This document shows positions 1 through 64,000 of a stretch of 64,000 nucleotides of DNA, piece by piece (within the stretch, counting starts at the first letter, position 1; each line of letters opens with the position of its first letter). The DNA comes from an uncultured Chloroflexia bacterium (GTDB taxonomy: Bacteria; Chloroflexota; UBA6077; JACCZL01): contig CAVXYC010000010.1 in NCBI GenBank assembly GCA_963765765.1, forward strand, positions 96,001 to 160,000, in the 5' to 3' direction. Under the pieces are notes generated by a model. It was not told the origin of the DNA and made no database searches. It saw only the letters and a program-made list of their open reading frames with translations. Made by a program: the position numbers and the translations under genes.

Positions 1-1
1 T

Positions 2-436
2 GACCTGACGCTGTTTCCGTCGTTGCGAATGAGCCGACTGTGCGTGCCGATCATGAAGGAGCGCGGTGGGGGTGTCATTCTCATGATTGCCTCGATTTTT
101 GGCCGCGAGTCGGGCGGCCGAGCAACGTACAACGCCGTCAAAGCCGCGGAGATAAGCCTTGCAAAGTCGATGGCGCGTGAGCTGGCCCCTGACAACATCC
201 GAGTAAACAGCGTTGCGCCAGGCTCCATTCTGTTTCCCGGAGGAAGCTGGGAGCGTCGCCAACAAGCCGACCCCGCCGCTATCCAGAAAATGATCGAAGA
301 CGACCTTCCGTTTGGCCGATTTGGCAGAGCCAACGAGGTAGGGGACGTGGTGGCATTTCTCGCGTCCACGCGGGCAAGCTGGATAGCCGGAGCCTCCGTT
401 ACCGTCGACGGCTGTCAGTCTCGCTCACTCATTTAG
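2..436 (+). CDS. SDR family oxidoreductase (5' end outside window)
   Basis: YNAVK (YxxxK) catalytic motif, 'IRVNSVAPG', 'PFGRFG', 'VDG' C-terminal SDR signature; frame open to the window edge. Confidence 0.9.
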   Translation, partial: DLTLFPSLRMSRLCVPIMKERGGGVILMIASIFGRESGGRATYNAVKAAEISLAKSMARELAPDNIRVNSVAPGSILFPGGSWERRQQADPAAIQKMIEDDLPFGRFGRANEVGDVVAFLASTRASWIAGASVTVDGCQSRSLI

Positions 437-445
437 GGGAACACT

Positions 446-1632
446 GTGGCAACCACCGTTACTGAAGTTATAGGCAACATCAATGACGAGCTAATCGGGA
501 TTCGACGTGATATTCATGCGCATCCGGAGCTTTCATTTGAAGAGCACCGCACCGCACAGATCATTGCTGATCGTCTCTCCGCGCTCGGGTGCGCGGTGCG
601 GACCGGTGTTGGGGGCACTGGCGTCGTCGGCCTGCTCAAGGGCGGCCGTCCTGGCAAAACGGTTGCGCTACGGGCGGATATCGATGCACTCCCGATTGTG
701 GAGATCAACGAGGGCGGCTATCGCTCGCAAACCGACGGTGTCATGCACGCGTGCGGGCACGATGGCCACGTTGCCGGACTTCTGGGGGCCGCGGAGGCGC
801 TTCACGCCGTGCGCGATTCGCTGACTGGAGATGTGCTGCTGCTCTTCCAGCCCGCCGAGGAGCGAGCCGGTGGGGCGAAGCCAATGATCGATGACGGCGC
901 CCTACAGGATCCTCGGCCAGATGCGGTATTCGGTGTCCACATATGGAACAATCTGCCCGCCGGCGTCATCGGCGTGAAACCGGGTCCGATCTTCGCAGCG
1001 GCTGACGAAGTGGAGATTACGATCAAGGCACCGGGAGGACACGGCGCGATGCCGCATCAGACTGTGGACCCAATAGTCGTTGCTGCTCAAGTGATCCAGG
1101 CGCTTCAGACGATGGTATCGCGCGAGACGTTCGCCCTTCGATTCCACCGTAGTGAGCATTTGCAGCGTCCACGGTGGAAGCGCATTCAACATCATTCCGC
1201 CTGAAGTCCGACTACTGGGAACGGTTCGAACCTTCGACGAGGAGATTCAGGCTCGCTTGAAACGTCGAATCGAAGAGATGGTTCATGGCATCACGCGATG
1301 GCGCGGGCGCCGACTACGCGTTTCGATACGATGCTCCATGTCCACCGGTTGTCAACGATGATGCTCTGGCCGGATTCATTCGCGATGTCGCCGAAGACGA
1401 GTTCGGAACTGACCGGGTTGTGACACCGCTTCCAACTACTGGGGGCGACGACATGTCATATTTCCTGAAGGAAGTGCCGGGCGTCTACTTCTTCGTAGGC
1501 GGATCCAATACTGACCGCGGATTGAGTTACCCGCATCACAATGCTCGGTTCGATTTCGACGAAATCGCGATTACGGCCACGGCCCGAGCTCTTGCTCGAG
1601 CCGCCCAGGAGTATCTCGCGCGGGCGACTTGA
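446..1632 (+). CDS. M20D family amidohydrolase, split by two frameshifts (~1140, ~1295)
   Basis: 'RRDIHAHPELSFEE', 'ALRADIDALP', 'MHACGHDGH', 'FQPAEE'; continues through ORFs 1152..1361 ('GGSAFNIIP') and 1285..1632 ('GGDDMS', 'HHNARFDFDE'). Confidence 0.88.
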
Positions 1633-1816
1633 GCTGCTGAAGCTTGAGGCATATTTCCTCGGGCGCGTCAGTCAACGATGTGCGGAAGAAGGGTTCTGAA
1701 GAGTTCATTGTCTGCTATCATTTGCATAGCATTGACGAGCATTTTACCCACCGAAACCATGGGAGCTGCCGCAGCCGGATGCGGTCGGACAGTTCACCCA
1801 CCCATCGCCAATCATC

Positions 1817-1850
1817 ACCGACGCTTCAGCCTGAAGCGTCGGTTCCTTTT
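1817..1850 (+). terminator. Intrinsic terminator / attenuator hairpin in the pyrG leader
   Basis: ACCGACGCTTCA-GCC-TGAAGCGTCGGT perfect 12-bp stem followed by TCCTTTT, about 50 nt before pyrG. Confidence 0.65.
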
Positions 1851-1901
1851 ATCCGAAATTTTTGAGTGCCGAGCGTGAGCAGGCCTCACCAGGGAGGGCG
1901 A

Positions 1902-3533
1902 TTGACGAAATATATTTTTGTGAGCGGCGGTGTGGTGTCGTCTGTTGGAAAGGGCATTACAGTCGCCTCACTGGGGCGGCTGCTCAAGAGCCGCGGAATC
2001 TCCGTATCCGTCGTCAAGCTCGACCCTTACCTGAACGTCGATCCTGGCACGATGAGTCCGTATCAGCATGGTGAGGTCTTCGTGACTGACGATGGGGCCG
2101 AGACAGACCTCGATCTGGGCCACTATGAGCGGTTCATCGACGCGAATCTCGGTAAGTCGAGCAATGTAACTACTGGTCAGATATACACGGGTGTGTTGGC
2201 CAAGGAGCGCAAAGGCGACTACCTGGGCGGCACGATCCAGGTCGTTCCGCACATCACAAACGAGATCAAGGACCACATCATCCACGTGGGTACCCAGGGT
2301 GGGGCTCAGGTCGTGATTGTGGAAGTGGGCGGCACGGTTGGCGACATCGAGTGTCAGCCGTTTCTCGAGGCTATTCGACAGATTCACCGTGAGCTTGGAC
2401 CAGGTCAGACGCTGTTCGTTCACGTCACGCTGCTGCCTTTTGTAGGGCCAACCCGTGAGCTTAAGACGAAGCCCACCCAGCACAGCGTTAAAGAGCTTCG
2501 AAGCATTGGCATCCAACCGGATGTCATCGTGGCTCGTTCGGACTACCCGGTCGACCAGGATCTCATCGACAAAATTGCACTTTTCTGTGACGTCGATCGA
2601 GAAGGTGTGGTTCCTCTAGAAACAGCGGACACCATTTACGCGGTGCCCATCGTTCTGAATCGCGCAGGTCTGGACGACTTCGTGGTTCGGAGATTGGAGC
2701 TGCCTGCGGGGACCGCCGATCTGGCGGAATGGCGGGACCTCGTAATTAAAGCCCGCGGCGGCAGCCGCACACTGCGAATTGGCGTGGTGGGCAAGTACAT
2801 CGATCTCGAGGACGCCTACATTAGCGTGCGCGAAGCACTCAATCACGCCGCGTGGTTCCATGACTGTCGACTGGACATTCGTTGGATCCACTCGGAGCTA
2901 CTCGAGAAAGATCCTGAAGCAAGTGCGTTGGATGGACTCGACGGCATTGTGGTTCCTGGCGGGTTTGGCTATCGGGGCGTTGAAGGGAAGATCAGGGCAG
3001 CCCGTTACGCACGCGAGCGCGGAGTCCCGTATCTTGGCTTGTGTCTTGGGATGCAGGTGATGGTCATCGAGCTGGCTCGTACCGTAGTGGATTCTGACCT
3101 GCCCAATAGCACCGAGTTCGACAAGGTGACACCATATCCTGTCATTGACTTGATGGCTGAACAGCGTGACGTCTCAGACAAGGGTGGGACCATGCGCCTG
3201 GGCGTTTACCCTTGCCATTTGACTGCGGGAACCCGAGCTGGGAGCGCCTACGACCTGGAGGTCGTGGACGAACGGCATCGCCATCGATTCGAGCTCAACA
3301 ACGAGTTTCGAGAGATGCTCGAAAACGCGGGCATGGTCTTCAGTGGCGAATATCTGGAGCGGAATCTCGTAGAGATCGCCGAGATTAGCGGTCATCCGTG
3401 GATGGTAGGAACGCAGTTTCATCCAGAGTTCAAGTCACGGCCAAACCGTCCGCATCCGCTGTTTCGAGACTTCGTCGGCGCTTGCGTCCGACAGCTAAGC
3501 GATGTCCGGGATGACGCTGCGGCGAGGGTTTAG
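1902..3533 (+). CDS. pyrG: CTP synthase
   Basis: 'TKYIFVSGGVVSSVGKG', 'KLDPYLNVDPGTMSPYQHGEV', 'GLCLGMQ', 'ERHRHRFE', 'QFHPEF'; TTG start after GGAGG. Confidence 0.98.
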   Translation: MTKYIFVSGGVVSSVGKGITVASLGRLLKSRGISVSVVKLDPYLNVDPGTMSPYQHGEVFVTDDGAETDLDLGHYERFIDANLGKSSNVTTGQIYTGVLAKERKGDYLGGTIQVVPHITNEIKDHIIHVGTQGGAQVVIVEVGGTVGDIECQPFLEAIRQIHRELGPGQTLFVHVTLLPFVGPTRELKTKPTQHSVKELRSIGIQPDVIVARSDYPVDQDLIDKIALFCDVDREGVVPLETADTIYAVPIVLNRAGLDDFVVRRLELPAGTADLAEWRDLVIKARGGSRTLRIGVVGKYIDLEDAYISVREALNHAAWFHDCRLDIRWIHSELLEKDPEASALDGLDGIVVPGGFGYRGVEGKIRAARYARERGVPYLGLCLGMQVMVIELARTVVDSDLPNSTEFDKVTPYPVIDLMAEQRDVSDKGGTMRLGVYPCHLTAGTRAGSAYDLEVVDERHRHRFELNNEFREMLENAGMVFSGEYLERNLVEIAEISGHPWMVGTQFHPEFKSRPNRPHPLFRDFVGACVRQLSDVRDDAAARV

Positions 3534-3714
3534 GTCAGGTAACCGCGAGTTGGGGTGCGACTGGTTTTGTCAACTTGGTGGGGCGCCAACAAGCCGCTGT
3601 AACTTGAGCGATGGCTGCGTGAGACGGTAGAGTAGTCGCGTAAATGAGTCGGAGTCCGATCAATTAGTCAACGCGCACAGGTTAGTCGGGACATTGTCAG
3701 AGGAGTCGTAAGAG

Positions 3715-4173
3715 ATGGCTCTAGATGTTGGAGCACAGGCCCCAGATTTCACCTTGCCGGCGCACACCGGCGAGGATGTATCGCTCAGTGGCCTTCGGGG
3801 AAAGAAGGTCATTATCTTCTTTTTTCCGCGTGATTTCACCGCTGGTTGAACGAATGAAGTGACCGTCTTTACGACGGTAAGCGACAAGGTACATGCCGAA
3901 GGTGGCGAGATCCTTGGTATTAGTGTGGATCACGTCCCCAGTCACAAAGCCTGGGCGGAGAACCTGGGCGGTGTGCCGTTCCCCCTCGTTGCGGATTGGT
4001 TCCAGAACACCGCATCGGATTACGGCGTCCAGGACCCAGAGCGACGGGTGGCAAAGCGGGTAACGTACGTTCTCGATCGCGATGGCGTTGTCCGATTTGT
4101 GAATCCCGCGATGGATCCGCGAAGTCAGGATCATTACGACGCAATCATGAAGGCGTTCGACGATATCGAATAG
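3715..4173 (+). CDS. Peroxiredoxin (BCP/AhpE-like), probable selenoprotein; in-frame TGA at 3847-3849
   Basis: ATG 3715 after GAGGAG; reads MALDVGAQAPDFTL...FFPRDFTAG*TNE...GISVD...FPLVAD...RVTYVLDRDGVVR; TGA sits exactly at the peroxidatic Cys of PxxxTxxC and both halves are in one frame. Confidence 0.85.
3862..3878 (+). promoter_or_regulatory. Candidate bacterial SECIS hairpin
   Basis: ACCGTC-TTTAC-GACGGT perfect 6-bp stem starting 12 nt after the in-frame TGA. Confidence 0.5.
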
Positions 4174-4193
4174 CCCTACCCGCTGAGCTTTTG

Positions 4194-4235
4194 TGAACGA
4201 GATCCGCTCAAAGACGAGCGGATCTCTCTCGTTCA
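4194..4235 (+). terminator. Hairpin downstream of the peroxiredoxin
   Basis: GAGATCCGCTC-AAAGAC-GAGCGGATCTC 11-bp stem, extendable by TGAAC/GTTCA. Confidence 0.5.
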
Positions 4236-4283
4236 GGTGCTACACATGTGTGTTTGGGACGACTCGATATAATCGAGGCACCC

Positions 4284-5387
4284 ATGTTGCGAATCTCCAG
4301 CACGCCATCTGAGCATGACTATGTCACGGTGCTCGCCGGGGGTAGTGGTACCCGTCTCTGGCCATTGAGCCGCTCGGCTCGTCCGAAACAGCTTCTTCCG
4401 CTGACCGGTGAGCGCTCCCTCATTCAAGACACGTTGAAGCGTCTTCGAATCGTCGTTCCGCCCGAGCGAACGCTCATTCTTACCGAGGCGTCCCACTCGG
4501 ATGAACTTCGAGAACATGCTTCGGAGATCCCGTCGGAGAACATCGTTGTAGAGCCCGCGCGTCGCGGTACGGCGGGGGCGCTCGCGCTGGGTGCATCGAT
4601 CATCCAGCGCCGCGACCCATTGGCTGTGATGGCGTCGGTCCATTCGGACGCTTACATTGCCGACGATCAAAAGTTCGCGGATACGCTCCTTGCAGCGTTG
4701 CGTGCGGCAGAGGCCAGTGAGACGCTGGTCACCCTGGGTATCCGCCCCTCCAGTCCATCGAGCCAGCTCGGGTACATTCAAGCGGCTGAGAAGCTGGGTG
4801 ATGTAGGGGCATTTGAGCTGCATCGCGTGGAGGAGTTCAAAGAAAAGCCGAACGTGGAGACCGCGAGGGAATATCTCGCAGCCGGGAACTACTATTGGAA
4901 TCCCGGCGTGTTCGTTTGGCTTACTCGAGTGATTCTCGAGGAATTTGGCATCCTGCAGCCGGGGATCGCCGATGTCCTTGGTAAGATCGATCCCGACCTC
5001 GGGACAAGTCGGCAAGCCTCCAGCCTTGGGAAGCTCTATCCAGAGGTCCCGTCAGTATCGATCGACAATGGGATCATGGAGCTCTCTAAGCGCGTCTCGG
5101 TCATCCCTGCAACCTTCGGCTGGGCGGACATTGGAAGCTGGTCAGAGCTCTACGACATCCTTGAAAAGGATGTGGACGGAAACGTGAGCGTGGGAAACCA
5201 TGTGCTCCTAGACTCAAAGAACGTCCTGGCCTTCTCGCACGGTCGCACAATTGCAACGGTCGGCTTGGATGATTTAGTCATCGTCGATACGGGGGATGCC
5301 ATCTTCGTGGCAAAGCGCAATCGCGCCGCTGAGTCGCGGCGCATCGTCGAAGTACTGCAGACGCAGGAGCGACACGAGCTTCTCTAG
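4284..5387 (+). CDS. manC: Mannose-1-phosphate guanylyltransferase (no PMI domain)
   Basis: 'LAGGSGTRLWPLSR...PKQLL', 'EPARRGTA', 'FKEKP', 'WNPGVF', 'WADIGSW'. Confidence 0.92.
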   Translation: MLRISSTPSEHDYVTVLAGGSGTRLWPLSRSARPKQLLPLTGERSLIQDTLKRLRIVVPPERTLILTEASHSDELREHASEIPSENIVVEPARRGTAGALALGASIIQRRDPLAVMASVHSDAYIADDQKFADTLLAALRAAEASETLVTLGIRPSSPSSQLGYIQAAEKLGDVGAFELHRVEEFKEKPNVETAREYLAAGNYYWNPGVFVWLTRVILEEFGILQPGIADVLGKIDPDLGTSRQASSLGKLYPEVPSVSIDNGIMELSKRVSVIPATFGWADIGSWSELYDILEKDVDGNVSVGNHVLLDSKNVLAFSHGRTIATVGLDDLVIVDTGDAIFVAKRNRAAESRRIVEVLQTQERHELL

Positions 5388-5461
5388 CGATTCTTGAGCT
5401 GACGACCGCTACGGGCAACATCAAAGAGTTAGAAGTCTTTGGCCAGGACGCCTTTACTTCC

Positions 5462-6427
5462 CTACCTCGTGGCACTTACCGGCCGAAACGTCATTCGTCT
5501 CCACAACTGCCCAATCTCGCCCTTTTCCCACGAGACGAGCAGTAAGCTGGCGTTAAAGATCGACGAATACGTACCGGCCGCCATACCTATGATGAGTGCC
5601 ATCACGAAGCTCTGAATCGTTACCCCGCCAAAGAGGCGAAGTGTAATGAGCGTCAAAAGCACGGTAATGGATGTGTTGATCGAGCGCGCCATGGTCTGCA
5701 TCAGGCTGTGATTGACAATACTGTCAAACGATTCGCCTTGATGTCTGATGATGTTCTCCCGTACCCGGTCAAATACTACGATGGTGTCGTGAACTGAGAA
5801 ACCGATCACAGTCAATACGGCTGTGATGAAGAGCGCATCGAGCTCCACATTGAAAAATCGACCGAGAATTGAGAAGACGCCTAATACCAGCAGCGCGTCG
5901 TGGACGAGCGCGAAAACGGCGCATGCCCCGTATCGCCACGATTGGGGCACTTTTCTGAAAGCCCACCAGAGGTAGAGCAGAATCCCAATGCAGGCCGCGG
6001 CAACCGCGAACAAGGAATGGCGAACGATTTCCTGGGCAATGAGGGGCGAGACAAAGTCAAACCCACGCACGTCTACAGAGCCAAACCTATCGGTGAACGC
6101 CTGGACCATCGTTTCACGCTCCGTGAGGCGTGCGCGATCATCCGCGGATTCGGTCGTCACGTTCTCAAACGGTCGAGTGCGTACGAGAAAGTCTCCCTCG
6201 CTGGTGCGCTGGATGACCGCCTCTGGATGGCCGATGTCCGCGAATGCCTGACGTAGGGCGCCCTGGTCGACTTCAGGAGGTAACCGAAGCGTCATGATGG
6301 TGCCACTCGTGAAATCGATACCCGGATGGAGTCCTCCGGGTAAGACGAGCGAGATGACTCCTGGGAGAATCAATAGGAGAGAGATGAGATAGAAGACCTT
6401 GCGGTGTGCGACGAAGTTAAAGTTCAC
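5462..6427 (-). CDS. secF: Protein translocase subunit SecF
   Basis: 'GIDFTSG', 'ALVHD', 'IGFSVHDTIVVFDRVRE', 'GTYSSIFNA'. Confidence 0.96.
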   Translation of the reverse strand: MNFNFVAHRKVFYLISLLLILPGVISLVLPGGLHPGIDFTSGTIMTLRLPPEVDQGALRQAFADIGHPEAVIQRTSEGDFLVRTRPFENVTTESADDRARLTERETMVQAFTDRFGSVDVRGFDFVSPLIAQEIVRHSLFAVAAACIGILLYLWWAFRKVPQSWRYGACAVFALVHDALLVLGVFSILGRFFNVELDALFITAVLTVIGFSVHDTIVVFDRVRENIIRHQGESFDSIVNHSLMQTMARSINTSITVLLTLITLRLFGGVTIQSFVMALIIGMAAGTYSSIFNASLLLVSWEKGEIGQLWRRMTFRPVSATR

Positions 6428-7836
6428 GCTCGACCTCCGGCGACGCCTGGGATGGCCGGGCGTTGCTGTTCAGGACGATCGTGAAGCTCAATGCCAAAGA
6501 GCGTCGGGTTTTCGGTCCACGATTGACCGATAGCAGTACGAAGCAAGCTTCTCGTGACCACGATCGCTGAAAACATGCTTACCATCACACCGATCGCCAG
6601 CGTAAAGGCAAATCCCATGACAAGGCTAGCGCCAAAATTTGATCCGAACCAATAGAGAAGACCGCAAGTGATGAGCGTCGAGACGTTCGAGTCGCGGATT
6701 GATGACCAGGCGCGATCGAATCCGGCCTCGATAGCCCCTCCTACTGAACGGCCCCAGCGTATTTCTTCACGCATGCGCTCAAAGATGAGAATGTTCGCGT
6801 CCACCGCCATACCAATCGAGAGAATGAAACCGGCGATGCCCGCGAGGGTCAAGGTGACCGGAATGAGCTTAAAGATCGCCAGCGTGATCAAGGTATAGAC
6901 GAGCAGAGCGCCCGTGGCCATCAAGCCCGGTAGTCGGTAGTACAGCACCATGTAGAGTGCTACGACGCCGAGGGCGATCTCTCCCGCGACGATCGAGCGC
7001 CGTACAGAGTCAGCGCCGAGCGTCGCGTCGACGCTGCGTTCCTGCTCGATGCTGATCGGTACAGGCAATGCACCTGCGTTCATCTGGATAGCCAGCGTTT
7101 TCGCTTCGCTCAAATCCACGCCCGTAATCACGCCGTTTCGGCTGATGACCTGCTGGACGGTTGGCGCGGAGACGAGCTGACCATCCAGGAAGATTCCGAG
7201 TGGTCGACCGATCAGCCGCGAGGTGAGCTGCTCGAAGAGCCGCGAGCCCTCGTCGTCAAACTCGAATGCCACCTGTGGCCGGTTCGTGCGCTGATCGAAC
7301 ACGACCTGCGCGTTCGGCCTGAAGTATTTTCCCGTGAGCTCCTTCTCTGTACCGTCGAACCCCGTTCCCGTGGCAATCTTCCAGTTGTTGCTACCGGGTG
7401 GGTCCTGCTCTCGGAAATCGAGCTGAGCCGTTTGCCCAATGAGCCGTTTCGCCTCCTCGATATCGCGCACGCCAGGAAGCTCAACGATCACGCGATCATT
7501 CCCCTGAATCTGAATGACCGGCTCTGCTACACCGTACGCGTTGACGCGCCGCTCTATCACTTGGACGACACCGCCAAGAGCATTAGCTCGATCGCCTTCA
7601 TCGACTTTTGAGAGGTCCGAGAGAAGCACGAGCTGCGTGCCGCCTTGAAGATCGAGGCCCAGACGAGCGCCCTGTCGATCAAACGACTGCTGTCCGAAGC
7701 GTAGGTGAATACCTGGATTCCCGGGCAATGCATCGCCGCCAGGTATGTAGTGGCCGGGATTCTGCGGCCAGCTCACCCAGCCTGCGCAGATCGTGACGAG
7801 CGCAATGAGAAGAAGCGTCCAGCGGTGGCGATTCAA
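6424..7836 (-). CDS. secD: Protein translocase subunit SecD
   Basis: 'LGLDLQGG', 'RVNAYGVAEP', 'AGALP', 'IGMAVDANILIFERMREE'. Confidence 0.97.
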   Translation of the reverse strand: MNRHRWTLLLIALVTICAGWVSWPQNPGHYIPGGDALPGNPGIHLRFGQQSFDRQGARLGLDLQGGTQLVLLSDLSKVDEGDRANALGGVVQVIERRVNAYGVAEPVIQIQGNDRVIVELPGVRDIEEAKRLIGQTAQLDFREQDPPGSNNWKIATGTGFDGTEKELTGKYFRPNAQVVFDQRTNRPQVAFEFDDEGSRLFEQLTSRLIGRPLGIFLDGQLVSAPTVQQVISRNGVITGVDLSEAKTLAIQMNAGALPVPISIEQERSVDATLGADSVRRSIVAGEIALGVVALYMVLYYRLPGLMATGALLVYTLITLAIFKLIPVTLTLAGIAGFILSIGMAVDANILIFERMREEIRWGRSVGGAIEAGFDRAWSSIRDSNVSTLITCGLLYWFGSNFGASLVMGFAFTLAIGVMVSMFSAIVVTRSLLRTAIGQSWTENPTLFGIELHDRPEQQRPAIPGVAGGRA

Positions 7837-7929
7837 TCTGCCAACTCCGAGTCGAGGCTAACTTGTGAATTCTATACCTTGGCCGCTCGTGCCACCTCAA
7901 TTTTCACGTCCGTGCTGCTAGGGAGAGGA

Positions 7930-8937
7930 CTACCGTGACGGTTTCGTCCATGGATCAAGGGCGTCGCGGAGTCCATCGCCGAGGAAGTTGTATGCCAGCA
8001 CGGTCAGTGATAGCGCCGCGGCCGGAAACACGATGAGATGGGGTGACGCACGAAGCGCCTTGTAGCCTTCGAGCAGCATCACGCCCCAGCTGGTCATCGG
8101 CGCTTGAACTCCCAGGCCGATAAATGAAAGCGACGCCTCCACGATGATCGCCCTTGGAATTCCGAATGTCGCGGCAACGACGATCACTCCGACGGTATTG
8201 GGTATCAGGTGTCGCATGAGAATGGATCGTGGGCTCGCGCCGCTCGCGCGAGCGGCGTGAATGAACTCTCGTTCGCGAAGCGCCAGAACCTGGCCCCGAA
8301 CCAGGCGGGCGACGGTGAGCCATGAGACCAATGCCAGCGCTACGAAGACTCCCAGAAGCCCCCCAAACGCACTGTCGACGCTGGCGAGTACGCCCATGAG
8401 GCCACTCGCGCGTGGATCGCGAAACGCGGCTCGCATAGAGGCCATGACGATGATCACTATCAGCAGGTCCGGAAAGCTGTACATCACGTCGATTGTGCGC
8501 ATGAGCGCCTGATCGACCCGTCCGCCGAAATAGCCAGCGATGGCCCCAATGGGCACGCCAATGATCAAAATGATCAGCTGCGTCACTATGCCGACACTCA
8601 GTGAGATGCGAGCACCCTGCAGGAGCCGGCTGAACAGGTCACGCCCAAGCTGATCCGTGCCCATCCAGTGCTCCGAGCTCGGTGGCTCATACGCCCTCGT
8701 GGAGTCTTGAAGAGTAAATGGAATGGGCGCCACCCAATCTGCGAAGAAGGCGGAGAGGCCCACAAGCACGATAAAGGCGAGTCCCAGCATGGCCATGCGG
8801 TGATCTTTGAGCCGCAGCCAGGTATCTTGCCAGGGAGAACGAACCTGGTGGGTTAGTGGCAGGCTCCCGTCCACGACCAATACCGAGGTCTCGTCCTGAA
8901 CAGGAAACGTCGCTTCCAGGGGCTTAGGATGCGCCAC
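7930..8937 (-). CDS. oppC: Oligopeptide ABC transporter permease (OppC-like)
   Basis: 'HWMGTDQLGRD', EAA loop, 'EASLSFIGLG', 'FLGDGLRDALDP'. Confidence 0.9.
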   Translation of the reverse strand: MAHPKPLEATFPVQDETSVLVVDGSLPLTHQVRSPWQDTWLRLKDHRMAMLGLAFIVLVGLSAFFADWVAPIPFTLQDSTRAYEPPSSEHWMGTDQLGRDLFSRLLQGARISLSVGIVTQLIILIIGVPIGAIAGYFGGRVDQALMRTIDVMYSFPDLLIVIIVMASMRAAFRDPRASGLMGVLASVDSAFGGLLGVFVALALVSWLTVARLVRGQVLALREREFIHAARASGASPRSILMRHLIPNTVGVIVVAATFGIPRAIIVEASLSFIGLGVQAPMTSWGVMLLEGYKALRASPHLIVFPAAALSLTVLAYNFLGDGLRDALDPWTKPSR

Positions 8938-9857
8938 TAGTTGTATCGAATCCTGGGATCAATTGCGGCGTAGACGAGATCCACGATGAGATTAGCAATC
9001 GCAACAATGCCGGCCAGTAGGAGGGTCACGCCCATCAGCACTGGATAATCGCGATCCGTCACACTCGTCACGAAGTAGCGACCAAGGCCCGGTACTGCAA
9101 AGACCGTCTCGACATAAAAGGAGCCGACAATGATCTCGGCCGTGATAACGCCCCCGATAGTCACTACTGGAATGAGCGCGTTTCGGAGAGCGTGGCGAAT
9201 CACGATGATTGATTCACGGAGTCCCTTGGCCCGCGCAGTTCGGACATAGTCTGCGTGCGTCACGTCCAGCAGCGCCGACCGAGTGTAGCGCGCGAAGAGT
9301 GCCAATGGCGCGAGGCTGAGCGTGAGTGCCGGTAGGACGTAATGCCGCCAGGTGTCCGCACCGCTCGTCGGTAGCCACCCCAGCCACAGTGCACAGGTCC
9401 AAATCAGGAGCGGTCCGACGATGAAAGACGGGATGGAATAGCCCACGATGGCGAGGAATGAAGCCAGGTGATCCAGCGCCGTGTTGGGACGTAGTGCGGA
9501 CACGATCCCTAGCGGAATACCAATCACTACGGCCAGCCCAACCGCGGCAATGCCGAGCGTTGCGGATGTCGGGAAGAAGTCGCCAATGATGTCAGTGACG
9601 GTCCTCGAGACGCGCTTGTAGGACGGACCGAAGTCGAGTCGTGTCACCACGCCCACGAGGTAGTCGACGTATTGCTGCCAGATCGGACGATCCAACCCGT
9701 ACTTCCGATTGAGGTTCTCCACCACCTCGCGCGGCACCGGCCGCTCGCGGTCCCACGGCCCACCGGGTGTGAGCTGGAAGAGAATGAACGTCAGCGTGTA
9801 GACCGCGAGCAGGACGGGGAAGACCGCTAACACTCTCCGCACCGCGTAGTGGCTCAT
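8937..9857 (-). CDS. oppB: Oligopeptide ABC transporter permease (OppB-like)
   Basis: 'TPGGPW', 'YGLDRP', 'DYVRTARAKGL', 'RDYPVLMG', 'DPRIR'. Confidence 0.9.
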   Translation of the reverse strand: MSHYAVRRVLAVFPVLLAVYTLTFILFQLTPGGPWDRERPVPREVVENLNRKYGLDRPIWQQYVDYLVGVVTRLDFGPSYKRVSRTVTDIIGDFFPTSATLGIAAVGLAVVIGIPLGIVSALRPNTALDHLASFLAIVGYSIPSFIVGPLLIWTCALWLGWLPTSGADTWRHYVLPALTLSLAPLALFARYTRSALLDVTHADYVRTARAKGLRESIIVIRHALRNALIPVVTIGGVITAEIIVGSFYVETVFAVPGLGRYFVTSVTDRDYPVLMGVTLLLAGIVAIANLIVDLVYAAIDPRIRYN

Positions 9858-9890
9858 AAGCGCGCGCCCCGGGCCGGAATAAAAGGACGG

Positions 9891-11576
9891 TCAGTTGATA
9901 GCAATGGCCCTGAGCGGAACGAGCCCGAGTACACGCGCAGGTGCGAAGCCTGTGACATACGGCTTCACCAATGTCCGCCCTCCATAGTGGAAGACGGGTA
10001 TCGATGGATATCCTCTGGCCAGGACCTCTTCCGCCTGACTGTAGAGCTGCTCTCGTTTCGCTCGATCAAGCTCGCTCTGGGCTTGCTTGACCAGCTGGTC
10101 GTATTCCGGATCCACCCATCCCGTGTTGAACATCCCAGGGTCCTCATGACTGTCCCAGAGCACGTTGTACCAATTGTTCGGATCCTCGTAGTCCGAGAAC
10201 CAGCCACCGCGGAACGTATGACCAACCGATTTCCACTCGTCCCCACGACGCCACTTCAGGAATGTGGCGAACTCCATGTTGTCCAACTTGACGTTGATGC
10301 CGAGCGTGTCTTTCCAGCGCTGCTGGAGGTGTTCTCCTAGAAGTCGCCAGTCCTCGTTAGTGTTGTAGGTGAAAGTCAGATCCGGAAACCCCCGACCTTC
10401 GGGGTATCCAGCGTCCGCGAGAAGCTGCTTGGCGCGCGCCACATCCTCTTTCTGCCAGATGTCGGGCTTTCTCCCCACGATGCCTTCTGGCTGGAGAGAA
10501 TAGGCCGGTGTGCCGGACCGTCGAAGCACCTGGTTAAGGAGCAGATTCCGGTCAAGTGCGGCTCCCAGCGCCATTCTGACGCGCGGGTCGTTGAGATGGG
10601 GCAAGCGATTGTTTACGGTGATAAACATCGTCCCGGACTCCGCATACTCTTTGAGCTCGGCCTTGAGTCTCTGATCGTTTTGAATTCGGCTGACCTGGGA
10701 GGCCGGAATCTGAAATGATGTGGTGCCCAGAGAGTCAACCTCGCCAGCTTCGTACGCAGCCAGGGCCTGCTCAGAACCGCCTTCTGGGAAGATCCGATAG
10801 ATGGCGCGCTGGAGCGCTGGCTTGGGCCCCCAGTAATTGTCATTGCGTTCGAGCGTAAGCTGCGCATCCTGCTTCCATTCCTTCAAGAGAAACGGGCCGT
10901 TAGTAACGATCTTGTCCGCGTCGACCCACTTGTCACCGTGCTGGGCGATGACGTCCTCTCGAAGTGGGAAAAGCGTCCAGGTACTCGCCAGACGTAGGAA
11001 GTAAGCGGCCGGCTCTTCGAGCGTCACGATCAAGGTGCGATCGTCGGTTGCCTTCACGCCGAGCTCGGATGGCTCCATGCCGTCCGTATTGATTTGGACG
11101 GCGTTCTTTACCGGGTACAGCGTGGTTGCGTAATCGGAGGCTGTCTTCGGATCGATGTTGCGCTTCCAGGCGAACTCGTAATCTTTGGCGGTCACTGGCT
11201 GTCCGTCGGACCACGTTGGCCCCTGGCGTAGCGTAAACGTGTATGTTGCCTGGTCCGGCGAGATCTCCCAGCGCTCGGCGTGTACTCCCGAGATTGTGCC
11301 CTTATCGTCGAAGGTGACGAGTCCCTCAAAAATGTTGTTCACGACGTCAATGGAGATTGCGTCAGTTATCAGTCCCGGGTCCAGGGCGGGCGGATTTGTT
11401 GATGCGACACGGAAGAGCTGTTCACGCGGCTGAGCTGTTTGAGCGGGTTTCGCCGCCTCAACTGGTTTGACGGCTTCAGTGGGCTTAGCCGCCGGTCGAG
11501 GAGAAGGAGGAGCGCACGCTGACAAAGCAACAATGCTGGACATCATGGTCAACCCAACGATACGTAGCACGAGCAT
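9891..11576 (-). CDS. oppA: Oligopeptide ABC substrate-binding lipoprotein (OppA-like)
   Basis: Lipobox LSAC; SBP_bac_5 motifs 'LDP', 'WSDGQPVTAKD', 'NGPF', 'GWFSDYEDP'. Confidence 0.9.
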   Translation of the reverse strand: MLVLRIVGLTMMSSIVALSACAPPSPRPAAKPTEAVKPVEAAKPAQTAQPREQLFRVASTNPPALDPGLITDAISIDVVNNIFEGLVTFDDKGTISGVHAERWEISPDQATYTFTLRQGPTWSDGQPVTAKDYEFAWKRNIDPKTASDYATTLYPVKNAVQINTDGMEPSELGVKATDDRTLIVTLEEPAAYFLRLASTWTLFPLREDVIAQHGDKWVDADKIVTNGPFLLKEWKQDAQLTLERNDNYWGPKPALQRAIYRIFPEGGSEQALAAYEAGEVDSLGTTSFQIPASQVSRIQNDQRLKAELKEYAESGTMFITVNNRLPHLNDPRVRMALGAALDRNLLLNQVLRRSGTPAYSLQPEGIVGRKPDIWQKEDVARAKQLLADAGYPEGRGFPDLTFTYNTNEDWRLLGEHLQQRWKDTLGINVKLDNMEFATFLKWRRGDEWKSVGHTFRGGWFSDYEDPNNWYNVLWDSHEDPGMFNTGWVDPEYDQLVKQAQSELDRAKREQLYSQAEEVLARGYPSIPVFHYGGRTLVKPYVTGFAPARVLGLVPLRAIAIN

Positions 11577-11709
11577 GGCAGTTCCCTCTGGCAGGAATTG
11601 GTCGCATGTTATAGCCGGTGACCGGCCGCTGTCTTTAGGTCATCGTACCAACAGTCCGTATTGGCAGCGCCTGTCACAATAGCGTCAAGGTTGATTGGTG
11701 TGAGAAACG

Positions 11710-12225
11710 TTAGCCGGCCTCTTGTTCGGTCTTCCGTTTTCGGCTTGGCCGCTCGCTCGGTGAATCCACTCGCTGAATGGCACTGTGGTCCTCGATTCGG
11801 TCGATATAGAGCACGCCTTCTAGGTGGTCGATCTCGTGCTGGAGTGCCTGGGCGAGTAAGCCCTCACCCTTGATGCGGATTTCTTTGCCGTGTCGGTCGC
11901 GTGCCTTCACCACGGCCGTCTCGCCGCGATTGATCTTCGCCCAGTAGCCCGGAACGGAAAGGCATCCCTCGTCCTTTTCGACCGGCTCTCCAATGCGGAC
12001 GATCTCCGGGTTGATCAAAATAGTGACCACCTCTTCGACTTCAATGACCGCCAGACGCAGCGGAACACCGACTTGCGTTGCCGCCAATCCCACGCCGGGT
12101 GCGGCTCGCATAGTCTCAATCATATCGTCGATCAACGTCTGGATAGACTTGTCGATCTTGCTCACTCGTCGAGTTTTCTGGCGAAGGACAGGATTACCGA
12201 CGACGAGGATTGGACGAACCGCCAC
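11710..12225 (-). CDS. def: Peptide deformylase
   Basis: GVGLAATQ, EGCLS and QHEIDH motifs. Confidence 0.97.
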   Translation of the reverse strand: MAVRPILVVGNPVLRQKTRRVSKIDKSIQTLIDDMIETMRAAPGVGLAATQVGVPLRLAVIEVEEVVTILINPEIVRIGEPVEKDEGCLSVPGYWAKINRGETAVVKARDRHGKEIRIKGEGLLAQALQHEIDHLEGVLYIDRIEDHSAIQRVDSPSERPSRKRKTEQEAG

Positions 12226-12241
12226 GTGCGCTCCAGGTCAG

Positions 12242-13639
12242 CTAGGGGTGAGACTCGATCATAGACATTTTCTTCCAGGCTCGACATGCCTCGAGCCACC
12301 TCGGGACAAGGCGCGGCTGACTGGCGAAGTGGACATGCACGTATGAGGCCACCACAGAGCCGGTGGCGAAACCGTCGTTCCGGATACCACTACTTGTCTC
12401 GACTCGATAGACCGGATCCAGCTCCGGCGTCTGATTCACGACCCGTGACCAGTGGAATTCATGTCCGCGGGCGGTACAGCCTCTGTTCAGAACGGGCGAA
12501 TCCCGGAGTGCCGTTATTTCGGCATAGCCAAGGGCCGCTCGCCGCGATTCCATGTGTGCACTGAAGTCGAGTGCCCCCACAAGATCATGCTCCTGACCAT
12601 CCAGATCCGTGAGTCGACGTCCCAGGTAGAGCATCCCACCGCATTCAGCGTAGACGGGCATGCCCGCTTCAATCGCGAGGCGTATCGAGATCTTCATCGG
12701 CTCATTCAATGATAGGGTTCGGGCGTGAAGTTCCGGGTATCCGCCGCCCAGGTAAATTCCAGACAGACCCGACGGCAAGCTGTGGTCCGACAACGGACTG
12801 AATTCCACAATCTCAGCTCCGTGTCGTTCGAGGAGCTCCAGGTTCGTAGCGTAGTAGAAGGTGAAGGCGGCGTCACGCGCGACGCCGATCTTTACGGACT
12901 TTGACTTTTGTTCCCTAGCTCGGTCTCGGGTTCTAAGGACGGGTGTGGCCGCGCGCGCAATCGCCAGGAGCTCACCGATGTCGACCGAGGCTTCGACGAT
13001 GTCGGCGGCGTTCTCAATGGTGGACTCCGCATCCGCCACATCACCGGCTTGCACCAGTCCAAGGTGCCTGCTGGGAATTGTCGCGGCCACGTTGCGATTG
13101 ATCGTGCCGATGACTCGAGTTGCCGAATGGCTCTCGATTGCCTGCCGCACCCAGTCGGAGTGACGCTCGCTCGCGAGACTGTTGGCTATGACACCGACTA
13201 GACGGACGTGGCGATCAAATCGTCGGTAGCCTTCAACGAGGGCGGCGATGCTTCGAGATGCCCGGCTGGCGTCTACGACTAGCACCACCGGCGCGCGGAG
13301 AACCCGGGCGAGTTGTGCGGTACTACCATCGTCGCTCACGGGGCCGCGACCGTCGAAGAGTCCCATCATCCCTTCAATAATTGCGATGTCCGCCGAGCTC
13401 GCACTGTTTGTAAAGATCTCAAGCAGCGCGCCCCGGGCAAGCATCCAGGTGTCGAGATTGTGGCAAGCCCGCCCGGACGCCTGTGCCAGGAATGACGGGT
13501 CAATGAAGTCCGGACCGGCTTTGAACGTCGCGATTCGCAGTCCTCGGCGTTTCAAGGCGCGCGCAATTCCGGCGGCAATAACGGTTTTGCCGACGCCACT
13601 GGTCGCACCTGCGATCACAACCCGTGGGATGTCAAGCAT
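12242..13639 (-). CDS. cbiA: Cobyrinate a,c-diamide synthase
   Basis: 'SGVGKT', 'FKAGPDFIDP', 'IEGMMGLFDG', 'AECGGMLYL', 'GHEFH', 'SYVHVHF'. Confidence 0.93.
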   Translation of the reverse strand: MLDIPRVVIAGATSGVGKTVIAAGIARALKRRGLRIATFKAGPDFIDPSFLAQASGRACHNLDTWMLARGALLEIFTNSASSADIAIIEGMMGLFDGRGPVSDDGSTAQLARVLRAPVVLVVDASRASRSIAALVEGYRRFDRHVRLVGVIANSLASERHSDWVRQAIESHSATRVIGTINRNVAATIPSRHLGLVQAGDVADAESTIENAADIVEASVDIGELLAIARAATPVLRTRDRAREQKSKSVKIGVARDAAFTFYYATNLELLERHGAEIVEFSPLSDHSLPSGLSGIYLGGGYPELHARTLSLNEPMKISIRLAIEAGMPVYAECGGMLYLGRRLTDLDGQEHDLVGALDFSAHMESRRAALGYAEITALRDSPVLNRGCTARGHEFHWSRVVNQTPELDPVYRVETSSGIRNDGFATGSVVASYVHVHFASQPRLVPRWLEACRAWKKMSMIESHP

Positions 13640-14820
13640 GGCTGACTGATAGAAGCGCGAGATACTGTGCATCGATCTCGGCATGAAGCTCGGCCAGGGA
13701 GGCGCGTCCAGATGTCAGCGCGGCGACGCACGCGCCGCCGGCGCCAACGCCTTCTTTGACCAGAAGCCTCTCGTACGCCCGAAGCGGCTCGCAGCGCATC
13801 TCCGAAAAGTCCAATTGAGGCACCGTGGCCGACCAACCGCCACAATCATTCAGTATTCCGCCAAGGTCGGATTGCGGATCACGAGCTACCCAGGGTGTCG
13901 TCCCGAGGAGCACATTTGACCGCGGCAGATTCACGACCAGTCTCTTGCCCCAACTGGCAGGTGGCAGCCAGAATGGCAGCCATTTGCGTTCCGCCGGCCA
14001 GAAGGACCGGAACGTTCGGAGCCGCGGAGACCAGCATCCCCATGACAAACGGCTGCATGGGGTCGCCAACCGCATCCAGTATCTCGAACACATCTGAGGT
14101 TCGCCCGAGATGAGCTCGCTCGAGCGCGCGGTCCACCACCGATTCCTTGAGGCTCAACAGATCGCCCGATGAGCTGGAGCTGACGCGATGTGGCGAACCG
14201 AGCGATCTGAGCACTGCCATGGCAGTCGTTGTTCCGCCGGGGACCGTTTCCGCAATCACGACCGCACCCCATCTGCGAGCAAGTGCTTCGCCGAACGCGT
14301 GACCTGTCGCGTAAAGCATCCGCGAATCGGTGAGGCCTTGCTCCATATCGATTCGTCCGCCTGGGCCGTGCTGGATTTCCATAGTCGTAATTGCTGGCTC
14401 GACACGTAGGCCAATCGTGACCGGGAGCCAGGGGATGCGGCCCAACGCTAGAGCCGCACGGGCAATCAGGGCTGGACCTGGTGGACCAAGTGGGTTGCTT
14501 GGAACCGTGGTCAATGACACCGGTCGGCCGTGCAGCAGCGATTCCAAATCCGCGGCCGGCGTCCACGGGATAAGCTCGAGGGATGCTCCTGCCGATGAGA
14601 TTGTCGGAATTGATGATGTGTCCGTGTGAGCTGCGACGCAGACGAAAACCAGATCTGCGCTTCGCATCCGTTCGAAGAACCGCGGCTGCATCGCAGAGGC
14701 GGTGACTGATGTGATTCCCACCCGCTCGGGAGTCGGTCCGACTCGGGCGGTGCTCAACGGCGTGGGTGGAGGATAAGTGAAGCTGGCGATGTCAGCCGAA
14801 CTGACCAGCTCGGTCTTCAT
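13632..14820 (-). CDS. cobT: Nicotinate mononucleotide:base phosphoribosyltransferase, archaeal/cyanobacterial-type CobT; frameshift near 13915
   Basis: 'ISSAG...TPAAD.E', 'PPGPALI', 'ETVPGGTTTA', 'AVGDPMQ', 'LLAGGTQM'; C-terminus 'GTTPWV..D...YERLLVKEGVGAGG' is in the neighbouring frame. Confidence 0.85.
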
Positions 14821-15467
14821 GTCAAACTACCGAATGCCAGCAACACCAGCAGTGCGACGTGCCCCGCGACGGTGGGCGCGACAGGAAAACCGTGGCGACA
14901 ATATCCGGAAAGATACCTGGCAACGATGATGGCCACCGCAATGGAGCCGAGCAGAGATGAAATTGACATAAGGCTTATCATCCAAATCGTGCCCGCTACC
15001 GCTGCGAGCGCGATTCCCGCGACACATCGTTGGAGTATCGGATGTCGCCCGACGAGCGACTCGGCTACATATCCGATGAGCACCGCTTGGACGAGACTCA
15101 GGGCGAGGATATGGGGTGCGAGGGTACCGCTGAGGATCGCGGCGAGCTCGATGAGCAGGCTTAGGCCGATAGCGCAGACCCCGAAAGAGCCGACGAATCG
15201 ATCGTCCAGAATGCGCGCGCGCGTTTCGCGATCCGTGGGGGCACCGATCGCGTCAGCAACGTATCCGAGGGTGATAAGCCCCGGCCAGGATCCGCAAACC
15301 AAGCTCAAGAACTCGAGTGAACGGTCTGACCGCATGATCCAGAGGATATCGCGTGAGAGAGTGAGCGCAATGAGGAGCAGGGTGCCTACAACTAGTGGCG
15401 CAAGATCCTGCAACCGGGGTCTCAGTGGCTTCTCACGCGAGGGTTTGGCCAATGCTGCTTCATACAT
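14817..15467 (-). CDS. Divergent CobS-like integral membrane protein
   Basis: Multi-TM; 'VADAIGAPTDRETRARILDDRFVGSFGV' aligns to the CobS 'DG...R.R.L.IM.D...G..G' loop; lies directly after cobS. Confidence 0.6.
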   Translation of the reverse strand: MYEAALAKPSREKPLRPRLQDLAPLVVGTLLLIALTLSRDILWIMRSDRSLEFLSLVCGSWPGLITLGYVADAIGAPTDRETRARILDDRFVGSFGVCAIGLSLLIELAAILSGTLAPHILALSLVQAVLIGYVAESLVGRHPILQRCVAGIALAAVAGTIWMISLMSISSLLGSIAVAIIVARYLSGYCRHGFPVAPTVAGHVALLVLLAFGSLT

Positions 15468-15489
15468 ACATGAATTGAGATATCGCGAG

Positions 15490-16222
15490 CTAAGAGCTGA
15501 ACGCCTGAGAAAGGCTCGCGGCACCAAGGAGGAAGCTTACCTCTGTGACCACGGCCAGTGCTCCGTAATGATCCCCACCGAGGCCGTTGCTGCGCCATCG
15601 AAGGAGCAAACCTGTCACGACGACGGCGATCGACCCGATGATCAGGGGCAGCGGCGAGGCCAGCGTAACAAGGAGGATGCAGACGGCCGCCACGACTGTC
15701 ATGACTGCCGTTGGCGTCCGGGCGGTACGGAAGAGCTCGAGCGTGGCTGGCCCGGCCTGCCTGCCGGGCTTGAAGGTCTGGTAGCCGGCGATGATGGCCG
15801 TGCGTCCGAGCATCGGAGCGCATAGGAGCCACTGTGTCCGATGCGGATCGTGAATCTGGTAGAGCGCGAGCCAGCTGAGCGCCAGAGCGATCATGCCGAT
15901 GGCGACGCCCTCAGATGAATGCACACTCGCGTAGATCGCAGAGGTTGTCTCTGCTCGAGGCGCCGCCAGACCGTCTGCCGTATCCATCAGTGCATCGAAG
16001 TGAAGGGCGCCCGTGATGCAGACGCCGACTAACACTACTAGAGCGTTCCGCATTTCCCATTGCATCGGCGAGAGTGCGAGATCTGCCAGCGCCCCGATGA
16101 CGCCAATGATGAGACCGGCGAATGGGAAACCAGGCGGCGTGAATGCGCTCCAGGTCCGAGCTTGCATCACCGGGGATCGGTATGCGGCTCAGGAAGCGGA
16201 GCGTTGCAAGCGCTGATCTCAC
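15490..16222 (-). CDS. cobS: Adenosylcobinamide-GDP ribazoletransferase (cobamide synthase); frameshift near 16135
   Basis: 'ALATLRFLSRIPI' N-terminus, 'FPFAGLIIG', 'TGALHFDALMDTADG', 'GLGGDHYGA...TE'. Confidence 0.85.
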
Positions 16223-17703
16223 GACGGCGCAATGCCGACGAGCGCATCAATCGCCCGGATGTCTGCATGCTGCTCCACAATATCCGCCAGGCGGTCCAAC
16301 TCTTGGTCTACCAGTGAATCGTAGTTGCGTCCGCTGCTCTCTAGCTGAAGAAATCCACTGATGGCTTCAAGCACACTGGCATTGTCCAGAATCCCGTGGA
16401 GATATGTCCCAACGACTCGACCGGAGTCGTTTACAGCGCCGTCCGTACGGCCATCGATGCCCTCGCCCATGCTTAGGAGCGGGGACTCGTCATGCTCGGT
16501 GATCCCGTCGTGGATCTCGTACCCGCGTACGGACGAACCGTGAATCGAACCGAGCGGGCCAAGTTTGGAGATGATCGTTCCAGTCGATTGGCGCGTGATC
16601 TTTTCAGTCGAAAAGGCGGTGCGTGCATTGACTAGACCCAATCCAGGCGTCATCCCGACTGGTCCTTCCAGCCCCGAGGGGTCGATTAGCTCAGTTCCCA
16701 GCATTTGAAAGCCGCCACAGATTCCAAGAATGAGCACGTCCCGTGCGGCCGCGGCGCGAATCGCAGCGGCCAGACCGGAGGACCACAGGAACTCGAGATC
16801 AGCCCGCGTGGATTTGGAGCCAGGGATGACGACCATCGATGGAGCTCCGAAATCGTTCACATTGTCGATCCAGCGCACTGACGCGCCGATCCCCGCCAGC
16901 GGATCCAGATCATCGAAATTTGAGACGTGCGGCAGACGAATGGCGACGATGTCCACCAACCGTTTCTCAGGACCCGAGCCATCGAGGTTTGCGCTGTCCT
17001 CCGATGGGAGGCGAAGGCTCATGACGTGCGGAATGACGCCAAGCACGGCGACGCCGGTACGGTCAAGAAGGAAGTCGAGTGCTGGTTCTAAGAGCGTCAC
17101 GTCGCCCCGAAAACGGTTGACCAGCAGTCCACGCACTAGCGCGCGATCCTCGGGCTTCAATAGCTCCATCGTCCCGACCAGTGCCGCTAATGCGCCGCCT
17201 CGATCGATGTCCGCCACGAGCAGTACGGGGGCGTCAGCATAGTGCGCGACCCGCATGTTGACGATGTCCCACTGACGAAGGTTCACCTCGGCGGGGCTTC
17301 CGGCTCCTTCAATGACGATGATGTCGTAGTGTTTCCTGAGCAGGTCCAATGACCTTGTCACAACCGGCCAGAGCTCCTCACGTGATGTGAAATAGTCACG
17401 ACCCGAGCGGCTACCTTTCGGCTTCCCTAGGACGACGATCTGACTCTTACCGCCGAACTCTGGTTTCAGCAGAATCGGGTTCATGTCCACGGTTGGCGGG
17501 ATTCCCGCAGCGCGCGCTTGCAGCGCCTGAGCCCGCCCAATTTCTCCGCCGTCCGTCACCGCCGCGTTGTTGGACATGTTCTGCGCTTTGAATGGCGCTA
17601 CGCGAAATCCACGGCGCGCATAGAGTCGGCACATCGCCGCGGTGAGCACACTCTTGCCCACCGACGACGCGACGCCCTGGATCATAAGCGTGCGCGCGTT
17701 CAC
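16219..17703 (-). CDS. cobQ: Cobyric acid synthase
   Basis: 'MIQGVASSVGKS', 'PFKAQNMSNN', 'IEGAGSPAEVNL', 'DIDRGG', 'GICGGFQMLG', 'GYEIH', 'GTYLHG'; GTG overlaps the cbiB stop. Confidence 0.95.
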   Translation of the reverse strand: MNARTLMIQGVASSVGKSVLTAAMCRLYARRGFRVAPFKAQNMSNNAAVTDGGEIGRAQALQARAAGIPPTVDMNPILLKPEFGGKSQIVVLGKPKGSRSGRDYFTSREELWPVVTRSLDLLRKHYDIIVIEGAGSPAEVNLRQWDIVNMRVAHYADAPVLLVADIDRGGALAALVGTMELLKPEDRALVRGLLVNRFRGDVTLLEPALDFLLDRTGVAVLGVIPHVMSLRLPSEDSANLDGSGPEKRLVDIVAIRLPHVSNFDDLDPLAGIGASVRWIDNVNDFGAPSMVVIPGSKSTRADLEFLWSSGLAAAIRAAAARDVLILGICGGFQMLGTELIDPSGLEGPVGMTPGLGLVNARTAFSTEKITRQSTGTIISKLGPLGSIHGSSVRGYEIHDGITEHDESPLLSMGEGIDGRTDGAVNDSGRVVGTYLHGILDNASVLEAISGFLQLESSGRNYDSLVDQELDRLADIVEQHADIRAIDALVGIAPS

Positions 17704-18602
17704 CTGGAACGCCCGCTCAGCAAGCACAACGGTCCGAGAGTTAATGCGACAGCGCGGCGCATCAGTCGAATAGCTCGAAGAATGTCGTCCGCGGTGGGCT
17801 GGGGCGATTCCGATGCCAACACGTAGTGGCCGGGTTTGCTCAGACGTCGATTGAGCGCGCCGGCCATTGCTGACATTGGCCATCCCGCGTTCGGACTCTC
17901 TGTTCGTCCGTGGTCCTTCATCATCGTCCTGAGCGACCGCAGGTCTCCACTTGAGATGCACACGGCAAATCCGGTCAAGCGTGCCGGAATGAGATTCACA
18001 AGGTCATCCAACCGAGCGGGAACTCTCCCCAGGAGCTCATAGCGGCCATGGTAGCCGACCATTGCATCAGCCGTGTTGATCGCGCGGTAGGCGGCCGCTC
18101 CGGCAGGTCCGGCGATACTCCACCAAAACAGCGGGGCAATGACGCTATCAGATGCATTCTCGGCCACTGACTCGATCGCCGCCGCCGCTAGCTCGGACGA
18201 GGAAAGCGCTTCCGTGGGGCGGGAGACGAGCGATCGAACGCTCGTGCGAGCCTTATCGATAGAGCCTGAGCGCACATCATTGGCGACGATCTGCGCGGCG
18301 CGTTCTAGACCGCGAAGGCTGAAGGTCCATGAGACCGCTAATCCACGCAGAAATATCCGAGCGCGCCAATCGAGCCGAGCGATCAGTCCATCGATCAAGC
18401 GCGAGGCGATAGCTGCAATGAGCGCTGGGACGAGAACAATGATCGTCCCGTACGGAAGCTGCAGGTCCGCACGCTTGGGTGAGCGTCGAGTAAGCCAGGC
18501 AACTGTTGCGCCCAGCCAGCCCACCGGATGCCAGTTGGTCGGGGGCTCGCCGAGCCGATCGATGGCCAGCGCCGCGAGCAGGACCAGGACGGACTCGAGG
18601 AT
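17700..18602 (-). CDS. cbiB: Adenosylcobinamide-phosphate synthase (start codon unresolved; ATC at 18602)
   Basis: 'DRLGEPPTNWHPVGWLG', 'LVSRPT', 'AIESVAEN.SD', 'YRAINTADAMVGY', 'ARLDD', 'SPNAGWP'. Confidence 0.92.
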   Translation of the reverse strand: MLESVLVLLAALAIDRLGEPPTNWHPVGWLGATVAWLTRRSPKRADLQLPYGTIIVLVPALIAAIASRLIDGLIARLDWRARIFLRGLAVSWTFSLRGLERAAQIVANDVRSGSIDKARTSVRSLVSRPTEALSSSELAAAAIESVAENASDSVIAPLFWWSIAGPAGAAAYRAINTADAMVGYHGRYELLGRVPARLDDLVNLIPARLTGFAVCISSGDLRSLRTMMKDHGRTESPNAGWPMSAMAGALNRRLSKPGHYVLASESPQPTADDILRAIRLMRRAVALTLGPLCLLSGRSR

Positions 18603-18607
18603 ACGCG

Positions 18608-18645
18608 AAATGGGAGCGGGGGCTGCCCGGCCCCCACTCCCATTT
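18608..18645 (-). terminator. Strong hairpin between the small SWIM gene and cbiB
   Basis: Minus strand AAAUGGGAGUGGGGGC-CGGGCA-GCCCCCGCUCCCAUUU, 16-bp stem; one pair is U.G on minus but a C/A mismatch on plus. Confidence 0.6.
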
Positions 18646-18673
18646 TCTGCTTGCGAGCTTCCGAATGTTGAGT

Positions 18674-18940
18674 TTAGACAGCGGCCGGAACAGGCTCCGC
18701 GTAGTGAGCTTCTTTCGGAAGCCGGTCGTGCAGGATTTTCTGAATGGCCATCACGTGACTGCAGTCAAAATGCGCCTGGAAGAAATTGCACTCGCACTTC
18801 CAATGCCCGCCTCGGTACTCGACTCGATACTCATCGTGGTCGCCACGAAAGGTCGTAGAAATCTCCACAAGCATTAAGCGGTCCGGCTCTGCTGCGTACT
18901 GATGGGCCTTCTGAATCTTGCTGATCATGCCCGACTGCAT
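18674..18940 (-). CDS. Small SWIM zinc-finger-like protein
   Basis: AAGGAGG RBS; 'KIQKAHQYAAE...FRGDH...WKCECNFF...CSHVMA' CxCxnCxH pattern. Confidence 0.8.
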   Translation of the reverse strand: MQSGMISKIQKAHQYAAEPDRLMLVEISTTFRGDHDEYRVEYRGGHWKCECNFFQAHFDCSHVMAIQKILHDRLPKEAHYAEPVPAAV

Positions 18941-19087
18941 TCCGAAGCCTCCTTAGAATTGGCCGAAAATGCACGAGACGTCGGCACGCATGCGCGCCGA
19001 CGTCTCGCAAAGGTTCCGACCTGTCCGCCTGTGACACCGCCCAGGTGCATCAGACTCCTCTGGCGCGTGGTCCGCGCCGTTACAGCT

Positions 19088-19116
19088 AGTCTAGTCGCGT
19101 GGCCCGATAGTGTCAA
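19088..19116 (-). promoter_or_regulatory. Sigma70-type promoter
   Basis: TTGACA-N17-TAGACT on the minus strand, about 150 nt upstream of the SWIM gene. Confidence 0.7.
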
Positions 19117-19301
19117 CTGAATCTGGTGGGCTGTGATCGGGATGAGATTCCTAAGGGTAATTTGGGCCAGGCGACTTCCCACGTATGGTATGCCCTCCGC
19201 CCGCCAGACGTCCTGGTGACGTCACCAGGAACGAGTAACATGATCCGAAACCGCAATAGTTCGAGCTCGTTGTTCTACCGTGAGTTTGCGGCTCAACTAA
19301 G

Positions 19302-20483
19302 ATGGGGCATGGATGGCGAGGATCTCACTTGTTCACGAGCCAGGCTATTCGACTGCTTCTTGCGTTCAACCTGGTCCTGGTGCTCGGCGCGACGACCGAG
19401 GTGACCCGCGCCCAAGTCCCGAGCCTCTCGGTCTGGAGTCAGGGAGATGCCGCGGGCTGGTCGGAATGGTCGATGCAGGGTGTCACTAATGATGGCGGCG
19501 CCCTCGTTCTCGATCGCCATGTGACCGATTCACAGCGGGCTTCAGGCAGCCTCGATGGACCCGTTCGCGAGCTGCCGTTCGATGAGCTCATCCCTTCATG
19601 GAACGTTCACACGCCCCCTGAGACATGGATAGAGACGCTTGCCCGAGTCCGAATTGACGGAGCGTGGACCGGCTGGTACTCAATGGGCCGATGGGCGTCG
19701 GATAAAGGCCAACGCCAGAGTGTCAAGGGTCAGGACGATGATCGGGTCAAAGTTCTTACTGATACGCTTCGAGTTCAAGGAACCGCGAACGCATATCAGC
19801 TACGACTTACTCTGAATTCAAATGGCGACGGGGAATCGCCGCAGCTCACACTTGTTGCTGCCGTGGCAACTTCGGGAGCGACGGCTTCGAAATACCGGAC
19901 GGGGAATAAGACTGTAGCGGCAACGACGCTAGATGTACCTGGGCGCTCCCAGATGATCTATCCAGATGGAGGCGAGGTCTGGTGTAGCCCAACCTCCACC
20001 AGCATGGTCATGGCGTATTGGTCCGAGATAACTGCGGACCCCCGTCTGAATAGACCGGTTCCAGAAGTGGCAGCGGGAACATACGACCCCGTGTATCGAG
20101 GAAATGGAAATTGGTCTTTTAATACCGCTTACGCGGGTGATGCAGGCCTGACCGCGTTCGTGAGCCGTGGAGCGTCACTGCACGACGCTGAGCGATGGCT
20201 GGCTGCGGGCGTTCCAGTGATTGCAAGTCTCGGTTGGGCTGGAGGGCAGCTACCGGAAGCACCGATCGGGTCCACAAACGGACACTTATTGGTGATCGTG
20301 GGCGTCACTGAACAAGGAGACGTCGTAGTGAACGATCCGGCCGCCGACCCACGGCGCGGTCAGAGCGTTCGACGGGTGTACGATCGCGGGAGTTTTGAAT
20401 CGCTCTGGCTTTCATATTCGGGCGGCACGATGTACATCATGTACCCCCCGATCACCCGGTGCCATTGTAGGGTAAGCAATTGA
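19302..20483 (+). CDS. Secreted C39-like peptidase
   Basis: Signal peptide; 'SQMIYPDGGEVWCSPTS' (Cys), 'GHLLVIVG' (His), 'VNDPA' (Asp). Confidence 0.82.
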   Translation: MGHGWRGSHLFTSQAIRLLLAFNLVLVLGATTEVTRAQVPSLSVWSQGDAAGWSEWSMQGVTNDGGALVLDRHVTDSQRASGSLDGPVRELPFDELIPSWNVHTPPETWIETLARVRIDGAWTGWYSMGRWASDKGQRQSVKGQDDDRVKVLTDTLRVQGTANAYQLRLTLNSNGDGESPQLTLVAAVATSGATASKYRTGNKTVAATTLDVPGRSQMIYPDGGEVWCSPTSTSMVMAYWSEITADPRLNRPVPEVAAGTYDPVYRGNGNWSFNTAYAGDAGLTAFVSRGASLHDAERWLAAGVPVIASLGWAGGQLPEAPIGSTNGHLLVIVGVTEQGDVVVNDPAADPRRGQSVRRVYDRGSFESLWLSYSGGTMYIMYPPITRCHCRVSN

Positions 20484-20520
20484 CGAGGCCGCTCAGCGGC
20501 ATTGAGGGAGAGATAAGAGT

Positions 20521-20937
20521 ATGCAATTGATTCGCCGACTTTCGATCATGTCGCTCCTGGCTCTTGGGCTGGGTTTTGTTTCGCTTGGGGCTCGAGCCAC
20601 CGGTGTACTCGCTGATGACAAGGAGCTTTCTCTTCGGGGACTCGTGGACTGCGGGAAGAAGGTTGAGACAGCCTGCAACGTCCAAGGCTCATTCTTCTTC
20701 TGGACGGACGGCTACAGCGAGGGTACGCAGCGAGTGCAGATCGACGTCAGCTGGATTAAGCCCGAAAAGCTTCCTCCGCTCGATCAGGAAGACGAGCTCT
20801 GCCTCACGGGCTTCGTTCGAGAGGATCAGATCTTTCAGGCGACGGCGGTCAATGAACAGTGCGACGAGGGCACAGTGAACGACAAGGATGCAGACCGAGA
20901 GAAGAAAGAGAATAGCAAAGAACGGAATCGGAACTAG
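20521..20937 (+). CDS. Secreted hypothetical protein
   Basis: RBS, signal peptide, four Cys, charged tail. Confidence 0.65.
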   Translation: MQLIRRLSIMSLLALGLGFVSLGARATGVLADDKELSLRGLVDCGKKVETACNVQGSFFFWTDGYSEGTQRVQIDVSWIKPEKLPPLDQEDELCLTGFVREDQIFQATAVNEQCDEGTVNDKDADREKKENSKERNRN

Positions 20938-21094
20938 CTCAGGCTATGATCAGGCATGCGCCCGGCGAAGCGAGTAAAATGCGCTCGGCCGGGCGCTCTT
21001 GAATTCGCTGAGAACCGCCAGCACGCGATTCATAGGTTTGGACGTGCGCAGTCCGGGAGCATAATCGAGCAATTTCCTGCCAAGGTCACCGCAG

Positions 21095-22384
21095 TTGTCC
21101 GAGCAATCGACAGTCGCTGTTAACTCCGCGCCCACCGGCCATCATCTTGGTGCGCCGGTTAGTGCGTTGGGTGCGTCTACCGCCACATTGAAGCCCAGCG
21201 GGCTCTCGGGATGGCGCCTCCTTCTCCTCCGCTTCATCGTCATTCTCATTGGGCTGCTGCTTCCACTCATCTGTGTGGAGCTAACACTCCGGACCATCGG
21301 GGCCGTGTTTCCGGGGAACTATTCGACGGGCAAGTACCTGACCGCCGACCCGATTTACGGTCGCTTCCACGTGCTCAACTTCACCGGCTGGCTGAGGACT
21401 GACGAGTTCGTAAGCTACCTGCGAATCAACAGCGAAGGGCAACGCGGACCAGAGATACCTCTGGCGAAGCCGCCAGGCACGTTCCGTATTCTTGCCCTCG
21501 GAGACTCGTACCTCGAGGCTGCGCAGGTCCGCGAGGATCAAGCCGTGGCGGGATTGCTCGCCAAGTCGTTGACCCAGGCTCGTGGGCAACCGGTGGACGT
21601 TATCAACACGGGCGTCGGAAGCTGGGGCACCACGCAGGAATGGCTGCTACTGCAGCAGGAGGGTGAGCGATTTCAGCCCGACCTGCAGCTCGTGCTGTTC
21701 CACCCAGCAAACGATCTCTGGGACAACAGCTATTCGTTGCAGCGACCGCGCACGCCTCGCGAGCCGTTTTTCACGCTGGCCGATGATGGCTCGCTCAAGG
21801 AAGTCCCGTTCAGACTGGCACAGAAGCCATTCCGCAACGAGCTGGATCCGGACGATCTGACCCCTCAGGGAATCCTTCGTCAAACGTCCTGGCTCTATCA
21901 CGTGTTCGAGACTGGCGTACTGAATAAATTCGAGCAGGGCGATGACACGGCGCCTCGCTTAAACGTACAGGCTCAACAACTGTGGGATCCTCGAGCGGAA
22001 GATCGGGTCAAGCCCACATGGGATGTAACGCTCGCGCTCCTTCGAGCCATCACTGAATACGGTGAATCACACGGCATAAGCACGGTGATCGCCGTAGTGC
22101 CCTCATCGGCCGAAGTGCACGATGAGGACTGGGCTGCCACCGTTGAGCGCATCAGCGCGGCGAAGCTTCAGCCACAGAATTACGAGCGTCATCTTCTCAG
22201 TCAGATCGTGGCCCGTCGTCAGCATGAAGTGCCGGCCATTTGGGTTGATCTCGGACCCCCTCTCCGAGCCGCCGCCGCAAATGGTGAGCGAATGTATTTC
22301 AAGCAGGATGGCCATTGGACAGTAGCGGGCAATGCCGTAGTCTCCTCCGTGCTCGAATCGACTATTAGCCAGTTAATTCCGTAA
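21095..22384 (+). CDS. Membrane-anchored SGNH/GDSL hydrolase family protein
   Basis: N-terminal TM, 'ILALGDSY', 'INTGVGSWG', 'ND', 'DGHWT..GN'. Confidence 0.85.
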   Translation: MSEQSTVAVNSAPTGHHLGAPVSALGASTATLKPSGLSGWRLLLLRFIVILIGLLLPLICVELTLRTIGAVFPGNYSTGKYLTADPIYGRFHVLNFTGWLRTDEFVSYLRINSEGQRGPEIPLAKPPGTFRILALGDSYLEAAQVREDQAVAGLLAKSLTQARGQPVDVINTGVGSWGTTQEWLLLQQEGERFQPDLQLVLFHPANDLWDNSYSLQRPRTPREPFFTLADDGSLKEVPFRLAQKPFRNELDPDDLTPQGILRQTSWLYHVFETGVLNKFEQGDDTAPRLNVQAQQLWDPRAEDRVKPTWDVTLALLRAITEYGESHGISTVIAVVPSSAEVHDEDWAATVERISAAKLQPQNYERHLLSQIVARRQHEVPAIWVDLGPPLRAAAANGERMYFKQDGHWTVAGNAVVSSVLESTISQLIP

Positions 22385-22458
22385 CTGAGTTAGCCAAGCT
22401 CTGGTGCGAAATCTGGCAAAGATGCACGGCCCGGCCCGATTATCTCCACAGAGTTGAC

Positions 22459-22701
22459 ATGCGCCGACAACGAACCAACACCTCACCCTGGCGGGCTGAC
22501 ACCGATCAGCACTCACTGCAGTGCTTGTTCTTAGAGCGACTGCATCGACTCGTCGATCTCGATGAATCATGGAACCCGGAGTGGAGCTCAGAAGAGCGCC
22601 GACTCCTCGAGCACGCTCTTTACTCCACGTATCACGACTGCGTTCGAGTAGGCCTTCGACCGATCGCGCGGGCAATCATTACGATACATTCGCCGCGATA
22701 A
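22459..22701 (+). CDS. Small hypothetical protein
   Basis: Protein-like helical composition ('LLEHALYSTYHDCVRVG'); fills the intergenic gap. Confidence 0.5.
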   Translation: MRRQRTNTSPWRADTDQHSLQCLFLERLHRLVDLDESWNPEWSSEERRLLEHALYSTYHDCVRVGLRPIARAIITIHSPR

Positions 22702-22764
22702 GCTTCGCGGTCGCTTGCGCTCGGCATCGGGCCAGCGCGCACACCGCAGGCTGCACTCACGGCT

Positions 22765-23721
22765 CTAAGAATCGTTCACGCGCCGCGGATCCAGCGCATC
22801 GCGTAAGGCGTCTGAGAAATAGTTCAGGCCCACGAGCAGCAATGCCAGTGCGACCCCAGGCCAGACGCCGAACCAGGGAGCTTGCCGCAGATGGGCTCGA
22901 CTATCGCTCAGCATGCCACCCCATGACGGCTCTGGCGGTAGCGTGCCGAGCCCCAGGAACGAAAGGCTTGACTCGGCCAGGACGGCGAATCCCACGGCCA
23001 GGCTCATCTGCACTAACAATGGGCCGAGAGAGTTGGGCAGCACATGCCTTTGCATAACCCGAATGCTGGGGACTCCCAGAGACTGTGCCGCCAGGACGTA
23101 GTCTCGTTCTCGCTCGGTTTGCACAAGGGAGCGTGTCAAGCGAGCGAAGATCGGCATCTGCGCCAGTGCGATTGCGAATGCCACGTTTGTCCCACCAGCT
23201 CCCAGCACGGCAACCACGGCGATGCCCAGAAGGATCGTTGGAAACGCCAGAAGCGCGTCGTAGATACGCATAGTCACAGCATCCATCCAGCCCCCGAAAT
23301 ATCCAGCCAGCAGCCCCGTACTGATTCCCACTGTGGCTCCCATCACTACGGCCAACACGCCGATGAAGAACGAGGCGCGACTGCCCCAGATGATTCGGCT
23401 AAGGAGGTCCCGGCCGAGATTGTCAGTACCCAGGAGATACTGTCCGCCGGGCCGAACCAGCTCCTCACCAGCATGCTGTTCTAGAGGGCTGAAGGGCGCA
23501 ATCAATGGTGCGCTAATAGCCATGAAGACGAGCAGCAGCAGGATCACGAGACCGCAGGCTCCAACCGGATTTCGAATTGTCCGTGCAAGCGCCGCCACGA
23601 GTGGATTCCGGGAGCGTGCTCCCCACGTCGTTCGGTATGCGCGTTGGGCGGAAACGGGTACCTTGCGGATTGGCGGCAGTGCAGCCACACCGCCGGCGGC
23701 TGCTGGCTGGCTACCACTCAT
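22765..23721 (-). CDS. Dipeptide/nickel-type ABC permease (DppC-like)
   Basis: 'LLGTDNLGRD', 'RHVLPN', 'ESSLSFLGLG', 'DALRDALDP'. Confidence 0.9.
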   Translation of the reverse strand: MSGSQPAAAGGVAALPPIRKVPVSAQRAYRTTWGARSRNPLVAALARTIRNPVGACGLVILLLLVFMAISAPLIAPFSPLEQHAGEELVRPGGQYLLGTDNLGRDLLSRIIWGSRASFFIGVLAVVMGATVGISTGLLAGYFGGWMDAVTMRIYDALLAFPTILLGIAVVAVLGAGGTNVAFAIALAQMPIFARLTRSLVQTERERDYVLAAQSLGVPSIRVMQRHVLPNSLGPLLVQMSLAVGFAVLAESSLSFLGLGTLPPEPSWGGMLSDSRAHLRQAPWFGVWPGVALALLLVGLNYFSDALRDALDPRRVNDS

Positions 23722-24737
23722 CCCGTAACTCGTTGCGCAAGACGAACGCGCGGATCGATATATCCGCACAACAAGTCGGTGAGTAAATTCACTGAGACAA
23801 ATACAACCACAAGTAAAAGAAGTCCGGCCTGGAGCACCGCGTAGTCGCGCGTGCCGATGCTATCGAGTAGTAATCGTCCCACTCCGGGCCAGCCGAAGAC
23901 CGACTCCACAACGACAGATCCGCCCAGGAGTCGCCCGAACTGAAGGCCGAGCACCGTAACCACGGGCACCAGCGCGTTACGCATCACGTGACCAGAGAGG
24001 ATGTGCAGATCCGCGAGCCCCTTCGAGCGCGCGGTGCGGACAAAGTCGTACGAGAGCACCTCGAGCATGGAAGCCCGAACGAGTCGGGAGATCGAGACAG
24101 ACGACGGTAACGCCAGCGTCAATGCAGGTAGAAAGAGCGTTCGCAAGCCCATTCCGGGGTCCTGTAGTAGCTCCACTCGCCCGCCAGGTGGCAGCCAACC
24201 TAGTATCAGGGCGAACAGGATGATTGACAGGATTCCGAACCAGAAATTGGGGATGGCAACGAGTAGTCCGTTGATTGACGAGATCGCAATGTCGATCGGA
24301 CCGCGGTGCCAGACAGCCGCGATGATCCCGGTGGGTATCCCCATCACAATGCACAGGATCATCGCTGCCATCGTCAGCTCCAGCGTCGCGGGGACGCGAC
24401 GCGCTAGGACTTCAGAAATGGGCAGCTTGCTCAGCACGGACCGTCCCAGGTCTCCACGCAGGAGATGAGAGATCCATATGCCGTACTGGACGGGCAGTGG
24501 CTGGTCCAGGCCCATCTCGTGCCGGATCGACTCCACCGTTTGCGGGGTGGCATCTATCCCGGCCAGGACCTGCGCGGGGTCTCCAGGGATGACGCGGACC
24601 AGGCAAAAGACGGCGATGGTAGCCAGAAGGATGACCGGAATGGACTGGGCAATGCGCTGAAATACGAAGGCCAGTGCGAATACTCCTTGGCTTACAGATG
24701 TGCGTGCCCTTGAATGTACCGACGCTCGACCAGACAT
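23718..24737 (-). CDS. Dipeptide/nickel-type ABC permease (DppB-like)
   Basis: 'IPGDPA', 'GLDQPLPVQY', 'DFVRTARSKGL', 'VESVFGWPGVG', 'RDY'; exact start uncertain. Confidence 0.9.
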   Translation of the reverse strand: MSGRASVHSRARTSVSQGVFALAFVFQRIAQSIPVILLATIAVFCLVRVIPGDPAQVLAGIDATPQTVESIRHEMGLDQPLPVQYGIWISHLLRGDLGRSVLSKLPISEVLARRVPATLELTMAAMILCIVMGIPTGIIAAVWHRGPIDIAISSINGLLVAIPNFWFGILSIILFALILGWLPPGGRVELLQDPGMGLRTLFLPALTLALPSSVSISRLVRASMLEVLSYDFVRTARSKGLADLHILSGHVMRNALVPVVTVLGLQFGRLLGGSVVVESVFGWPGVGRLLLDSIGTRDYAVLQAGLLLLVVVFVSVNLLTDLLCGYIDPRVRLAQRVTG

Positions 24738-24861
24738 TCCTACCAGTCTGCGCGGTGGTGCCGTATATTAGCGCTGTCCTGGCTCGGTGCGCTGCCAATT
24801 CACGGGCAAACCAAGCTGTATCGCGCGGCCCGAGTCTCTTGCCGGAACTGAGGGTGGGTCA

Positions 24862-25737
24862 ATGATGAAGGTCACTGTCATGGCGGACGAGATCAGCCCT
24901 GATCTCGAAACGTCGCTCGAGCTGATGCGATCGTGGAATCTCGATACCGTGGAGCTCCGCAGGGCTGGTGAGCGCCGGTATCCAGACGTTTCCGACTATT
25001 GGAAATCGCGGGTTCCCCGACTGGTCAAGGAGTTCGGATTCTCGGTGGTGGCTATCTCCCCGGGGCTCTTCAAGGTCGACTTCCCGGGGCCAGATGAGCC
25101 ATTGCGATTTCTCCGTGCGCCTGATATGGATCAGTTCGCACTCGAGGAGAAGGCTAAGCGTCTCCTCGATCAACACGTGAATGAGCTCCTTCCAGCGAGT
25201 ATTGAAGCGGCAAAGGCGCTGGGCGCACGCAACATCATTTGTTGGAGCTTCCAATCGCAAGAGCACGGGCCCACTCCGCAGGGCGCGGTTCAAATTCTAA
25301 AACACGGTGCAGAGCGCGCCGGTGCGGCCGGCGTGCAGCTTCTCATCGAGGTCTCGGATAAGAGCAGCCGCGTGGCTGATCTGGTGCGCCGAATTGATCA
25401 TCCGTCCTTGGCAGTGAGCTGGACTCCGGCCAGCGCTTACGCGGCTGGAGATCACACGTCATTCCCGGACGGCTATGCGAGTGTGCGGCCGTACGTGCGG
25501 CATGTGCACTTCAAAGACGTCATCGTGGATGCGTCGGGGCACTACGAGTGGGCGATGAACGGACTCATCGATTGGCGCGGACAGATCAAGTCGCTTGCCG
25601 ATGACTACTATGACGGCTACATCTCAGTGGAGCCGCACGTACGGCCAAAGATTAACGGCGTTATCGAAACGCTTGATCGCGTGCGGGGACTTATCCATGA
25701 GTTTGCGCCGGCCTCGGCGTCTGCCCTCGCGAGTTAG
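24862..25737 (+). CDS. Sugar phosphate isomerase/epimerase (xylose-isomerase-like TIM barrel), paralog 1
   Basis: 'ADEIS.DLE', 'VELR', 'HVHFKD', 'GLIDW', 'YDGYISVEPH'. Confidence 0.85.
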   Translation: MMKVTVMADEISPDLETSLELMRSWNLDTVELRRAGERRYPDVSDYWKSRVPRLVKEFGFSVVAISPGLFKVDFPGPDEPLRFLRAPDMDQFALEEKAKRLLDQHVNELLPASIEAAKALGARNIICWSFQSQEHGPTPQGAVQILKHGAERAGAAGVQLLIEVSDKSSRVADLVRRIDHPSLAVSWTPASAYAAGDHTSFPDGYASVRPYVRHVHFKDVIVDASGHYEWAMNGLIDWRGQIKSLADDYYDGYISVEPHVRPKINGVIETLDRVRGLIHEFAPASASALAS

Positions 25738-25859
25738 GGCGGCCCATCTAGTCAAACTACTCGCCCTGGTGAGCGCGCCAGGGTGATCGCTGATCCAACG
25801 ATGGCAGTGGACAAGTTTCACGTCACCAAAGTGGCTCAGGGGAGCGAAAGGGGTCCAAT

Positions 25860-27549
25860 GTGGATTCGAGTCCAACACGATTGATCGTTAGTCGCCGCGT
25901 CGCGCTTCGAGCCATCCTATCGAGCGCGGGCGTCGCAATGCTCGCCGCGTGCGCTCCGATCGGCGAGCCCGCCTCAAAGTCGTCCGCGCCGACTGCAGCG
26001 CCCGCGACAGCGGCCGCGGGTGCGGGTGCGAAGCCGACAGCGGCCGCGGGTCCGCCGACCGCAGCCGCAGCAACCGCGAAGCCCGCTGCGGCTAGCCCCA
26101 AATCGGGAGGCAAGCTTCGGCTGGCCATGTCCGTGGATCTCGACGCTTCAGGTGTGGAAGGTGGACGTCTGGGGCCCGCATACACGCCGTCAGTGTTCAT
26201 GATTTTCGATCGACTGACAGGATTCAATGGCAAGTATGAGCCGCAACCGATGCTCGCCGAGAGCTGGGATTGGAGCATCGACAAGAAGCAGCTAAAGCTA
26301 AATTTGCGCAAGGGCGTGGTGTTCCACTCGGGGCGCGAATTCACGAGTGAAGACGTCAAATACAACTTGATGCGCGTTCGCGATCCGAAGGTCGGCACCG
26401 GTCAGCTCGTGGGCATGAGCAACTGGTTCTCAGAGTTCGAGACGCCGGAACAAGAACACCATCATTCTCAAGGCGGACAAGCCGCGGCCGACGGTATTTG
26501 ACATGCTCGAGTACCTGAACATTGTGGACCGAGAGCTGGCCGACGGCCCTAACGCGACGACCCAGGCGGGTGGCACCGGTCCATTTGCTCTGGGAGAGTG
26601 GGTCCAGGGCGATCACATCCGATTCGTCAAAAATAAGAACTACTGGCAGACAGGCAAGCCGTACCTCGACGAGATAAATATCGCGATCGTCCGCGATCCG
26701 CAGGCAATGGCTGTGCAGCTTGAAGCTGGCAGTCTCGATGCTGTGCTCAATCCGCTGGTACAAGACGGCGCGCGTCTGCAGAAAGACTCGAAATACCAGC
26801 TCATCAGCGGCGATCCCAATGGTCTTGTCATCAACGTGGTCGTCAATACCACTCAGGCGCCTTTCGACAACAAGAAAGTGCGCCAAGCGCTGAACTATGC
26901 CATCGATCGTCAGCGCTTCATTGATACTGTGTTGCTCAACCTCTCAGGCAAGGAAATCTCAGATCTTCCGTGGCCCGCGGGCTCGCCAGCGTCGGAGCCA
27001 GCGAAGAACAAGGTGTTCGCCTATAACCTGGACAAGGCGAAGGCGCTACTGAGCGAGGCCGGTGTCTCTGGGTTCGAGATGGATTTCATCTACTCCAACA
27101 TCAGCAGTGAGCTGGCTGCCTTTGCTCAGATCTACGCCGGCGACCTGGCCAAGCTGGGCATCAAGCTGAATCTCAAGCCACTGGATTCGGGCACATATAA
27201 CCGAACGTCACTTGCGCGGCAATTCTCTATTGGCGCATCAGACAGTAGCTTCGCTCAGATGGAGCCCGGGACACTCTTCCAGCTCAGCGGTGCGCATCGT
27301 CCCACGGGGAACTCGGCCGGATACGAGAATCAGAAGTACATCGATCTCGTGGAGGCTTCGCAGACGGAGCCTGACCTGGCTAAGCGGAAGCAAGTCTACT
27401 CCGACCTAAACGATCTCTTGCTCGAGGACGTCTTTATCATCCCTGTGGCCCAACGCCCCTGGTACATCGTTGCGCGGAGCCAGGTGAAGGACGTCAAGTG
27501 GATGATCAGTCAAGCTCCCGTCTACGCGGACATGTGGTTGGATTCGTAG
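25860..27549 (+). CDS. ABC substrate-binding protein, family 5; frameshift near 26450
   Basis: Tat-like/lipobox 'SRRVAL...LAAC', Ala/Pro linker, 'PMLAESW', 'FHSGREFTSEDV', then 'GTGPF', 'KVRQALNYAIDR' in the next frame. Confidence 0.88.
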
Positions 27550-27665
27550 GCGTCTTTCATCAGGATGACGAGGTGTTCTGGTTGCGATTACGGCGCAACT
27601 CAAGATGACAAGAATCGGAAAGTAGGATTGGCTGCCAAGCGTGAACAGTCTCTCACGGAGGACAC

Positions 27666-28547
27666 ATGAAAATCTCCATCATCGCGGACGAGGTCAGTCC
27701 TGATCTCGAATCGGCTCTCGAGCTAATTCGGATGTGGGGCATCGACACTGTGGAGCTTCGGCGTGCCGGTGAGCGCCGCTATCCAGACGTGACGGATTAT
27801 TGGAAGTCGCGTGTGCCCAGAATGGTCAAAGAATCCGGGTTGAAATGCGTGGCGATTTCACCGGGCCTGTTCAAGATCCACTATCCGGGCGACGCGGCAC
27901 CGCTTCATTTCCATCGCGCCATCGATATGGAGCAGTTTGAGAAAGAACAAAGGATTCAGGTGCTGCTAGAGCACCATGTGAACACTGTGCTTCCCGCCAG
28001 CATCGAAGCGGCCAAGCAGCTCGGCTGTGACATGATCATCTGCTTCAGCTTTCAGCGTCAGGACCACGGGCCGGCGTCGGAAGGTGCTGTTCAGGTTTTG
28101 CGCCACGCGGCAGAGAAGGTCGCCGAAGCGGGATTGCTGCTCGCCATAGAAGTGGATGAGGACCTGACCGCACGAACCGTGGATCTCATCAAACGCGTCA
28201 ATAACCCAGCGTTGGTGATTAACTGGGATCCGGGCAATGCCTATCGTTCTGGCGACGACGTGCCGTACCCAGATGCATACGAGCTGGCGAAGCCTTATGT
28301 GCGCCACGTCCACTTCAAGGATGCAATGACCGACACCAGCGGCGAGCGAATCTGGACATTGGATGGCATCATCGACTGGCGCGGGCAAATGGCCGCGTTG
28401 AAGGACGACGGTTACGACGGATACATATCGGTGGAGCCCCACGTGCGCCCTAAGATAGGCGGCGTGCTCTACACACTCAATCGGATACAGACGCTCATGA
28501 AAGAAGCCAACATCGTTTCAGTCACTGCGAGCGCGCGTGCAATATAA
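27666..28547 (+). CDS. Sugar phosphate isomerase/epimerase, paralog 2
   Basis: 'ADEVSPDLE', 'AIE', 'NWDPGN', 'HVHFKD', 'ISVEPH'. Confidence 0.88.
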   Translation: MKISIIADEVSPDLESALELIRMWGIDTVELRRAGERRYPDVTDYWKSRVPRMVKESGLKCVAISPGLFKIHYPGDAAPLHFHRAIDMEQFEKEQRIQVLLEHHVNTVLPASIEAAKQLGCDMIICFSFQRQDHGPASEGAVQVLRHAAEKVAEAGLLLAIEVDEDLTARTVDLIKRVNNPALVINWDPGNAYRSGDDVPYPDAYELAKPYVRHVHFKDAMTDTSGERIWTLDGIIDWRGQMAALKDDGYDGYISVEPHVRPKIGGVLYTLNRIQTLMKEANIVSVTASARAI

Positions 28548-29493
28548 GCAGCTCGGACGATCGGGCCTCACGGTTTCCGTGGCCGGTCTTGGCGCCAACA
28601 ACTTCGGTCGACGCAATTCTCCAGAGGAGACACTGGAGATCGTCGACGCCGCGTTCGATCTCGGTATTAATTTCATCGATACGGCCGATGTCTACGGTAA
28701 CGGAAGCTCGGAGGAGCTGCTGGGACAGGTGCTAAAGGGCAGGCGCCACCAGGTTGTGCTCGCCACCAAAGTAGGTGGCAAGATGCCTGGTTCCCCAGAC
28801 GTCGCGCGTGGCTCTCGGCGCTACATCCGCTGGGAGGTCGAGAACAGTCTGCGTCGGCTGCAAACGGATTTCATCGATCTCTATTATCTTCATCGACCCG
28901 ATCCCCTGACGCCAATCGAGGAAACCCTCGCGGCTATGGACGAGCTGGTGAAGGACGGCAAAGTTCGCTACATCGGTAGCTCCAACTTTGACGGTTGGCA
29001 AATCGCCGACGCCGAGTGGACGGCAAGGACGCTGCGCAGCTCCCGCTTCGTCGCGGCTCAGAACGAGTACCAGTTGCTCAATCGCAAAATCGAGACTGAC
29101 GTGGCGCCGGCGTGTCTTGAATATGGCATCGGCATAGTCGCCTCCCGTCCGTTGGCTCACGGGTTCTTGACCGGGAAATACCGTCGGGGTGAACAGGCAC
29201 CCCCTGGCACGCGCCTGGCCGTGCGTGAGATCGCCAAGCAGGAGATGGACTTCGATCTCATCGACGCGCTCCAGAACTTTGCGCACGAGCGTGGAGTGAC
29301 GCTTCTCGAGGTGGCGTTCGGTTACGTCCTCGACAATGCGGCCGTGGCCTCGACCATTGCTGGTGCAACGAGCGTCGAGCAGCTTCGGTCAAATGCTGCC
29401 GCGATTCAGTGGCGGCCGACACCGAGCGACTACCAAGCGCTGGAAGATATCCTCTCCATGCCCTTTACACCCGCCTCAGAACGTTCGATCTAA
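28537..29493 (+). CDS. Aldo/keto reductase
   Basis: 'LGRSGL.VS', 'DTADVYG', 'ATK', 'IDLYYLH', 'GKVRYIGSSN'. Confidence 0.93.
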   Translation: MQYKQLGRSGLTVSVAGLGANNFGRRNSPEETLEIVDAAFDLGINFIDTADVYGNGSSEELLGQVLKGRRHQVVLATKVGGKMPGSPDVARGSRRYIRWEVENSLRRLQTDFIDLYYLHRPDPLTPIEETLAAMDELVKDGKVRYIGSSNFDGWQIADAEWTARTLRSSRFVAAQNEYQLLNRKIETDVAPACLEYGIGIVASRPLAHGFLTGKYRRGEQAPPGTRLAVREIAKQEMDFDLIDALQNFAHERGVTLLEVAFGYVLDNAAVASTIAGATSVEQLRSNAAAIQWRPTPSDYQALEDILSMPFTPASERSI

Positions 29494-29782
29494 TCCGGCT
29501 TGGATCGGGGCGGTTATCGCCGCTTTCGAATCGAGTGGAGCGACACGGAGGTCTGCCTTCTAGTCTCGCGGGAACGTGGCGAATACGGCGGGGCAGCGAA
29601 GGTATGTGGTCGCTCACTAACTCACTCCCTCCTATCCTCGGAGTGGAATGATGGCGCGGCCCGGATATCTATGCCGGACCCTTGCACAGTGGTGGGCTCT
29701 CAGGGACGAGACGTACCGTGTCGAGTCTTCCCGAGAGGACTAAATCATTGCAGAAGCGCACTTTCACGACATCCGTACTGCG

Positions 29783-30028
29783 ATGCGATCCGTGATGGAG
29801 ATGGCGGATATGTTGCCTTCACTGAGCAACGCGACCGCCACTGACCTTGATGGAATGGCATCGATGGTACGAGCCTTTGGCCAGACGAACGATCGATTCG
29901 CGGCGTATCACCTCGTCGAGGTGCTCAACCGGGATGCCCGCGCGCGTGTGGCTGATCTGCAGGCGTCTTACTCACGCGCGTTTGGCGTCGTGAACACCGC
30001 CACCAACTCCGGTCAACTCAATACGTAA
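29783..30028 (+). CDS. Small hypothetical protein
   Basis: Protein-like ORF; start uncertain. Confidence 0.4.
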   Translation: MRSVMEMADMLPSLSNATATDLDGMASMVRAFGQTNDRFAAYHLVEVLNRDARARVADLQASYSRAFGVVNTATNSGQLNT

Positions 30029-30115
30029 ATCTCGCGGCTCGAGTCCGCTCAGAATAGCCATCGCCAATGATCCGCGTGACTAGAATGAGGAAAGCGACAG
30101 CTGTAGAAGGTACCT

Positions 30116-30622
30116 ATGAGCACTGAGACCGGCACTGATTACAACGCTCGTCGCGCCGCGCTCACACGGAAGTACATGAAGTCGGCCGCTGACCGGCCGG
30201 TAACATCAGCGCGCGGAGTTCACCATCTCGCGTTGATTTGCTCGAACATCGAGCAGACGGTTGAGTTCTATACCCAGGTCCTCGGGTTCCCGCTGGTAGA
30301 GCTCTTTCAGAATCGCGACCTGCCGAGCTCCACTCACTTCTTTTTCGACATTGGAAACGGAAATCTGCTGGCGTTCTTCGATTTCCCGGAGCATCCAATG
30401 CCGCCGACGCGTGAATCGGTCGGTGGTATGCACCACATCGCCATATCGGTACCACACGAGCAGTTCGTAAGCATCAGCGCTCGGTTGGCGGAGCGTGGTG
30501 TTTCGAATGTCGGACCGCCTCACGTGACCACATCTGTATATTTCCACGATCCAGATGGGGCACTGATCGAGATTATTCAGGAGCCTCTCCTCACCATGGA
30601 AGGTACTCCGTTCGGTCAGTAA
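30116..30622 (+). CDS. VOC/glyoxalase family protein
   Basis: 'GVHHLAL', 'FYTQVLG', 'HHIAI', 'SVYFHDPDGALIE'. Confidence 0.9.
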   Translation: MSTETGTDYNARRAALTRKYMKSAADRPVTSARGVHHLALICSNIEQTVEFYTQVLGFPLVELFQNRDLPSSTHFFFDIGNGNLLAFFDFPEHPMPPTRESVGGMHHIAISVPHEQFVSISARLAERGVSNVGPPHVTTSVYFHDPDGALIEIIQEPLLTMEGTPFGQ

Positions 30623-30645
30623 GTCGGTGCTCCGCGACTGGAACG

Positions 30646-31043
30646 TTACGGGAGCCGAAGGCCGCCTCGTGCGTGGGGCAGCGTCACGGTCAACTCTCCC
30701 AGATGGTAGTGGACTGTTGCTCGCGAGAGATGATTGGGTTGGGCAGGCGTACCGATCGGCAGAAGTCGTCGGGCTGGCCGTCGTTTCGCGGCTCCTGCCC
30801 GCCTTCGTCGCTCCAGATGGTGAGCCGGTCACCGTCCAGCGCCACGCGCACCTGCTCCAGGGAAACACCCGGCAGCCAGGTCCGAAGTACGGAGCAACGA
30901 TCCGCGACTTCGCAGGCTATACCGGATTGTTCGACGTCGCTTACCGTGCATACCTCCGACAAGGACAACGTCCAGGTGGAGAAATCAGGGAGCCCAAATG
31001 GGTTATCCAGCTCTGTGCTGCTGATTGAGATGTCTGCGGTCAC
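30646..31043 (-). CDS. Hsp20/alpha-crystallin family protein, frameshift near 30725
   Basis: 'LPGV...VRV...GDRLTI', 'FCRSVRLP', then 'ATVHYHLGELTVTLP' in a shifted frame. Confidence 0.6.
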
Positions 31044-31142
31044 GATGTGAACAGCATTCCTTCGCTTGGTGATGCGCGGATTCGGATAATGTCGGCACGT
31101 AGACTCATAGTGACGCCGTAGCGCTGGCTCATGGAGGTTGTC

Positions 31143-31449
31143 GTGTGGGTTCGAATGAGCTTCATCAACATTGCGCTCGAAGATCTCGATGACGCGCGCA
31201 AGCTGTACCAGAGCGAGTTTATTTCAGGCGTCATCAAAAGCCAGCCCGGCTGACCGATTCCACTACTGGCTCGAGTCAACGGAACACCCCGGAGACGTCA
31301 TATCTCTCACTGCCTGGGATACGCAGTCAGATGGTGAGGCGTATGAGCGCGGCGGCGTCTACTCCGAGCTGGGCTCAAAGCTACGGCAGTGGTTCCATAC
31401 CGAGCGGGTCCTTCGATCTTATGAGGTACGCGAAGTCGCAGACCTCTGA
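31143..31449 (+). CDS. Antibiotic biosynthesis monooxygenase (ABM) domain protein, frameshift near 31252
   Basis: GGAGG RBS plus GTG; 'MWVRMS...SQPG' then 'RFHYWLES...ISLTAWDT...AYE..G.Y...RSYEV'. Confidence 0.7.
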
Positions 31450-31457
31450 CGCTGTAA

Positions 31458-31931
31458 TTACTCCTCTCGGATCTGTTGAGAGAGGTAGCGCTCCAACCCC
31501 ACCTGCCGAATCGTCTCGAGCTGCGTCTCGAGGAAGTCAAGGTCCTCTTCTTCGGCCCTGATGAGCTCCTCGAGCATCCCGCGCGTTGTGAAATCGCCGA
31601 CCTGCTGACAATGTGTGATGCCGTCCGCCAGGGCCTGAATCTGAGTCCTCTCCAGCTCAACGTCGACTGTCAGATGCTCGAGCGCCGTCTCGCCCACGCG
31701 CACGCGGCCGAGCCTTTGCAGATTGGGGATGCCGTCAAGATAGAGGATGTGCCTGATAAGAAGCTGTGCTTCCTTCATCTCGCCAAAACTGAGTTGGCGG
31801 AGCTTTTCGTACAGCGCCTCGAATCCCCAGTCTTTGCAGATCTCCGCCTGAATGAAATACTGGTTGATGGCGGTCAGCTCGTTGCTGAGGATCGTATTCA
31901 GCGTATCTATCACACCCTCTTTGGCCTGCAT
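31458..31931 (-). CDS. bfr: Bacterioferritin (atypical ferroxidase site)
   Basis: 'ELTAINQY', 'WG', 'EMK' (heme Met52), 'ILYLDGIPNLQ', 'ETQL..I..VG...YL..Q'; GGAGG RBS. Confidence 0.92.
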   Translation of the reverse strand: MQAKEGVIDTLNTILSNELTAINQYFIQAEICKDWGFEALYEKLRQLSFGEMKEAQLLIRHILYLDGIPNLQRLGRVRVGETALEHLTVDVELERTQIQALADGITHCQQVGDFTTRGMLEELIRAEEEDLDFLETQLETIRQVGLERYLSQQIREE

Positions 31932-31969
31932 GCTGCCTCCTCAAACTTCGTTGATGCTGAATGCGCCAG

Positions 31970-32197
31970 TTACGTGCCAGTCGTCTCGCTACCGGTTGCC
32001 TCGGAGCGAGCTTGAGACTCCACTGCCTCTCGCGTGGCGAGGTCCACAAATTCGGCGATGTCGCGGATGCACCTGCCGCACAGCCGCTTTTCCCTGAGCC
32101 CCAGACCGCGGATCAGCTCATCGGCCGTTAGCACTCCTGTTCGGGCTATGCGGCGAACTTGAGCCTCCGTCACGCCCTTACACAGACACAGATACAC
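31970..32197 (-). CDS. bfd: Bacterioferritin-associated [2Fe-2S] ferredoxin
   Basis: 'MYLCLCKGVT...CGRC' pattern, directly upstream of bfr. Confidence 0.88.
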   Translation of the reverse strand: MYLCLCKGVTEAQVRRIARTGVLTADELIRGLGLREKRLCGRCIRDIAEFVDLATREAVESQARSEATGSETTGT

Positions 32198-32362
32198 AGC
32201 GTTGCCTTCGATTCGATGGATTCAGGCGTCATCCAGGAATCTACTCGTTGCGGAGCAAGTCGTCAACGGATCGAATTGGAGAAGATTTCCTTATGAGTTA
32301 CCACGCGAGTCCCGTCGCTTGATGGGTACCGCTGGCCACGGCAGGTCTAACGGATCAGGCAC

Positions 32363-33136
32363 TCAATCGCCAACATAACGATAGCCCGCTCGCTGCGCGT
32401 CCGCTTCAGAAGCGAAGCATGCTGAAGGTTTGAGACGCGGACCGTGGCGCTGGTTGGGGCGCGTATACACGAACGCCCCGTTGCTCACCGCTGCCTTCAC
32501 CGGATGAGTCGGCGGACACTCCCACGTGGCGATTGGGACGACGCGGCGCGGCCCGCTCGGATTTGTGGACAGTGGCGGATCGGTCTCCTGCTCATCCTCG
32601 TTGAACCGAGCTGCTCGCTCGGTGTTGTCGACCTCGTCTGACGGGCCGCACTTCGACCACAAGCCGAGATTCGCCTCACGAGCGCTATCGGCCGCCCTCT
32701 CGATCTTATCCGCGTAATCGCCCCTTGACTCGATCTCCAGGGGCACCACGGCGCCTTCAGCCACGAGTTGTTCGTTCACCAACCGTCCGCTCAACCACAG
32801 ATAGCCGTAAAGGCGGCCGGATGGATCTCGAGGAAGATCTGGAAGCTCCAAGAGCGCCGTACGGCTTGTGACGAGGCTATTCAGCTGAATGCGGGCCGGG
32901 CCTTCGTAGCAGGCGACCGCGGCGATTCCCAGGAGTCGGACCTGTTCTGTTGTCCCGGGCTCCAGCCGTGCTTCGACGGTGGTTGCGTCGAGCGCGCGGG
33001 TCACGACTACGGGCGTCAACTCATCAGTGTCGCTGCGATGTAGCTCCACCAGAGGCCGAGCGCCGAGTCCAAACGCAACCAGACACAAGCCACTCCCAGC
33101 AAGCAGTATTCTGGCCGCCCACCGGGGAAGCTGCAT
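32363..33136 (-). CDS. Thermonuclease (SNase)-fold protein with C-terminal 'CP...PVK...CF.SE..A..AGYR' domain
   Basis: Signal/TM, 'VRLLGI', 'GRLYGYLW', 'VNEQLVAEG', 'AREANLGLW'. Confidence 0.8.
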   Translation of the reverse strand: MQLPRWAARILLAGSGLCLVAFGLGARPLVELHRSDTDELTPVVVTRALDATTVEARLEPGTTEQVRLLGIAAVACYEGPARIQLNSLVTSRTALLELPDLPRDPSGRLYGYLWLSGRLVNEQLVAEGAVVPLEIESRGDYADKIERAADSAREANLGLWSKCGPSDEVDNTERAARFNEDEQETDPPLSTNPSGPRRVVPIATWECPPTHPVKAAVSNGAFVYTRPNQRHGPRLKPSACFASEADAQRAGYRYVGD

Positions 33137-33427
33137 GCCACGCCTTTCTCCGCGAAGGTTCTTAAACGCACATGGGGGAGTCGTAGTCTCACGGTAGTGA
33201 GTGGCGCGAGGCTGAGGAATTGCAGAAACGCTACGGGGGCGTCTCTATGTTGTGCCACCAAGCCTGCCTACTGTTCGGAGCGCTTGGAGTGCGGTGTGCA
33301 CGAGCAGCGCATCACTTAGACGGTCAAGCACCGGGGACGGATCACAAGCGTCGCCGTGAAGGCCGCACCTCAAAGCCTTTAACGTACGTATTGTTTTGAG
33401 AGCCACAACGGCAGGAGGTCAAAGTTC

Positions 33428-34114
33428 TTGAAACCAACAGCCATGCTCACCCGCGGCATCTGGATCATCGTCGCGGTGCTTGCAGTCATCGGGATTCTCG
33501 CCGTCTTGGGCCGGCTTTCGGATCTCGGCCGCGGTGTGGGGCCTCCGTCCGCGAGCTCAATTGATACCGGATACGCGGATCATCCATCGTTGACGATGTT
33601 GCACATCCTGCCTGGCGCTCTCTTCATGATCCTGGGCCCATTGCAGTTCGTACGAAGGATCCGCTCGCGCGCTCTTGGGTTCCATCGCTGGTCCGGGCGC
33701 GTCTTCGTAATCTCGAGTCTGGTGATTGGCGTCACCGGGATGATCATGGGCGTTGTCATGCCGATCGGTGGGGCCAACGAGACCGTCGCCACGACGTTTT
33801 TCGCGCTTATCTTTCTATTCGCGGTAGTACGTGCGTTCATCTACGTTCGCCAGGGCAATGTGGCGCGGCACCGAGAGTGGATGCTTCGGGCATTTGCTGT
33901 TGGTCTTGCCATCGCGACGATTCGGCCGATCGTCGTGATGTTCTTTGCCTTGACCAGTCTTTCCCCACAGGAGTTCTTTGGGATCGCATTCTGGCTCGGC
34001 TTCAGTCTGCATCTCGTCATTGCCGAGATCTGGATCCAGCACACGCGACCCCCGGGCCGCCGTGGGGGTCTCGAACCGGCGGGTGTGATCACCCCTGACC
34101 CCAATCACGCTTGA
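33428..34114 (+). CDS. DUF2306-like membrane protein
   Basis: 'HILPG...GPLQF...R...HRWSGR', 'HREWMLR' pattern; AGGAGG RBS. Confidence 0.8.
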   Translation: MKPTAMLTRGIWIIVAVLAVIGILAVLGRLSDLGRGVGPPSASSIDTGYADHPSLTMLHILPGALFMILGPLQFVRRIRSRALGFHRWSGRVFVISSLVIGVTGMIMGVVMPIGGANETVATTFFALIFLFAVVRAFIYVRQGNVARHREWMLRAFAVGLAIATIRPIVVMFFALTSLSPQEFFGIAFWLGFSLHLVIAEIWIQHTRPPGRRGGLEPAGVITPDPNHA

Positions 34115-34137
34115 GCCAGCAAAATATACTGCTCAGC

Positions 34138-34656
34138 ATGGTCAATCGCAGCCTTCACCACTGTCTATATTGCTGGGCGGCCATCACGCCACGGGCATCC
34201 GGGCGACCCAGGCGCATCTGCGGCAGTCAAGCGTGCCGGCGCGCCGCTGACGCGGAACGTCGACGCATTCAACGGCGCCGCGCTGCCGGACTTCAAACGG
34301 TCACTCGTCGTGTCGCGGAGCCCGTCGAGCGTGGCGGCCGCGATCCGCTTATCCGCCGACTGGCAAAGCAGCTTGCGCGCGAGATCTGGCCGGGAGTGCC
34401 TGCTTCACGCGAAGACCTCGATGCGGTAATTGAGGCCATGCGAAACGGTCTCGATACGTCGTGGAGGCTCCGAGACGCTACGGCTAACGGGCACCTTGCA
34501 GGACTCTCAGCATCCGCTCAAGATGGCTTGGAGCGTCTCCATGCGCGGGCCGCGTCAATTCAGAAGATCGCGGAGGAAGAGGAGACTCGGGAGGCCTATG
34601 CGAAAGCCGGACTCAGCGTCGACCCTTCCACCGGATCGTGGGTTCGGCGACGATAA
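34138..34656 (+). CDS. Hypothetical protein with N-terminal Cys4 zinc finger (mobile-element type)
   Basis: 'CLYC...GRPRRICGSQACRR' motif. Confidence 0.55.
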   Translation: MVNRSLHHCLYCWAAITPRASGRPRRICGSQACRRAADAERRRIQRRRAAGLQTVTRRVAEPVERGGRDPLIRRLAKQLAREIWPGVPASREDLDAVIEAMRNGLDTSWRLRDATANGHLAGLSASAQDGLERLHARAASIQKIAEEEETREAYAKAGLSVDPSTGSWVRRR

Positions 34657-34678
34657 CGTTCGCGGAGATTTCGCCCGA

Positions 34679-35080
34679 TTAGAGGGCCGCAAGCTCCTCG
34701 CTGTCGAAAGACTCTATTGCGGAAACCACGCCTGGCGTGCCGAGAGCCTCTTCAGTCATCCGTACGTCAACCCGTACTGATTCAGCGCCGTCGGTGACAT
34801 AGCGAACTTCACCGATTGGTCCATCAGCACGAACTTCCACCAGCATCCCGGGCTCTGGTGGCCAGATTGGCTCGAGATCCGCGACGGCGACAAGGATGGG
34901 AGTGGAATTGAGCGTAGATGGCACCTTTGGCAGAGCAGCAACAAATGGCTGAGCATCCTCCTGGACCTTCACCATCGGCGGCTTCCCGTTGCCTCGAGAC
35001 ATGATCGTCCATTTACCACCGCGGCCCTTGCAGCGCACGCGCGCTCCGATCGCCGCTCGCCAGTTGGGATGCCTGTCCAT
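34679..35080 (-). CDS. Hypothetical protein (two SH3/KOW-like repeats)
   Basis: GGAGG RBS before ATG 35080; 'IGARVR' and 'PGMLVEV' beta-barrel-like starts. Confidence 0.5.
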   Translation of the reverse strand: MDRHPNWRAAIGARVRCKGRGGKWTIMSRGNGKPPMVKVQEDAQPFVAALPKVPSTLNSTPILVAVADLEPIWPPEPGMLVEVRADGPIGEVRYVTDGAESVRVDVRMTEEALGTPGVVSAIESFDSEELAAL

Positions 35081-35316
35081 CGTGGATACCTCCGTCTCGC
35101 AAACGCGGTTGGCTGGATGGCCGGCTAATGCAGGGACAATGTACGTGATCGGACATCTTATCGCCACTTTGCCTTCACTCTGCTGTCGGATGTGTCGTGA
35201 TTCGGGGCGCAAAGCGCAGCTCCACTGGCATCCGCGTGCTCTTCCTTAACCTCGTGAGTGCTGCTGGGGTAAAGTTCAGGAGACAGACGAGGTTGTGTGG
35301 ATGACAAGGAGCACCA

Positions 35317-35514
35317 ATGCCGCGAGACAATTACGCCGAACAGATGGAGGAAGCGGCCAAGCGGGAAACCGCGAAGACGGCTGCTGAAGGCAACTGTATC
35401 GCACGATCCAATGACGGATCACTGTGTCGGCGGCCCGTGCCCAAGGAGCTCCGACAGAAGGGGATCCAGACGTGTCGCGCACATATGGGTCAACGACTGC
35501 GATACATGGCTTAG
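35317..35514 (+). CDS. Small CCCH zinc-finger protein
   Basis: AAGGAG RBS; 'CIARSNDGSLCRR...CRAH'. Confidence 0.6.
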   Translation: MPRDNYAEQMEEAAKRETAKTAAEGNCIARSNDGSLCRRPVPKELRQKGIQTCRAHMGQRLRYMA

Positions 35515-35771
35515 ACGTCGGTATTAGTTTCCTGACACCGCCCGAGAGGTCGCGCTTGCGGGCGTAATGCGGCCTGAAGGCCCGCCGTGAGTAAATAGGC
35601 ACACTTGCGGCGCGGCCGATGAATCGGCGTTCCGGTGGGCAGAGTCGTAGTCATGTCCGGTTCTCTCTGCCAAAACGCGTATGGTCATCGCATCGGGCCA
35701 GAATGGCTCGCGGACACGAGAACCGGGACGCAACCCGCGGAACCATCTCCCTCCGGCAGCGTATCCGGACT

Positions 35772-36270
35772 TCACTCGACAGCTTTACAGGCGCTCCTCG
35801 GTTGTTTCGAGGTCAGAACGTCGAGCGCTACCAGCTCCGAACGCCTGAAGGCCCCAGCGGAGCCCAGGAGGAGCAGAGCGCGATCACGGTGGCCGATGGG
35901 GGTATCGGAAAATTGTCCACCATCCGGCGCAGCGTGCTCGTGATCGCTGCGGCTTTCCGGTCGGCGCGATGCCTTTCGTGCGACGGATCCGTTGCCAGGT
36001 GGATCGCACCAGCGGGTGACTCCGCGGCGATGCATGGCCGGCGGTCACATGGGCCTCGGAGATAGCCGCCAGGCGGCGCTCCAGCGGGCTCATCCGATCC
36101 TGGCTCGTGTGGCAGTTAGATAGTAGGCGACGGTCTCCACCGTCGTGGGCAGGGTGGTTGCCCGTGCTCAGTGCACCAGATACTGAAATGCTGCCAGTCG
36201 GAGGATTGGCCCGCAGCGTGTTAGAGGCATTGCCCCTGGCAATGTAATTTCTCGTCTGCTCGACGATCAC
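35772..36270 (-). pseudogene. Decayed Cre-like tyrosine recombinase/integrase
   Basis: Fragments in several frames: 'ASNTLRA', 'SDWQHF..WC', 'LERRLAAIS.AH...G..SP...LVR..W..IRR..G', 'RDRALLLLG.AGAFRRSELVALDV'; truncated before the HxxR/Tyr motifs. Confidence 0.8.
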
Positions 36271-36345
36271 GGCGCGCGCGCCGTGTCGACCAGGTCTCGC
36301 GACGGACACAGGATCACCGTTGAGATGGCCACGGCCAAGGGGTCA

Positions 36346-37499
36346 TCATTCCGAGTTACCTGCTACAGACCTTCTCTGGCGGAGCGACGGGAGGCATCGA
36401 CGGTGGAATCCGACGATCGCTTCGACAAACTCCTTATGCCGCTCGAGCAAACTGAGGTGACCGGCCGATTCAAGCTCGAGCAGCTCGGATCCCGGGATGG
36501 CCCGGTGCATGAAGCGGCTCACCTCCGGCACCAATACCCGATCCTTGACCGACGTGAGTACCAGCGTGGGCATGCGCAGCGTGCCGAGCGTCGCGGTCTC
36601 GTCGAACTTGAACGACGCCAGATACCCCCGCGCCACCGCTGCGGGGGACAGCTTCGCGCCGAAGCTCGCCGCGAAGTCGAGCTGGCCGCGACTCTGGGTT
36701 CCGGCGAAGCCGCTCAGGGCCGCCGTGATATGCGAGGACCCGTTGAGATAGCTGAGCCAGTTCATCGCCCAGACCACCGGCCAGAGCCAGATCGTGAGAT
36801 GGAGCAATGGCGTCAGCACGGGCTTCTGCAGCGCCCGCATCACATCGCTCGCCGTGGTGGTCCGCACGGGGTTGGTATACGTGGTGTTCGCGAGCACCAC
36901 CCCGAGCACCCGCCGCTGTGCGTCCGCCGCGCACTTCCGCAGGAAGGTCAGGATGATCATGCCGCCCAGGCTATGGCCGACCACGAGCACCGGCCGGTGG
37001 CGTCCCGCGTGCGATACGACCGCATCGAGATCGTCCGCCATGCGATCCAAACTGTAGTTGTCATCGGTCGGACCGCCGGAGAGGCCCAGCCCGCGCGGAT
37101 CCCAGGTCAGCAACCGGAACGGGAGGAGAGCTGACGCTTCAGGTAATAGAACTCGGTGCTATCGATGCCCCAGCCCGGTGCCAGCACGATCGGCTCCCCG
37201 TCGGGCGCGCCGTACCACTCCGCATGGAGCTCGGATCCGTCCGGCCGTCGAACGCGCTGCACGGAACCGGTGCGCATCGCGTGGGGCTCGTCGGTTTCGG
37301 ATCGCCCCAGAAACGCGAGAACGACCCAGCGGCCGGCCAGACTCCAGAGGAGCGCGAGCGACGCCAGCACCAGGGACCCGGTCCCGACGATCGCGCCGGT
37401 GAACCAGAGCCAGAGGAGATAGACGCCGCCGCCGAGGAGCGCGATCGAGGCGACTCCAATCAGCCAGGTGAATGGGAGAATGAGCGGGAAAAACGACAC
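36346..37499 (-). CDS. Alpha/beta hydrolase with N-terminal TM helices; frameshift near 37115
   Basis: 'PDGSELH', 'WDPRGLGLS', 'GHSLGG', 'SAGHL'. Confidence 0.85.
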
Positions 37500-38043
37500 G
37501 TCACCTTCCGGGGCACTGACCCGACGGGGCCATACGCAGAATGCACCGCCGGTCCGTCTCCCCGGAACTGACGCGAGGCCGGGTGGCGCGCACGGCCGAT
37601 TGGAACTATCGGGCCGGCCCACCGACAGGGATAGGCACCGAATACCCAAGGCTCACGCCGCGGGGGCCTTGGGTATTCGGTGATGCGTGAAGGTGAAGAC
37701 GACGATGCGCCGGAGGCTTTCCCCGTTGAGTGTCTTCGGCAACCTGCTCTCCGACGCGGTGCGGTACACGCAGCCGGCGGCTCCATCGCCGTGCGACTGT
37801 GTGAAGGACGAGGACTGGACGCTCGTGCGCCGTGGTGACTAAACACGGCCACTGGTCCGTTAGGCTGGGACGTGTCGACGAAACGATCGCGCGGACATCA
37901 CCGGCAGCAGAACGTCAGCCAGATGGGTTAGGCGAGGACATTCTTGTTGAATGCCTGAAGATCGGCGGCCCTGGGCCATCCTCCCAGAACCCTCGCTGTC
38001 TATCCTCGGAACCCGAGCCCTGGCGATGGGGGAGATTGCTCGA

Positions 38044-38532
38044 TTAAACGAGGCGATCCGCAAATTCGCTGAATCTCGTTCTGGATCGGTTACCACAATG
38101 GGGCGGGAGGAAACCGCCGCGCTGCCACGACGAAGGGTCCGCAAGGGCAGCGATGAGATTTTGGACGAATGCCCGGTCCACGTCGCTAGCCGGTCGCTTT
38201 GCAATAGACGATGTTCGACCGTGTCCGTACCATGTCCACCACAGGACACCCTTGTCTTGAAGCAACTGGATCTTCAATCCGCGATCCCCGCCCTTCCAGA
38301 ACACTGACCACTCCTCGTTTGATGGACCAACGGCGGGATGTTCGGTCGTTAGCGAGGGTATAGCCGTCTTAGCCTCAGCGATGCACGAGTCGACGAGTTC
38401 CGCGAGTGCATGCGCGGCTTTGACTTGTTCTGCCCGATTGCGAACGGCCGAGGCCTGCAGTTCCGCTTCGTCAGACTCGATCCGGTCGGAATCCTTTTCG
38501 AGATCTCGGAGTCTTTCCTGGAAGTCGCTCAT
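38044..38532 (-). CDS. Hypothetical protein
   Basis: GGAG RBS, coiled-coil N-terminus, Trp-rich beta segment. Confidence 0.55.
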   Translation of the reverse strand: MSDFQERLRDLEKDSDRIESDEAELQASAVRNRAEQVKAAHALAELVDSCIAEAKTAIPSLTTEHPAVGPSNEEWSVFWKGGDRGLKIQLLQDKGVLWWTWYGHGRTSSIAKRPASDVDRAFVQNLIAALADPSSWQRGGFLPPHCGNRSRTRFSEFADRLV

Positions 38533-39325
38533 TCAATACTCCAACTAGCCGCTGAAGGTGCCCTTCGGGACGCTCCGAGTCACTGACCCTTGGAACACTC
38601 ACGCCGTACGAGTGGCTGTAAATCTTTCAGTGATTTGTAGCCGGGGCTTCCCGCCGAGGTTCTACGTGGCTAGTGCCCTGATCCTAGCAATTCGGGCGCA
38701 TTCCGAATTGAGTGTAATCAATCGAGCACCTACCGGCCGGTATGTGGGAGTCAGTTCGACGTTGATCAGGCGGTCAACTCACTGCAGTAGAACGAAAGGC
38801 CCGGGCGTCTGCTCCGGACACGATGTCACGACGATGCGCCGCGCTCCTGCCGGTGGGGTACGATCGTGAGCGGGGTATGGTCCGGTCAGGGCGGGCGACC
38901 ATGGGGGCAAGGGCAGCGGCAAGGTAAGGAAGAAGGCACCCAAGTCGACAACGCAAGGGAAGCATGGTCTCCGGCCGCACGAGAAGCCCGAACAAGCCGC
39001 CACCGCGGCGGCTCCCAAGAAGTCCCGAAAGTGACCGCCACGCCGGAGCACGAGAGCCATTGTCGTTGATCCGATGGGTCTACTCGTCCCGCGCTGGGGA
39101 CGGCGCCGCCGGCGCGTGCTAACTACCTTGCAATGAAGTTCAGCATCGATGAAAATGGCGCGCGGCGGCGACGGGGGCCTGCAAGCGGGTATACTTCTGG
39201 TTGCTGGATAGTTTCGCACGACGACCCATCGGGGTCGGGCATCGCCGCGGCGCTCACGTGCCGCTTCGGATTCCCCTCGTGAACTCGCGCTGACGGAACC
39301 ACCAAGCCCACGTATGGAGTCAGCG

Positions 39326-39673
39326 TTGAGTTACGCAGACAAGACTTTGACCTGCCGCGATTGCGGCCAGGCGTTTATTTTCACGAGTGGGGAGCAGGAC
39401 TTCCACGCGTCGAAGGGGTTCAATAACGAGCCCTCCCGATGTGCCGACTGCCGGGCAGCGAACAAAGCAGCCCGTGGAGACAGCGGCGGCTATAGCTCCG
39501 GTGGCTACAGCAGTGGCGGCGCTGGTGGCTACGGCCGCTCCGAGCGCGAAATGTTCTCCGCAACCTGCTCTGACTGCGGAAAAGAAGCGCGTGTGCCGTT
39601 CCAGCCCCGCGGTGACAAACCGGTGTACTGTTCCGACTGCTTCTCCAAGCAGCGCGGGAGCTCCTACCGCTAA
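39326..39673 (+). CDS. Zinc-ribbon plus CxxC-x17-CxxC domain protein
   Basis: 'DKTLTCRDCG..F.FT..EQ.F...KGF.NEP.RC..CR', Gly/Tyr linker, 'REMFSATCSDCG....VPFQPRGDKPVYCSDCF'. Confidence 0.92.
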   Translation: MSYADKTLTCRDCGQAFIFTSGEQDFHASKGFNNEPSRCADCRAANKAARGDSGGYSSGGYSSGGAGGYGRSEREMFSATCSDCGKEARVPFQPRGDKPVYCSDCFSKQRGSSYR

Positions 39674-39689
39674 CCCGGTACGACGCGGT

Positions 39690-39735
39690 GGACATTCGAA
39701 TGGGCCAGGGAGAACCCTGGCCCATTCGAATGTCC
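39690..39735. repeat. Perfect 21-bp inverted repeat
   Basis: GGACATTCGAATGGGCCAGGG-AGAA-CCCTGGCCCATTCGAATGTCC. Confidence 0.9.
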
Positions 39736-40728
39736 GATCCCGGGAGACTCAAGCTCGCGTTCGAGCGATAGATCGCTGTCACTGGGCAATTCCAAATTAA
39801 CCCGAAAAGTACAGGCGATTGCCCATAGCCTTGGGCTCGTACTGGACAACGCGCTCAGGCGGGGCGGGACTGATCAACCAAGTCGATGAGGTCCTGCGCA
39901 TCGGCGGCCAGCTCTCGACGCGGATGATCCCCCTGGGCCTAGCCCTGGTGCGTACGCTCCCCACTCGCGCACGTGATCGATATCGGCGACGTGACGCTAT
40001 CTGGAGCATGTCAACCTAAGAACTCGGGTTTGCTCGACGTCCTACGTTCGGGTTGTGAATTTAGGGACCACGCACTGGATATACGTCGATTGCCCAACAT
40101 GATGTAGTGGACTTGAGTTCAATTATTAGTTCATATGGGATGGAGTAGATGTGCTGCCGAAGGAGACGCTTTGAGAGTCAGACCAGGTTGAGCGATTTAT
40201 GTTGACGTCGACGTGACCACGGACTGGACTGCGGCCGAACCGATCTTACGGAGCGCCGCGGGCAGGTCGGGATCGTGACCCACGGTGTTGTACCGGCACG
40301 CCTCCGAGCGCTCCTGGTGGTGCTGGGATGCTTGGTGGCACCGATGCTGATCACGGCTGAGTCCTCGGCACCGCGTGACCTGGCCGGCGATGTCCGGGAC
40401 CCCCACCGTTCGACTTCGTGTGAATCCAGCGCACAGACCTTCATGTAGTCCCTCGTGGTGTAGTTGGCCTGCTTGGAAGTCTGGATCGAGCGGCACGAGG
40501 CCCGGTGGAGTTTTAGATAGCTCGGCGACGGGGTCCGATAACAATTTACGACGAATTCGTTCGCGTACCGTTCGACCCAACGGCGATAGCCGTCTCGTCA
40601 TCCCGGAAATGCCACTACCACATCCCTACCCTCCATGCTCGACTTGTTGTTCCCATGCCCGTGTGTCCGACGGGTCCTTCCCGCTCCGGCTCCAAGGTGT
40701 TGGAAGACCGCAGTCCCCGTTTGCTACC

Positions 40729-41350
40729 TCACACGGTCACCGTTTGTACCCAATGCCAGCGCGGTCCCGTTGAACCGGTGCGGATCGGGCGGCAGAACAT
40801 CAAACCGGCGATTCGGGATGTCCGGGCAGTCCAGATCGGGCGGGGCGGCGCGGGGTGCACACCGTCGGATAGGCCGCGTTGCAGATCTGCGCCTCGCGCA
40901 CGGGCGGGACGGACGCGCGGCGCCGGTGGCACGGACATGGCTCCGCTCAACGGAGCGGTAGACGGTGCAGGCGCCATGCACGCGATCCCCAAGCCGAGCC
41001 CCTGATCGCGCGCTGACTGCACGGCCGCGGCGAACCGATCCGCATACCGCGAGTTCAGCTGAATGGTGAGCTGGATCGCGTAGGTTTCGGCGGCCAGATG
41101 CTCGTACAGCACCCAGGTGCTCTCGTCCGTATCCTGGAGCCACAGGTACCCAAGCAGTCGGCCGAATCGATCGCGCACGTCCAAGTCCATTTCAAGCTGC
41201 GCTGACTTAACCAGTGCCAGCTCGGATGTTCGGGCTGACGATTCAGGACCGAACCATTGGACCGGCTGTTACCAGGGGCGAAACGGAAATGCCGAAGCCG
41301 AGGAGCTGGGCCATCGCAGCGCCACTCCGTCTTTCCATCGGGCGTCACGC
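40729..41350 (-). pseudogene. Thermonuclease-family gene remnant with an Excalibur-like tail
   Basis: 'LDVRDRFGRLLGYLW', 'YA.QLTI..N.RYADRF..A...AR.QG.GL', then 'PPPPDLDC.DI..RRF.VLPPDPHRF' in other frames. Confidence 0.7.
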
Positions 41351-41464
41351 GGCGGCCAGCCTGACTCTACTGCGCGGCCGGAGCCGCGCCATCCTCCGCA
41401 CGGTGGGCAGCGCAGTAGCATCGTCGCTGCTCCAATCTGGCCCGCTCGTCCGTTGCGACGGGTC

Positions 41465-41580
41465 TTGTCAGCGAGCATTCCCAGCGCTATGCTGACTCAA
41501 CCAGACCGTGCTCGTGGCCAGAGCACGGTCGGGGGAGGGCAAAGGCCGGGGGAATGGGGACCCCTCTCCGGCCTTTCGTG
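41465..41580 (+). ncRNA. Candidate sRNA gene copy 1 (promoter plus two hairpins)
   Basis: TTGTCA-N17-TATGCT, hairpin GACCGTGCTC/GAGCACGGTC, hairpin AAAGGCCGGGG/CTCCGGCCTTT; paralog at 44130. Confidence 0.55.
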
Positions 41581-41984
41581 TCCCGAGCGCGCGATCCACG
41601 CCTGCGTGCCCCGCTCCGGCGGTTTGCTCTCCGTGAGCCATGGGGCCGCTGCGGGCTCGCGCTCGGCATCTGGACGCCGGCTGATTGCGCCCTCGCTGAG
41701 GTGGCGCTTGGACGCCCCACGATGGCGGCAAGTCTGAATGGTCTAGCAGCAACGCCCCTGTTTTACGTGGAAGCGGAAACCGTGGGTTCTACTTCAGCAC
41801 GCCCGTGAGGGCGGCTACGAGGAACGGGATCAGGAGTCAGTCGGCACGACCCTGGCGGCCGACCGGGATGCCGGAGCCCAGGTTGGCCGAGACCTCGGAC
41901 GATTGGGCGCGGGGTGGCACATGACCACCCGTCGGCGTTCGCGCGGTCTCGAGTTGAACCGGTGTCAAGACCGGCGCGGCCGCC

Positions 41985-42470
41985 TCACGGCTCCGGCGGC
42001 GGCCCGGCGGGCTCCACGTGAAACTTCGCCGCCAGCCGCAGCATCTTGGGCATGTCCGGCTCCGCCGGCGGGGGAAGCGTCCGCCCCCGCGCCGGCTCGC
42101 CTACCTCCGCCGCGAAGCGCTCGAACTGGGCGGGCGATGTGATCTGCAGGAGCCGGGCCGGCGCCGCTTCCGAGACTGCGAAAGTGTGCGGGATGTCGCG
42201 CGGGAGCAGGACAAACGTGCCCGGCGCGGCGGACCACGTCCGGTCGCCGCAGGTGACGGTCAACTCGCCCTCCAGCACGTAGAACGCCTCGTCCTCGACC
42301 CGGTGGATGTGCGGGGGTGGCGCGAAGCCGGCTGGCGCGAGCTGCTCGAGGAGCGTGAACGCGCCGCGGGTCTGGTCGCCCCCGGCCTTGATTGTCATGA
42401 GGGTGCCGAGGAACCAGATCCCCTCGCCCTCCCCTGGTCCGAGCCGGTAGCCGCCCGTGTCGAAGCTCAT
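41985..42470 (-). CDS. Cupin domain protein (quercetin dioxygenase-like)
   Basis: 'PPPHIHRVEDEAFYVLEG', 'PRDIPHTF'. Confidence 0.88.
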   Translation of the reverse strand: MSFDTGGYRLGPGEGEGIWFLGTLMTIKAGGDQTRGAFTLLEQLAPAGFAPPPHIHRVEDEAFYVLEGELTVTCGDRTWSAAPGTFVLLPRDIPHTFAVSEAAPARLLQITSPAQFERFAAEVGEPARGRTLPPPAEPDMPKMLRLAAKFHVEPAGPPPEP

Positions 42471-42861
42471 CGCCGCCTTCTTCCCGCGCGGCCACGCCGC
42501 TCGTAGTAGATTCCTCGGGTACCAGACTACCAGGATGTTTCACGTCCTGGTAGAGCGATAATCCGGGAGGCTGACCGCGTCTCGCCTCAGTTTGGACGTC
42601 CTGTCCGGTTCCCGAAACCGCCACCCTGGAAATCGTTCGTTCCGATAACGCCCGAGCCTGTTGAAAATTTCGCCCGCGGCATAGTCCACCAATCGAATGA
42701 GGCCGAAATAGAGCCCCTGGGAGTCAGTTTCGGGCCCTCGCCGCCCCGGCTTGCAGAGCTATTCCGGTTCATCGTTACCAGACAGAACGGACCAGGTCAG
42801 ACGGCTCTGCGGCGGATCCGTCTGCTGCCTGGCAGGAGGACTACTCGCTCGCATCTCCATG

Positions 42862-42894
42862 GGTCTTGACACGCCGCCGGTGCGGTGTCAGGAT
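42862..42894 (+). promoter_or_regulatory. Sigma70-type promoter with overlapping palindrome
   Basis: TTGACA-N17-CAGGAT; TGACAC...GTGTCA inverted repeat spans the spacer. Confidence 0.45.
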
Positions 42895-42936
42895 AGCAGG
42901 CACGCTCGTGCGGTCAGTCCCCGAGGAGGCGCTACC

Positions 42937-43938
42937 ATGCTGCGCCGCCGCTTCCGATTCCTGCTGATGACGCTCCTGCTGGCCGCATCCGCGGTCGCGC
43001 TACCGCCGGTGGAGACAGCCACGGCGGAAACGCTCACCCTCACCGGCGAGCAGCTCGCTGCCGGTGACCAGTTCCCCGGCTCCACTCTCACTTTCACCTG
43101 CTCCGCGTCGGACCCGAACACGGTGACGTTTAGAGCTTCGGGGTTCGCGACCGGCCCCTATCCCGGCACCTTCACGGAGCAGGGCTCTTTGACCCGCGAC
43201 CCCGCGACCGGCCAATTTACCTTCAACGCGACCTTCGAGATTCGCTCGTTCGGCGGGACCGTCACCGGTACCAAGACCGCTGCGAATTTCGGGATTGGCA
43301 CCATTGGGTGCCCCGGGCCGCCCATGGTCTATACGGCGGGCGGTCCCGTTGTTGTCAGTTACACCGCCCGGATCGAGACCGCCGACGGCGCCTTCACCGA
43401 CCAGGGCAGCTCGGGCGTGGGTCTATGCTGGCAATGCGGATTCGCCGATGCCCTCCTGGGCGAAACCTTCATCTCGGAGCAAGCCTGCGCCGTCGAGGCA
43501 CTCGCGGCGAGCACCGCGTCGGCCGATTCTGACCGGCGGGGTCGGTTGGACCCGGCGCCCTTCCGCCGCCTGCGTGATCAGGTCCTGGCCCGTTCACCCG
43601 GCGGGCAGCGCTACGTCCGCCTGTACGAGACCCACAGCCCGGAGATCGTCCGCCTGCTGCTCGCGGATCCGAATCTGCGGACCGAGCTGGTGGACGGGCT
43701 GCGGCTGTGGCAGGCCGATCTGACGGCGCTGGCCGACGGGCGCGGCGGCAGTGCGACCATCGATGCCGAGCAGGTGCGGGCGGCCGAGACGGTGCTGGAC
43801 CGATTGGCGGCGAAGGGTAGTCCGGCGCTGCGACGAGCAATCGAGCAGGAGCGCCGGGCACACCCGCCGGCGGGCTTCGTCGGGATGCCGCTGGATCGGG
43901 CACTGGATGAGCTCACCCGCGGCCAAGCGGGGCGCTAA
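42937..43938 (+). CDS. Secreted protein with CFI-box-CTERM-like C-terminal domain
   Basis: GAGGAGG RBS, signal peptide, Thr/Gly-rich beta domain, 'C...FRRLRDQVLARSPGGQRYVRLYETHSPE...LR'. Confidence 0.7.
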   Translation: MLRRRFRFLLMTLLLAASAVALPPVETATAETLTLTGEQLAAGDQFPGSTLTFTCSASDPNTVTFRASGFATGPYPGTFTEQGSLTRDPATGQFTFNATFEIRSFGGTVTGTKTAANFGIGTIGCPGPPMVYTAGGPVVVSYTARIETADGAFTDQGSSGVGLCWQCGFADALLGETFISEQACAVEALAASTASADSDRRGRLDPAPFRRLRDQVLARSPGGQRYVRLYETHSPEIVRLLLADPNLRTELVDGLRLWQADLTALADGRGGSATIDAEQVRAAETVLDRLAAKGSPALRRAIEQERRAHPPAGFVGMPLDRALDELTRGQAGR

Positions 43939-44129
43939 GCCCGAATAAATATCCCCGGCCGCTCGTATGTCACCGTATGCTGTGAGCACCGTCGGTGAGC
44001 GGGCCCCTCCCCTCCCGACGGCGTGCCGGGCCGCCGGGGTGGGCACGTCTCCCAACGTCACCCCGGCGGCCCATCGGCCGGTCCCAGTCTACTGCGCCGC
44101 CGGGGCCAGCGTCACTTTCCCGGTGGGTC

Positions 44130-44242
44130 TTGCCCGCATACACGCCTCGCGCTATGATGACATCAATCCGACCGTGCTCGTGGCCACGGGCACGGTCAGG
44201 GAAAAGGCCGGAGGAATGGGCACCCCTCTCCGGCCTTTCGTG
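44130..44242 (+). ncRNA. Candidate sRNA gene copy 2
   Basis: TTGCCC-N17-TATGAT, hairpin GACCGTGCTCGTG/CACGGGCACGGTC, hairpin AAAGGCCGGAG/CTCCGGCCTTT. Confidence 0.55.
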
Positions 44243-44290
44243 CACCTGGTGATCGACGCCGCCGCCCGTACTTGGAAGCGCCGCCCTCAC

Positions 44291-44815
44291 TCAGCGGAAC
44301 AGCTGCTGGACGATCAGTGTCCCGACTGCGGTGAGCGTCCGTCCGCCCGCCCCGACGAGGACGACCGTGGCCGGGTGCCGACCCAGTTCGTCCGCCTCCC
44401 CACTGGCGGGCTGGATGGTCGCGGTGAACGACTCCCCGGACCGCGTCGCCCGGAAGTCGATGACCGCCCGGTGAGGCCGGCGATGCCGTCGTGAGTCGGC
44501 GCAGCTCGTCTCGGGGTGTTCTTCTGCCACCAGGATCGTGTTCGAGGCGCCATCCTGGACACGCGCCGCACCCTCGACCCGCGCCTGGCCGTCCGCGCCG
44601 ATGGTGACCTGCGCGTGCAGGTCGAAGTTGTCGGCGGGTCCCACGGAGGGGGAATCGCCAAACCAAACGACAAGCCACTGAGCCTCGGGACGCGGTCCGC
44701 GCCCACCATCCGGCGGGTGTCAGGTCCCGTCGTGCTCGGCCGCGGCGCTGGCCGGCAGGAGCGCGAGCATCCCGACCAGGAACACCAGGGCACATGCAGC
44801 CCCGTCCGGGGCCAC
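44291..44815 (-). CDS. Secreted hypothetical protein, frameshifted
   Basis: GGAGG then hydrophobic leader 'HVPLVFLVGMLALL..'; core 'DFDLHAQV...VQDGASNTILVAE...TLIVQQLFR' spread over frames. Confidence 0.5.
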
Positions 44816-45132
44816 GCCCGGTCCTCCCGCCAGTCTAGCGCCGAGTGGGGTGCCCGGCAAGCCCGGTCCGAGTCAGCGCCTCCCGACCGATCAAGCCTCC
44901 GTTGATCGCTCGGGAGGCGCTGACGAGCCTTCAGAAGATGCTCACCGAGGAGTTATCTCCGATTGAGGAGATGTGGGAGCGGCGGAACTGATGGATCGAG
45001 ACGCCGGGTCCCAACTCAGCACGCTTACGGGTGACGAGACTGGGGCGCTGCTGCGTCCCAAGGACACCAGCACGGACAGACCAGGAATACAATGGCTCTG
45101 ATCATCACCAGGAAACGCGAAAGGAGCTCCTA

Positions 45133-45375
45133 ATGGCCCAAGCATGGCCACCGAAAATCGGCGATGCAGTACGCGTGAAACGATTTCGGAATGAATACCG
45201 TGGTGGAACATCACAGGCGGGCGGGCCGATCGTGAGCATTGAAGGCACGGGAGATTCCGCAGTCTATGCAGTGAACTGCCGCACATTCCGCTACATCGAT
45301 ATGGACGGCCAGATAAAGAACACGGCACTCGAGCCGCTGCGATGTTCGCTAGCTGATATCGAGCCGATTGACTAG
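45133..45375 (+). CDS. Small hypothetical protein (KOW/SH3-like)
   Basis: AAGGAG RBS; 'PKIGDAVRVK'. Confidence 0.55.
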   Translation: MAQAWPPKIGDAVRVKRFRNEYRGGTSQAGGPIVSIEGTGDSAVYAVNCRTFRYIDMDGQIKNTALEPLRCSLADIEPID

Positions 45376-45469
45376 CACGTTCAGGATCAAGAAGGCGCGC
45401 GAGACGCTCGCGCGCCTTTACACTTCGGCACCAACAACCTGAGGCCCCGCGCCTCCAGCCTCCGTCCGG

Positions 45470-45640
45470 GGCCGCGGCGACGCCGGACACGAGGGAGTCT
45501 GGGCGGAACCGCGAGTACGTGGCGTCGAATTGTTCGATCCGCTCGAGAATGTGCTGCTGCATCTGGCGGCCCAACGGCTCGTGGGTCTCGATCTCCCATT
45601 GGGTTCCCATGGCCTCGAACGTGAACACGCGCGTGCTCAT
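45470..45640 (-). pseudogene. ApbE (FAD:protein FMN transferase) N-terminal fragment, copy 1
   Basis: 'FTFEAMGTQWEI...FDATYSRFRPDSLVS'; no downstream ApbE sequence. Confidence 0.7.
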
Positions 45641-45680
45641 GCTGGCGTCTACCGCGCGGGAGCCTCCGGCGATCGCCACT

Positions 45681-47053
45681 TCAGCTGGCCCCATAGGTGA
45701 TCCGATAGACCGCGCCGCCATCGTCGTCGGAGACGAGCAGGGCGCCGTCGGGCGCGACCAGCACGTCGACCGGCCGGCCCCAGACGCTGCCACGGTTCCC
45801 CTCGTGTGCCATCCAGCCGGTCGCGAAGTCCTCGGCCGGCCCCGCGTTGCCGCCATCGAAGGGGATCCGGATGACCTTGTAACCAACCGGCACCGAGCGG
45901 TTCCACGAGCCGTGCAGCGCCACGAAGAGGTTGCCGCGGACTCCATTGGGGAAGCTGGTGCCGTCGTAGAAGCGGAGTCCGAGCGGCGCGCTGTGCGCCT
46001 GGAAGGTCACCGCCGGTGGGTCGACTGTTGCACAGGCGTCCGGTCTGCCCAACTGGGGGTCGGGCTGCAGACCGCCAGGGACCGGATTGCATCTCGGCCA
46101 GCCGGCGTCGCCGCCGTCCCGCACCCGGTAGACCGTCTCAAAAGGCACGTCGTCACCGAGCTGGTCGCGGCCGTTGTTGGTCGCCCACAGCTCGTCTGTA
46201 CCGGGCCGCCAGACGAAGCCCACCGCGTTCCGCAGGCCGCGCATGAAGATACGGCCGTCGGAGCCGTTGGCGTTGTAGACCGAGATCGCCGCGCGTCGCG
46301 CGTCGCTCTCCTCGCAGACATTGCAGCTCGAGCCGACCGCGACGAAGAGCCTGCCGTCCGGGCCCAAACCAATGGTGCGGGTGCGGTGGCCGCCTCCGCT
46401 CGGGAGCTCGGGGACGACTGGCTCCGGACTGCCCTGGCGCGCGCCGTCCGGGCCGATCCTGAAGCGGACGACGCGGTTCGTCTCGCCGACGTAGAGGTAG
46501 TCCTCGTGGAAGGCGAGGCCGTGGGGTTGGCGCAGCCCGTCGGCCCAGACCTGAATCTCGTCGGCCACGCCGTCACTGTTGCGGTCGGGTAAAGCATAGA
46601 TCTGGCCGTCGGTCATGCCAGTCGCGAAGACCGTACTGCCCGGGCCGATCGCCATGAAGCGCGGGCCGCTGAGGCCAGCGGCGAACACGTTCGCTTTGAA
46701 GTCCGCCGGTAGCGTCAGCGTGCGGGGCTCGGCCAGCCGCCCGCTCCGGAACTGAGGCGCGACGTCGAGCGGCACCGGCCCCTGCGCACCGAGCGGGGCC
46801 GGCTCGGACGGCGCGCTCGGTGCCAACCCGATGCTCGGTTTCGCGTCAGCAGCCGGCCCAGTCGGCTGCACCTGGTCAGCCACGACTGGCGTTGCGGGGA
46901 TGGCGGTAGGAGCTACCGTACGGTGGCCGCGACGGTCGAGACGGCCACGGTGGGCGGCGCGGCAACCTGACTGCCAGGCGACGCGCAAGCAACGGCTCCC
47001 GCCACCCCAGCGAAGAGGCCAATGGTTACGATCCGCATGGTCAAGGTGTTCAT
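45681..47053 (-). CDS. PQQ-dependent sugar / L-sorbosone dehydrogenase family protein; frameshift in the leader near 46920
   Basis: AGGAGG RBS; 'GPRFM', 'PHGLAF', 'GHRTR', 'VGSSCNVC.E', 'GLRNAVG', 'AHSAPLG', 'HGSWNR', 'GRPVD...SDD'. Confidence 0.9.
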
Positions 47054-47204
47054 AATTTCCTCCTGATGAAGGGGAGTGATATCCGCCCACCAACGGTGTA
47101 TCCTCGAATGACAATTCGAGATTAGCCTCGACGGACATCATTGCGCCCGGCCGCGAGGGCAGCCGGGGACCCGAGGTTGGTCAAGCCGGGCTGCACCCCG
47201 AAAA

Positions 47205-47365
47205 TTCCTCAATCCGGGACACCAGCGAATCCGTCCGGAACCGCGAGTACGTGGCGTCGAAGACTGCGATTCGTTCGAGGATGGGCTGTTCCAAGCGACT
47301 GCCCACCGGCTCGTGGCTTTCGATTTCCCAGTGGGTGCCGATAGCCTGAAACTTGAACGTGACAT
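47205..47365 (-). pseudogene. ApbE N-terminal fragment, copy 2
   Basis: 'FKFQAIGTHWEI...FDATYSRFRTDSLVS'; shares CGGAACCGCGAGTACGTGGCGTCGAA exactly with copy 1. Confidence 0.7.
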
Positions 47366-47651
47366 GGGGACGTTGTCTTCTGCTGCGCGGGCCGGCGTGG
47401 GTTAGATGCGCTGTGGCAGACGGCGCTGTTTGGCATACGCGATGACAGGCTTCCGAAGGTGTTACAGGAACCAAGACAGCCACCTTAGCGCAGACTCCTG
47501 CATTTGAGTTTCTTGAATAGCCGCGATACGGATGCTGGAAGCTTGGGGCGCGGTCTAGTCGCCACATTCGGTCAGGGTCGCCACACCGCGCGGAGCCCGG
47601 CCGCCCTGGATGGATCGATGGCGAGAGCGGTTCATCGGAACGCGAGCCGTA

Positions 47652-48523
47652 TCACGACAGTCTAGGCTCCAGACCTTTTGCTTGCAGTACGGGCACGACC
47701 GTCTCGCTCGTAAGAAATTGGATCAATGCTCTAGCCGCATCCGGTTCTTTTGCGCTCGTCCCGACGCCAGCCACAACGGTCACATGGTGCTGGATCTCCG
47801 GTGGGAGGGGGCCAACCAGCTCTACGCCACCGACGGGCAGTATGTCGCTGATGACGGAGAGGCCGAGCTCGACATCACCCGCAGCAACAGCACGCGGGTT
47901 TTGCCCGCCACCGCCCCATCAGCTTTGTCTTAGCCCGCATCTCCTCAGCGATTCCGAGCCGCTCCATGAGGCTCGCGAGATAGATTCCGCCTCGACTGTC
48001 CTTCGTATAGCTGATTGACGTGGCCTGAAGGAGCGCATTTCTAAATGCCTCAACTGAGCTAATGTCCGGTTGCGGAGCGCCGGCACGCGCGGCAACGCCG
48101 ATGCTCATGCGGGCTACGTTCATGCGCGTTGATGGGTCGATTTTGTGCAAGGTACTGAGATGGTCGATTTCTTCAGATGCGAAGAGGGCAACGTCGAAAT
48201 CACCACGATCAATTAGTTCCTTCAACTGGGTGGGCAGCCCGAAGATCTGGACGAGCGTATGGATCGCTGTCCGTTCGAACTCGGGTCCGAGCGCCTCCAT
48301 CGCTGCACGCATACCGGGAATGCACAACACCCTAACTTCAGCGATCTTCACGGTGAACTCCTTGAGTCGAACCGACCATAGAGGGCTGCACCAACTGTCC
48401 CATTGTCTCAACGGCTCTAATGGAACGGATCTCGCGCGGATCAACGGTCTGACTAGCGATGGCGTTGACGGGCCAAAGCAGCGCGCAGGCGATGAACAGG
48501 ATGGCCGCAGTTGCCCGGTGCAT
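47652..48523 (-). CDS. ModA-like (SBP_bac_11) substrate-binding protein, frameshifted
   Basis: Signal peptide, 'IGVAARAGAPQPDISSVEAF..ALL.A.SI.Y', then 'GDVELG...SDILPV.GVELVGPLPPEIQ' in another frame. Confidence 0.75.
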
Positions 48524-48977
48524 GACAGGCCACACACCAAGTAAGAGGTTGACGCGTCTACAAAACGTAACAGCCCCTCGAACTACGGGCCCCGCCCGGC
48601 GCGATCGGTTTGGGGTAGTCTACGATGCGAGCAGTGCCGGGGTAGAGAACGGTTGACCGCACAATGCCCGCGCCCCCAGTAAACTGCGCCGGCCATCGCG
48701 GTCAGTTCCTCCGTTCCGAGGCTGCCTCTAGCTCCTCCAGGTGCCCCAACAGCATCGTGTGCAGTTCCTTAGCGAGCTCGCGCGAGATGTTCGGTGGCTC
48801 GATCGGTTCGCGTTGTGTCCCAGGCGGCAACGCGGCTGCAGCGTCGCACTCGGCCCAGCGGTCGAGCACTTCCGCGGTCATCTTAGGTCGGGCCAGCTAC
48901 AGAAGCGTATCGCGTGTCACTTCGTGGCCGAGCGGTGTATCCTGTGGAAGCGGATTACGTGGTACGAGGATCTATTG

Positions 48978-49523
48978 ATGAAGCATGTTATGGCGATACT
49001 AGCGGGATTTCTCGGCCTGCTGGTCGTCGTGACGCCGGTTTCGGCACACCACAGGGGCGATCACGAGGGTGGTCCGCCGAACGAATCGGCGTCGCAGGCG
49101 CAATCTAACAAGCAGAACAAGGACGATAAGCAGAATAAGAACGACACTGAGGATCAAGACGAGAAGAAACAGGGCGAGGACGGGGAGAACTCGGGCTTGC
49201 ACCTCGGTCAACTTGTGCGCAATCTCGATGATTCGCCCAACGCGCTGGCGTCGGAGTTTCGTAACTGCGCCGAGGAGGACAACCTGCGCGACATGAATCG
49301 GGGCGAGATCAAGCGCCTGGCCCGCGCCGCCGGTCTCGGCCCGCAGAACCTCGAGAATCGGCTTGACTCGGACGATCTGGACGATCTAGAGGAGTCCCTG
49401 GATAACCGTCTCGAGGCAAACGACATCAGGGGTCTCAGCGTTGGCAAGCTTTTGCAGGCCGCGCACGCCTGCGGGATAACAACCAGCGAGCTGGCCGACG
49501 AGCTGCGTGAGGATCAAGAGTAG
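48978..49523 (+). CDS. Secreted acidic hypothetical protein
   Basis: GAGG RBS, signal peptide, QNKDD-rich linker. Confidence 0.65.
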   Translation: MKHVMAILAGFLGLLVVVTPVSAHHRGDHEGGPPNESASQAQSNKQNKDDKQNKNDTEDQDEKKQGEDGENSGLHLGQLVRNLDDSPNALASEFRNCAEEDNLRDMNRGEIKRLARAAGLGPQNLENRLDSDDLDDLEESLDNRLEANDIRGLSVGKLLQAAHACGITTSELADELREDQE

Positions 49524-49548
49524 CTCAGGACCCGAAAGGGCGGCAGGA

Positions 49549-49583
49549 GAAAGAGCCTCGGGTCGATGCCCCGAGGCTCTTTC
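49549..49583. terminator. Bidirectional terminator-like hairpin
   Basis: GAAAGAGCCTCGGG-N7-CCCGAGGCTCTTTC. Confidence 0.7.
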
Positions 49584-50082
49584 ATTGAGTGAGATACGTC
49601 GTTCGCGTATAGGCGCCCGAGTCTTTGCTCTTTCGGAAGAGATCTCGTTGGCACCTCCGTTCACGATCGAGTCGGCGCATATCAACGCCGCCGGCTGGGA
49701 AGTGACCGGAAGTCAGTACTCGCCGCGGATCGCATTCGCCCTCCGCCGACCTCGCCGGAGGGGTTGGGTGGAACGCCTGCACGGGCTCACAACAGCACCA
49801 GCCTGAATGCTCATGATGAACTCGATGGAGTGGGCATTCCTGGTGGTGCTGCTCCGGCTGGTCGAGCGCTTCGTGCTGGGCGACTGACACCGTCTTCACC
49901 CGTTGCGGGTACTCGCAGGCATGGCATGGGCTTTGCCGGTGGAGGTAGTGGTGTAGAGACCGTCAGGAACCTGGCGCGCCTCCAACGAGCAGGACACCTG
50001 AGGACTGCTGCGCCGCCCTCTCTGCGAGTGCCCCTGGCCGATCTGGGTTGGGGGCTTCTTCCTGCTCGGCTCAGCGTCGAGG

Positions 50083-50469
50083 CTAGTTGCAGCTCGCCAC
50101 CTGAACCGACTGATCAACGATCCGGACATCCCGACCGGTGCTTCGCTCGCGGAACGTCACCCAGCCCGGGCCGCCGCTGTGGAACATGCCCCGGAGTGTC
50201 GCCCCGCTCTCCGTCGTGTCGCTGAACTTCCCTCCCGTACTCGTCAGCAGCAGCTCATCAGCGGCCGCCCCCGAGATGTCGAACGGCGAGACCAGCCGCC
50301 ACGCACCGATCTCGAGATCGATGTAGAAGGTGCCGGTCGTGGCCTCGAAGTAGGCGCAGGCGGCCTCGGCCGATCCCGCCGTCATCGGCAGAAATGTCGC
50401 GGCCGCTACGACGGCGAGGACACTGACAAGCTTCCGCACATCCCTGGGCGCATCGCGGTTGAGAATCAT
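50083..50469 (-). CDS. Secreted hypothetical protein
   Basis: GAGGAG RBS, signal peptide ending AEAA, Cys near both ends of the mature part. Confidence 0.6.
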   Translation of the reverse strand: MILNRDAPRDVRKLVSVLAVVAAATFLPMTAGSAEAACAYFEATTGTFYIDLEIGAWRLVSPFDISGAAADELLLTSTGGKFSDTTESGATLRGMFHSGGPGWVTFRERSTGRDVRIVDQSVQVASCN

Positions 50470-50654
50470 TGGTTGGGACTCCTCTTATTAACTACCCAAT
50501 CATCACCTGATGGTACCGCCAGCAGATCATCGTGCAATGTCTCGCCCAAAGATCCTTCCGCGGGTAAACCACTCACGCTGCGCAGTTAGCCATCAGATTC
50601 GCCGCGACGGCGCGCTGGTGCGGTGCGGGGTAGCGAGTTTAGGCCCAGAAGCCA

Positions 50655-50860
50655 CCGGTTTCCCGTCCATGAAGAAGGGCACAAACCCCCATTTCACGAT
50701 CCGCAGCTCACGAGTGTCATTGGTGTGCTGCACCACAATGGGGATGTCCTGAGAGGGCGCCACAGTCGAAGCGGGGCGTCACGTCCGTCTCGGCGAACTC
50801 TTCCAGGCCAAACCGCCGCATCAGGGGACTGGGATCACCTAGCGTGTAGCGTCCACACAT
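50655..50860 (-). pseudogene. SRAP (SOS response-associated peptidase) 5' fragment
   Basis: 'MCGRYTLGDPSPLMRRFGLEEFAETDVTPRF...WGFVPFFMDGKP'; closely similar to 59135-59341, then ends. Confidence 0.8.
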
Positions 50861-50992
50861 ACTCCCAATGCTCAGTTCCTAGACCCCGTTAGCCGTGACG
50901 GTTCAGAAAGCTTCGGCGGTTGCCGATGCATTTTAAAGTGACCGTCAGGCGACATGTCTGGATATCTCGCAAGAAGGGCATCGACCCTCAGT

Positions 50993-51271
50993 TCACTCTT
51001 TCGCCCGCTTGAATACAGCCCGGTAGACCCGGACACGCGAGCCCAAGGCGTCCCCATAGGTGACGCTCTCCCGGTCGGTAAACGAGTGTTCCGGGCTCAA
51101 CGAAACCGTCTCCCATCCATCAGCCCCCTTTCCTTGCAGAATCTCTACAAGTTCGCGTGGCTGACCTTGAGGTCTGGCCGCTCGTCTTGGGCGCACTGTC
51201 CCCGCCATCGGCGCAGCTCCCACCGCCGCGAGTCCCAGGGCCACCAGGCTGCGACTCCATCGTCCGGTCAT
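50993..51271 (-). pseudogene. DUF4177-like protein fragment
   Basis: Signal-like N-terminus, 'L...GADGWETV...YRAVFKR'. Confidence 0.4.
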
Positions 51272-51505
51272 CAGACACCTCCGCACCACTCGCTCGGTCC
51301 CGAACCGGCGGTTTATGAGTCGATCGCACGGTCTGGCGCGTCGGGCGAGCCACCCGGGGCGGTGCACTGGCGCGGAGTATCGGGTGGCCAGTGTACCGCT
51401 TCTCCTGATGTCCTGCGCATTGCCACCCGATGCGGCCACGTGGCGACCCACTTGACGATGGAAGCAAGCGTCAGACTCTGACCTTTCGTGCAGCTAGCCG
51501 CGACC

Positions 51506-51730
51506 TCAGCTCGATTCGATGCGCTCCGCAACAGGGGTCTCTGGAATCCCGTGATCCCGCATGAGCAGGCTCACGTCTTTCCAGCCGAATTGCTTGATGC
51601 CGGCGTCCAGGCGCTCCATGGCGTCGATCAGCGCCAGCTTGTGCACCTGGTCCAGCCCGTCCGCCCACTCCGGCAGGTCGGGACGCACGCCGCGCATGTG
51701 CGACCTCCCCCGCAGAATGGCCCGGCCGCG
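51506..51730 (-). CDS. Small hypothetical protein or remnant, paralogous to 53363-53600
   Basis: 'RGRSHMRGVRPDLPEWADGLDQVHKLAL'. Confidence 0.45.
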   Translation of the reverse strand, partial: RGRAILRGRSHMRGVRPDLPEWADGLDQVHKLALIDAMERLDAGIKQFGWKDVSLLMRDHGIPETPVAERIESS

Positions 51731-51856
51731 GGACAACGTTGCCGCCGGGACCGCTCCTGGACAGCGCGCCTCGATCTCCCTATCATGCCGTGGCGACACA
51801 GCACCTCCCGCTTGACGAATTCCTGTTCGAAGTACGGGGTGAACTAAAGGATTGCC

Positions 51857-53161
51857 ATGGGATCAGGCGACGAGCCGGGCCGTGCAAGCGAGACCCGGCT
51901 CGACAACAGGGGACTAGATCAGGGGCGCGGCCGGGCCAGGCTCTGGCTTTCGGGCGGGGTACTGGCGCTCATCGTCGTAGGCAGCATCGTCGCTTCCGCG
52001 CCCCCGGGCCGGCCCACCGAGGAGTATAGGGCGACAACCAGCGAGCCAACGCTGCACCAGCTGGCGTTGCTGGCGGCCGAAGTAAGCACGCCCATCCCGT
52101 CGACCATTGCGATGGGCCTGAACGCCCAGGCTCGAGGCTGCTCCTTCGTACTCGGTTTCGCCGAGCTACGGCAAATGATCGGTCCGGCCGTCGTGGGAGA
52201 CTGCCTGGAGGACCAGAGCGACGGTGAGAACGGCGACGCGGTCCAGCGGACAACGAACGGCTTGCTGGTCTGGCGCAAGGCGGATAACCGGGCAGCTTTC
52301 ACTGACGGAGCAACGACCTGGATCGACGGCCCCTATGGCCTCCAGAAGCGGGCGAGCGACCAACGGCTGGCCTGGGAAGAGGCTCTGCCGGGCGCGGTCC
52401 TACCCGGGCGACGGATCGTGTCGTACTACGGCAACCCGCTCTCGGCCGCGATGGGTATCCTTGGAGAGCTGCCGCCCCAACAGATGATGGCGCGCCTGCG
52501 CCAGCAGGCCGCGGCGTACGCCGCGGCCGACCCACTACGGCCGGTCCAGCCGGCCGTTGAGCTTGTCGCGATCGTGGCTCAGGAAGGGCCAGGAGCCGAC
52601 GGGATGTACCGCCTGCAGATGGACACCGAGCTCATCGAAGAGGTCGCGCAGTGGGCAGAGCAAAATGACTTCCTGCTAATCCTGGACGTACAGCCGGGGC
52701 GCAGCTCGGTTGCGGCCGAAGTGCGGGCGATGCTGCCGTTTCTGAAGCGCCCTTTCGTGCACCTGGCGCTGGACCCCGAGTTCGCGATGGCCACGAACCA
52801 GCGGCCCGGCCAGGCGATCGGAAGCATCGACGCGGCGGCGATCAACGACACCATCCGGATCCTTGGCCAGTTGGTGACGGCCGAGCAGCTGCCCCCCAAG
52901 CTGCTGATCGTGCACCGCTTCACCGAAAACATGGTGACCAACTACGACAAGATCCAGCTCGACCCGCGGGTGCAGGTGGCGATCGTAATGGATGGCTTCG
53001 GCTCACCCGCGGCAAAGATTGGCAGGCACCGGGAACTTGTGCGCGACCAGCCGGTGCAATTCGGCGGCTTCAAGTTGTTCTACCGTCAGGACGTACCGGT
53101 CATTACGCCGGACGAGGTGATCAAGCTGGATCCCTCACCGGATATCGTGATCTACCAGTAA
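51857..53161 (+). CDS. Exported protein: 'CSFVLGF...WRKADN' domain fused to a TIM-barrel-like lipoprotein domain
   Basis: TM segment, 'SYYGNP...MGILGE', 'LDVQPGRS', 'HLALDPEF', 'MDGFG', 'GFKLFY..D', 'P..VIYQ'. Confidence 0.8.
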   Translation: MGSGDEPGRASETRLDNRGLDQGRGRARLWLSGGVLALIVVGSIVASAPPGRPTEEYRATTSEPTLHQLALLAAEVSTPIPSTIAMGLNAQARGCSFVLGFAELRQMIGPAVVGDCLEDQSDGENGDAVQRTTNGLLVWRKADNRAAFTDGATTWIDGPYGLQKRASDQRLAWEEALPGAVLPGRRIVSYYGNPLSAAMGILGELPPQQMMARLRQQAAAYAAADPLRPVQPAVELVAIVAQEGPGADGMYRLQMDTELIEEVAQWAEQNDFLLILDVQPGRSSVAAEVRAMLPFLKRPFVHLALDPEFAMATNQRPGQAIGSIDAAAINDTIRILGQLVTAEQLPPKLLIVHRFTENMVTNYDKIQLDPRVQVAIVMDGFGSPAAKIGRHRELVRDQPVQFGGFKLFYRQDVPVITPDEVIKLDPSPDIVIYQ

Positions 53162-53362
53162 CAAACGGCGCCATCGCGAATGAGCCTGCGGACGCGCTCC
53201 GTGCCAGGTCGATCGAGGCTGTAGCCGCTCGCGGTATCGCGGATTGCTTCCACCACAGGCGGCTTCCCTACGCGCCGACCGCCACACTGACCATTGTGTA
53301 CGATGAGCAAACGCTAGTACCGGTAGCGGCCATCCCCTTCGAGGAAGACCCCAATTTGCCAG

Positions 53363-53600
53363 CGTGTCCACCTGGTCCAGTCCGTCTACCCACTCCGGGA
53401 GGTCAGGACGCACGCTACACATATGTGACCTTCCGCGCCCAATGGCCTCACGGAGCGCCTCGCCGAAGGTCGGGCCAGGCTGGCCACGGCGGTATCTCGG
53501 GCGGCATGAGCACTTCGCACGGCATCCAGGAGCAAGGTGCATTCCGACGTCGTGAGGGCAACTCCTGGAGCGCCTCGTGGATGAGTCGGCGGTAGCGCGC
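53363..53600 (-). pseudogene. Remnant paralog of the 51506-51730 ORF
   Basis: 'GRGRSHMCSVRPDLPEWVDGLDQVDTLA'; DNA similarity to 51640-51730. Confidence 0.55.
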
Positions 53601-53877
53601 CGCTCGCGCCTGCTCAGTCCTGCGCCTACGCGAGCTTGTTGTTTTTGGGTCCACGGTGGGAGGAATCGCGCGGCCGCGCCTCATCCATCATCCCGATGAC
53701 TATTACGCCAGCACCAGCGCCGCATTACCAGGACATCTCCGTTCGCCGTCACGCTGGAGCTGCGTCCGGGCCGGAGTCGCACGCTGTCGCTCGATCCCGA
53801 GCCGCAGTCGGAACTGGTACGCTCTCCAGCGCCCGCAGGGTGCGGCGTGTACGCCGCGATGGACTTGGTAGGCAAAT

Positions 53878-54495
53878 GTGCCACGACGGCGTTCGCAGGA
53901 GCCGCCGTGGCGCCGCGGAGGACTCGTGGATGACTCGAGGCGGACGCTACCGGGCGTAACCGTCGAGCGACCAGCCTCGCTCGGGACCCAGAGCGGGGCG
54001 GTCCCGGCCTGGGTGTTCGTGCTGGTGGTTACCCTGCCGGTCGCGGTCGGCTGGTTCGTTGCTCTGTCCCTCGATCTCTCCTGGGTCCGTGCGTCGGCCG
54101 GAGCGCGGGTCGCGACCGCGCGCGGGCCCGTCGCGAGCGACCGCGGCACCAACGTGCCTGACGCGCCGACCGCCGCGGCGCCGGAGGCGGACGCTCGGCC
54201 GGCGCCGGGCCCCGGTGAGGCTGCCCGGGTGGCGCACACGGACGGGCAGGGCGTGGTGCTCCGCACCGCGCCGCGCGAGGACGCCCGGGTGCCGCGCGGC
54301 CTGCTCGAGGGGGCCCGGGTGACCGTGCTCGAGCGGCCTGACGGCGAGTGGGCGCATGTGCGCGGTGAGACCGGGCTGGAAGGATGGGTACCGATCGAGT
54401 TCCTTGCGGCGCTCCGACTGAATGGCCCGTGCACCATTGGGATCCTTGGACGCCACGTCGGAATACCCATGCCCGTATATGCTAGGCGTCTCTAG
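53878..54495 (+). CDS. Membrane-anchored bacterial SH3 domain protein
   Basis: TM, Ala/Pro linker, 'TDGQGVVLR..P...EGARVTVL...WAHVR...GLEGWVP..FL'. Confidence 0.75.
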   Translation: MPRRRSQEPPWRRGGLVDDSRRTLPGVTVERPASLGTQSGAVPAWVFVLVVTLPVAVGWFVALSLDLSWVRASAGARVATARGPVASDRGTNVPDAPTAAAPEADARPAPGPGEAARVAHTDGQGVVLRTAPREDARVPRGLLEGARVTVLERPDGEWAHVRGETGLEGWVPIEFLAALRLNGPCTIGILGRHVGIPMPVYARRL

Positions 54496-54642
54496 GGACT
54501 TTCGCCTCCCTAGCGATTGGCCGGGATTCCGCCTGCAGTCGCTATCCGGGAATTCCAGAAGCGTCGCGGCCAGCTATCGCGCGATCAGCCCACACAGGCT
54601 GATAGCGGCGATCGTGCCTACGGGTCGAAGTGATGAATTCGA

Positions 54643-55563
54643 TCACGGCTGGGTCCAGCATTGCCGAAAGCGAACGTCGACCACCTGATCGTAGGGCACC
54701 GGACCGGGCAGGTAGCCAATGGCCTGGGCGAATGCGTTCATGGTGGCAACGGCTTCCTCGGTGATGACGGGATCGTAAAATCCGACATCGCGCTGGATCG
54801 TCCGCACTATAAGCTCCGCCGCATCCGGCGGAAACTTGCCCTGCCCGATCTTCTGCGCGAGGGACGGATCGGCGCGCAGCATGCGTTGTGCCTTGACGAT
54901 GGCTCGCACGGCGGTCTCGACGCCAGCCGAGTTGCTTTCGAGATAGGTATCGGTCGTTGCCAATGCGGCAAAGGAGAAATGGCGCACGTCGGCGGGATCG
55001 TCGCCGCGCCGGACGTCGATGAGGACCTTTCCGGCGCCGCTGTCGACGACGGTTTCAGCACCCAGGGCGTTCGCCCAGAAGCCATCGATCTGCCCGGCTT
55101 CCAGCGCACGCGCAGCAGCTACCCCGAACGACACATCGCGGCCGCGCGTTGCGACCAGGTCCACCACGATCTCGAAGTCGCGGCCCGGTAGGATGCCGGC
55201 GCGGATGGCCATCTGCTCCAGTGCTGCAACGGGTCCCTCGGCGGCGGCCAGGCGCAGACCCTTGATCGCGCTGAGGTCGCCCTGCTTCGCGGCAAGGTCG
55301 GCGCGCACGACCAGCAGCCAGGGCGTTCCCTGCGAGAGCGCGACGACGAGCTTGGCACCGTTCCATCCCGGGAATTCCTTCAGAATCCAGTGGACGGCAC
55401 CCATGGCGAGCAGATCGACGTCACCACTGCGCAGTGCCTGCACGCCCGTCGGCCGCAATTCGATCGAGACATCAAGTCCCTCGGCCTTGAACAGTCCCAA
55501 TTCATCGGCGGCCAGCAGGGGAAAGCAGGTGTTGCTGATAAGGTCGACCGTAGCAATGCGCAT
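54643..55563 (-). CDS. NMT1/TauA-type ABC substrate-binding protein
   Basis: 'A..LGLFKAEGLDV', 'AL.SGDVD', 'DL..IKG.RL', 'ALEAGQIDG'; no signal peptide seen. Confidence 0.85.
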   Translation of the reverse strand: MRIATVDLISNTCFPLLAADELGLFKAEGLDVSIELRPTGVQALRSGDVDLLAMGAVHWILKEFPGWNGAKLVVALSQGTPWLLVVRADLAAKQGDLSAIKGLRLAAAEGPVAALEQMAIRAGILPGRDFEIVVDLVATRGRDVSFGVAAARALEAGQIDGFWANALGAETVVDSGAGKVLIDVRRGDDPADVRHFSFAALATTDTYLESNSAGVETAVRAIVKAQRMLRADPSLAQKIGQGKFPPDAAELIVRTIQRDVGFYDPVITEEAVATMNAFAQAIGYLPGPVPYDQVVDVRFRQCWTQP

Positions 55564-55751
55564 GGTTGGTCTCGTTCCTTGCAGCGCGTCTCCGGGTCCA
55601 GGAACCATAGGAAAGTAGCGACTTCAGATCCCTACCGCCACTTCGCTATAGGTCTCCATCTGCGTCGCAACCTGGTTTTCGCCCGGCTTACCCGAGTCAA
55701 TCGGGTGCCAGCATCTGCACTTCGTAAGCGTCGTCGCCTGGCCCATACGGA

Positions 55752-56009
55752 CTATTGTTCGTGGCCGCGCACGAAGTGAGCAGCTTCCTGTTCTCTCTCG
55801 ACGACCACCTCGATGATGTCGTGGACCAGCCGGACGTCGCCTACCCTCTTGCCTTCGCGGGCCAGTTCCTCGATCCAATCGGACCGGTGCTCGCGGAGAT
55901 GATCGAGTACCCGGAGTTTCACGTTGGGGGCGACGGTGACGGAGTCCATCCGGACGCTGCCCACGGACTGGCCCGGATGCTCGCCGAGGCTGAGCGGATC
56001 ATCGTACAT
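55752..56009 (-). CDS. Small hypothetical protein
   Basis: GAGG RBS; protein-like composition. Confidence 0.45.
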   Translation of the reverse strand: MYDDPLSLGEHPGQSVGSVRMDSVTVAPNVKLRVLDHLREHRSDWIEELAREGKRVGDVRLVHDIIEVVVEREQEAAHFVRGHEQ

Positions 56010-56445
56010 GTCCTCGTACCCGCTCGGCTGCTCCGTGCGAGCCGAGCGGCGCTGAAGGAACTCCAGAAAGTGCGGAAAAGGCATCAGTAACGCAGTGATA
56101 CTCCCGAGCACACCTGTCGCGCCAGGGCCCGGCGCACAAAAGACAAGGGGCCAAGACCATGCTCGGCCTGCTCGGTACGGGTGATGCCTCCGAGCGCCAT
56201 CACCAACGTTTCGCTCGGCTGAACCGTTCCCCACCATTACAGACCGGCCTTCGGTGATCCGGACGACATCCAAATCGAGCTGTTCGCGCCGCCCAGTCGT
56301 CGAGCCGGGGTATGCAGCCACGCTTCAGACCCGGCGGACGATGACCAAGTCTCCGTCCGCCGAGCGCTGGCACACGCATTCTGCGGATGAACTATCCCGG
56401 CTCATACAGGGGCACTGCGAGCTCGCTCTGTGGCTGTCGTGAGCG

Positions 56446-56745
56446 TTAGCGGCTCCAGAATCGCCACCGACGGCGCCGCAGTGTCTGCTGCTCTGCTGAT
56501 GCGGGAGTTCCTTCAACGAGCGTGCCTTGGCCCGCCAGCGCGTCCAGCACCGTCGACGGCAGGGCGCCTGCGTCGTCGAGCGCCCGTTGATACCATTCCT
56601 CACGCTGCGGGCTCGTCTGACGTCGGTTCTTCAGCACACGGATCGTCTCCATCAGCGCCTCCACCGTATCCGAACTCGCCTCACGGTAAGGCGAGTTCTC
56701 GGGTGCGATACCTTCGTGCGACCGCACATCGTCGGGTGGCTCCAC
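56446..56745 (-). CDS. Hypothetical protein with basic/Trp C-terminus (RRRRWRFW)
   Basis: The tail is typical of small coiled-coil mobile-element proteins. Confidence 0.4.
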   Translation of the reverse strand: MEPPDDVRSHEGIAPENSPYREASSDTVEALMETIRVLKNRRQTSPQREEWYQRALDDAGALPSTVLDALAGQGTLVEGTPASAEQQTLRRRRWRFWSR

Positions 56746-57312
56746 CAGGAGCCGGAAGCCTCGCGGCGTCCGTGCCGGCTGTTATTGCAAGAACCCGGCC
56801 TTACCACGCCGTTTGACCGTCACGCGGGATCGTGCCAGAAGTCAGCCACGCGGACACGCGCGCGATGGTCACAACCAAGTCACTTCTTCCGCCCAATGTG
56901 GGGAGACACACGCGTGCACACGGCAAAAGACGCCCGATGTGGGCCTCGTGGGTATCGATAGAAGGCGCTATCGTCGAACTCATTCGTCCAGGCATCCGTC
57001 TAGCGCTCGTTCTCGGGCTGCCTGTAATTGGCGAAGAGCCAACCAACCCTCACTGACGTAATCGCCGCTGTGGCGTCACGGAAGGGCGGCTGCGTCACCG
57101 TGACCGAGGTGTACGTTGTGGAGCCCACCACACAGCGCGTCCGGTTCCACGTGCACACGGATCCGCTCAGCAGCGGCAGCCTGATCTGGACCGCCAGCGC
57201 TCACCGGTTCACCCTTGGTGAGGAGACCGCGTGAGAGCAAAACCCCCGCCGCCTCGAAGACTAACGACGGAGACTGCCGTGTTCTGCGCTCCGAGCACTC
57301 CAGGGTCAGCGA

Positions 57313-57537
57313 TCACTGACCCAACGATGCAAGCCACTCATCTCGGAGCGCGGTCACCTTCCCGTAGAGCACGGCCTCGGCCTCACACGCAGCCCTGAGT
57401 GCCTCCGAGCGAATGCCGGATTCTGGGCGTACATCCGCGGGGACGCCGCGCTCCATGTCTTGACAATGATCCGCGGCCATCGTCCACTCGCTGACCGCCG
57501 CCAGCAGCTCGGAATGGATTCCCTCTGACGTTCGCAT
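57313..57537 (-). CDS. Small helical hypothetical protein
   Basis: GAGGAG RBS. Confidence 0.45.
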   Translation of the reverse strand: MRTSEGIHSELLAAVSEWTMAADHCQDMERGVPADVRPESGIRSEALRAACEAEAVLYGKVTALRDEWLASLGQ

Positions 57538-58056
57538 GCGTGCTCCTCTTCCTCGTTGTCACCGTTGTCCGTTCGCTCCCCTATCGCCCCGAACGCTTCG
57601 CGGCACCGACGAAGCATCGAACGCCCTACCGACGGGTCCGAAGGCCGGTGCTCTTTCGGCGCACGAGGGGGACTGAATTTCGACGCTCAAGCCTCATGCT
57701 ACCGGCCACCGCCCGTCTGGTCTTCGTACCCGGGGCCCAGGGCTTCTGAACACCATTCCGAACAACCGTCGTGATTCGGACCGATTACCCGGTCTGTGCT
57801 TTGACGAGTTAACCTGGTCCGCTCACGCGAGCTTTCGGGCGCTCGGCGGTGCGGCGGGTGGAGATCACCTCGACGGGGAGCTGCGGCTTGAACAGGACGT
57901 CTCTGCCGCTCGCAGGTGCCTCATGGCGACGATATAGAGTACTTCGCAGACTGTTTGCTATGCGTTCCATACGGGCGGTTTTTCCCGGGTCAGTACGCTC
58001 CTCCGAAGCGAGCGTACTGATCGAACGCTGCGGCGTTGCGGCTTCCCTACCAGCCG

Positions 58057-58212
58057 CTAGACGCGCCCCCGCCCGCCGACGCCACGGAGCACGTTACCAA
58101 GGACCACCACCACTGCTAGGACCAGCAGCAGGTGCATGATGTCACCCAGATGCGCAAAGAAGTATCCGATGAGCCACAGTGTCGCGAGTACCGCTGCAAT
58201 TATCCAGAGCAT
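58057..58212 (-). CDS. lmo0937 / DUF5670 family small membrane protein (51 aa, absent from the ORF track)
   Basis: GGAGG RBS; MLWIIAAVLATLWLIGYFFAHLGDIMHLLLVLAVVVVLGNVLRGVGGRGRV*, matching the 'LW...LWL.G...IHLLLV.A' pattern. Confidence 0.8.
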   Translation of the reverse strand: MLWIIAAVLATLWLIGYFFAHLGDIMHLLLVLAVVVVLGNVLRGVGGRGRV

Positions 58213-58655
58213 TTGTCAATTCCTCCAGGTGATTCCTCAGTACACCGATACCCGACCGCAGTGCAGGCCTTGGGCCGCGGTACGCCAGGCAGATCACCCT
58301 CCGGGGAGGTAGGTCTATAGCGATGCTCGTCGTGGCCAAGATTCAGCGGATCGATGCGGCAGCCTCTTGCCGATCAGTCCGCCGCTATCCCACAGCGGGG
58401 CCTTGATAGATGGCATGATGGCTTGCGACGCTGTGGAGATTAGCCGATTGCCCGAGCAGCAGCTGGGACTCGGCGAGGGCGGCCGGGAAATCGTAGGTCG
58501 CGTCAATTGGGCCGGATCTGTCAAAAGTGACTGGCTAGCGGGATTCGAGAACTGGCGTAGGCCGAACACCTTCACACCGCGCGCACAACGTGGCGGCGTA
58601 CTTGATCGATAGCGGGCGGATGGAGTCGTACGAGACCGCTTAGCCAGGGCGACCA

Positions 58656-59341
58656 TTAGGCGGAGTTGATCGGCAGAATCAGCTCTGCGCCCTCATTCGC
58701 AGCGGTGTTCACCCTGGTACTGACGGGTGTGGCGATCATGGCATCGGCCGGGTACGGCGTGAGCGAGCGTGAGCGCCTCCGAGGTGTCGGTCATCTTCGG
58801 ATCGAGCCACACGTCTTCCAGGGCCGGGAGGAGGATCGCCGGCATGCGGTTGTGGATGGACGCCATCAGCTCGTTGGGCGTGGTGGTGATGATGGCGGCC
58901 GTCCCGCCCGGATTCGATGCCGTCGGCAACGTGTAGATCCCCGCAAATCCGAACAGGCTCGTGTCCTGGAGCTGGACGTACATGGGCTGCTTGGTCTTCG
59001 TGTCGGGATCGATCATCTTCCACTCGTAGAAGCCATCCGCGGGGATGATGCAGCGGTACTTGGCCACGCTCGACCGGAACATGCCGCTGGTGGCGAGCGT
59101 CTCGGCGCGAGCATTGATGGGCGGTGGGCGCTTGCCCGGTTTCCCGTCCATGAAGAAGGGCACAAAGCCCCACTTCGCCATCCGCAGCTCACGAGCTCCA
59201 TTCGAGTGCTGCACCGCTATGGGGATGTCCTGACTGGGTGCCACGTTGAAGCGGGGCGTGATCGTCCGTCTCGGCAAACTCTTCGAGGCCGAACCGCCGC
59301 TTCAATGGGCTGGGATCAGCCAGCGTGTAGCGTCCACACAT
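58656..59341 (-). CDS. SOS response-associated peptidase (SRAP/YedK/HMCES family), two frameshifts
   Basis: MCGRY start, 'RFNVAPSQ', 'WG.VP', 'INARAET', 'RCIIPADGFYEW', 'IHNRMPAIL', 'PVSTRVN'. Confidence 0.9.
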
Positions 59342-59517
59342 ACAGCACAATTTTACCGACTACCTACGTGCCGAGCTGATGCTTCCCCACGTCCCAGGTC
59401 CTCGGCTCCGACAACTGTCGGCCATCCGACAGTCTAGATATCGGGTCGGAGACAGCGCGGACCCCACTCGCGAGGGATGATCACTGTAGAAACGTCATAC
59501 CCAAGGAGAGCCCGCTT

Positions 59518-59727
59518 ATGACCACACACACCATCGCGACGAACGCACGCTACGGATACGGACTAATCGCTCTCTTCAATGCGCTGGTGCTCTGCATCGC
59601 GTTGCTTCAGGCGTCGACCGGCTCCGCCGAGGAGAAGGATGAGAGGGCGTTCGCGGCGACAACCCCGACACCATCCGCAACCGTCGGGCTCAATTACTCC
59701 AAGGTCGTGATGGAATACGCCCGATAG
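59518..59727 (+). CDS. Small membrane/secreted hypothetical protein
   Basis: AAGGAG RBS, one TM segment. Confidence 0.5.
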   Translation: MTTHTIATNARYGYGLIALFNALVLCIALLQASTGSAEEKDERAFAATTPTPSATVGLNYSKVVMEYAR

Positions 59728-60000
59728 CGTCGGCCAGGGTCTCCGCGTATCCCCCATCCAGGAGATCGCCTGACCCCAGCAGCTCCGCCCACGGAATCAA
59801 GAGCCGACAGTGGACCTGTCACCGGGCGGGCTGGATTGCCTGAACGAAGGAGCCCGTTCGGGCCATGCCGAATCGCACAAGTTCGCCCCATCTCGTCAGG
59901 ATTGCATTAATGGACGCTCAGTGAACGGGTGCGGATGTGCTACGCTGACCGGGTAGCCGAGCGGACCCGCTTAACCACAACAGGCCCGCTGACTATGGAG

Positions 60001-60055
60001 ACCCTGGCCGTTGGACTTGCTGCAAAGCAGGCCACAAAGACCAGGGTTTTGTTTT
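60001..60055 (+). terminator. Terminator-like hairpin with U-tract
   Basis: ACCCTGG...CCAGGGT followed by TTTGTTTT. Confidence 0.45.
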
Positions 60056-60310
60056 GCCCGTCATTAGCCTTTCTGGCTGGATCACCTGGTTGGCGTCGAA
60101 CCGAACCACGCGCATTGCTCACGGGCGCCGCGAGCAGGTTCTAGGACACCACCCCGCCGAGGCCGTTTCTCGTGCTGCTGTGAGGCGGTTCTAGGGGCAT
60201 ACCGTTGCACGTACGGTCCGCATACAGGCATTTCCCATCCTGTTACTGTGTGCGGACATGCATTAATACCTGTATGGTGTATATGCATTCCTCCATAGTG
60301 CGAGAAGGCG

Positions 60311-60572
60311 TTGACCCCGCGATGGAAGGGGGTAAGTCCGTTGGACACTTCTCAGCGCACTGACAAAGATCTCGTAGAACGTCTGACTGCCCGCGAGATC
60401 GAGGTGCTGCGTCTCGTGGCGGAAGGGTGCGATAACCAGACGATCGCGACCCTCCTCGTGCTCGATCGGGCCACCATTCGCAACACACGTCGAGGCGGTG
60501 CTCACCAAACTTGACGCGCCTTCGCGGCTGCACGCGGTAGCACGAGCGGTGCGATTGGGACTCTGCGGCTAA
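60311..60572 (+). CDS. Stand-alone LuxR/GerE-type HTH regulator, frameshifted near 60487
   Basis: 'LTAREIEVLRLVAEG.DN..IA..L...TIRN' then 'HVEAVLTKLDAPSRLHAVARAVRLGL*'. Confidence 0.75.
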
Positions 60573-60667
60573 ACGAGCTCGGGGGCGGACTGTCGGGTGA
60601 ATATCGGGCTCACTGAATCCAGTTCAGTGAGCGCCTTGACTCGCACGCTCGGTCCAGTCCAGGTGCC

Positions 60668-60922
60668 TTACTGCTCTCGTCGAGGCAGCCGGTTCGCGGT
60701 CCGCCAGTTGAGCACGAAGCCAGCGGAACATCGCGGCCCCATCGCCGTCCGTATGTCCGGCAGCCCGATACTCCGCTCGAGGCGGTCAATGATGGGAGCC
60801 GCGGCCAATCGCAGCTCTGCGAAGGCCTCGTCCGACGGGCTCCGCTCAACGGTGTGAAGCGCCACCCGGAATCGCCCGAGCAGAGCGTCTCGGTCCTGAT
60901 CGTTCGTCCTATGAGGGCTCAT
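60668..60922 (-). CDS. Small hypothetical protein
   Basis: Helical protein-like ORF. Confidence 0.35.
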   Translation of the reverse strand: MSPHRTNDQDRDALLGRFRVALHTVERSPSDEAFAELRLAAAPIIDRLERSIGLPDIRTAMGPRCSAGFVLNWRTANRLPRREQ

Positions 60923-61123
60923 TGTTTCACACATCTGCAAGTAACTCCGGTAGCCTCTAACTCGTCCACATCCGCCACCCGACCCACACCGCAGGCTGCG
61001 CTGTTCCTCCAGTATTCTGCAAAAAGTGGCGGCTGAGATAGATGCACCGTGACATAAAAATGCACGCAGATAGGCACCAATTTCGTTGAGTAGAGGTCGA
61101 GGACACCATCCCGCCCCCACCGC

Positions 61124-61234
61124 GAGCGTCGAAAGAGCGCCACGCTCGTGACGAGCAACCGTGGCGCTCTTGGCTAAAGAGCGGTACCCCCGTCGTCCCC
61201 GAAGCCAGGGGTACCACTCTTTAGCCAGACGCTC
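61124..61234 (-). other. Three-way-junction stem-loop element
   Basis: Outer stem GAGCGTC/GACGCTC encloses a 12-bp and a 20-bp hairpin. Confidence 0.6.
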
Positions 61235-61442
61235 ATGGAGCATCCCCCGTTCCTATTCCAGGATCGCTTCAGCGCCAGCGTCCTGCGAACCAGTCACCAA
61301 CCTGAAGGGGCAGCCAGCCCACTACCCAGCCCTGCTGAGGGCCCATTCTCGTCCCGCTGTGACAAAGATGCACGGTCTGGTGGTGTATTTCGCGTAGCGG
61401 CGTGGGTGGTCCATTGCGTTCAATAGGGATAGTGAGGCAGCG

Positions 61443-61658
61443 ATGGACATCGAACAAAGACTCGGACGGCTGGAACGCGAGAACAAGCGGCTAAAGGTCT
61501 TTGGCATCCTGATGACGGCGAGGCCCCTGCGTGCCATGGTCATCATGTCTGACATTCGATGGGTGTGTGCGTCCCGATCCGCCGCAGACTTCATTCAGCG
61601 CGCGAACCAGCGTTTGACGCGTGTTCCCACGGCCCCAGCGTTCCTCGGCCTGCTGTGA
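61443..61658 (+). CDS. Small coiled-coil protein or remnant, copy 1
   Basis: GAGG RBS; 'MDIEQRLGRLERENKRLKV'. Confidence 0.45.
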   Translation: MDIEQRLGRLERENKRLKVFGILMTARPLRAMVIMSDIRWVCASRSAADFIQRANQRLTRVPTAPAFLGLL

Positions 61659-61731
61659 GCCTGGATTGCGTCTCCTGGCTCTCACGTCGCGTGTGCGCGT
61701 CCTGTCCGTCTAGCGCATAGCGGAGGCGGTT

Positions 61732-61830
61732 ATGGATCTGGAGCAGCGAGTGGCCCGGCTCGAGCGGGAGAATCGACGGTTGAAGGTTATTGACATCGTG
61801 ATGATGGCGACCGTGATACGGCCATCATGC
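61732..61830 (+). pseudogene. Coiled-coil N-terminal fragment, copy 2
   Basis: GGAGG RBS; 'MDLEQRVARLERENRRLKV', then runs into the antisense of the next gene. Confidence 0.45.
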
Positions 61831-61852
61831 CTGGCCCAGCCAGGCATCCGAT

Positions 61853-63106
61853 CTACTGGGGTTCGTCCTCGGCGACCAGGCGGTCAATGCGGTCGGTCAC
61901 GCTCTTCGGTGTCTTCATATACTGCTCGATCATCTCCTGGACCCGCTCGCCCGCGAGCGGGTCCAGCTCGATCCGGAGCTGCGCCGTTTCGGCGATGAAC
62001 TCGGGGTCCGCCATGGTGGCCATGAACGCCGCCCGCATCGTCGCCACGATGTTCGCCGGAGTGCCCGGCGGCAGGAAGTAGGGGCGCGCCCAGGCCAGGG
62101 GCGGCTCGTATGCGCTCAGGAGCTCCGCGGCCGCGGGCCCCTTGGTCGCGAAGAGCTCCTTCGCGGTCGGGGCCGCCCGGAAGAGCGGGTCGGTCCGCTT
62201 CTCGCCCATCTGCACGAGCGGGATCATGGTGCCGGCCTGGAACTGCGCCGTCATGATCTGCTTCGCGGTGTCCGAATCGGTGATGGTCGCGTCGATTTCC
62301 CCCCGCTCGATGCTCAGCACCATCTCCGGATTGCCGGCGAATCCGGCGATGGCCTTCAGTTTCCACCCCATGACCTCGCGCAAGATCGCGTTCATCTGAT
62401 GGGTGATGCTGCCCAAAGTTTGATGCCCCACCGAGATCTCGCGACGCTCCAGTTCCGCGAGGTTCGCGGGCGTGATCCCGGCGCGCGCGTGGATGCTGAG
62501 AAGCTGCGTGCTGGTGGTCGTGCTGCCGATCCAGTGAAACTTCGTGACGTCATACCGGACACCTTGTTCGGGCCCTTCGCCGAGCAGTTGATAGGTCGGG
62601 AGCGACCGGTCCACCAGGCCCAGGGTGAGGCCATCGTTCCGGGCCGTGTAGAGGAAGTTCGCGGCCACCCGGTGACCGGCGCCCGGCATGTTCTCCACGA
62701 TGATATTGGGATTCCCCGGGAGATGCTTGCCCAGGTGGCGCGCAACCACACGGGCCCAGGTGTCGTAGCCGCCGCCGGGGGCGGTCCCGGCCACGAGATT
62801 GATGGTCTTCCCTTGCCAGAGCGATGCCAGGCTCGGATCCACCGAGCCCGCCGGCTTCGCGGCCACGGCGCCGGCGGCGGGAGACGCGGCGGGTGAGGCC
62901 ACTGGGGGTGCCGCTGGCGACGCCGCCGGCTTGCTCGCCGCGCCCGCGGCCGGTGAGGCATCCGATTTGGCCGGTGCCGCGGGCGACGCCGCGGGCTTCG
63001 GGGTGCCGGTCGGTTGCGGCGCAGCAGGCGCGCAGCCGGAGACCACGACACTCACGGCCACCAGCATCGCCGCACCGGTCCACATCGTAGCGAGACTCTT
63101 CATCAC
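61853..63106 (-). CDS. Tripartite tricarboxylate transporter substrate-binding protein (TctC/Bug)
   Basis: Lipobox, Ala/Pro linker, 'PGGGYD.WAR', 'IIVENMPGAG', 'DGLTL', 'PPGTP'. Confidence 0.88.
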   Translation of the reverse strand: MMKSLATMWTGAAMLVAVSVVVSGCAPAAPQPTGTPKPAASPAAPAKSDASPAAGAASKPAASPAAPPVASPAASPAAGAVAAKPAGSVDPSLASLWQGKTINLVAGTAPGGGYDTWARVVARHLGKHLPGNPNIIVENMPGAGHRVAANFLYTARNDGLTLGLVDRSLPTYQLLGEGPEQGVRYDVTKFHWIGSTTTSTQLLSIHARAGITPANLAELERREISVGHQTLGSITHQMNAILREVMGWKLKAIAGFAGNPEMVLSIERGEIDATITDSDTAKQIMTAQFQAGTMIPLVQMGEKRTDPLFRAAPTAKELFATKGPAAAELLSAYEPPLAWARPYFLPPGTPANIVATMRAAFMATMADPEFIAETAQLRIELDPLAGERVQEMIEQYMKTPKSVTDRIDRLVAEDEPQ

Positions 63107-63304
63107 GGGTCGCTCCCTGGGTCGCGGAGGCCCCGCGTCCGCGCCCTCGGCTACGATAGACTCCGGTATCGGCGAAGGTCAACTGGAGCGAAGGCGCGAC
63201 CGGATCGCGCGGCCTTCACAACCTCTCGTTGACGATGCCGCCGGCCCGCGATACGGTGCAAGCACTCCGGCGGCCACCGGAATGAATCCATCCAGGAGGC
63301 ACCG

Positions 63305-63934
63305 ATGCAGGCGACAGACTTCCCGATCGTCCCCCGCACAACGGCGATGCTATTCTTCGACACGCTCAACGGGTCGCTCCACCCGAAGGATGCCGCCGCG
63401 CAGTCCGCCCTGAATGGGTATATTGCCCGCCTGGAGCAGGTGAACCGCGCCTGTCGCCAGGCCGGGATCACCATGGTCTATACCCGGCCGGAGCACCGGT
63501 CCGATCTCAGGGACTGGCCCCGAACGGTCGTCGACCTCGGCCACCACGGCCAACCGGGCAGCGGACCGCGTTTGAGCGCGGACCCCGGTTCGGTCGCCGG
63601 GAGCTGGGAAGCGCAGGTCATCGACGAGATCGCACCCCAGCCCGGCGACTACGTCATCGTCAAGCACCGCTGGAGCTCGTTCTTCCAGACACACCTGGAG
63701 CTGAGTCTCCGAACGGCCGGTATCGACACCGTCATGCTGGCCGGCGGCGCGACCGAGGTGGGCATCGCCAGCACGGCCTACGCGGCCCGGGACCACGACC
63801 TGAACCTGATGCTCCTGCGCGATGCCTGTCGATCGACCAAGGAGGGAGTGAACGAGTTCTTCATGGACCGCGTCTTCCCGATCTTCGCCCGAGTCCGGAC
63901 GGTCGACGAAGCGATCGCATTGCTCGACACATAG
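63305..63934 (+). CDS. Isochorismatase / cysteine hydrolase family (YecD-like; Gly at the nucleophile position)
   Basis: 'AMLFFD', 'KHRWSSF..T.LE..LR..GIDT', 'GGATEVGIASTA', 'DAC'. Confidence 0.88.
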   Translation: MQATDFPIVPRTTAMLFFDTLNGSLHPKDAAAQSALNGYIARLEQVNRACRQAGITMVYTRPEHRSDLRDWPRTVVDLGHHGQPGSGPRLSADPGSVAGSWEAQVIDEIAPQPGDYVIVKHRWSSFFQTHLELSLRTAGIDTVMLAGGATEVGIASTAYAARDHDLNLMLLRDACRSTKEGVNEFFMDRVFPIFARVRTVDEAIALLDT

Positions 63935-64000
63935 ATCGCACGGGTTGTGAAGATGAGCGGGGGAATTGGACCGAGGAGAAGTACTGCATCGAGCCGGGCA

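Follow-up and report, generated by a model that had tools for sequence, protein, structure and literature searches.

What are the two short look-alike units that lie 2.66 kb apart in the 64-kb stretch of DNA analyzed here (the window)? Each is approximately 120 bases long on the plus strand (copy A, 41460–41580; copy B, 44125–44242) and has a promoter-like site ahead of two strong hairpins; both copies are where the original prediction had placed them. When the window was compared against itself by BLASTN, the copies were 81.3% identical over 123 columns (E 3e-25), and the part that would be transcribed was 91% identical. The flanks, compared in register, were approximately 37–45% identical and are unrelated, as are the intervening genes and the gene contexts of the two copies.

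We give about even chances to the reading that the units are two paralogous, stand-alone transcribed small RNA (sRNA) genes, specific to this lineage and known from this one soil genome. Each candidate gene would be read on the plus strand from its own sigma-70-type promoter into an RNA of approximately 80 nt. In order, that RNA would comprise a hairpin of 10 bp, a single-stranded linker rich in G, and a long GC-rich hairpin at the end, which would also stop transcription. Transcription, termination as drawn, and action of the RNA in trans are what we infer from the sequence. If the units are transcribed, they would be a clean case of an sRNA gene arising and duplicating within an accessory region in an uncultured soil bacterium. 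The promoter footprint, if this reading is true, would also give a rare view of promoter architecture in the lineage, to which we know of no described sRNAs that can be linked. If they are not transcribed, they are a routine candidate from one genome, with no target.

Layout of the units and their promoter-like sites

Both units share GGGTCTTG, a 17-nt spacer, GCGCTATG(C/A)TGAC, two hairpins, and UUUCGUG (Table 1). As aligned, their boundaries are sharp, with the predicted −35 box at one end and the tail of hairpin 2 at the other, and the conserved stretch is exactly that from the putative promoter to the terminator-like end. Whether a 33-nt match further upstream belongs to the unit is uncertain because two-copy families of similar quality arise by chance in the same 6 kb.

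Table 1. Window coordinates of the predicted parts of the two units and of a possible upstream extension.
Feature	Position	Strand	Description
Copy A promoter-like region	41460–41493	+	GGGTCTTG 41460–41467; −35 TTGTCA 41465–41470; 17-nt spacer; −10 TATGCT 41488–41493
Copy A predicted transcript	41500–41580	+	~81 nt, UUUCGUG end; predicted ends, start put 6–8 nt past the −10
Copy A hairpin 1	41504–41530	+	10 bp
Copy A G-rich linker	41531–41540	+	
Copy A hairpin 2	41541–41576	+	12 bp, AAU bulge, 3 bp, 3-nt loop; CCCCUCUCC at 41561–41569; then CGTG to 41580
Copy B promoter-like region	44125–44158	+	GGGTCTTG 44125–44132; −35 TTGCCC 44130–44135; 17-nt spacer; −10 TATGAT 44153–44158
Copy B predicted transcript	44165–44242	+	~78 nt, UUUCGUG end; predicted ends
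Copy B hairpin 1	44170–44197	+	
Copy B linker	44198–44202	+	
Copy B hairpin 2	44203–44238	+	then CGTG to 44242
Possible upstream homology extension, A side	41353–41385	+	33-nt match, 79%, around (G/C)TCTACTGCGC; membership uncertain
Partner of the 33-nt match, B side	44075–44107	+	overlaps the end of a separate 150-nt repeated element, 43943–44093

A sigma-70-type promoter has −35 and −10 hexamers near the consensus at a spacing of 16–18 nt. Between 41000 and 45000, a consensus scan found two promoter-like sites, both at the units, compared with a mean of 0.2 in 50 shuffles. Each site matches the consensus at 9 of 12 positions (TTGTCA-17-TATGCT in A, TTGCCC-17-TATGAT in B), and by this match alone they are predicted promoters. 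The spacer is fixed in length at 17 nt and identical at only 10 of its 17 positions (59%), between two perfectly kept 8-mers, GGGTCTTG and GCGCTATG. With GGGTCTTG and GCGCTATG.TGAC common to both copies, the divergence of the spacer differs from that of the RNA (Fisher p 0.006). At the level of sequence, the scan and the spacer identity support the earlier proposal of a sigma70 promoter whose spacer has diverged in sequence and not in length. Minus 35 boxes of the GTCTTGACA type are found in other strong promoter-like repeats of the same genome, and the pattern GGTCTTG[ACT]C, with 222 sites, shows no enrichment across the genome, yet four of its sites fall within 41461–44135. We also considered a derivation of the units from the promoter or leader of a secreted-protein gene (GGGTCTTGACA at 42861) and rejected it; local alignment was no better than that of shuffles, 247 and 393 of 1000 of which reached the score.

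Folding, coding potential, and facing genes

On the plus strand, the minimum free energies are −54.0 kcal/mol for copy A and −47.6 kcal/mol for copy B (z −4.06 and −5.30), and none of 200 shuffles folded as well. The minus strand folds more weakly, at −48.1 (A) and −44.9 (B), and still significantly (z −3.7 and −3.9). Every one of the 25 pairs is of a standard type in A and in B. Of the 50 paired columns, 2 carry substitutions, compared with 7 of the 31 unpaired columns that have no gap (p 0.024). The two changes in the stems, U-A to U·G (column 27) and G·U to A-U (column 55), keep pairing through G·U, and a G57·U70 wobble is found in both copies. Such wobble pairs are valid on the plus strand only; their minus-strand counterparts are A-C mismatches. 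The two hairpins per unit and the plus-strand-only wobbles had both been predicted, and the stable plus-strand folds, the two stem changes, and the weaker minus-strand folds agree with this. Support from covariation amounts to two sequences with two one-sided changes. The least conserved parts of the unit are its unpaired segments, in which a seed would be expected.

The indels (1 nt and 5 nt) lie in loop and linker and break each reading frame. Within the hairpin-2 bulge, an ATG codon (at 41554 for A and 44216 for B) starts ORFs of 84 aa and 92 aa, respectively, which share only the nine residues MGTPLRPFV, inside the repeat. A conserved ORF across the unit is thus ruled out by the frame-breaking indels and the nine common residues. 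The original prediction held that no ORF led by a ribosome-binding site follows the units; this stands with the qualification that the bulge ATG opens these two frames. No small Shine–Dalgarno (SD)-led ORF is common to both copies. It had further suggested an antitoxin-like RNA, for which we found no support. A type I toxin–antitoxin system would include a small hydrophobic toxin ORF that overlaps or adjoins the RNA gene and is conserved between the copies. Six SD-led ORFs of 12–70 aa lie around the copies; none is common to A and B, and none has a clear membrane-like character, the highest hydropathy over 15 residues being 1.59 and 1.4.

Hairpin 2 has a strong stem and a tail, UUUCGUG, with three U's only, and the terminator scan made no call. 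Its sequence, AAAGGCCGG...CCGGCCTTT, has an A tract on the 5' side and a T tract on the 3' side, and on the minus strand the tail of copy B is longer (UUUU). Terminators without a U tract are plausible here, since a long U-less hairpin at 39690–39735 follows a well-conserved gene in the window. Intrinsic terminators, including bidirectional ones, resemble hairpin 2 in its GC-rich stem with AAA on one side and UUU on the other. Unlike them, the unit adds a conserved promoter footprint and a first hairpin, and its U tract is short and was not called by the scan. We consider it very unlikely that the hairpins serve the convergent minus-strand genes as terminators, perhaps bidirectional, or as 3'-UTR structures, with the promoter likeness incidental. 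The two tracts, the UUUU tail, and the significant minus-strand folds are in line with this explanation, and copy B, which ends 48 nt before the stop codon (44291–44293) of a convergent minus-strand gene of 117 aa (44291–44644), could simply terminate that gene. However, the nearest upstream minus-strand gene at copy A encodes a cupin, with its stop at 41985, 405 nt away. Paralogs of the 117-aa gene elsewhere in the genome have different downstream sequences, the G·U pairs turn into mismatches on the minus strand, and the conserved −35/−10 footprint would be left unexplained.

The same facing genes bear on whether each unit could be a cis-acting convergent promoter with an attenuator, the hairpins setting antisense read-through toward the 3' end of a gene (the cupin gene at A, the 117-aa gene at B), as in lambda OOP RNA or an excludon. 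Each copy does face a minus-strand gene at that gene's 3' end, and by U-tract criteria hairpin 2 is a weak terminator. However, the gaps differ (405 nt versus 48 nt), the facing genes are unrelated, and the RNA as drawn overlaps neither of them, which makes this reading improbable as well.

Possible mode of action and comparison with known small RNAs

If the units are stand-alone sRNA genes, our best guess is that the RNA would be a regulator working without Hfq, given that the genome yielded no Hfq gene. No LpxC gene was detected either, nor a WhiB gene, which makes an actinobacterial host improbable. The RNA would act through the G-rich linker and the bulge, or through pairing of purine-rich ribosome-binding sites with the C-rich arm of a partly opened hairpin 2. 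This specific mechanism is rather unlikely even at the upper end of our estimate. The original prediction pointed to a hairpin-2 motif complementary to SD-like sequence, and that argument has weakened; in the predicted fold, CCCCUCUCC is paired as the 3' strand of the hairpin-2 stem, the putative terminator, and is not an exposed loop, and in a crude target scan the two RNAs did not stand out from shuffled sRNAs. That scan used RNAduplex on 4818 crude start regions with dinucleotide-shuffle controls and ignored accessibility, so its result is uninformative on targets. With accessibility ignored, the first percentile for copy A was −52.8 versus −50.8 to −52.4 in three shuffles on the same 1200-region subset, and for copy B −50.9 over the 4818 regions versus −48.1 to −49.5 in three shuffles on the 1200-region subset; on this measure, the energy distributions of both RNAs were no better than those of dinucleotide shuffles. 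A blastn-short search of both RNAs against the genome returned chance matches of 12–19 nt only.

In both copies, one GGA lies in the single-stranded linker, and a GGAAU is found at the bulge, 13–17 nt away. These motifs, together with the one CsrA gene of the genome (C14:49668-49820, 69 bits), would be consistent with an RNA that titrates a protein such as CsrA via the linker and the hairpin-2 bulge. We regard this as highly improbable. Known sponges carry many more sites, and here only two GGA motifs per copy are conserved; copy A has another GGA in its apical loop, which copy B has lost. In G-rich sequence, GGA is expected to be frequent, and no match of the CsrB/RsmY/RsmZ type was present among the Rfam hits.

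Among known sRNAs, the pairs OmrA/OmrB, PrrF1/PrrF2, and AbcR1/AbcR2 resemble A and B in being two nearby copies of approximately 80–110 nt, each with its own promoter and terminator hairpin (predicted ones in A and B), whose RNA bodies are more alike than their surroundings. The members of these known pairs lie side by side or in tandem, are conserved across genera, and retain a seed that is single-stranded. In contrast, A and B are 2.66 kb apart, occur in one genome only, and vary most in their unpaired parts. The 6C RNA of high-GC gram-positive bacteria is likewise a short two-hairpin RNA of GC-rich genomes without an RNA chaperone, with a C-rich motif able to pair with purine-rich mRNA sites. 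It is described as having its C-rich motifs in the loops (PMC6486639). Unlike 6C, the C-run of A and B is paired in a stem in the predicted fold, the loops are GUGGCCA(C) and GAC/CAC, and no Rfam 6C match appeared up to an E of 10. RsaE/RoxS of Firmicutes is described as regulating independently of Hfq, with C-rich regions acting against G-rich mRNA sites (PMC4409812, PMC6158497). By analogy, RsaE/RoxS is the nearest mechanistic model for the putative RNAs. A and B differ from it in that they gave no Rfam RsaE match, that their C-rich segment is not single-stranded in the predicted fold, and that no conserved target can be proposed for them.

Distribution and genomic surroundings

A covariance model built on the unit found exactly two copies in the 6.49-Mb genome (A 109.7 bits, B 104.8 bits) and had no match in the nine family genomes or in 38 other genomes of the order. 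Four of 100 relatives gave hits, all at chance level (E 0.0086–0.087 per genome), and species-representative genomes, metagenome, plasmid, phage, and viral collections, and pattern scans gave no real homologue, with results empty or at chance only. The unit was not found in a same-genus genome (G001; 92% complete, 650 contigs), where a weak covariance-model hit beside a zf_Tbcl gene (21 bits, E 0.011) is an ordinary A-tract/U-tract terminator and no homologue. The multicopy family that had been proposed is therefore not borne out by the covariance model. In the window, none of the 4227 models of Rfam 15 matched at its gathering threshold. At an E of up to 10, seven sub-threshold matches fell within 41300–44400, the best one on a copy being flg-Rhizobiales (19.7 bits versus a gathering threshold of 55, E 0.52); 6C was absent even at this level, in line with the expectation that the units would not match it. 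A conserved ncRNA family of the Rfam type is one with several genomes and covariation, and no homologue of the units was found outside this genome.

The surrounding DNA is poor in genes and rich in GC (64–68%, compared with 61% for the genome), a mosaic built from paralogous pieces. Nearly all of the genes around the copies are fragments or have dispersed paralogs, including an SNase fragment, ApbE N-terminal pieces, the secreted-protein gene (five copies), and the 117-aa gene (four copies). Three further short local paralog pairs are present in the window. Copy B lies exactly at the junction of two repeated modules. In contig C28, these modules sit one at each end of a 9.09-kb segment that has a repeat of approximately 26 nt at its borders. 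A 9-mer, CAACCAGAC, is common to copy A and this C28 repeat by chance, being frequent in the genome. A planctomycete host, suggested at first by a weak DUF1559 hit, is rejected because DUF1559 has only two weak matches in the genome.

With short paralogous DNA pieces so common at the locus, a retained duplicated fragment need not mean function. The units could be a non-functional or DNA-level remnant, the duplicated promoter and palindromes left over from an earlier gene or mobile element and retained by chance or through patchy gene conversion in a recombination-prone accessory island. The paralog pairs, the fragmentary genes, the elevated GC content, the position of copy B, and the absence of the unit from every relative examined are all consistent with such an origin, which we nonetheless consider unlikely. 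Gene conversion or recent copying would not leave a 59% identical spacer between two perfect 8-mers, nor would it confine substitutions and indels to unpaired positions. An end of a MITE or insertion sequence was not recognizable either; the unit ends, GGGTCTTG... and ...CCTTTCGTG, show no terminal inverted repeats, no target-site duplication is visible in the flanks, and there are two copies only.

The units might also represent a new and very young sRNA family, born in an accessory island, in which promoter boxes and helices are under selection and single-stranded seeds are not, and which acts through its structure. This we regard as quite unlikely. Such an RNA would work by capturing a protein or through the controlled opening of an SD/anti-SD helix, and not by classical seed pairing.

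None of the 11 sequencing runs returned is of RNA. Contigs of four soil or rhizosphere DNA runs cover the stretch in fragments only, with no informative joint, and say nothing on transcription or covariation. A 151-nt piece lies on 44077–44227 with two differences, and another lies on 41314–41463. The sole X2 entry among the soil/rhizosphere DNA runs covers 43521 to 44300 at a depth of 2.3.

Structure and divergence of the two units

The two look-alike units, copy A and copy B, are 81.3% identical over 123 columns when the window is compared with itself by BLASTN (E 3e-25), and a reading of positions 41300-44500 together with an alignment of the two stretches matches the original prediction's description of both nearly letter for letter. 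A consensus scan of 41000-45000 returned two promoter-like sites, which are those of the copies, against a mean of 0.2 in 50 shuffles. On the plus strand, the RNA parts fold at -54.0 and -47.6 kcal/mol (z -4.1 and -5.3), and none of 200 shuffles did as well.

Features of the two units and their surroundings (window positions)
Feature	Position	Strand	Description
Copy A	41460-41580	+	
Copy B	44125-44242	+	
Promoter-like site	both units		GGGTCTTG at start, -35-like TTGTCA or TTGCCC, 17-nt spacer, -10-like TATGCT or TATGAT
RNA part	both units, 3' of promoter		10-bp hairpin, G-rich linker, 12+3-bp hairpin with AAU bulge, UUUCGUG close
SNase fragment	40729-41190	-	
Cupin gene	41985-42470	-	
Secreted-protein gene	42937-43938	+	signal peptide, without Pfam family
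117-aa gene	44291-44644	-	
ApbE N-terminal fragments	near copies		
Glucose/sorbosone dehydrogenase	near copies		
150-nt element	43943-44093		just upstream of copy B
GGTCTTG[ACT]C sites	at copies (two)		
GGTCTTG[ACT]C site	42861	+	before secreted-protein gene
GGTCTTG[ACT]C site	41964-41975	-	just past cupin stop
142-nt pieces	45485-45626, 47217-47358	-	77% identical
Local paralog pair	50655-50862, 59136-59343	-	87% identity
Local paralog pair	51633-51722, 53358-53447	-	82% identity
zf_Tbcl gene	39314-39673		double zinc finger
Long perfect hairpin	39690-39735		no U tract, follows zf_Tbcl gene

All 25 base pairs are standard in both copies. Substitutions are found at 2 of 50 paired columns versus 7 of 31 unpaired columns without gaps (Fisher p 0.024). 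Within the stems they exchange U-A for U.G and G.U for A-U, and one further G.U pair is common to both. As had been claimed, these wobbles fit the plus strand, since on the minus strand all become A-C mismatches. Loop 1 has an indel of 1 nt, the linker one of 5 nt. The 17-nt promoter spacer is identical at 10 of 17 positions, flanked by fully kept GGGTCTTG and GCGCTATG.TGAC (spacer versus RNA divergence, p 0.006), and the in-register flanks, about 37-45% identical, are unrelated. With spacer and flanks diverged and boxes and helices kept, the conserved portion is exactly the promoter footprint plus the helices, a pattern that is suggestive, two sequences being too few for a covariation test.

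Coding potential was considered as well. An ATG in the hairpin-2 bulge starts ORFs of 84 and 92 aa, whose only common residues, MGTPLRPFV, lie inside the repeat, and the indels shift every reading frame across the unit. Among six Shine-Dalgarno (SD)-led ORFs near the copies (12-70 aa), none is common to both and none is clearly membrane-like. Taken together, these features indicate that the units are non-coding and lack a type I toxin partner, which speaks against the antitoxin-like RNA that had been proposed. The earlier statement that no RBS-led ORF follows is to be qualified by the ORFs opened by the bulge ATG.

A candidate pair of small RNA genes

The footprint argues for constraint on promoter boxes and helices amid a drifting spacer and flanks, as expected of a small transcribed gene; we favor the reading of both copies as stand-alone sRNA genes, at about an even chance. 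A GTCTTGACA-type -35 heads other promoter-like repeats in the source genome too and the hairpin after the conserved zf_Tbcl gene is U-less, which makes a promoter of this type and a terminator poor in U plausible here. The source genome has no Hfq, WhiB or LpxC match, absences that are provisional at 91.8% completeness; any action in trans would be Hfq-independent. The same genome has one CsrA gene; a CsrA-type sponge is nevertheless very improbable, since only two GGA motifs are conserved.

Several observations weaken the sRNA reading. A seed would be expected in the unpaired parts, which vary most between the copies, and CCCCUCUCC sits paired inside hairpin 2, its C-run in the stem and outside the loops, which counts against the proposed anti-SD role of that run. 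Hairpin 2 was not called by the terminator scan. The minus strand also folds well (-48.1 and -44.9, z -3.7 and -3.9), and the copy B hairpins lie 48 nt past the stop codon of a minus-strand gene, as they would if the hairpins were terminators of minus-strand genes. This we consider unlikely, given a 405-nt gap at copy A, downstream sequences that differ among paralogs, and the G.U pairs. A convergent promoter with an attenuator seems equally unlikely. A non-functional or DNA-level remnant is a somewhat stronger contender, if still a doubtful one, because duplicated scraps are common in such a mosaic region.

The units resemble above all a classical promoter-to-terminator sRNA gene pair, of which OmrA/B, PrrF1/2 and AbcR1/2 are examples. 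For the C-rich, anti-SD idea the sole mechanistic analogues are 6C (PMC6486639) and RsaE/RoxS (PMC4409812, PMC6158497); 6C has its C-rich motifs in loops, unlike the stem position here. Membership in either was rejected on that stem position and the lack of an Rfam match to either. The observation is confirmed and its interpretation partly supported: the pair is a candidate, new and orphan, for a kind of gene that is well known.

Distribution in genomes and collections

BLAST of the source genome (6.49 Mb, 33 contigs) found two copies only, plus one palindromic self-match. A covariance model trained on both copies (R1) scored them at 109.7 and 104.8 bits; their reverse-strand shadows (32.6 and 25.5 bits) were the only other hits at E up to 1. 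Among 60 relatives, BLAST gave partial matches of 24-39 nt in four other genomes (E 0.002-0.007); among 100 relatives, the model hit four other genomes, all distant, at E 0.0086-0.087 per genome, which is chance level. With laxer filters, it matched none of nine other family genomes (E up to 1) and none of 38 other order genomes (E up to 0.01). G001, a genome of the same genus (92% complete, 650 contigs), is counted among those without a match, and the tallies take in the unpublished genomes G006 and G100. The predicted multicopy family is therefore not upheld; as far as these searches see, it is a pair confined to one genome.

Pattern scans found no hairpin-2 loop motif in species-representative genomes. 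In metagenomes they gave 10 loci, and under the model (best score 13.9 bits) none of the 10 extends past the motif of 16-20 nt. The 17-nt hairpin-1 motif occurs at 119 loci or more, and the partner arm is present at none of the 119 listed. Plasmids and phages gave no match, nor did viral contigs. Across the whole window no Rfam family reached gathering, in keeping with the claim that no known family is involved; relaxing the cutoff to E 10 gave seven sub-threshold matches, and of those on a copy flg-Rhizobiales scored highest (19.7 bits, gathering 55).

Surroundings and other repeats

Genes are densely packed in the window up to 34 kb, where GC is 57-60%; beyond about 36 kb, GC is 64-68% (genome, 61.2%) and a crude codon-score gene map is sparse. 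Within 36000-48000 coding density is low and GC stepped up from that of 1-34 kb, and this part has the look of accessory or acquired DNA. DNA common to G001 within 34000-52000 is limited to 36443-37467 and 39200-39672, neither near the copies. Most genes around the copies have dispersed paralogs, with four further copies or pieces for the secreted-protein gene and three for the 117-aa gene. The copy A flanks have no paralog, and no paralogous locus carries a diverged unit.

The 150-nt element is 91% identical to positions 16657-16806 of contig C28, where it occupies one end of a 9.09-kb segment and a 117-aa paralog the other. A direct repeat some 26 nt long (C28:7741-7766 and 16831-16856), with only two occurrences genome-wide, flanks that segment. 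In the window these modules adjoin, copy B lying between them, as if at the closed junction of the segment; copy B therefore lies where modules meet, in an accessory region prone to recombination. The segment holds glycoside-hydrolase-like fragments, a putative toxin-antitoxin gene pair with motifs resembling those of DUF433/DUF5615, and no integrase that we could see. The 150-nt element is non-coding and strongly structured in the window (z -3.2 plus, -4.3 minus), with a C-rich stretch CCCCUCCCCUCC in the upper part of one hairpin, and the plus-strand fold of the C28 copy is no better than shuffles (z -0.31). It could represent a second repeated ncRNA or else a 3'-UTR module.

The further copies or pieces of the secreted-protein gene (locus 42732-43938) are on C20, C14, C7 and C10:163249. 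Some 190 nt upstream of its -35-like GGGTCTTGACA are highly conserved against the C20 paralog and exceed the 5' UTR in this respect, and three paralogs have a different downstream hairpin in common. The four GGTCTTG[ACT]C sites around the copies fall inside 2.7 kb (41461-44135), with 222 sites genome-wide in 13 Mb of both strands; the motif may be a -35 or regulator site common to the locus. The 142-nt pieces code for some 50 aa each of ApbE-like N-terminal sequence in ORFs that do not continue as ApbE, and are probably gene fragments. Both local paralog pairs span ribosome-binding sites and first codons of minus-strand genes; the encoded start MCGRY of the 87% pair is presumably the N-terminus of SRAP/YedK-type proteins. 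The zf_Tbcl gene and its leader of about 110 nt show 78-82% DNA identity in other family genera, with at least four additional copies in the source genome. A near-consensus promoter, GTCTTGACAG(T/C)CTTTTCGGGCCGTTCGTATCAT, has three copies (C4:7582, C5:8945 and C11:55661 on the minus strand), with about 400 nt of conserved sequence behind each that has no Rfam match; the C4 copy is antisense to the 3' part of a gene that, judged by eye, may encode a cyclic-nucleotide-binding protein.
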